From: a virus
Taxonomy: Duplodnaviria > Caudoviricetes
DNA length: 28,895 bases
Virus record (IMG/VR): IMGVR_UViG_3300022073_000033
Span: 1-28,895 of that record
Reading direction: 5' to 3' (one strand)
Below the pieces are notes generated by a model, which had not been told where the DNA came from, did no database searches, and worked only from the letters and a program-made list of their open reading frames with translations. A program made the position numbers and the translations under genes. Positions 1-28,895 of the stretch are shown piece by piece; position 1 is the stretch's first letter, and the number at the start of each line of letters is the position of its first letter.

Positions 1-621
1 TATGGCGAGGTCAAGGACGCCGAGAAGAAGATTCACCCGTGCTTCCGGCCCTATGCCGAGCTGCCGCCCGAGCAGAAGGCCAAGGACTACATTTTCCGTG
101 GCGTGGTGCTCGCCATGCTCAAGCTGGCCGAGGACACCGAGCAAACATCGAGCAGCGGCAGCGTCGATGCCAGCAGTGCGCCCGTCCAGGCTACCGTCTC
201 GCTCAACGTCGGCGAGGTGGCGGTGAAGTACATCGGTCGGCGCCCGACCTTCGAGGATCGCGTCTACGGTACCGGCCTGACCTTCAGTCAAGGCCAGACC
301 CGCGCGTTGCCGGCGATCATCGCGTCGCGCTTCCTGCGCCATCCGGATGTGTTCACCGAAGGATCCGGCGAGGCTGATCGGGATCTGGTGCCGTCCGACG
401 ACACCAGCGAGCACTTGGCGCGCCTGGAGCAGGAGCAGAGCAAGCAGCACAAGGAGCTGAACGAGCTGCAAGACCTGCGCGATAGCGTCCAGCAGATGAC
501 CAAGGCCGGGCTCGAGGAGTTCGCGCGCACCAAGTTCCGGCAGGAGCTGGACAAGCGTAAGAACCTGCCCGAGCTGCGCGCTCAGGTGCTTGGCTTCATC
601 GATCAGTTCGGGGCTGTGTAA
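1..621 (+). CDS. RyR-domain-containing phage protein (5'-truncated; longer than the 103..621 track ORF)
   Basis: Frame 1 is open from base 1 and reads YGEVKDAEKKIHPCFRPYAELPPEQKAKDYIF, matching the RyR repeat pattern (YG..kD...K.HPc..Py.eLP..q+.KD). It continues in frame into the 172-aa track ORF, which ends in a helical C-terminus. The stop overlaps the next ATG (TAATG). Confidence 0.8.
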   Translation, partial: YGEVKDAEKKIHPCFRPYAELPPEQKAKDYIFRGVVLAMLKLAEDTEQTSSSGSVDASSAPVQATVSLNVGEVAVKYIGRRPTFEDRVYGTGLTFSQGQTRALPAIIASRFLRHPDVFTEGSGEADRDLVPSDDTSEHLARLEQEQSKQHKELNELQDLRDSVQQMTKAGLEEFARTKFRQELDKRKNLPELRAQVLGFIDQFGAV

Positions 622-1280
622 TGACCCGCAATGACCTGGTGCGCGAGTTCCGCATCGCCACCCAGGACACAGTGGCGCCGTATCTGTGGGAAACCGCGGA
701 TATCGTGCGCTGGCTGGAGGAAGCGGAGCGCGAAGCGTGCGTGCGTGGGCGGCTGCTCCATGAGTCCAATGATCCCGATATGTGCGAAATCCGGGTGGCG
801 GTCGGCGAAACGGCCTATCCGCTTCACCCCAAGCTCTACGAGATTAGCCATATCGCGTACCTGGACGATGGCGCCGCTTGCCGCCGGCCGATCAAGTTGG
901 TTTCGACCGAGTACCTGGATGCCACGGTACGCGGCTGGCGCGATCAGTCGGGGCGCGTCGAGTATGCGGTCCAGAACGAAACGTCGCTGCGGCTGGCGCC
1001 TCGTCCTGATGCCCCAGGCGTGGTGCTACTAGAGGGCTACCGACTGCCCTACCACCGGGCGGGAGCTACTGGCTTCGAGGTTCATGAATCGCACCATCGC
1101 AACCTGCTGGATTGGGCGCTGTACCGCGCCTATTCCGTGCCGGACGCGGAAACGCTGGATCTTGGTCGCGCCACAGATGCGCAGCGGGCGTTCGCCGACT
1201 ACTTCGGCGACAACCCTGGCAGCGATCTGCGCCGCCAGACCCGCGAGGACGTACCCCATCGCAATGTCGGGTACTACTGA
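621..1280 (+). CDS. putative head-to-tail adaptor/connector protein (DUF6682-like)
   Basis: 219 aa. N-terminal MT..DL...FR....D...PYLW....I.RWL.EAEREAC.R and C-terminal H..LLDWALYRAY..PD.E are patterns I recall from phage adaptor proteins. Its position at the start of the tail gene block fits. Confidence 0.65.
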   Translation: MTRNDLVREFRIATQDTVAPYLWETADIVRWLEEAEREACVRGRLLHESNDPDMCEIRVAVGETAYPLHPKLYEISHIAYLDDGAACRRPIKLVSTEYLDATVRGWRDQSGRVEYAVQNETSLRLAPRPDAPGVVLLEGYRLPYHRAGATGFEVHESHHRNLLDWALYRAYSVPDAETLDLGRATDAQRAFADYFGDNPGSDLRRQTREDVPHRNVGYY

Positions 1281-1286
1281 GCGAAG

Positions 1287-1320
1287 CGGCGCCGGTCGAC
1301 CTGGCCGGTGCCGTGTTTCA
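1287..1320 (+). terminator. possible intrinsic terminator
   Basis: Stem CGGCGCCGGTC (1287-1297) / GGCCGGTGCCG (1303-1313) with two G-U pairs and a 5-nt loop, followed by TGTTTCA (weak U tract). It lies right after the stop at 1280. Confidence 0.45.
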
Positions 1321-1351
1321 GCTTGCGCGCAGCGCCGAGTCACATAGCGTC
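1321..1351 (+). promoter_or_regulatory. conserved putative late promoter, copy 1 (GCTTG-N12-AGTCACATAGCGTC)
   Basis: Same motif and spacing as at 3824 and 12484. It reads as -35 TTGCGC, 16 bp, -10 TAGCGT, and ends 27 bp before ATG 1379. Confidence 0.75.
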
Positions 1352-1378
1352 AGCGGGAAATAGCCCAGGGCTTAACCC

Positions 1379-1990
1379 ATGACAGCGCCCACCTTCGATA
1401 TCCACATAGTTCGCGGGAAGACATTCACGCAGCCGTTCATGTACGCCGACGATGAACTGGTCTATCGCGCGATCACCGCCATTCCAAGCCAGGCGCCCGC
1501 ACGCATCACCGCTCCTGCGCATGGCGTGCCGAGTGGCTGGCCGGTGCGCATTGAGAGCACGCGGGCGCCCGCCGAGCTGAACACGCCGCAGGGCGAGTGG
1601 CTTACACCGTCGAGAGTCGATGACGACACGCTTGAGTTCGACGAACTCAACCTGACCGGCGCCAAGCCCTTTCGCGCGCCGAGCGTGCTGATTTATCCGC
1701 GACCGGCGGATATCGACAGCTGGAAGGCGCGCATGCAGATCCGCGACCGCATTGGCGGCGAGGTGCTGTTGTCATTCAGCTCCGACCCTGCTGACTTGGC
1801 AGACGGCACGATCACCCTGGATGTTCCAGGCAGCGCATTCGTCATCGAGCTGCCGCACGCCGTCACCGAGGCGATCGGCTGGACACGCGCCGTCTACGAC
1901 CTGGAGGCGATCCGGCCGGACGGCTCCGTTATCTCGATCATTGCGCCAAGCAAGGTCACTGTCGGCCAGGAGGTCACGGTATGGCCCTAA
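1379..1990 (+). CDS. virion structural protein (E1-FCCH-like beta insert within a tail/baseplate-type beta-sandwich)
   Basis: 203 aa. ITAIPSQAPARITAPAHG..SGWPVRI....ELN resembles the phage FCCH-like motif. The flanking RGKTF...ARMQIRD...AVYDLE pattern is common in phage tail-associated proteins. Confidence 0.55.
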   Translation: MTAPTFDIHIVRGKTFTQPFMYADDELVYRAITAIPSQAPARITAPAHGVPSGWPVRIESTRAPAELNTPQGEWLTPSRVDDDTLEFDELNLTGAKPFRAPSVLIYPRPADIDSWKARMQIRDRIGGEVLLSFSSDPADLADGTITLDVPGSAFVIELPHAVTEAIGWTRAVYDLEAIRPDGSVISIIAPSKVTVGQEVTVWP

Positions 1991-2511
1991 TCATCATTCC
2001 AGGACGCGCACCGCTGGCAATTGGCGGGTCGAGTCGGCGCGGGATCAATGGCGTGGGCGTTGAATCTGTGCTGATCGATGCCAGCAAGCACCTGATCGTC
2101 ACCCTGACCAATGGCGTCGCGCACGACGCCGGACAGCTGCCCAGCAGCGACGAGGTGGAATCCATCGCGGCGCAGCTCGCCGAAGTCGTGGCCAATGTCG
2201 AGCAGCTGCAACAGACGGTCGGCACGCTCAGTGATCAGGTGGAGGCGCAGGGGCAAACCATATCCACGCAGACGCAGACCATTGCGCTGCTGACCGAGCG
2301 GGTGGTCCATCTGGAGCAGGGCGCCCCCACCGACCCCGAAGTCCCTGAGAACGCGCTAACCGGCGCTGGTGGTGAACCCCTTACAGGACCGGGCGGCGAG
2401 TACCTGCTGTTCGTGTCGAGCCCAATACCCGAAAACGCCCTGACCGGCACCAATGACGCGCTGCTGAACGACGGCAGCAATCAGATCCTTACCACCGGAG
2501 AAGTAGCATGA
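1981..2511 (+). CDS. putative fibre/coiled-coil virion protein
   Basis: 176 aa. Contains HLIVTLTNG...DAG (fibre shoulder-like), a heptad coiled coil (LAEVVANVEQLQQTVGTLSDQVEAQ) and two C-terminal PENALTG repeats. It overlaps both neighbouring genes. Confidence 0.6.
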   Translation: MALIIIPGRAPLAIGGSSRRGINGVGVESVLIDASKHLIVTLTNGVAHDAGQLPSSDEVESIAAQLAEVVANVEQLQQTVGTLSDQVEAQGQTISTQTQTIALLTERVVHLEQGAPTDPEVPENALTGAGGEPLTGPGGEYLLFVSSPIPENALTGTNDALLNDGSNQILTTGEVA

Positions 2512-3761
2512 CCATCCAGCACGTTGTAGAAGGGGCTGCCGCACCGTCGGCCGCGCCGCCCAGTGTGGGCGCGCATTACGTAAATACCGCCAACGGCGAT
2601 CAGTACCTGGCCAAAGGCACCGAGAGCGCTGCCGACTGGGTGCTGCAAGCGCCTGGTATGAGCAAGGCCGAGGCGGATGAAACGTATCAGCCCAAGGGCA
2701 GCTATGCGACCACGCAGCAGCTCTCAGAAAAGGTCAGCACAGAGGCGGGCAAGGGATTGTCCACGAACGATTACACCAATGCGGAGAAGGCCAAGCTGGC
2801 AGGCCTGGAAAGCTCACATTACAAGGGTTCCTATCTGTCACTGGCCGCGCTGGCTGCTGCCTTGCCGCAAGGGGCGCCAGGCGACTATGCCGACGTGGAT
2901 GGCGGCGCCGGGCAGCCCGTTACACGTCACGTATGGGATCCAACTGACAGCAAGTGGGAGCCGCAGAGGGGCGCTTCAGCCGAGATGACCGCCGCGCAAG
3001 TCAAAGCGCTATACGAGTCCAACGCCGACACCAATCCATTCACGGACGCCGAAAGGGACAAGCTGGCAGGGTTGCAGCCTGGCGATGGCGGCGGCGATGG
3101 CGGTGGGGGTGATGACACAATTGTGGAGACAGAAACCGAAGCCAGCTTCTCGTACACCAATTTCTTTGGGGCGCCCTCGACAGCGCCCAGTCGAACAGGG
3201 CAGAAGTGCGTCCAGATCGATATCAACGGGAATGTCTGCGAATGGACTGCTGCTTACTATGACTGGATGGGGGGGTTCATGTGGCGAAAGAGCCTACTGC
3301 CTCTCGCCTACTCCGGACTGGGCGTGCCTCAAATCTCCGATTTCACGATCGAGGCACACCACGGGTCTTTGATCTTGAACAAGGACAAGGCCGACGCTCA
3401 GATAGGTACCCGCGTACTGCTGCCACCTACTGAGGTCGGACAATATCCAGAAGAAAAAGTCTTCCCGAAAGAGTCGATCTCGATAGTGCTGCTGAACTGG
3501 AGTAACCAAGCCTGGCGCCTGACGCTAGACCCTAGCCTGTCGTGGACGGCCGGGGCAGAAGTGGACGTAGAGGCCTACGGGCTTGAAAAGCTGGGCATAA
3601 CTCACTCGTTCACTGGTGCTGAGTCGAACATGCTCACGCTGGAGGTGCCCGCTGATAAGCGTGTGTGGTTCGAGGTGAGTCTGTGGGTAGGGACGGACGG
3701 GAGCTATATCGCGTACGAAGTGATAGCGAACGAGATTCATCCCATGCAGTTCCGCGCGTAG
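2508..3761 (+). CDS. putative tail/head fibre protein with variable C-terminal domain
   Basis: 417 aa. GKGLSTNDYTNAEKAKLAGL and TNPFTDAERDKLAGL are known phage fibre repeats. A GDGGGDGGGG linker precedes a C-terminal part with different codon usage. ATGA overlap with the upstream gene. Confidence 0.7.
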   Translation: MTIQHVVEGAAAPSAAPPSVGAHYVNTANGDQYLAKGTESAADWVLQAPGMSKAEADETYQPKGSYATTQQLSEKVSTEAGKGLSTNDYTNAEKAKLAGLESSHYKGSYLSLAALAAALPQGAPGDYADVDGGAGQPVTRHVWDPTDSKWEPQRGASAEMTAAQVKALYESNADTNPFTDAERDKLAGLQPGDGGGDGGGGDDTIVETETEASFSYTNFFGAPSTAPSRTGQKCVQIDINGNVCEWTAAYYDWMGGFMWRKSLLPLAYSGLGVPQISDFTIEAHHGSLILNKDKADAQIGTRVLLPPTEVGQYPEEKVFPKESISIVLLNWSNQAWRLTLDPSLSWTAGAEVDVEAYGLEKLGITHSFTGAESNMLTLEVPADKRVWFEVSLWVGTDGSYIAYEVIANEIHPMQFRA

Positions 3762-3820
3762 TCGCGCGTTCAACTCGGCGCCAGGCCTCCCGCTGTGGCG
3801 GCCTGAGCCGAGCGCGATTA
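3759..3820 (+). other. long imperfect intergenic hairpin
   Basis: Nested pairings: TAGTCGCG(3759-66)/CGCGATTA(3813-20), CTCGGC(3774-79)/GCCGAG(3807-12), CAGGCC(3782-87)/GGCCTG(3800-05). There is no U tract. Confidence 0.5.
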
Positions 3821-3823
3821 AGT

Positions 3824-3854
3824 GCTTGCAGCATCGCAGCAGTCACATAGCGTC
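3824..3854 (+). promoter_or_regulatory. conserved putative late promoter, copy 2
   Basis: GCTTG cagcatcgcagc AGTCACATAGCGTC, ending 28 bp before GTG 3883. Confidence 0.75.
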
Positions 3855-3882
3855 CGCCCTATATCACTAATAGGGTCCTGAC

Positions 3883-5073
3883 GTGGATAGCGTGCGGCGT
3901 AATAACTGGATGGCTGGCGCCAACAACATTGCCCAGCCACACCGATTGCCAGAAGGCGCAGCGAGGCGGCTCGTCAACCTTGAGCCGGCCGAAGGTGGCA
4001 CCCTTGAGCTGCGCCCCCAGTTTGTAAAGGAACTGGATCTGGCGGCGCCCCGCGCGCTATTCGCCCTGGAGCATCGCCTGGTGCTCGCGCAGGGCGATTC
4101 CCTACTCGCCCACAACACGGAAACCGGGCAGCGCTCGCGCATCGCGACCATTGCCGCCGCTGGCGACGTGGCCGGCGCCCAGCTGAACGGACGCCTGTAT
4201 ATCCGCACCCTGGAAGATCGGCTTACCTTCGATGGCACCACTGTCGCCGCTTGGGGCGCAGACAATCCCGTACTGGATCTGCGAGTGGTGCCGGGCGTAT
4301 TGCCGGCTGGCATCTACAGGGTGGCGGCGACTTCGGACGCGGGCGGGCATGAGTCCGGTGCTGATGTGATGATTCTGTCACTACCCGAAGGCTCGGGCAT
4401 ACAAGCCACATCGGCTAATGGTGAACCGGTAGCTATCTATCAGTCCGCTGCCAATGGCGCGACCCTGTATCACGTAGCCGACGCACGCGAGACGCTGCTG
4501 AGTGCGCCACCGGCGGGCAATACGCGGCAGTTGGCCACGGGCGGCATGGTGCCGATGCCGATTGTGTCCGCAATGGTCGCGGTCGGCTCGATGCTGGTGG
4601 GCTATCGCGGCAACTACCTCTACAACACCGACCCCATGCGACCGCATCTGGTGGATCGGGTTAAGGGTTTCATTCAGTTCCCCTCCGCGATCACCTTGCT
4701 TGCGCCGGTGGGCGCGACCGGCCTGTTCGTGGCGACCGCTCATGCGACCTACTTCGTAAGCGGTGTTGGCACCGACCAGGTAGCCATGCAGCCCGTTGCC
4801 GACTACGGCGCTACGGCAGGCACCGCCGTGGGGCTTCCGGACAAAACAATTGCGTGGTTCTCGCCCTACGGGCAGGTCATCGGCCGCGCCGACGGCTCGC
4901 TGGTGCGGCTCAACCAGGGGAAATACGCGCCCCGCCAATCCCCCGCAGGGGCGGCCGGCTACATCGAACACAACGGGACACAACGGGTCGTCACTTCGCT
5001 ACGCGAGAGCCGGCCAAACAGCCTAGCCGTAGGCGATTCATGGAGCATTGAGGTGACAGATGAACGGGCGTGA
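3883..5073 (+). CDS. putative tail tubular/nozzle (head-closure) beta-rich protein
   Basis: 396 aa. The N-terminal W.AGANN......LPEGAARRLVNL....GG.L.LRP pattern resembles podovirus stabilization/nozzle proteins, and the sequence is rich in predicted beta strands. Confidence 0.5.
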   Translation: MDSVRRNNWMAGANNIAQPHRLPEGAARRLVNLEPAEGGTLELRPQFVKELDLAAPRALFALEHRLVLAQGDSLLAHNTETGQRSRIATIAAAGDVAGAQLNGRLYIRTLEDRLTFDGTTVAAWGADNPVLDLRVVPGVLPAGIYRVAATSDAGGHESGADVMILSLPEGSGIQATSANGEPVAIYQSAANGATLYHVADARETLLSAPPAGNTRQLATGGMVPMPIVSAMVAVGSMLVGYRGNYLYNTDPMRPHLVDRVKGFIQFPSAITLLAPVGATGLFVATAHATYFVSGVGTDQVAMQPVADYGATAGTAVGLPDKTIAWFSPYGQVIGRADGSLVRLNQGKYAPRQSPAGAAGYIEHNGTQRVVTSLRESRPNSLAVGDSWSIEVTDERA

Positions 5074-5572
5074 AAAGATACCAGTGGGTTTCCGCTACAG
5101 CGCGGAACTGACAGACCGTGACGGCCAGGTGGTGGAAACCTGGGCCGATGACAACCTGATCCCGCTGTTAGGGATCCACCAGCTAATCAAGGCGCCCTTT
5201 GGCGATGCCGAGCCCATCGGTTCGTTCTACTTGGGGCTGTTCCGCAACAACGCGCTACCGACCGACGCCACGAAGGCTGCTGATATCCCGGCAGTGCTGG
5301 GCGAGTTCACGCAGTACAGCGAGGATTCCAGGCCGCTGTGGGATCGGGTCTACGACGGGGCCGGCACCTACAGCAATGAAGCGGCGCGCGCCGAATTCAA
5401 TTTTACCGTGGACCAGACGATCTACGGCGCGTTCATGGCGTCTAGCCCAGAAAAGGGTTCAGTCGCCGGGCTGCTGCTGTCGGCGGTGCGCTTCACCACG
5501 CCGCGCCTGATCTATGCCGGCCTAACGCTGAAAATCACCGCCTCGATTACCTACGTCTCGAACGACCTCTAA
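5060..5572 (+). CDS. hypothetical virion structural protein
   Basis: 170 aa with good codon bias. It overlaps the upstream stop. NLIP..G, YLGLF and TIYGAF..S motifs are seen in phage tail proteins. Confidence 0.6.
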   Translation: MNGREKIPVGFRYSAELTDRDGQVVETWADDNLIPLLGIHQLIKAPFGDAEPIGSFYLGLFRNNALPTDATKAADIPAVLGEFTQYSEDSRPLWDRVYDGAGTYSNEAARAEFNFTVDQTIYGAFMASSPEKGSVAGLLLSAVRFTTPRLIYAGLTLKITASITYVSNDL

Positions 5573-5582
5573 GGGGAAAACC

Positions 5583-6023
5583 ATGCTCCAGTATTCCGAA
5601 GGCATCCGTAACGCACTGATGACGGTTGGCCCGCTCCGTCAGCTGCTAACTGGCTGTCAGATCCGCATCTACAGCGGCGCGGTGCCGCCCTCGCCGATCG
5701 ACTCCATTGGCACCGCCGTAAAGCTCTGCACCATCACGCTAGACGGTGGTGCCACCGGCCTGGGCTTTGAGGGCAGCGCCACCAACGGCACCCTGACCAA
5801 GGCGTCGGCCGAAACATGGCAAGGTGCGGTCCGGGCGACCGGTCGCGCTTCGTTCTTCCGCATCGTCATGCCGGCCGATGCCGATGGCGTGAGTGCCGTT
5901 GACTACCGCATCCAGGGGCGCGTTGATGTGGCCGGCTCGGACATGAACCTGTCCAACCCCGAATTGACCTCAGGTGGCGTACAGACGATCGACCACTTCT
6001 ATCTGACCATGCCCGAGGTGTGA
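5583..6023 (+). CDS. hypothetical virion structural protein
   Basis: 146 aa, RBS AAGGGG upstream. IRIYSG..P and G.A.FFR...RIQG.V motifs resemble a common small phage tail protein family. Confidence 0.65.
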   Translation: MLQYSEGIRNALMTVGPLRQLLTGCQIRIYSGAVPPSPIDSIGTAVKLCTITLDGGATGLGFEGSATNGTLTKASAETWQGAVRATGRASFFRIVMPADADGVSAVDYRIQGRVDVAGSDMNLSNPELTSGGVQTIDHFYLTMPEV

Positions 6024-6026
6024 CCT

Positions 6027-7895
6027 GTGGCTAACCTCCTGCGCAAATCGCCTACGCGCACGGTCGTAGGAGGCACCCCGGCATTGCCGGGGCAGCCAGA
6101 TACCAGGCATTACGCCTGGGTGTCGGTCATCACCGGTCCGTTGCAGATGATGGTGTACATCGACTACTACAAGGGCAAGCCGCGCAAACTGCTGGGGATG
6201 CGCTACCCCACTAAGCGCGTATGGCAGCAGGTTGGGCTCGCGCCGGTTCCGGCACAGCCTGCGGTGCCTGGCGTCACGGTGGTCAAAGGCGCTGCCGGCT
6301 GGGATGGTGGCGCGAGAACTGTTGCAGCGGTGAGCGTAGGTGCGTCGTTCACATGCGTTGTGCCGGCAGGTGTTATCGGCGTCATGGTCGGTCTGGCCAG
6401 GGACTCGTCGCTGCGGAATGAAAGCTGGATCGACTACGGAATCCGGTTCCAGGTGCGCGAGGATGCGCGGATAGTCGAGGCCGGTAAGGAAGTGAAGGTG
6501 CTGGCCGGGGTTCGCACTACGAAACCGTGGACGGTGACGGTTCGGCGCGCGGGTGATGCTATCTACTACCTGCTGGACGGCGAGCTCGTGCACACCACCA
6601 TGCGCCAGGACAACCGCGTGTTATATGGCGCGGCCGTGCTGTATTCCGATCAAGACGCTGTGCGCGATGCGGTCATTGCGGCCGCGACCTCTGGCGCGGT
6701 GACAGGAACGATACCAAGGCCGATTCCGACCATCTACGACGCAGAGTACAGCAGCGTGATAGGTCGGCTTCCCCTGCCAGGGCTGACCATGGATAGCAGC
6801 TCCACGCAAGGCGGACAGGTTCAAGGGCGCACACCCAAGATGACGGCGATCATCACCGACCGTAACTATGGGCTCGTGGATGGTCGCGTGCCGCGTCCGG
6901 CGCTGAGTGCGGCGCTTGGGTCCGCTCCGATCGAGTTCGTTTCCGCAGGCGGCCTCGTGCCTCGACCTGGGGTTTACATTCACGGCCTTGCGGGCGAAGT
7001 GGCAACGGTCAATGCGGTACAGCCCCGCATCCTTGGGCTCATTACTGGCTATCCCGCTGATGCGCCGCGAGCGTCATACGGATCCGTCGGCGGCGTGTGG
7101 CCAACATCGGGTTACCAGGGCGCACTTATCCCAATTGACACGGCCGAACTAACGTCAGGTCATATATCCCTGAACCAGGCGCTGCTGATCGGTGAGAACT
7201 ACGAGCTGGATCAGCCAATTCTGCTGGTGATTTCCGATGGCATCCGAGCTGGCGCAACGGTTCAATTCCAAATGCTTGCGGCCGCCGCGCTACATGAAAT
7301 GGTCACGGTATCGGGAGGCCTGGAGCTGTCTGGCGAAATGGCCGCAGTGATCCGCTCGGCCATCACATGCCGCGAGGCGGTGCGCTTTTCCACGCCATCG
7401 GCAGACGGAAGCGGAAACGCCGACAATGGCGCGCTCTTTCCCGGCAATGCGGCGATGGGCTACGCGGTGAACATCATCACCGGCGCCCTCGCCGAATACG
7501 ACGGGCAGCAGTTCACGCACATGGCGCGCGCGGGCGGCCAGCTGTGGGCTATCGGCCCGGATGGCCTGTATCGCCTGGCCGAAGGCGGCACGCTCTCTGC
7601 GCTGCTGGACCTGGGCACGACGGGCAATGATGCGAACAGCCTTTCGTGTGTTGCCAATGCGTTCGTTGGGATACGCACCGACGGCGAGCTGTACCTGCGC
7701 GCCACGACAGACGGCGCCGAGCACATCTACCGGGCGATCCCGCGCGGCGACACTTACCGTTTCGACCTGGCCAAGGGCGTATCGGCGCGTAACTGGTCGT
7801 TTTCGCTGGAGCTGATGGATGCATCCTATGCGTCGATCGACAGCGTTGAGTTCCTGGTGGGCGCCACTACCCGTCGGCGCGGTGGTCGCCGATGA
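6027..7895 (+). CDS. large virion/tail protein with lectin-like N-region and internal G-x-x-P repeats
   Basis: 622 aa ORF, GTG start 3 bp after the previous stop. It has a beta-rich N-domain (VRRAGDAIYYLLDGELV), about seven degenerate repeats and a basic C-terminus (TTRRRGGRR). Confidence 0.6.
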   Translation: MANLLRKSPTRTVVGGTPALPGQPDTRHYAWVSVITGPLQMMVYIDYYKGKPRKLLGMRYPTKRVWQQVGLAPVPAQPAVPGVTVVKGAAGWDGGARTVAAVSVGASFTCVVPAGVIGVMVGLARDSSLRNESWIDYGIRFQVREDARIVEAGKEVKVLAGVRTTKPWTVTVRRAGDAIYYLLDGELVHTTMRQDNRVLYGAAVLYSDQDAVRDAVIAAATSGAVTGTIPRPIPTIYDAEYSSVIGRLPLPGLTMDSSSTQGGQVQGRTPKMTAIITDRNYGLVDGRVPRPALSAALGSAPIEFVSAGGLVPRPGVYIHGLAGEVATVNAVQPRILGLITGYPADAPRASYGSVGGVWPTSGYQGALIPIDTAELTSGHISLNQALLIGENYELDQPILLVISDGIRAGATVQFQMLAAAALHEMVTVSGGLELSGEMAAVIRSAITCREAVRFSTPSADGSGNADNGALFPGNAAMGYAVNIITGALAEYDGQQFTHMARAGGQLWAIGPDGLYRLAEGGTLSALLDLGTTGNDANSLSCVANAFVGIRTDGELYLRATTDGAEHIYRAIPRGDTYRFDLAKGVSARNWSFSLELMDASYASIDSVEFLVGATTRRRGGRR

Positions 7896-10153
7896 AGGGC
7901 GTAACGATCAAGATAACGGCGCCGTTTGCGGGCTGGCTGCGTCCCGTCGCGCAGCGCCTCTCGCGGCGCGCTATGCAGGCTGGGCACGTAGGGGAAATGG
8001 GGGACGACGCCAGCGGTACAACCGTCTTGCAGCAAGTGGTGGATGGGTACCTGGTGAAAGCGGTTCGCAATGGCCGTCGCTGTGTGGCCACTGTAGTGGA
8101 TCTAGGGGTCGCGTTTCTCTTTATTCGGGTACTGAGAACGAATGCGCTAACTCTCTACGTCGGGCGAACTGCTGGGCCGAGACACCTTTATCGGTACGGC
8201 TATATGTTGCCAGACAGCGCTGGAACGGATCCGCGCCTAATACCGGGCGATTCCGTAACGCCTGATCGGCGAGTGGCTATCCGGTCTGAGCTGTGTATGT
8301 CGGAAAACTTCGTGGACGAGGGGGGGCGCGACAATATTCTGTTCAGTTGGACGTCCGGCGGGCTGTACTTCGCCCAGCGCCCTGGGGGCGTGGATGAATA
8401 CCAGGACGGCATAGGCTTCGGCTGCTTGTCGATGGCACCCGCCGGCGATGTGCCGTCGGGATACGGCACTAAGTATCCAGACGGATCGGAATCAATCGCT
8501 GCCCTAACGTCGGCCGCCAATGGTGGGTCCATATGGGTGCTGCGGGTTATGGAAGCCTTCTTTCGGGCGCGTCACGGCTGCCACTTTGGTCACCATCTGC
8601 CGCTCCAGGTGCAAGAGGGCGGCAGCGGATGGGATGACACGATCGAAACCCGGCCAAACGTGTTGGTTCCGCAGTTATGCCGGGTCACGTCCGCGCGGTT
8701 CCCTGCGGGCAGTGATGCGCCCCCGCTGCCCGAGCCCGATACGAGCCCAGGGAGCTACGAGGGCGCCGAGCGTGACCTTGGGTTTATGACGGTGGTCACT
8801 ACCACGTCGACCGCGGCGCACCCTAAAAACGTATCCGAAACCTATCTGCGCGATGATTGCGGCCTCAACGGCATCGCTGTACTGCGCGCCCGTATCACGG
8901 AGCGTCTGGATCCAGCGGCGATTACCTGGAATGAAGGCCTGCGCCTGAAATCAAAAGTAGATTGGTCCGAACTGTTCCAGTTGTCGTCGGCGGGCGACCC
9001 TCTGCTGCGCGTGGAAGCCTGGCTGGATCGCTGGTACGAGGTGGCGCGCAGTAACGACCAGCCAGGCGAGCCCATGATGCATCCGGCCGAGCCCGGTGGA
9101 TGGTGCCAAAACTCCATCGACTCCATGCGCGTGTCATACGACCCGGAGAACGGCGCGCTGGTGGTCTTCTTTGTCGCACTGCTGGGCCGACAGTATGTGG
9201 ATGTGGAGAACCGGCCGGTGATGTGCCACGCCTACACGCTGGCATCTATCCGAGTCGACGACGTGAACGGGGCAACCCCGACAGTTACCCCGCCGCGAGT
9301 GCTGTTCCATGACGTTGTGTGCTCCAGCGATTCGCCTGTGCGGCCTGCCGACTCTGACCCGGCCATTGCGTATATCCCCGTCATTATGGGCGCCGAGCTG
9401 CTTAGCGAAGGGCATCGGGCCATGGTCATGCTTCATCGGGTCGACCGCAGCGGCAGCAGCCACTATATCCGCAGTCGCCGCGATAACCTGTCACTGGCTA
9501 CTCAGGTCGGATACAACAGGCAATACGCCCTGGCTGAGGTCCCGACGGAGCTGCGGGTATATGACGAGGATGGACTGCGGGCATCAGCTACATGCGAGCA
9601 GCTGGGCGCATCTACGCGAGCCTGGTACCTGGGGCCGCTGGCCGGTGATTCGAGGCCTACGCCGAGTCGGTGGCCGATGCAATACGTTGAATATGGCGCA
9701 CTGAACTATACGTCGAAGGTCGCCCCGCAAAAGCTGGTGGTCAGCGCTGCCGCGTACCCGCCCGATCGGCAGAACAATGGCTTCATCCTCTACGACGAGG
9801 CCGCTGGAAGCCTGGAGTATCGCAGGGCCATGGTTCCGGCGTGGGGCTGGACCTGGAAGCTGCCGGCCGTCACATGCCCGCAGCACGCCATCGAAACCGA
9901 GCAAGGGGAGACGGATTTCGTTCTGATCCTCTCTTATGAGGGGCCGGGCCAGATCATGGACTCGGCCGAGACGATGCTGGGCAACAACGACTACGTGGTC
10001 AATCCGGACATAGGCACCTACATGAGCACCGACAGCGGCCAGACCTGGTTCAAGTTGGCCGCATTCGGTACGCGCAACGGAGCATTTTTTACGGGGCCGC
10101 GCGGGTCGCGGGGTACTTACACCAAGTTCTACGGAGAAACCGGACGTGGCTAG
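7892..10153 (+). CDS. hypothetical protein, possible beta-propeller (Asp-box) tail/receptor-binding protein
   Basis: 753 aa, ATGA overlap with the upstream gene. C-terminal STDSGQTW is a BNR/Asp-box (SxDxGxTW). Confidence 0.55.
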   Translation: MKGVTIKITAPFAGWLRPVAQRLSRRAMQAGHVGEMGDDASGTTVLQQVVDGYLVKAVRNGRRCVATVVDLGVAFLFIRVLRTNALTLYVGRTAGPRHLYRYGYMLPDSAGTDPRLIPGDSVTPDRRVAIRSELCMSENFVDEGGRDNILFSWTSGGLYFAQRPGGVDEYQDGIGFGCLSMAPAGDVPSGYGTKYPDGSESIAALTSAANGGSIWVLRVMEAFFRARHGCHFGHHLPLQVQEGGSGWDDTIETRPNVLVPQLCRVTSARFPAGSDAPPLPEPDTSPGSYEGAERDLGFMTVVTTTSTAAHPKNVSETYLRDDCGLNGIAVLRARITERLDPAAITWNEGLRLKSKVDWSELFQLSSAGDPLLRVEAWLDRWYEVARSNDQPGEPMMHPAEPGGWCQNSIDSMRVSYDPENGALVVFFVALLGRQYVDVENRPVMCHAYTLASIRVDDVNGATPTVTPPRVLFHDVVCSSDSPVRPADSDPAIAYIPVIMGAELLSEGHRAMVMLHRVDRSGSSHYIRSRRDNLSLATQVGYNRQYALAEVPTELRVYDEDGLRASATCEQLGASTRAWYLGPLAGDSRPTPSRWPMQYVEYGALNYTSKVAPQKLVVSAAAYPPDRQNNGFILYDEAAGSLEYRRAMVPAWGWTWKLPAVTCPQHAIETEQGETDFVLILSYEGPGQIMDSAETMLGNNDYVVNPDIGTYMSTDSGQTWFKLAAFGTRNGAFFTGPRGSRGTYTKFYGETGRG

Positions 10154-11090
10154 TTTAGACACCATTATTTCGATGCAGTCAGACACGATCGAAGCGGCGA
10201 CGAGCCAGGCGGCTGCGCTGGCGAACCGGATATCCAACTGGATACCGAACAGTAACGTCGGATCTGTGTCGTTCCGACACACCGTCTCAAAGCCGAACAT
10301 GACAAAGCCGGTGGGGCTGACGGACTGGCTCCCCGAGGACGAACGAGAAGACGACTTGCGGCTGCTTGATAGCGAGGCTGAGAAGTGGGTAGACAAGTAT
10401 TTCCCGCAGATCAACGCCTGCCTGAAAAGCAAGCCCGAGGAATGGTTGTGCGCGATCCTGGGGGGCGGCGAGCCGTTCGCCGATTCGCAGGCGATATTCG
10501 ATAGCGTCTGGCATCAGGCGCGCGACAATGCCTACAAGGTGCGCGACAGCATGGCCGGCCAGGTGCGTGCGGATTTCGGAAGCCGAGGCTTTACGTTGCC
10601 GCCGGGCGCGATGATCGGCGCCCTGCTGCAGGCCGAGGAAGCGGCCAGTGACGCCATAGCCGGCGTCAACCTGGACGAGGCGCGCCGCATTGCGGAAATC
10701 AAGCTGGACCTTTTGAAGTTCGCCGAGCAACAGGCAATAACCCTCAAGCTCGGAATCATGCAATCGCTGGCTAACTTCTACCAGCAATGGGCGAATCTGC
10801 CAGAGCGCGGCGTCGAGCTGGCAAAGGCGAAGGCACAGGTCTACGCCTCGCTGCAATCGACCCTTGCCGAATACTACCGGGTCGAGATGGGCTTCGAGGA
10901 ATTGCGGCTGCGTAGCGCGCAGGCCAGGGCAGACGTGGCGGTCAGTAACGACCGCAACAAGGCCTCTATCCTGCCGCGTAATGAAGCCGCCGGGGCGCTG
11001 GCCACCGCAACGCGCGCGTTCGGTGATATCGCAGCAGCAGCGGCGTCCAGTCAGGCGGCCATGATTGCCGACCTCAACGCAGGGGGTTAA
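10146..11090 (+). CDS. putative internal virion/ejection protein
   Basis: 314 aa, Ala/Gln-rich and helical. F.SRGFTLPPGAM motif. It overlaps the previous stop. Function is inferred from composition and position. Confidence 0.5.
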   Translation: MASLDTIISMQSDTIEAATSQAAALANRISNWIPNSNVGSVSFRHTVSKPNMTKPVGLTDWLPEDEREDDLRLLDSEAEKWVDKYFPQINACLKSKPEEWLCAILGGGEPFADSQAIFDSVWHQARDNAYKVRDSMAGQVRADFGSRGFTLPPGAMIGALLQAEEAASDAIAGVNLDEARRIAEIKLDLLKFAEQQAITLKLGIMQSLANFYQQWANLPERGVELAKAKAQVYASLQSTLAEYYRVEMGFEELRLRSAQARADVAVSNDRNKASILPRNEAAGALATATRAFGDIAAAAASSQAAMIADLNAGG

Positions 11091-11093
11091 CCG

Positions 11094-11819
11094 ATGGCAA
11101 TGCAAGATTATGTTTGGTGGGCGCATACCAGCAGCGACGTTTGGGCCTCTAGGGAGCAGGCTTATTCCGTCGTGCGACCTATCCGAAGCGACGGCACTAC
11201 GGGGGAACCTGTCGGCTTCTACGCGCCGAGAACGGACATGACCAACGGCTATAGCCATCACGAGCGAGGGTTTCCATTCGCTAGGGGAACAGATGCCGCA
11301 GGCGTTCCGTACAGGCTTGGCGCCCCTAGCCTGGTTATCAACGGAGATTTCATTATCCATCTCGCGGCAGATGCCAAGCGCACATCGGGCGATAATCCCG
11401 ATGACGGCGCGGTAGTGACCATGCGCGCCTGGAAGGCCTCGCCGGTTCCTGCTACGGGAGCAAGCTGGACCCCAGAGGGGGCGCCCGGTGGTGGTGGGCT
11501 GTCAGTCATGGTCGACGAGCAATACGTCATGCCGCTACCGCTCGAAGGCGGGGGAGGTTCGGAAATAACCAGCCTGATAGGTTTCGGGGCCAATGGTTTG
11601 AAGGTGGCGCTTTCGACCGTGAATGAATGGCATGCCATCCATGTTGGGTGGATGCGCACTTATGGCGAGCTTGTCGTGACCTCGGCAGGCAAATCGACGG
11701 CGACGGCGACGAAGCCTAGTAGCGAACCCATATCACAGCTATCGGGGTTTGAAGTGGAATTTGAAGACGGCTCTACCGGGAGCCTTCAGGCCTATGTCGA
11801 TTTCTACCTGCCTGCCTGA
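11094..11819 (+). CDS. hypothetical protein
   Basis: 241 aa ORF in the operon, 3 bp after the previous stop, with a GGGGG RBS-like sequence upstream and atypical codon usage. Confidence 0.6.
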   Translation: MAMQDYVWWAHTSSDVWASREQAYSVVRPIRSDGTTGEPVGFYAPRTDMTNGYSHHERGFPFARGTDAAGVPYRLGAPSLVINGDFIIHLAADAKRTSGDNPDDGAVVTMRAWKASPVPATGASWTPEGAPGGGGLSVMVDEQYVMPLPLEGGGGSEITSLIGFGANGLKVALSTVNEWHAIHVGWMRTYGELVVTSAGKSTATATKPSSEPISQLSGFEVEFEDGSTGSLQAYVDFYLPA

Positions 11820-11834
11820 TCAGAAGAGACGTAT

Positions 11835-12476
11835 ATGCAAGTTCATCCGCGAGAATTTGAGAGCGACATATATGCCCGCATAGGATTTGCCACCCAGGGC
11901 GTGATAGGGGAGCAGCGCGCTGTCCTGGTGGACAATCTCCGGCTGGAATGTCCGGAATATTGGGAGCCCGATACCTACGCGACGGCGATGCATATCGTCA
12001 CGTCTGTGTATGGAGCATTCCCGAGTGACCTGGAGGAATCACTGGGGGAAACCGACGACGGGTCGCCCGCCCCGCTACGTGATTGGGGCTTGTTTCTGGG
12101 CGTGGTGCTCGCGGTGCGACACTGCAATCAAAAAGGCCGAAAGCCGGTCAAGTTCCACGTCCCTACGAAAGGGCTGTACGCCACGCTCAAGGGAAATCAG
12201 TGGACGGTGACGGCCGTAGGGCTTGCCATGCAGATGACTTTCGATTCGGCTGCTTCGGACGAGTCAATGCAGTTCGAGTTCTCGCGGGAATGGTTTCGGG
12301 CGCTGATGTGGGTCAATGGCGATCGCCCTGGATCAGTCGGGGAGCTAAGCGGTATAGGGGAGGCGCCACCTATGCGCCCGCCGTTCTGGACAGCCCATGT
12401 GCTTTCGGCCGAAGTGCTTGACAGTTCAGGTGATGGATTTTCCGATCGTCCGTGGGAGGCGGTGCCGCAACTTTAG
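11835..12476 (+). CDS. hypothetical protein
   Basis: 213 aa ORF with AGAAGAGA upstream of the ATG. It fills the gap up to promoter copy 3 and has a PPFWT motif near the C-terminus. Confidence 0.6.
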   Translation: MQVHPREFESDIYARIGFATQGVIGEQRAVLVDNLRLECPEYWEPDTYATAMHIVTSVYGAFPSDLEESLGETDDGSPAPLRDWGLFLGVVLAVRHCNQKGRKPVKFHVPTKGLYATLKGNQWTVTAVGLAMQMTFDSAASDESMQFEFSREWFRALMWVNGDRPGSVGELSGIGEAPPMRPPFWTAHVLSAEVLDSSGDGFSDRPWEAVPQL

Positions 12477-12483
12477 CCCGGCA

Positions 12484-12514
12484 GCTTGACCGCTGCTGCA
12501 AGTCACATAGCGTC
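12484..12514 (+). promoter_or_regulatory. conserved putative late promoter, copy 3
   Basis: GCTTG accgctgctgca AGTCACATAGCGTC reads as -35 TTGACC, 16 bp, -10 TAGCGT. It ends 26 bp before ATG 12541 and would drive the ejection-like gene and the giant gene. Confidence 0.8.
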
Positions 12515-12539
12515 GGGCGCATCCTCAGTAGGAGCGCCC
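12515..12539 (+). promoter_or_regulatory. RBS-sequestering hairpin
   Basis: GGGCGC-A-TCCT (12515-25), loop CAGT, then AGGA-GCGCCC (12530-39). The 3' arm contains the AGGAG Shine-Dalgarno of the 12541 gene. Confidence 0.7.
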
Positions 12540-12540
12540 C

Positions 12541-14013
12541 ATGGCTACCAATCCCGATGAACTCGATCCGAAGGCACGCCCGCCGCAGCTGGGCATGATG
12601 CTTACGCCTGAGCAGCAGCGGCAGCAGCGTATCGACGCCGACATGCAACGCGCATCCCAGCGCATTCAGGAAACCAGGCAGGGCTTCAAGAATGCCGCCG
12701 GCGCGGTCGGTGGGGCGCTGGGCACTGCTGCCGGCGCAGTCATCAAGGCCGGTACCGTAGTCCCGCGAACCATTGCAGGCATGGCCACCGGCGAAATTCC
12801 CGTCACCGTCAGCCATCTGCCTGACTACAGGAACAAGGGCGTGGAGCAGCGCCGCGCTGCCAATTGGGTTAAGAACAACCCGGAGCAGGCGGACGCTGCG
12901 CGCGTTGGCATGCGTGCTGTTGCTGATCGGGCATCGTCTGCCGCAATTGGACAGGTCAAGAGCGCCCAGCCGACCAAAGCCCTTGGGATGGCAGCAGCCG
13001 GCAAACCCGCCGTCAGCCTGAATGCGCCGGCGCAGGCCGGCCCCGCAGCGCCTGCGGCCACTGCCAGCGATGCCGGCCCCGCAGCGCCTGCGGCCACTGC
13101 CAGCGATGCCGGCCCGCAAGCGCAGCCCGGCCTTGGGTTCCAGCGCACATCAGTGGACGGCGTGGTGGGTCGCGTAGGCGCCAATGGCGTGCCCGAATTC
13201 AGCAATGCGCCGAACGACGTATCAAGTGCATCCGATAGTCAGATGACTGCCGGTCGCATGGGCAACGGCGTCGGCGGCCTGTCTGTGGGTGAGGCGGGCG
13301 ACAGCGCCCTGGCCATGGAGCGCTACGGGCGCGCGAACGAGATCCGCGCCGGCACAAACCGTCTTCGCCGTCAGGGCGAGCTGGGCGATACCGGCAATTT
13401 CACCGTCGTGCGAGACAGCACACGATCGCCGACCTTCGCTGAATTGCAAAATGACCGCCTCGACCGCGCCGATCAGCGCCGTAATGACGCAGTGGGCGCC
13501 GATCAGGCCGACCGTGCGCTGCGCTCGCAAGAGCTGGAGGCGCGCCTGGGCTTCAATGACCGTAAGCTGGCCAACCAGGAGCGCGAGCTGAGCAACGCCG
13601 AGCGGACTGGTGAGCTGGAGCGTCAGCGCCTCGACATGGATCTGGAGGCAGGGCAGCTCAGCTTGAAACAGCAGCGCCAGGTACAGCAGCTGCGTGAACA
13701 GCTGGCCGACCCGAATCTGGATCCCGCCACGCGCGAGCAGATCCAGCGCGCCTACAACACCCTGACCACACCAGCCAAAGACCGCTACATGCTGCAAGAC
13801 GTCGTGATGGGCCAGGATGCGCTCGGCGCGCCAGTCTTCGGCAAGGCTGCGCTCGATGTGACCACTGGCCAGCTGGTAGGCCAAGGGCAGCAGGGCGGCC
13901 AAGCGCCGGCGGCGCAGTTCCAAGCCGGAAAAATCTACAAGGACGCCGCTGGCAATCGCGCGCGTTACAAGGGCACGGACGCCCAAGGCAATCCACAGTG
14001 GGAGCACCTGTAA
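12541..14013 (+). CDS. putative DNA-ejection/internal virion protein
   Basis: 490 aa, AGGAG RBS. Ala/Gln/Gly-rich, with a Gly-zipper-like segment (AAGAVGGALGTAAGAV) and a coiled coil. It lies immediately upstream of the giant polyvalent gene (TAA-ATG junction). Confidence 0.6.
   Translation: MATNPDELDPKARPPQLGMMLTPEQQRQQRIDADMQRASQRIQETRQGFKNAAGAVGGALGTAAGAVIKAGTVVPRTIAGMATGEIPVTVSHLPDYRNKGVEQRRAANWVKNNPEQADAARVGMRAVADRASSAAIGQVKSAQPTKALGMAAAGKPAVSLNAPAQAGPAAPAATASDAGPAAPAATASDAGPQAQPGLGFQRTSVDGVVGRVGANGVPEFSNAPNDVSSASDSQMTAGRMGNGVGGLSVGEAGDSALAMERYGRANEIRAGTNRLRRQGELGDTGNFTVVRDSTRSPTFAELQNDRLDRADQRRNDAVGADQADRALRSQELEARLGFNDRKLANQERELSNAERTGELERQRLDMDLEAGQLSLKQQRQVQQLREQLADPNLDPATREQIQRAYNTLTTPAKDRYMLQDVVMGQDALGAPVFGKAALDVTTGQLVGQGQQGGQAPAAQFQAGKIYKDAAGNRARYKGTDAQGNPQWEHL
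13036..13115 (+). repeat. 36-bp in-frame tandem repeat (2.2 copies)
   Basis: GCCGGCCCCGCAGCGCCTGCGGCCACTGCCAGCGAT at 13036-13071 and 13072-13107, plus a partial GCCGGCCC. It encodes AGPAAPAATASD twice. Confidence 0.95.
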
Positions 14014-17000
14014 ATGGCATTCGATCCAACCAGCGCATTTCTCGACGAAGACGATACCCAGCCCGCCACCACTGGCGCCTTTGATCCGTCGACGGCCGGA
14101 TTCGATGCTTCCACCGCGTCCGAGGACTTCGAGGCCGATCAGGGCGTGCTCGGCACGCTCAAGCAGGGCACCAAGAGCGCCGCGCGCGCGATCGGCGCCA
14201 CGGCGAACACCTACACCGGAAACGCTGACGGCGTGGTGGGCAAGGCCAAGGCGCAGCAGGAGGCGCCGAAGGATTACCGCCTGGACAACCTCTACCGCGA
14301 CGTAGAGGAAAACACGAAGGCCTCCGGCGAGGATCCAGGCCTGCTCGATGCCATCGGCAATGTCGGTAAGGCTGTTTGGGACAACCCGGCCGGCGCTGGT
14401 TTGGCCGTGCTCGAGCAGCTGCCGAACTCGGTCCCGACCCTGGCGGGCGGTTACGCCGGCATGAAGGGCGGCGCGGCGCTGGGTGCTGTAGCAGGCGGCC
14501 CGGTCGGCGCTGGTATTGGTGGCGTGGTCGGCGGTCTGGCCGGCATGTTCCTGGGCAATGCGGCGATCGAAACTGGCCACAAGGCCATGGGGGCGGCCGA
14601 TGATGGCGAGTTCACCCCCGAGGTAATGGACCAGGTGAAGCGCGAGGGCGCTATCAAGGGTGGCGTTATCACCGGCGTGGATGCCGTGACGCTGGGGATT
14701 GGTGGCGCCGTGTCGGGCGCCATGCAGCGCACCACCCGATCGGCGCTGGAGGCAGCCACGCGCAAGGCACTGGTAGACCAGGGTGTCGATGTGGCGGATG
14801 AAGCGGCCGTGCTGGCGGCCCGTAGTAATCCGCAGGTCAGCGCTGCCGTGCGTGCCGCGCAGGAAAGCGCGGTCAAGGCCACTGACACGCTCAAGCGCCG
14901 CGCCGCCGAGGCAGGCACCCTGCTGGCCATGGAGTCGGCGGGCGAGGGTGTGGGCGAGTACCTGGGCGAGCTGGCGGCTACCGGCGAAGGCAACGTGACC
15001 GATGCCGTGCTGGAGTCGCTGCTGTCGGTCGGCCAGTCCGGCGCCGAAACCGCCTGGAACATGACCCGCAAGCGCGAGCAGCGCGGGCTATGGGAAGAAG
15101 CGGCGGCGATCGCCGACCCGGGCCTGGAGCAGCCCGCCGCCGCGCCGGTACCTGGTGCTGATCCCGCCCTGGACGGTTCCGCGCCGATCGATGCAGCCGC
15201 CCCCGAAGCCGCCCCGGCCGTCGACACGTCGATGGTCCAGCCGACCCCGACCGCCGAGAATCCCGCACCGGTGCCGGTACCGCGTCCCGATCCGAACAAC
15301 GGGCCGCTGTCAGCCGCTGCCAGTCTGTTGCCGCCCGCTGGTGCGCCTGCGCTGTCGGCTGGCCCGCTGTCCGAGGTGGCGCCCGCCACCGAGCAGGCAG
15401 CAGAACCGGTCGCCGAGCAGCAAGCCCCGGCACGGACTGAGGGGCCGCTTGCCGAGGCGCCGCCGGCAGATCCGCAGGCGTCGACCGAGCCGCCGGCTAC
15501 TCCGTCGCAACGCGCCATTCTGGCCCGCCGCGGCGTAGGACCGGAGCAGATCGAGGGGCTGACCCGCAAGCAGGCCGGCGAGCTGATCCAGCAGCAGAAC
15601 AAGACGCAGACCGCAGGGGCGCCCAAGCCGCAGCAGATGGGCCTGCAAGAGCCTGAAGCGGTCGAGGCCGAGCTGCGCGACCAGTTGAGTTACCTGGAGC
15701 GCCAGGCGAAGTCGGCCGGTGGATGGACGCCTGCGCTGAGCCGTGAACGTGCGCGCCTGCGCACCGCCCTGGAGCCGTTCGACCAGAACCCATCGGCTGC
15801 GCCGGCCGCCGTTGACGCGCCCGCGGATGCCTTCAAGGTCGGCGAGCAGTGGCAGAAGGGTCGCACCAGCTACACCATTGAGAGCGTATCGCCAGACGGT
15901 CGACTCGCCGATGCTGTTTTCCCTGGCGGGAAGCGCCACAAGGTAAGTCTCGACGCCGAACTGGCAAACGGTTGGCAGCGAAGCGGCCAGCAGGCAGGCG
16001 CAGCGGTAGAGCAGGCAACAGTAAGCCCTGAAACCGTTACGGCACCGGCCATCGAAGGCCGCAACATCGGTGAGCAGTGGAATGAAATGCCTCCTGTTCG
16101 CCGCCGCGAACTTATGGCCCGACCGGGCAGCCCGTTCACCGATGCAAAAGGCAGGCTGAAGGCAGAAGCTGCCCTGCTGGGAAGCTACCCATGGGACAAG
16201 CAGGAGGCGTCTGACCAGAGTGCGATTGAGGCGCTTCTATCCGGCGCAGCAGCGCAGCAGGCCGCCCCGCAGATCGAAGGCCGAGACCTTGGCGATGGCT
16301 GGGCAGCGTTCACCAGCGAGTCGGGAACCATAGGCGTTCCGCGTGCCGACATGCCTCAGATTAAGGCCGAACACCGTGGCGCGATGGTCAATTTCCTGAA
16401 TGCCCGCGGCATCGAGCACCAGGAGGAAACCGTAGCGGCTGCCAGCCTCAAGCCCACGCAAGGCGAGTTCAGCCGCAAGAAGGTGGAGCAGGCCAAGGCC
16501 TACACCGGCGGCAACCGCAGCATATTGGTTTCATCCGATAATCATGTGCTTGACGGTCATCACCAGTGGCTCGCTGCCCGCGAGAGCGGCGACGGCGTGA
16601 AGATCATCCGCCTGGGGGCGCCGATCGACCAGCTGCTGTCTGCTGCGCATGAGTTCCCCAGCTCTACCACTGACGCTGCCGCGCCGGCCGCGAATGAGCG
16701 CCGCTATCAGCTGGTGGCGATCAACGAAAAGACCGGCCGCCGGGAAGTTCTTTCCGCCGAGCCGATGACCCACGCCGAGGCTGTCACGGTCAAGAGTAAG
16801 CATTCCGATTACCCTGGCCGCCGCATTCAGCTGGAAGAAGTGTCTGCATCCGCCGCCGATCAAATGCCCGTCAAAGACGCAGCCCCCGCCGCGCGTGACG
16901 CTCAGCCTGCCGAAGCGGCGCCCGTCAAATGGTTCGCGTCCGAGAGCAAGGCACAGGCGCACATCGCCAAGAAGAAGCTCGGCGGCACGCACCAGGTCGT

Positions 17001-20000
17001 GAAGAACGGCAACAAGTACGAGATTCGCCCGCTGGCAGAGCAGCAAGGGGACTTAATAGTCCAGCAGCCTCCGGCAGTTGAGCCTACCTCCGCAGCTTCG
17101 CCCGCGGTTGAACAGGGCGAGGTGGCCGCCAAGGCGCCTATCGAGATTCCGGAAAAGGCGTTCGCTGACCTGCTGGCCGAAATGGAGCAGGGCGAGGATT
17201 CGATCCCGGTATTCGTCGAGCCGACCAAGACCGTGCGCAGCGAAGACCGCGCCAAGGGCGCTGGCGAAATGACCGTCGAGCAGGCGCAGGCGCTGGTGGC
17301 CGAGTGGGAAGCGCACGCCAAGGCGCAGGGCAAGAGCCGCGTAAACGCCGGCAAGGTGGTGCTGTCGCTGTTCGATACATCGGGCGAGTGGAGCCAGCCC
17401 TGGCTCGACGCCGGCTACGAGGTCCACCGCTTCGATATCCAGGACGGTATGGATATCAACGACTTTTCCGTCGAGTACCTGACCGAGCAGCTGGGCATCG
17501 AGCGCGCCGATATCATCCTGGCCGCGCCGCCCTGCACCGACTTTTCCAGCTCCGGTGCCCATGCCTGGAAGAAGAAGGACGCCGACGGCCGCACCGCTGC
17601 CAGTGTCGAGCTGGTGCGCCAGACCCTGCGCACCGTGGAGCTGTTCCGCCCGTCGTCGTGGGCGCTGGAAAACCCGGTCGGGCGGATCCAGAAGCTGACT
17701 GGCCTTCCCAAGCCGGCGATGACCTTCCAGCCCAACAACTTCGGCGATCCCTACACCAAGCGCACGCTGCTGTGGGGTGACTTCAATACCGAGCTGCCGC
17801 TGGCCAACGTCGCCCCGACCGAGGGGAGCAAGATCACCAACGGGCTTGCCGGCAAGGACAAGTACGGCCGCAGCCTGACCCCGAAAGGGTTTGCCTACGC
17901 CTACTTCATGGCGAACAACCTGGCCGATATGTCGGCTGCCGATCGCCTGGCTGCCGAGTTCAAGGGTTTCCCGCGCGCCGAGTTCCAGGCAGCAACAGAC
18001 GCCGGCATGGCCGAGGCCGATATCCGGACGGCGATCGAGGACAGCTACAACGACCAGGATATCGAGGCGGCGCGCGAGGATCTGCGCAACGCCATGCCGA
18101 CCCCGCCGGAGCCGACCAAGGCGCCAGAACCGCAGGAAGCGGCGCCGGAATCAACCAGCATTGCGGTACGCAGCATTCGCGCGGGCAATAAGCTGGCCCG
18201 TGCGCTGGAAGCTATCGGCTTTACCAAGATCGAAGGCACCAACGGCATGAAGCATGTAGTGGAGGGCGCCGGGCGCGCCGCCACCACCAGCGTGCGAGTC
18301 ATCCGCACGGATGACCAGATCCAGTTCCAGGTGGCATCGACAACAACCAGCATGCAAGACGGCCGCATGAAGGCAGCCGCACCGGGCATGACGGAAACCT
18401 TCGACAGCATGGACGAGGCGGTCGCCCTGGCCGCGCAGTGGCAGGAAGTAAACCGCACGTGGGTGCGTGAGGGTATGTCTAGTACGGCCGAGCTGCCGAG
18501 CGACGAGGCGCTGGCGCTCAAGTCCCGGCATACCAAGCTGGACAAGGCCATGGACCTGCTGAGCGACAAGCAGATCGAGGATCTGTACCGCCGCAGCGGC
18601 CTAGCTGGAGCACACACGCCGGTAGAGCAAAAACGCGCGATCCTGAAAATGGAGCACCCGGACGATATCGAGCCGCTGATGAATGCCAAGCCGGCGCCAG
18701 CAACCGTACCGATCGAGGACGCCCGCAAAGCCGACAAGCTGCGCCAGGTTCGCAAGATGGGGCGCGAGGCATACGACGCAGGCGAAGAACGGACGCCTCC
18801 GGCCTGGATGGGCGAGGGCGACCTTGCTGATGCGTGGCTGGAAGGCTTCGGTGACGGCATCGCGGCGAATGTTCAGCGCAACATGGACGCCCGCAAGGAG
18901 CAGGAGAAGGCCGCCGCGCCGGATCTGGCCCAGCAGCTCGCCGGCATGAGCAATGCCGCGCTGTCGTCGCTGATCGACGATATCGCCGCCGAGGACGCAC
19001 AGGTCGCCGACACGGCCAAGCCTGCGCCCAAGCGCAAGCGCAAGACCCAGCCGAAGGCCAAGGACGCCGCGCCGAAGCCGCGCAGCACCACATCGCCGGC
19101 CGAAAGCGCCGACGAAACCGATGCGGCCGACGTTGAGCGCACCGCCGGCGAGATTGCCAAGAGCTTCGGCTACAATGTCAGCAGCGCCGGCATGGAGGCG
19201 ATCAAGGGGCTCACCGAGCTGTTTGGTGGATCCGGCAGGCTGTCGAGCGGGCTGACGTTCGACGAGGAAACCTATGCCAAGGCCAAGCCGCACTTCCAGG
19301 CCATGTTGCGTGACGCACAGGCAGCCGGGCACGACCTGGCGCAGTTCGTCCGGACGGTATTGCAGAGCTTCGGAACCGGCGTAAAGCCGTACATCATCCG
19401 CTACGCCAACGACCTTCGGGACGAGGTGGCGCAGCCGCAGGAGAACACCAATGGCACAGACAGCACTCAGTCCGCAGTGGATCGAGCAGATCAGGCAGGA
19501 GTACCAGCGCCTGCTGGCGGACGAGGACGTGATACACAACCGGGATCTGCACAAGCGGATACTGGCCGCGTGGCGGCTGGAGAGCCCGAAGCTGTGGGCG
19601 AACCTGTCCAGGGTGGGGCTGACGACGCCGCTGGCCTACGTGCTCCAGGAACGGATGTGGCAGGAGGTGAACGAGCAGCTGCGCCAGGGCGTGCCGCTGA
19701 CGGACGCCCGCGAGCAGGCCGAAAGGAACCATCTGATGCTGGAGCCGGAAGCGCAGAACGAGCCGATCGCAGCCCAAGCGTAACCGCCACCAAGGCACCC
19801 GCCGAAGTCAGTCCAGGCAATCCCGGCCCTGGCAATTTCCACGTAGCTGACCCGCTCAAGATCGTAGGCGGCGGCCAGGTCGCCCGCTTCGACAAGAACC
19901 GCGCCGCAATCGAGCTGTACAACGAGCTGCGCGCCGAGGGCCGTCCGGCCACCCGCGAAGAACAGGAAGTGCTCGCCGGCTACACCGGCTGGGGTTCGTT

Positions 20001-23000
20001 CGGGCAGGAGCTGTTCCAGGGCAGCTGGGCACGCCCTGCGCCGAAAAGCGGCTGGGAAGCGCGCGATGCGTGGCTGCGCGACAACCTGGGCCAGAAGGAA
20101 TGGGAAGGCCTGCAACGCTCCATCACCAACGCCCACTACACCGACCCGCCGACGGTGCTGGCGATGTGGGAAATGGTCAAGCGCATGGGCTTCCAGGGTG
20201 GTCGCGTGCTCGAGCCATCCATGGGCATCGGCAACTTCTTCGGCATGATGCCGGCCGACCTGAAGGCGCGCAGCCAGCTGGCCGGCATCGAGCTGGATCC
20301 GGTCACTGGCGGCATGGCCAAGCTGCTCTATCCGGACGCCAATATCCAGGTGAAGGGCTACCAGGAGTCCAAGACGCCCGACGGCTTCTATGACCTGGTG
20401 ATCGGCAACTGGCCTTTCGAGGATACGGTGATCGCCGATCGCCGGTACCAGCGCCTGAACCCGTATCTGCACGATTACTTCTTCCTGAAAGCGGTGGACC
20501 AGGCCCGCGCCGGTGGCCTGGTGGTCGGCATCACGTCCAAAGGCAGCATGGACAAGAAGTCGATCGGGATCCGCGCCGAGCTGGCCAAGAAGGCCGAGCT
20601 GGTGGCCGCGTTCCGCCTGCCGTCTGGCGCCTTCAAGGAATACGCCGGCACCAGCGTGGTGACGGATATCGTCATCCTGCGCAAGCGTCCCGAACCGGTG
20701 CGCAACATCGCCGACGCGGGCTGGATCGAGTCGGTGGACTACCAGACCCCAAGCGGTGAAACCGTCTCGATCAACGAGTATTACGTCAAGAACCCGCAGA
20801 ACGTCATTGGCACCATCGACTTTGGCCACGGGACCACCTTCAAGCGGCCGGGCATGATCGTTCACCGCCCCGACAACATGACCGAGCAGCTGGAGCGCAT
20901 CACCCAGCTGGCGCCCGAGGGCGCATTCCAGCCCGAGCGCCAGGCGGACACGATCAGCTACATCGCCAACCACACCGCCGACCGCGAGAACTCGCTGATT
21001 CGCACCAAGGACGGCTTGTTTGTGGTGCGGGGCGAGTACCTGGCGCCAGCCAATGAGGTTGCCAAGTACGCCGTCAAGAGCGAGGCGACCACCCGCGCGC
21101 GTGAAGACCAGTTCGACCGCCTCATAGAGCTGCGCAAGCAGTATGCGGCTGTGATCGAGGCGCAGCGCAGCGGTGATGTCAAGGCCGAGCGCAAGGCGCT
21201 AAAGGCCAGCTATGAGGCGTTTGTCGCCAAGCACGGGCCGATCAATGAGAGCTACGGGCTCAGCTACCTGCAAAAGATCGACGACCCGTTCTATGCGTCC
21301 CTGGCGGCGCTGGAGGTCATGGAGAAGGATGGCGCGGCCGTCACCTATCGGCCATCGGCGATCATGTCCAAGGCCACCACGCGCGGTGCGCTGGCTATTG
21401 AGAACCCAAGTATTGCTGACGCTTTCGTGCTGGCGCGTAACCAGTCCATCAATCCGACCTTGGAGCAGGTCGCGGAGATGGCGAAAAGGCCGGTCGCCGA
21501 GGTCAAGTCCGAGCTGTTGAGCAAAGGCGCCGTATTCGAGCTACCAAGCGGCGATGTGGTGCCGTCGGATATCTATCTGTCGGGCAACGTGCGCGAGAAG
21601 CTGCGCGATGCCAAGGCGGCCGTCGCCGAAGGGCTGGCCCAGCTACAGCGCAACATAGACGCCCTGGGCGAGGTGGTGCCGGCCGACGTGCCGTACTACA
21701 AGATCGAGGCGCAGATGGGGGCTTCGTGGGTATCGACCGGCATCTATGCCGAGTACGTCGCTCACATGCTCAACCTGCCCAAGGCTGACGGAATCGACGT
21801 GAGTTATTCCGGTGGTCGCTGGAAGATCAAGCTACCCAACGGCGCCAACAACCGGGCCGAGGCCAGCGCCGGCTTTGGCACCAAGGAGGTTCCATTCTCC
21901 CGTCTGGTGAATGCGGCGATCAGCAATCTGACAATCAACATCAAGCGCAAGGACAGCAACGGAAACGAGTACATCGACAGTGAGGCCACCAAGGAAGTAA
22001 ACGGCAAGATCGGCGAGATTCGCCAGCGCTTCGGCGAGTGGCTATGGTCGGACCCTGAGCGCCGCGAGAGCGTCGAACGCGAGTACAACGACGCCCGCAA
22101 CGCCTACGCAACCCCAAACTTTGACGGCTCCGTGCTGGCGTTCGAAGGCATGGCGCTGAGCCTGGGCAATGGCCCGTTCGACCTGCGTAAGCACCAGCGT
22201 GACGCTATCTGGCGCGCTCTGGTCATGCGCCGCTCGCTCAACGCGCATGAAGTCGGCACCGGCAAGACCTTCACCATGGGCGGCATCGCTGTGGAGTCGC
22301 GCCGCTATGGCATGGCCAAGAAGCCGCTGATCCTGGCGCACAACGCCAACAGCAAGTCGGTCGCCGCTGAAATTCAGATGATGTACCCGGCCGCCAAGGT
22401 GCTCTATATCGACAACCTGTCGCCCGATACCGTGGATATCAAGCTGCGTCAGATAGCGAACGACGATTGGGACGCGGTGGTGCTGCCGCACTCGCTCATT
22501 AACCGCTTGGCGTTCAAGGAAGAAACGCTAATGGAAATGGCCTACGAGGAAATTCGCGAGCTGGAAAGCGCCGCGGCCGAGGCTGCCGAAGAAGATGGCG
22601 TAACCCTGACCAGCGAAATGCTCAAGGATGACAAGGAGCTGGAGAAGCTGCGCTCCGTCACCGCAAAAGACTTAGTGAAAACCCGCAACAAGATCATCAA
22701 CGCCATCAAGAAACAGGCGCAACGGGCATCAAAGGAGGGCGCCACCGCGTTCGAAGACCTGGGCATTGATATGGTGCTGGTCGATGAAGGCCATGAGTTC
22801 AAGAAGCCGCCATTTAGCACGACGATGAAGATGAAGGGCTTGCAGACCAAATCGTCCGACCGCTCGATCGCACTGGCCTTCCTGACCAAGTACATCCGCA
22901 CCCACAACAACGGCGGCAACGTCCACGTCTTCACCGGAACGCCGATCACCAACACGCTGACCGAAGTGTTCCACCAGATGCGCTACATCATGCAGGAGGA

Positions 23001-26000
23001 AATGGAGGCCGCCGGCGTGGATCAGTGGGACGGCTGGTTTGGATCCTTTGCCCGCGAAGTCACCGACGTGGAGCTGAACGCGGCGGCGGAATACGAAGCC
23101 GTAACGCGCCTGTCTGCGTTCATCAACGTGCCCGAGTTGCGCCGGATGATTGGGCAATACATGGACGTGGTATTTGCCGACGACATGCCGGAAATGCAGC
23201 CGCGCCACACCGCCACCGGCAAGAAGATGGACGACGAGGAGCTGACCGAGGCCGAGCGCGCCGAGCTGCTGAACGGACGCACCGAGCAGGCCAAGGACCG
23301 CCCCTACAAGAAGGTCATCATCGACACGGCCGACCTCACCGAGGAACAGAAGGTCGAGTTCCAGAAGATCCAGGGCTATGCCCGTGCCTGGCGCAGCATG
23401 AGCGGCAAGGAACGCAAAGAGACGATGAGCGCTGGCGCCCCTGAATCACCCATCATCTACGAGAACCTGGCCGGCAAAGCCAGCTTTGACGTTCGCCTGA
23501 ACCGCGGCGCCGAGCTGGCCGGTCAGGAAGGGCAGGTACCGGACGAGCCGGACAGCAAGGCCAGTCGCGTCGTGCGCAACGTGCTGGAGGTCTACAATTC
23601 GCACCCGCTCGCCACACAGGTGATATTCGCGCAGCAGGGGCTGTCGACGACGGCAACCCGCAGCGTCGGCCCGGTCGGCGACAAGCGCAAGGTCACCTAC
23701 AAGACCTTCTCGACCATGCGCGATGTGGTCGAGCGCCTGGTTCAGCAGGGTATTCCGCGCGAGCAGATCGCGATTGTTGACGGCGACACCAGCAAGGACA
23801 AGCGCAAGGCGATCGCCGACGCCATGAACCGCGCCGAGATTCGCGTGGTGATCGGCAGCACGCAATCGCTGGGCGTGGGCGTGAACATGCAGCGCAACCT
23901 GCGCGCCATGCACCACATGGACGCGCCATGGATGCCGGGCGATCTGGAACAGCGTAATGGTCGCGGCCACCGCCAAGGCAACCAGTGGAACACGGTGCTC
24001 GAATACCGCTACCTGACCGACCGCCTGGATGGCCGGCGCTGGCAGGTGCTGGCGATCAAGCAGCGCTTCATCACTGCGTTCCTCAAATCCAACGACGCCG
24101 ACCGCGTGATTGAAGGCGACGCGGCCAGCGAGGAAGAAAGCGACATCCTCGAAACCTTCGCCGAGGCGGCAGGCGACCCGCGTATCCTGATTCGCGAGAA
24201 GCTGAAGAAGAAGATCGAGCAGCTGCAATCGCGCGAGCGCCTTCACGGCCAGGCCGTGTCGGATGCCCGCCGATCGCTGCGCATTACCCGCGAGCGCCGC
24301 GACGAGCGGCGCGACAAGCTCAAGGCGCTGGACGATGCCGGCGTGGTCGAGGCGGTCCAGGCGCTGACGGCGGCCACTGCTGGCGCCGGTTTCACCATGA
24401 CCGTGGACGGCACCGAGTACGCCACCCGCAAGGAAGCCGAGGAAGCGATCGCCGCATTCGCCGAGGATAACGTGCGCACCGGCGACAATCGCGCGCACCC
24501 GGTCGGCAGCTTCGGCGGTCACGCGCTGAGCCTGACCTGGCCGTATTGGGCCGATCAGCCGGTCATCACCGCCGATATCAACGGCACGCCAATTTCCAGC
24601 CGCAGCCTGCGCCTACAGAGCCTGGAAACCGCCCTGCGCGGCTACCCAGACGAGATCCAGAAGCAACGCAATGAAGTGGTCGAGGCGGCGCGCACCATTA
24701 CCCGCCTGGAGCAGGTGGCCGGCGAGCCGTTCCACATGGCTGCCGACCTGGAGCGCGCGCAAAAGGACTACGAGCTGCTGGAGAAAGACCTGGAGCAGAA
24801 CCCGGTACCGCCGCCGGCGTGGCTGCGCAGCGGCGTCCCGGTCGATACGGAAGTGACCTGGAAGTCCAAGACATTCCTAGTCACCGGCCACCGCTGGAAC
24901 AAAGACGGTTGGTTCGTGCTGGCCGCCGATGCCAAAGGCAACGTAGTGATCCCCTACACCGAGGCGCGGGACGCGCAAGGCATGGCCGTCTACGAGGAGC
25001 GCCCGTTCGAGGCGCCGGAAGTGGTCACCAAGGAAAACCCGCAAGGGCTGACCGAGGCCGACGCTGTGCCGACCGACTCAGGCGTCCGGTTCTCCGTCGG
25101 TTCGCGCCCCTCCGGCGCTACCCGAATCCGTTTTCTCGACCGGGGGGCAGTACAGAAGGCTGCCGTCAAGGCGGTAGGTGAGGCGACCGCTGGGCGGTTC
25201 GTCTTCACTAGCTTCGCGGACCTTCCGGCGGGGATTCGTGATGCGGTAGAGCGCCAGGGCATACCGCCGCGCGAGATTAAAGGGGTTCATTGGAAGGGTA
25301 AAACCTATCTGGTGGATGACCGTTTCACGACGGCTGATGAAGTGCGTCGCGCCGTGTTCCACGAACACTATGCCCATTACGGCCTGCGGTCCATGTACGG
25401 CAAAGAGCTGGAAGCGCGCCTGTCCATGCTGCTGTCGCGCGTCGGTGGCAAGGATGGCGTGCTCAAGCTGGCGCGCGAGCAGCGTATCGACCTGAGCGAG
25501 TATGAGGCGGCCGGCAAGCGGGACAAGAAGCTGACCGAGAAACAACGCCACCTGATCCTGATGGAGGAACTGCTGGCGCACGCGGCCGAAACAACCGGCA
25601 CCCTTCGCCGTATCGTGGAGGAATGGGTAGGGCTGGTGCGTGACTGGCTGCGCAAGAAGGGCTATGCGGAGCTGGCCGAATACGGTATTACCGACTTGGC
25701 GTATGAGCTGAAAGCCGCCCGTAAAGAGGCTATTCGAGCGGACGAGGCGACGGACGGCCAGCCGCTGTTCAAGCTGGTAGGTGGCGTCGATCAGACCGCT
25801 ACCGATGCGTTCCGCAGCTGGTTTGGTGCGTCCAAGGTGGTCGACAAGCAGGGCGAGCCGCAGGTGCTGTATCACGGTACCGCCTCGGAGTTCACTGTGT
25901 TCGAGAATCGCGCGGGCAACAGCACCGGGCACGCCACGTCCGACCTGGGCTACTTCATGACCAGCGATCAGCGCAGCGCCGAGGGCTACGCACGCAACGC

Positions 26001-28895
26001 CAGTGACGGTATGCCGGGCCTGGCGAAGGTCATGGAGCTGTACGCTTCGATCAAGAACCCCTACGTGGCCACGCTCGAGGAAATGCAGGCGATCGAGAAT
26101 CCGGTCCAGGCTCGCCGCTGGCGCGCCAAGCTGGAGCAGGCCGGGCACGACGGCATGCACATCCCGTCGGCAAAGGCCTGGGTGGCGTTCAACAACTACC
26201 AGATCAAGTCGGCGACCGATAACGTCGGCACCTTCGACGAGTTCGACGCCGATATTCGCTTCCGCCTGGGCGACTTCATCGGCCGGCGCGAGTCGTTCGA
26301 CGTGGCCGCGAGCAACGCCAAGCGCACGCTCAAGGGCCGCGTGTCCGACCTGAAACCGGCGATGCTGGGGGCGCTGCCGCTCAACTACCTGCGCGACTTC
26401 GCCCCGCAGTCGATGACCGCGCTTACGGCCTACATGGACGAGAAGCGCGCCATGGATGCCGATCGCAACGAAATGCACACCCGCTATGACGCGATCGCGC
26501 AGCGCTGGCTCAAGCTGCGCTGGACCGACCGCAAGGCCGAGCAGCGCCTGGCCGACCTGATGCACGCCGCCACCCTGGAGGGCGTGGACCCCAGCAAGCC
26601 GATCAAGGAGGCGTATACCCCGGAGCAGAAGGCGACCTATAACCGCCTGCGCATCCAGTTCCAGTCGCTGCCGGCCGAGCACCGCGCCATGTTCGGCGAG
26701 GCGCGTGACGCCTACAAACAGCAGATCAGCACCCTGGAAAGCGTGATCGAGGAGAACATCCGCAAGTCGGCCGAGTACGCCAAGAAGCGCGCTCGCCGCG
26801 ACCGTGACGCGGACATTCAGCGTGCCAAGGACGAACTGGTTGGCGACGAGCTGGACGAAGCGCTGGAGGCCGCCGAGAAGCGCTACAACGGCCGCGTGGC
26901 ATCGGCCGAGAAGGGCGGTAGCGCGAAGATCCTGCTGTTGCGCCAGAAGTTCGAGAGCATGCGTGTGGACGAGCCGTATTTCCCGCTCAAGCGCTACGGC
27001 GATTACTTCGTAGCCATGCGTGACGGCGACGAGCTGGTGTCGTTCTCCATGTTCGAGAGCGCGGCCGACATGGAAGCGGCGGCCGCCGAGCTGCGCAAGA
27101 CCTACCCGAACCTGTCGGTCAAGGTCGGTCGCCAGTCGAACAAGCAGGAGCTGGAGGGCGCGGTAGATCCGGCGTTCATCGCCGATTTGCAGGACGTGGT
27201 ATCGCGCATGCCCAACTCCAAGGAGCTGAGCGACCAGATTTACCAGATGTACCTGGAGACGATGCCGGACTTTTCCATGCGCAAGGGCTTCATCCACCGC
27301 AAGAAGACCGCCGGCTTCGATCGGGACGCCATGCGCGCCTTCGCCAGCTCCATGTTCCATAGCTCGTACCAGATCGCCCGCCTGAAGCACTCGCTCGAAA
27401 TGAACGAGCTGGTCGAGCAGGTCGAGGACCAGGCCAAGGCCGCCAAGGATCCGGTGGACGCCATGACCATCGCCAACGAGCTGCGCAAGCGGCACGAATG
27501 GGTCATGTCGCCCAAGAGCGGGAAGATCGCCCAGCACATCACGTCGGCCGCCTTCGTCTATCAGCTGGGCATCACCCCGGCCGCCGCGCTGGTGAACACG
27601 ACGCAGACCTGGATGATGGGTATCCCGATCCTGGGTGCGCGCTTCGGCAGCGAAACCAAGGCCGCCGCGGCGCTGACCAAGGCCTCGGCTGACTTCGTGC
27701 AAGGGCGCGGGCACATCGAGAAGCGCCTGGAAGGCCAGGAGGCCGCCGCTTTCGCCGAGTTCATGCGCATGGGGCTGATCGACAAGACGCAGGCGCACGA
27801 CCTGGCCGGCGTCGGCGAGACGGGCGTGGAGTACAACCCGGTGCGCCACAAGGTCATGGGCTACATCAGCTGGGCCTTCCACAATGCCGAGCGTTACAAC
27901 CGTGAGGTGACGGTGATGGCGGCCTACCGCCTGGGCCGTGCGAACGGCCTGGACCATGAGGCGGCGATCAAGGAAGCGGCCGAGCTGACCTGGACCACCC
28001 ACTTCGACTACAGCTCCGGCAACCGTGCGCGCTTCATGCAGAACGACACGGCCAAGGTGCTGCTGGTGTTCCGTCAGCACTCGATCAACATGCTGTCGCG
28101 CCTGGTCATCGATCTGCGCGGCGCCATGAAGGGCGAGACGCCCGAGGTCAAGCGCATGGCCAAGCGCCGGCTGGCGGGCATGTTCTCCATGTTCGGGCTG
28201 TTCGCCGGCGTGATGGGTATCCCTGGTGTCATGGCCATCCTGGCGCTGCTGGATCTGTTCGACGATGACGATGATCCGTGGAGCACCGAGGACAAGATGA
28301 GGCGCAATCTGGTGGACGCGCTGGGACCGGACGTGGCCGCCGTGGTGCTGGGCGGCCTGCCTGGCACCGTGTCGGACCTTTCGCTGACCGAGCGTGTCGG
28401 CATGGGCTACCTGTGGTTCCGCCCGGCCGGGCGCGAGCTGGAAGGCAAGGACGCCTATCTGTACTGGATGGAGCAGGTGCTGGGCGCGGCGCCGGCGATG
28501 GTCAGCAATACCTTCACCGGCGTGAAGATGATCGGCGAGGGGCACGTCTGGCGCGGGATAGAGGCGATGATGCCGAAGGCGATCAAGGATGCCATGCGCG
28601 CTGGGCGCTACACCCAAGAGGGCGTGCTGACCATGGATGGTACGCCGCTGGTCGACGAGGTGGGAACCTGGAACATCATCGCGCAGGCGATGGGTTTTAC
28701 ACCGGCGCACATCGCCGAGCGCTACGACACGAACCGCGCACTGAAGAACGCCGAGCAACACATCCTGACGGAGCGGCGCAGCATCCTGAACCGCTACGCC
28801 ATGGCCGTGAAACAGGGCGATAGCGAAATGCGCGGCAAGCTGCTCGAGCGAGTCCAGGCCTTCAACAGGCGGTACCCGCAGTACCCGATCACCGG
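14014..28895 (+). CDS. giant polyvalent protein (DarB-like MTase-helicase, PLxRFG-domain), >4,960 aa, 3'-truncated
   Basis: ATG at 14014 directly follows the TAA at 14011-13. Frame 1 reads MAFDPTSAFLDEDD... and I found no stop in the segments I translated. The track lists no terminated frame-1 ORF after 14013, consistent with the frame running off the window end. Multiple recognisable enzyme motifs lie in this frame. Confidence 0.92.
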   Translation, partial: MAFDPTSAFLDEDDTQPATTGAFDPSTAGFDASTASEDFEADQGVLGTLKQGTKSAARAIGATANTYTGNADGVVGKAKAQQEAPKDYRLDNLYRDVEENTKASGEDPGLLDAIGNVGKAVWDNPAGAGLAVLEQLPNSVPTLAGGYAGMKGGAALGAVAGGPVGAGIGGVVGGLAGMFLGNAAIETGHKAMGAADDGEFTPEVMDQVKREGAIKGGVITGVDAVTLGIGGAVSGAMQRTTRSALEAATRKALVDQGVDVADEAAVLAARSNPQVSAAVRAAQESAVKATDTLKRRAAEAGTLLAMESAGEGVGEYLGELAATGEGNVTDAVLESLLSVGQSGAETAWNMTRKREQRGLWEEAAAIADPGLEQPAAAPVPGADPALDGSAPIDAAAPEAAPAVDTSMVQPTPTAENPAPVPVPRPDPNNGPLSAAASLLPPAGAPALSAGPLSEVAPATEQAAEPVAEQQAPARTEGPLAEAPPADPQASTEPPATPSQRAILARRGVGPEQIEGLTRKQAGELIQQQNKTQTAGAPKPQQMGLQEPEAVEAELRDQLSYLERQAKSAGGWTPALSRERARLRTALEPFDQNPSAAPAAVDAPADAFKVGEQWQKGRTSYTIESVSPDGRLADAVFPGGKRHKVSLDAELANGWQRSGQQAGAAVEQATVSPETVTAPAIEGRNIGEQWNEMPPVRRRELMARPGSPFTDAKGRLKAEAALLGSYPWDKQEASDQSAIEALLSGAAAQQAAPQIEGRDLGDGWAAFTSESGTIGVPRADMPQIKAEHRGAMVNFLNARGIEHQEETVAAASLKPTQGEFSRKKVEQAKAYTGGNRSILVSSDNHVLDGHHQWLAARESGDGVKIIRLGAPIDQLLSAAHEFPSSTTDAAAPAANERRYQLVAINEKTGRREVLSAEPMTHAEAVTVKSKHSDYPGRRIQLEEVSASAADQMPVKDAAPAARDAQPAEAAPVKWFASESKAQAHIAKKKLGGTHQVVKNGNKYEIRPLAEQQGDLIVQQPPAVEPTSAASPAVEQGEVAAKAPIEIPEKAFADLLAEMEQGEDSIPVFVEPTKTVRSEDRAKGAGEMTVEQAQALVAEWEAHAKAQGKSRVNAGKVVLSLFDTSGEWSQPWLDAGYEVHRFDIQDGMDINDFSVEYLTEQLGIERADIILAAPPCTDFSSSGAHAWKKKDADGRTAASVELVRQTLRTVELFRPSSWALENPVGRIQKLTGLPKPAMTFQPNNFGDPYTKRTLLWGDFNTELPLANVAPTEGSKITNGLAGKDKYGRSLTPKGFAYAYFMANNLADMSAADRLAAEFKGFPRAEFQAATDAGMAEADIRTAIEDSYNDQDIEAAREDLRNAMPTPPEPTKAPEPQEAAPESTSIAVRSIRAGNKLARALEAIGFTKIEGTNGMKHVVEGAGRAATTSVRVIRTDDQIQFQVASTTTSMQDGRMKAAAPGMTETFDSMDEAVALAAQWQEVNRTWVREGMSSTAELPSDEALALKSRHTKLDKAMDLLSDKQIEDLYRRSGLAGAHTPVEQKRAILKMEHPDDIEPLMNAKPAPATVPIEDARKADKLRQVRKMGREAYDAGEERTPPAWMGEGDLADAWLEGFGDGIAANVQRNMDARKEQEKAAAPDLAQQLAGMSNAALSSLIDDIAAEDAQVADTAKPAPKRKRKTQPKAKDAAPKPRSTTSPAESADETDAADVERTAGEIAKSFGYNVSSAGMEAIKGLTELFGGSGRLSSGLTFDEETYAKAKPHFQAMLRDAQAAGHDLAQFVRTVLQSFGTGVKPYIIRYANDLRDEVAQPQENTNGTDSTQSAVDRADQAGVPAPAGGRGRDTQPGSAQADTGRVAAGEPEAVGEPVQGGADDAAGLRAPGTDVAGGERAAAPGRAADGRPRAGRKEPSDAGAGSAERADRSPSVTATKAPAEVSPGNPGPGNFHVADPLKIVGGGQVARFDKNRAAIELYNELRAEGRPATREEQEVLAGYTGWGSFGQELFQGSWARPAPKSGWEARDAWLRDNLGQKEWEGLQRSITNAHYTDPPTVLAMWEMVKRMGFQGGRVLEPSMGIGNFFGMMPADLKARSQLAGIELDPVTGGMAKLLYPDANIQVKGYQESKTPDGFYDLVIGNWPFEDTVIADRRYQRLNPYLHDYFFLKAVDQARAGGLVVGITSKGSMDKKSIGIRAELAKKAELVAAFRLPSGAFKEYAGTSVVTDIVILRKRPEPVRNIADAGWIESVDYQTPSGETVSINEYYVKNPQNVIGTIDFGHGTTFKRPGMIVHRPDNMTEQLERITQLAPEGAFQPERQADTISYIANHTADRENSLIRTKDGLFVVRGEYLAPANEVAKYAVKSEATTRAREDQFDRLIELRKQYAAVIEAQRSGDVKAERKALKASYEAFVAKHGPINESYGLSYLQKIDDPFYASLAALEVMEKDGAAVTYRPSAIMSKATTRGALAIENPSIADAFVLARNQSINPTLEQVAEMAKRPVAEVKSELLSKGAVFELPSGDVVPSDIYLSGNVREKLRDAKAAVAEGLAQLQRNIDALGEVVPADVPYYKIEAQMGASWVSTGIYAEYVAHMLNLPKADGIDVSYSGGRWKIKLPNGANNRAEASAGFGTKEVPFSRLVNAAISNLTINIKRKDSNGNEYIDSEATKEVNGKIGEIRQRFGEWLWSDPERRESVEREYNDARNAYATPNFDGSVLAFEGMALSLGNGPFDLRKHQRDAIWRALVMRRSLNAHEVGTGKTFTMGGIAVESRRYGMAKKPLILAHNANSKSVAAEIQMMYPAAKVLYIDNLSPDTVDIKLRQIANDDWDAVVLPHSLINRLAFKEETLMEMAYEEIRELESAAAEAAEEDGVTLTSEMLKDDKELEKLRSVTAKDLVKTRNKIINAIKKQAQRASKEGATAFEDLGIDMVLVDEGHEFKKPPFSTTMKMKGLQTKSSDRSIALAFLTKYIRTHNNGGNVHVFTGTPITNTLTEVFHQMRYIMQEEMEAAGVDQWDGWFGSFAREVTDVELNAAAEYEAVTRLSAFINVPELRRMIGQYMDVVFADDMPEMQPRHTATGKKMDDEELTEAERAELLNGRTEQAKDRPYKKVIIDTADLTEEQKVEFQKIQGYARAWRSMSGKERKETMSAGAPESPIIYENLAGKASFDVRLNRGAELAGQEGQVPDEPDSKASRVVRNVLEVYNSHPLATQVIFAQQGLSTTATRSVGPVGDKRKVTYKTFSTMRDVVERLVQQGIPREQIAIVDGDTSKDKRKAIADAMNRAEIRVVIGSTQSLGVGVNMQRNLRAMHHMDAPWMPGDLEQRNGRGHRQGNQWNTVLEYRYLTDRLDGRRWQVLAIKQRFITAFLKSNDADRVIEGDAASEEESDILETFAEAAGDPRILIREKLKKKIEQLQSRERLHGQAVSDARRSLRITRERRDERRDKLKALDDAGVVEAVQALTAATAGAGFTMTVDGTEYATRKEAEEAIAAFAEDNVRTGDNRAHPVGSFGGHALSLTWPYWADQPVITADINGTPISSRSLRLQSLETALRGYPDEIQKQRNEVVEAARTITRLEQVAGEPFHMAADLERAQKDYELLEKDLEQNPVPPPAWLRSGVPVDTEVTWKSKTFLVTGHRWNKDGWFVLAADAKGNVVIPYTEARDAQGMAVYEERPFEAPEVVTKENPQGLTEADAVPTDSGVRFSVGSRPSGATRIRFLDRGAVQKAAVKAVGEATAGRFVFTSFADLPAGIRDAVERQGIPPREIKGVHWKGKTYLVDDRFTTADEVRRAVFHEHYAHYGLRSMYGKELEARLSMLLSRVGGKDGVLKLAREQRIDLSEYEAAGKRDKKLTEKQRHLILMEELLAHAAETTGTLRRIVEEWVGLVRDWLRKKGYAELAEYGITDLAYELKAARKEAIRADEATDGQPLFKLVGGVDQTATDAFRSWFGASKVVDKQGEPQVLYHGTASEFTVFENRAGNSTGHATSDLGYFMTSDQRSAEGYARNASDGMPGLAKVMELYASIKNPYVATLEEMQAIENPVQARRWRAKLEQAGHDGMHIPSAKAWVAFNNYQIKSATDNVGTFDEFDADIRFRLGDFIGRRESFDVAASNAKRTLKGRVSDLKPAMLGALPLNYLRDFAPQSMTALTAYMDEKRAMDADRNEMHTRYDAIAQRWLKLRWTDRKAEQRLADLMHAATLEGVDPSKPIKEAYTPEQKATYNRLRIQFQSLPAEHRAMFGEARDAYKQQISTLESVIEENIRKSAEYAKKRARRDRDADIQRAKDELVGDELDEALEAAEKRYNGRVASAEKGGSAKILLLRQKFESMRVDEPYFPLKRYGDYFVAMRDGDELVSFSMFESAADMEAAAAELRKTYPNLSVKVGRQSNKQELEGAVDPAFIADLQDVVSRMPNSKELSDQIYQMYLETMPDFSMRKGFIHRKKTAGFDRDAMRAFASSMFHSSYQIARLKHSLEMNELVEQVEDQAKAAKDPVDAMTIANELRKRHEWVMSPKSGKIAQHITSAAFVYQLGITPAAALVNTTQTWMMGIPILGARFGSETKAAAALTKASADFVQGRGHIEKRLEGQEAAAFAEFMRMGLIDKTQAHDLAGVGETGVEYNPVRHKVMGYISWAFHNAERYNREVTVMAAYRLGRANGLDHEAAIKEAAELTWTTHFDYSSGNRARFMQNDTAKVLLVFRQHSINMLSRLVIDLRGAMKGETPEVKRMAKRRLAGMFSMFGLFAGVMGIPGVMAILALLDLFDDDDDPWSTEDKMRRNLVDALGPDVAAVVLGGLPGTVSDLSLTERVGMGYLWFRPAGRELEGKDAYLYWMEQVLGAAPAMVSNTFTGVKMIGEGHVWRGIEAMMPKAIKDAMRAGRYTQEGVLTMDGTPLVDEVGTWNIIAQAMGFTPAHIAERYDTNRALKNAEQHILTERRSILNRYAMAVKQGDSEMRGKLLERVQAFNRRYPQYPIT
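16273..16665 (+). other. ParB/Srx-like domain within the giant protein
   Basis: SLKPTQ (16444) ... ILVSSDNHVLDGHHQWLAA (DGHH at 16552). Confidence 0.75.
17353..17919 (+). other. compact C5-cytosine DNA methyltransferase domain within the giant protein
   Basis: Motif I-like VLSLFDTSG, catalytic PPC (17527), ENP (17668), YTKRTLLWG, and terminal RSLTPKGFAYAYF. Confidence 0.85.
19451..19783 (+). CDS. overprinted (+1 frame) 110-aa helical protein, TnpV-like pattern
   Basis: AGGAG at 19439-43, 7 nt before the ATG. The translation is protein-like and amphipathic, while the host frame over the same span is a G/A/R/P/D-rich linker. Confidence 0.7.
   Translation: MAQTALSPQWIEQIRQEYQRLLADEDVIHNRDLHKRILAAWRLESPKLWANLSRVGLTTPLAYVLQERMWQEVNEQLRQGVPLTDAREQAERNHLMLEPEAQNEPIAAQA
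19831..20700 (+). other. N6-adenine DNA methyltransferase domain (DarB-type)
   Basis: YTGWG, NAHYT, motif I VLEPSMGIGNF (20206), IELD, motif IV IGNWPF (20401), HDYFF, RLPSGAF, TDIVILRKR. Confidence 0.9.
22180..24100 (+). other. SF2 (SNF2/Strawberry-notch-like) helicase domain
   Basis: Q motif LRKHQ, Walker A AHEVGTGKT (22243), Walker B VDEGH (22780), motif III TGTP (22933), GVGVNMQ, motif VI EQRNGRGHRQGN (23947). Confidence 0.92.
25200..25690 (+). other. zincin-like metallopeptidase domain (polyvalent-protein type)
   Basis: VFHEHYAHYGL (HExxxH at 25360) with downstream EELLAH (25564), preceded by KGVHWKGKTYLV. Confidence 0.7.
25795..26268 (+). other. ADP-ribosyltransferase domain (ART-PolyVal-like)
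   Basis: FRSWFGASKVVD..GEP.VLYHGT (YHGT at 25870), A.GYA, IKNP, GHDG, QIKSATDNVGTFD...DIRF. Confidence 0.8.
26340..27200 (+). other. PLxRFG domain region
   Basis: PYFPLKRYGDYFV at 26974-27012 within a helical region. The boundaries are approximate. Confidence 0.7.

Follow-up and report, generated by a model that had tools for sequence, protein, structure and literature searches.

A probable small gene overprinted in the linker of a giant DarB-like virion gene

Background

The window analyzed here, a stretch of 28,895 nucleotides of tailed-phage DNA, ends in a giant polyvalent gene of the DarB-like virion type (14014..28893, + strand), which has 4960 codons and is still open at the window end. 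An initial annotation proposed that a second, small gene is overprinted inside this one, just ahead of its methylase-helicase block. Is this short open frame truly a gene and, if so, what might its product do?

The open frame and its signals

The ORF (19451..19783, + strand, 110 codons) begins with an ATG at 19451 and ends with a TAA at 19781-19783; its 110-residue product (P0001) is predicted to form five helices. It lies in the +1 frame of the giant ORF, since (19451-14014) mod 3 = 1, and so is wholly contained in a longer same-strand gene, 14014-28893, that is read in another frame. It has its own start codon and ribosome-binding site, a Shine-Dalgarno (SD)-like AGGAG (19439..19443, + strand) standing 7 nt (AACACCA) ahead of the ATG. 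The coordinates and signals first reported for this +1-frame ORF, including the 7-nt spacing, were thereby confirmed from the sequence. A search of 18900-20000 gave neither a promoter nor a terminator motif, and the structure of the RNA around the nested start is not unusual (z = 0.40).

The single sequence by itself proves little. The stop-free run that contains the ORF is 132 codons long, the +1 frame being open for 22 codons ahead of the ATG, and runs of at least this length account for 2 of the 149 stop-free +1-frame runs in the giant gene, which has 65% GC; the ORF is not clearly beyond chance on these figures. Another +1 ORF, 21212-21520 (the only one read), was considered as a further hidden gene and discarded because it looks like off-frame junk.

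The giant gene around the open frame

Virion structural genes were found upstream of the giant gene. Its Pfam matches are to C5 DNA_methylase (weak and below cut-off), Helicase_C, ART-PolyVal and LPD39, along with a ResIII match of 21.5 bits that falls below the cut-off of 22.5. The methylase module is common to 86 phage records, many of which are annotated 'DarB-like antirestriction', and the gene has the N6-methylase fused to an SF2 helicase, in a virion module, that characterizes DarB-like polyvalent virion proteins.

Three parts of the giant frame bear on the nested ORF. Upstream is a helical domain (19090..19437, + strand): when segment 19090-20055 is modeled with AF2 as read in the giant frame, helices fall at residues 10-114 and the block pLDDT values there are 49-72. 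A motif in this domain, ...GVKPYIIRY..., resembles the ...KPYLKSWY... domain that precedes the nested gene in many loci; the BLAST match between the two is only weak. Then comes a low-complexity linker, predicted to be disordered (19438..19833, + strand), which is another reading of the same DNA as the nested gene. Nearly all of residues 117-248 of the model, which make up this linker, have pLDDT <50 (segments 117-155, 158-215, 217-241 and 243-248), and they show no secondary structure. The composition of the linker in 37 loci is G 20%, A 16%, R 10%, D 9% and P 8%, with hydrophobic residues at 8.3%. Conserved giant-frame sequence (SPGNPGPGNFHVADPLKIVGGG...) is back from about 19807, where the conserved module starts with an N-terminal domain and the N6-adenine methylase (19807..21015, + strand), the helicase being next. 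The alignment of the module start has a mean column identity of 64% with many invariant residues, and the codon-position pattern there is normal (0.279/0.211/0.525). The stretch 19807..21015 is putatively LPD36; an LPD36-methylase-helicase dyad has been described by Iyer et al. 2017 (PMC5512222). The view that the giant frame degenerates into a linker over the nested interval and regains order afterwards is thus upheld.

Conservation among relatives

Comparison with relatives settles the question of chance: the nested ORF is clearly more than an accidental open frame. A tblastn search located the nested protein in Pseudomonas phages USP_25 and USP_18, where it is read in the +1 frame of the giant CDS that is annotated there. 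It matches 221 representative clusters at E<=1e-3 (lengths 44-329 aa among the 150 matches listed), and 143 small homologues share the pattern VIHN..LH..W..SP.MW..QERMW..TDAREQAE..LMLEPE. The ORF is nested in 42 of 52 sources, which represent 37 unique phage and prophage loci, and is always in frame +1 relative to the giant frame and in the same place. The host in these sources is a + strand ORF of at least 1615 aa that is open across the whole locus except in locus L027.

Frame, start codon, stop and protein sequence of the nested ORF are all conserved across the 37 unique loci. With start codons assigned by the analyst's choice, three of them by eye (L005, L008 and L010), the start falls at one aligned position in 37/37 loci (36 ATG, 1 GTG), and lies 34-41 codons ahead of an invariant W in the 33 loci in which this W was placed. 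An SD core, defined as at least 4 nt at a spacing of 4-13, precedes the start in 29 loci, compared with 11.4% of all positions and 11.2% of other +1-frame ATGs (p = 7e-21); a clear core is missing in the other 8. Amino-acid changes among 57 aligned family members are conservative. The domain upstream of the nested gene is variable, being of at least three types, while the conserved module motif occurs in the first 60 residues past the nested stop in 36/37 loci, the exception being L032, which has an insert. The motif position agrees with the original placing of the ORF directly ahead of the methylase-helicase block, and the tBLASTn survey that had been proposed as a check shows frame, start, SD and stop to be conserved among homologous giant genes.

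It had also been supposed that annotation would miss the ORF, and this is supported, with one reservation. The USP_25 record and six of eight further phage records list just the giant CDS, but gene callers did call the 143 small homologues. Itty13 and PBC5 are annotated differently, and neither record lists the nested ORF as a separate gene. The complete phage records examined do not annotate the nested gene, and no description of it was found in the literature searched, as far as the texts were available. The 143 homologues predicted by gene callers are mostly on short contigs.

Selection on the two frames

The nested frame is under purifying selection. Among 20 close pairs of loci (75-97% nt identity) it has a pN/pS of 0.39, with pN<pS in all 20, whereas the giant frame over the nested interval has a pN/pS of 1.62, with pN<pS in none; the downstream giant-only region in the same pairs gives 0.20. 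When all 666 pairs are taken the values are 0.69 for the nested frame (pN<pS in 628) and 1.26 for the giant frame (pN<pS in 16). For the giant frame, the ratio of third- to first/second-position diversity is as low as 0.71-1.06 in 19465-19806 and nowhere else; the other 25-codon windows between 19087 and 21231 all have values of 1.24-3.86. GC by codon position in the nested frame (0.674/0.380/0.809) follows the native GC3 pattern, and the third position is the most GC-rich in 34/37 loci. The initial annotation had read the locus as dual-coding DNA in which the nested frame is the selected one, and had suggested comparing dN/dS in the two frames; that comparison bears the reading out, and codon-position diversity agrees with it.

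The giant frame nonetheless has no stops over the nested ORF, against 88.8 expected. This expectation follows from the rate of T-ending codons ahead of AA/AG/GA codons elsewhere (208/2962); over the nested ORF there are none in 1220. In synonymous shuffles the giant frame stays open in a median of 18% of trials, and 7/8 free-standing homologues have 1-9 stops in the frame equivalent to the giant one. The giant frame over the nested gene evolves as a passenger would, constrained only to remain open.

Fold and family searches

The AF2 model of the nested protein is a confident one, with five helices (pLDDT 82.4, pTM 0.70); the C-terminal LMLEPE tail is invariant. Structure and sequence searches gave no functional lead. 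Foldseek with the five-helix model found 0 matches in the PDB at E<=0.001, and a sequence profile search of the PDB found 0 at E<=10. There was no usable fold match in BFVD (the best being an unnamed segment, Q8W6J4_2, E 0.077, TMq 0.59), and the best VIA wide match, 2apl_A, had a Z of 6.0, which is under the level counted as meaningful for helical bundles. PHROGs, NCBIfam and PADLOC had no match for P0001, and ESM Atlas returned unnamed clusters only, plus one weak TnpV-tinged cluster. DUF2924 (PF11149) was rejected, the score for P0001 being 14.9 bits (E 0.033) against a gathering score of 31.2, with 3/57 family members matching.

PEp14, LASTA, Itty13, Atu_ph08 and POI1126 carry a remote sister family, nested in the same place; hhalign relates the two families with a probability of 89.4 (E 2.1e-6). 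All eight further cultured phages, whose methylase is only 37-40% identical, have 107-137 open codons in the +1 frame shortly before the module. For PBC5 these codons are the last part of an open frame of 665 codons, and the distance to the module match is about 500 nt in PBC5 and Atu_ph08. For five of the eight, the nested frame has pN<pS in 10/10 pairs, and a purine-rich SD-like motif can be seen within 20 nt upstream of each ATG.

Other arrangements of the domain also occur. Non-nested homologues make up 10 of the 52 sources, and the 3 kb retrieved for them contained no methylase-helicase gene. Four Psychrobacter species have the domain at the C-terminal end of a protein of 222-391 aa, joined in frame to a different polyvalent-protein domain; an ORF the size of ZorA is adjacent, and the setting is that of a Zorya system. 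In a wider view of one such locus (L054) the domain protein has a type IIG restriction enzyme on one side and a complete type I Zorya system on the other. (PHROGs labels the Psychrobacter neighbor 'tape measure', which is wrong; the gene is ZorA.) In Skermanella the domain is in frame, ahead of another polyvalent-protein domain, and in PBC5 orf33 the sister-family domain comes last, in frame, preceded by the same upstream domain. The protein can therefore occur where the module is absent, and also within a longer chain.

Is the nested protein a TnpV?

The nested protein had been likened to TnpV (Pfam PF14198, gathering score 27 bits). The role postulated for TnpV is that of an excision helper. 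Like the nested protein, TnpV of Tn4451-like elements is a small helical protein (about 110-125 aa) carried on mobile elements. The resemblance turned out to be weak. A six-frame search of the window with the Pfam model gave no match at E<=0.01, P0001 gave none either, and at E<=1 there was none in the 57 family members, so the nested protein and its relatives fall outside the family as the model defines it. Only the sister family matches, over W..H...P..Y..L..SG.L..L and in four of eight proteins (PEp14, E 4.3e-4; LASTA, 0.003; Itty13, 0.015; Bcep22, 0.045), all of them under the family cut-off and the best at 20.7 bits. Profile comparison, which had been suggested as a check, was made with hhalign and gave probabilities of 1.1 for the sister family and 0.18 for the nested family against a TnpV alignment that is shallow. 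On the other side, six-frame TnpV searches of whole records had the nested ORF as the sole match in PEp14 and Itty13 and as the better of two in LASTA, and TnpV is found on 11% of the members of the ESM Atlas cluster ranked 14 (score 0.80), no more than a lead. Furthermore, a Streptococcus element has a true TnpV reading frame (82 bits) that begins 14 nt past a methylase-SNF2 gene, but this is the only example seen of TnpV adjoining a methylase-helicase gene. We accordingly think it improbable that the nested protein belongs to TnpV, a family found in conjugative and mobilizable transposons, and has TnpV's putative role. That role is itself a postulate, drawn from likeness to lambda Xis (PMC3158075).

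A separate gene and its possible partner

Our reading of these data is that 19451-19783 is very probably a real, separately translated small gene that has been overprinted in the +1 frame of the giant-gene linker. Were there no gene here, high GC would have produced the open frame as a side effect, and its conservation would be the result of DNA or RNA constraint. The not uncommon +1 runs of similar length in the giant gene and the junk-like ORF at 21212-21520 fit such an account, but it has to contend with codon-level signatures specific to the nested frame, conservative amino-acid changes, a conserved start, SD and stop, a confident fold model, free-standing and in-frame homologues, and an RNA that is not unusually structured near the start. 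It is scarcely credible, and the comparative data already contradict it. We also regard as very improbable that the small domain is not made alone but arises by +1 frameshifting from the giant frame, giving a shortened giant protein that ends with the domain. The in-frame versions in PBC5 orf33, Psychrobacter and Skermanella would be in keeping with this, as would the 22 open codons ahead of the nested ATG. However, in 12 unique loci there is a nested-frame stop 1-6 codons ahead of the start, and therefore no space for entry by frameshift; start codon and SD are conserved far over background, and the 150 matches listed are to small proteins.

If the gene is real, does its product work with the enzyme ahead of which it lies? 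Position alone suggests, tentatively, that the nested product is an accessory or partner of the methylase-helicase module, for which the initial annotation had offered the possible roles of chaperone, inhibitor or partner. It could instead be an independent effector of the conflict armory, real and separate but with no functional tie to the methylase-helicase, a possibility that we judge somewhat unlikely. Polyvalent proteins are strings of independent effector domains (PMC5512222), and the non-nested copies, with no methylase-helicase ORF close by and with Zorya or another polyvalent domain as company, accord with independence. But in 42/52 sources and in 8/8 further cultured phages the small ORF comes ahead of the methylase module, whatever domain is upstream, and mostly directly ahead of it (the exceptions are Atu_ph08 and PBC5, at about 500 nt, and L032, with its insert); unrelated cargo is not expected to keep such a position when methylase identity is down to 37-40%.

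Ribosomes would start at the internal SD-ATG on the late mRNA of the giant gene, and, if the product is a partner, the 110-aa five-helix protein would serve as an accessory factor of the DarB-type enzyme, possibly in folding, capsid loading or control, much as Ulx aids DarB localization in P1. The overlap itself most likely stems from fusion of neighboring genes into the polyvalent gene, which would have come to read across a pre-existing small gene in another frame; the linker would then be the younger reading and the small gene the older. A broader proposal, unlikely as a whole, is that a small helical partner is obligatory for the DarB-type modules of phages and conjugative elements, and has been overlooked so far because it is usually concealed in the second reading frame of the linker; that the nested family, the sister family and free-standing TnpV are one superfamily; and that gene fusion over a pre-existing gene made the disordered linker the overprinted newcomer. 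If true, this would give TnpV its first functional context and reverse the usual view that the newcomer is the nested gene.

Comparison with known systems

In the lambda type of spanin genes Rz1 lies inside Rz and the two products work together; the partner idea for the nested product is modeled on these cooperating spanins. As at the present locus, a whole gene lies in a same-strand gene of a tailed phage, in a shifted frame and with its own start signals. Rz1-in-Rz differs in having no sequence relation to the nested gene, and here the host is a virion protein gene of roughly 5000 codons in which the nested protein appears to be the structured, selected reading and the host frame a disordered passenger linker. 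Embedded spanin genes with Rz1 inside Rz occur in Bcep22-like phages too (PMC9144972).

Phage P1 also has a small gene directly beside a DarB-type methylase-helicase gene: ulx (146 aa), directly downstream of darB. Its product appears among the head proteins tabulated in PMC9024508, where it is said that it 'aids DarB localization'. Unlike the nested gene, which is upstream of the module, ulx is a separate downstream gene. Ulx was rejected as a homologue of the nested protein (hhalign probability 0.06), and with no sequence relation any likeness would therefore be one of role only.

The host gene belongs to the same class as the polyvalent proteins of PMC5512222, with methylase, SF2 helicase, ART-PolyVal and LPD39. 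As far as its text was available, that description does not include a gene concealed in a linker: a search for 'overlapping', 'frameshift' and 'alternative frame' found none of them, and 'nested' is used there only for a hairpin fold.

Implications

Giant DarB-like genes take up about a fifth of many phages' genomes, and several such phages are therapy candidates. Since these genes are annotated as single genes, a conserved second gene inside them alters the gene count. It bears also on how knock-outs are interpreted, as linker deletions would take out the small gene as well. The nested product becomes a candidate factor in the making, loading or control of injected anti-restriction enzymes. 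Finally, the overlap is an unusual one, with a nested reading that is structured and selected and a host reading that is a tolerated spacer, and it suggests that fusion into polyvalent proteins can bury neighboring genes and not delete them.

A gene nested in the giant polyvalent gene

The window, 28,895 bases long, is a fragment of the record of an uncultured virus and is about 46% complete; in it, genes for virion structure (head closure and virion proteins) lie upstream of a giant ORF of 4960 codons (14014-28893, + strand) that is still open at the window end. Pfam matches in this ORF are to a C5 methylase (weak), ResIII, Helicase_C, ART-PolyVal and LPD39, and its product is a polyvalent DarB-like virion protein as Iyer et al. 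2017 (PMC5512222) use the term. Exactly as the initial annotation described, a second ORF of 110 codons runs on the + strand in the +1 frame of the giant ORF, from an ATG at 19451 to a TAA at 19781-19783, with an AGGAG (19439-19443, + strand) spaced 7 nt from the ATG. Its translation resembles an ordinary helical protein, and the giant-frame read over the same bases is GTDSTQSAVDRADQAGVPAPAGGRGRD... Is it a gene? From the window sequence alone the case is weak, because the DNA is about 65% GC and, of 149 stop-free runs that the giant gene has in its +1 frame, two reach the 132 codons of the run holding the nested ORF. Further long +1-frame ORFs lie at 15155-15538, 17891-18250, 18683-18949 and 21212-21520; the last was rejected as another hidden gene, its translation being rich in R, S, P and W and reading as off-frame junk.

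Conservation of the frame, for which the initial annotation had proposed a tblastn check, was recovered. Among 50,697 phage records the 110-residue product (P0001) matched only Pseudomonas phages vB_PaeM_USP_25 and USP_18 (58.5% identity over 82 residues), where the small ORF likewise occupies the +1 frame within an annotated 14.7-kb giant CDS. A large protein collection held 143 small homologues at E<=1e-3, of about 105 aa, unnamed and without a Pfam domain, with the common motif VIHN..LH..IL..W..SP.MW...LA(F/Y)V.Q(E/Q)RMW....G.P.TDAREQAE..HLMLEPE. A profile search of 1.84 billion representatives gave 221 clusters at E<=1e-3 and 124 at E<=1e-10 (44-329 aa among the 150 matches listed of the 221). 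Scans of viral and genome contigs supplied 49 more loci. In 42 of 52 sources (the window plus loci L001-L051) the small ORF lies inside a + strand ORF of at least 1615 aa, always in giant frame +1, and the host ORF is open across the entire locus of about 6.3 kb in the nested sources, L027 excepted. Thirty-seven of the 42 are unique nested loci.

Selection on the two frames

We compared the frames by Nei-Gojobori counts over the overlap columns, together with the downstream methylase region read in the giant frame. For 20 pairs at 75-97% nucleotide identity, pN/pS was 0.39 in the nested frame (pN<pS in 20/20 pairs) versus 1.62 in the giant frame over the same columns (pN<pS in 0/20), 1.11 in the third frame and 0.20 in the methylase region. 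Across all 666 pairs the values were 0.69 (pN<pS in 628), 1.26 (16), 0.94 and 0.39, respectively. In the giant frame the three codon positions have nucleotide diversities of 0.279/0.211/0.525 downstream of the overlap and 0.471/0.428/0.379 inside it; those of the nested frame inside the overlap are 0.423/0.355/0.469, the two overlap series coming from the giant-protein and the nested-protein alignment, so that their column sets differ slightly. In 25-codon windows the giant-frame ratio of third- to first- and second-position diversity falls to 0.71-1.06 solely in 19465-19806 and is 1.24-3.86 everywhere else in 19087-21231. GC by codon position follows the same division: 0.674/0.380/0.809 for the nested frame in the overlap, 0.619/0.429/0.768 for the flanking giant frame, and only 0.38 at giant-frame third positions inside the overlap. 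The nested third position has the highest GC in 34 of the 37 loci. These measures agree with the proposal of dual coding in which selection acts on the nested frame.

The giant frame is nevertheless kept open. A giant-frame stop is created wherever a T-ending nested codon stands before one that begins with AA, AG or GA; T-ending codons occupy 0 of 1220 such positions versus 208 of 2962 (7%) elsewhere. Giant-frame stops in the overlap numbered 88.8 predicted and none observed, a count to be read knowing that loci were classed as nested by their open frame, yet their giant ORFs extend for thousands of bases on both sides. After synonymous-codon shuffling the giant frame stays open in a median 18% of trials, and seven of eight free-standing homologues have 1-9 stops in the giant-equivalent frame. 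What the open frame encodes is the low-complexity linker that had been noticed over this interval: its composition is G 20%, A 16%, R 10%, D 9% and P 8%, with 8.3% hydrophobic residues versus 29.3% in the nested protein. Structure prediction gave the nested protein five helices (pLDDT 82.4, pTM 0.70), and the giant-frame read of 19438-19833 a pLDDT below 50 almost throughout, with no secondary structure and folded flanks on either side. The ORF at 19451-19783 is very probably a real dual-coding gene.

Start signals

In the 33 loci with a start placed by script, the nested start codon is 34-41 codons ahead of the invariant tryptophan (three further starts were placed by eye); as placed, the start is ATG in 36 loci and GTG with GGAGG in L008. 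A Shine-Dalgarno core of at least 4 nt at a spacing of 4-13 precedes the start in 29 of the 37 loci; the background in these ORFs is 11.4% over all positions and 11.2% over the remaining +1-frame ATGs (p = 7e-21). A search of 18900-20000 yielded neither a sigma-70-like promoter nor a terminator, and RNA folding around the nested start is not unusual (z = 0.40). The nested product would be made by internal initiation on the giant-gene mRNA, and we consider initiation of its own highly likely.

Position before the methylase-helicase module

The nested stop is followed in the giant protein by a module consisting of an N-terminal domain, an N6-adenine methylase and a helicase. The initial annotation placed the gene just before this block, and the comparison bears this out: the module-start motif ...GPGNFH..PL.IVGGG.VARF.KN..AIEL... 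is present within 60 residues after the nested stop in 36 of the 37 loci, L032 having an inserted domain in between. The domain upstream of the small gene varies among loci (at least three types).

The module was found in 86 phage records. In all eight cultured phages whose module is 37-40% identical (PEp14, LASTA, Atu_ph08, Itty13, PBC5, Bcep22, Gervaise and POI1126), an open +1-frame stretch ends just upstream of it, about 500 nt before the module match in Atu_ph08 and PBC5. The stretch spans 107-137 codons in seven phages; in PBC5 it forms the end of an open frame of 665 codons. From ATG to stop the seven ORFs, which come from several genera and are unannotated, have 102-108 codons, each in the +1 frame of a DarB-like gene: PEp14 (L056 2181-2495), LASTA (L057 2193-2516), Atu_ph08 (L058 1668-1973), Itty13 (L059 2145-2465), Bcep22 (L061 2142-2462), Gervaise (L062 2148-2468) and POI1126 (L063 2139-2453). 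The P0001-family profile matches the nested ORF in six of the eight phages, four of them at E 1.5e-4 to 1.5e-3 and, in the same small search, PBC5 at 0.021 and POI1126 at 0.043; it found no match in Bcep22 or Gervaise ORFs, which share a short motif by eye only. Homologues of the PEp14-type ORF form a second, sister family of 21 proteins, related to the P0001 family by hhalign (probability 89.4, E 2.1e-6, 68 columns). In PEp14, LASTA, Itty13, POI1126 and Atu_ph08 the nested frame has pN<pS in 10/10 pairs and the giant frame pN>pS in 9/10, and a Shine-Dalgarno-like purine motif is visible within 20 nt before each ATG. At this site six of the eight records annotate the giant CDS alone; those of Itty13 and PBC5 have another annotation, again with no separate entry for the small ORF. 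Standard annotation had been expected to miss the gene, and it is unannotated in USP_25 and USP_18 and not a gene of its own in any of these eight further records.

Known families and TnpV

Searches of known families gave little. Pfam returned only DUF2924 for P0001 (E 0.033) and no consistent family over 57 family members; PHROGs, NCBIfam and PADLOC had no match for P0001, a PDB sequence profile search returned nothing at E<=10, and fold searches with the nested-protein model found no usable match. The best BFVD match to the five-helix model is Q8W6J4_2 (E 0.077, probability 1.00, TMq 0.59, 15% identity), the unnamed second segment of a long protein, which may be an in-frame copy of the fold in a giant phage protein.

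The suggested likeness to TnpV is weak. The PF14198 (TnpV) model has no match in the six frames of the window; below its cut-off it matches four of the eight cultured-phage ORFs (E-values: PEp14 4.3e-4, LASTA 0.003, Itty13 0.015, Bcep22 0.045). In whole-record searches PEp14 and Itty13 have no match besides the nested ORF, LASTA has two, of which the nested ORF is the better, and Bcep22 has none. Against a shallow TnpV alignment (18 sequences, 75-98% identity) hhalign gave probabilities of 1.1 for the sister family and 0.18 for the P0001 family. In the single example examined of TnpV beside a methylase-SNF2 gene, Streptococcus element L064 (MN270279), a true TnpV frame (9118-9493, 82 bits), interrupted by a stop and annotated as two small ORFs, begins 14 nt after a 1982-aa methylase-SNF2 gene and is followed by tet(O). 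The role of TnpV is itself only a postulate (PMC3158075). Because the matches are below cut-off and the hhalign probabilities low, we treat TnpV as a lead and not as a membership; that the nested protein belongs to the TnpV superfamily is unlikely.

Copies outside the module

In 10 of the 52 sources the small domain is not nested. In four Psychrobacter species it forms the C-terminus of a protein of 222-391 aa (L054, G001:C2:329600-349500, 9119-10291, + strand; also L039, L040, L042 and L044), and the preceding 100 residues or so match part of the DarB-like PHROG (positions 1265-1362 and 1265-1374 in the two proteins scanned). In L054, the one Psychrobacter locus viewed more widely, the fusion gene is part of a defence island, flanked by a type IIG restriction enzyme on one side and a complete type I Zorya system (ZorA-D) on the other, in which the PHROGs label 'tape measure protein' is a mislabel of ZorA; in the other three loci the fusion recurs, followed by an ORF of 690-692 aa. 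In Skermanella the small domain stands in frame ahead of the same DarB-like-type domain. In PBC5 (L060, AF448724) a sister-family domain is the in-frame C-terminus of orf33 (3-1997), after a ...KPYLKSWY... domain, and the methylase gene orf23 (2657 onward) is annotated separately; the split may be genuine, or else the old record has a frame error. The small gene is free-standing in a Pseudomonas MAG contig (L037 1-1494), 48 nt after a large ORF (348 aa up to the contig end) that by eye looks like the C-terminal portion of an R subunit of type I restriction; this ORF has no Pfam or NCBIfam match and in PHROGs matches only phrog_3830 (function unknown). Two loci look decayed (L047 2938-3345 and L051 2950-3753): after about 80 residues the small frame enters sequence like the giant linker and module start, as expected of a one-base frame change in a prophage remnant.

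These non-nested and in-frame copies mean that the small protein can exist without the module and within a longer chain. The longer chains of Psychrobacter, Skermanella and PBC5 would suit a domain reached by frameshifting from the giant frame; a nested-frame stop 1-6 codons ahead of the start in 12 unique loci makes such entry unlikely, and we regard a frameshift product as much less likely than an independent effector. The copies away from the methylase-helicase module keep alive the reading that the small protein is an independent effector. That the product may serve the DarB-type module is proposed only on the ground of its tight, ancient positional link. A partnership with the methylase-helicase module is offered as a tentative proposal, somewhat short of an even chance. 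The model loses confidence after residue 95, at the invariant, apparently unstructured LMLEPE tail, which might, speculatively, be a docking or processing motif.

Relation to known systems

Embedded out-of-frame phage genes such as Rz1 in Rz are a well-known kind. In P1 a small gene, ulx, directly follows darB, and its product is entered as a head protein that 'aids DarB localization' in a table of PMC9024508. Ulx is a role model only, since it has no sequence relation to the P0001 family (hhalign probability 0.06). The P1 record also annotates iddB inside ddrB on the opposite strand (L052 26577-26975), another nested ORF in a Dar-system gene. In the literature searched, with few subscription journals and including PMC5512222, PMC7573221 and PMC9144972, genes nested within DarB-like or polyvalent genes were not found described. 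New here are the gene family, its fixed site before the DarB-type module in many genera of phages, and the reversal of roles between the two frames.
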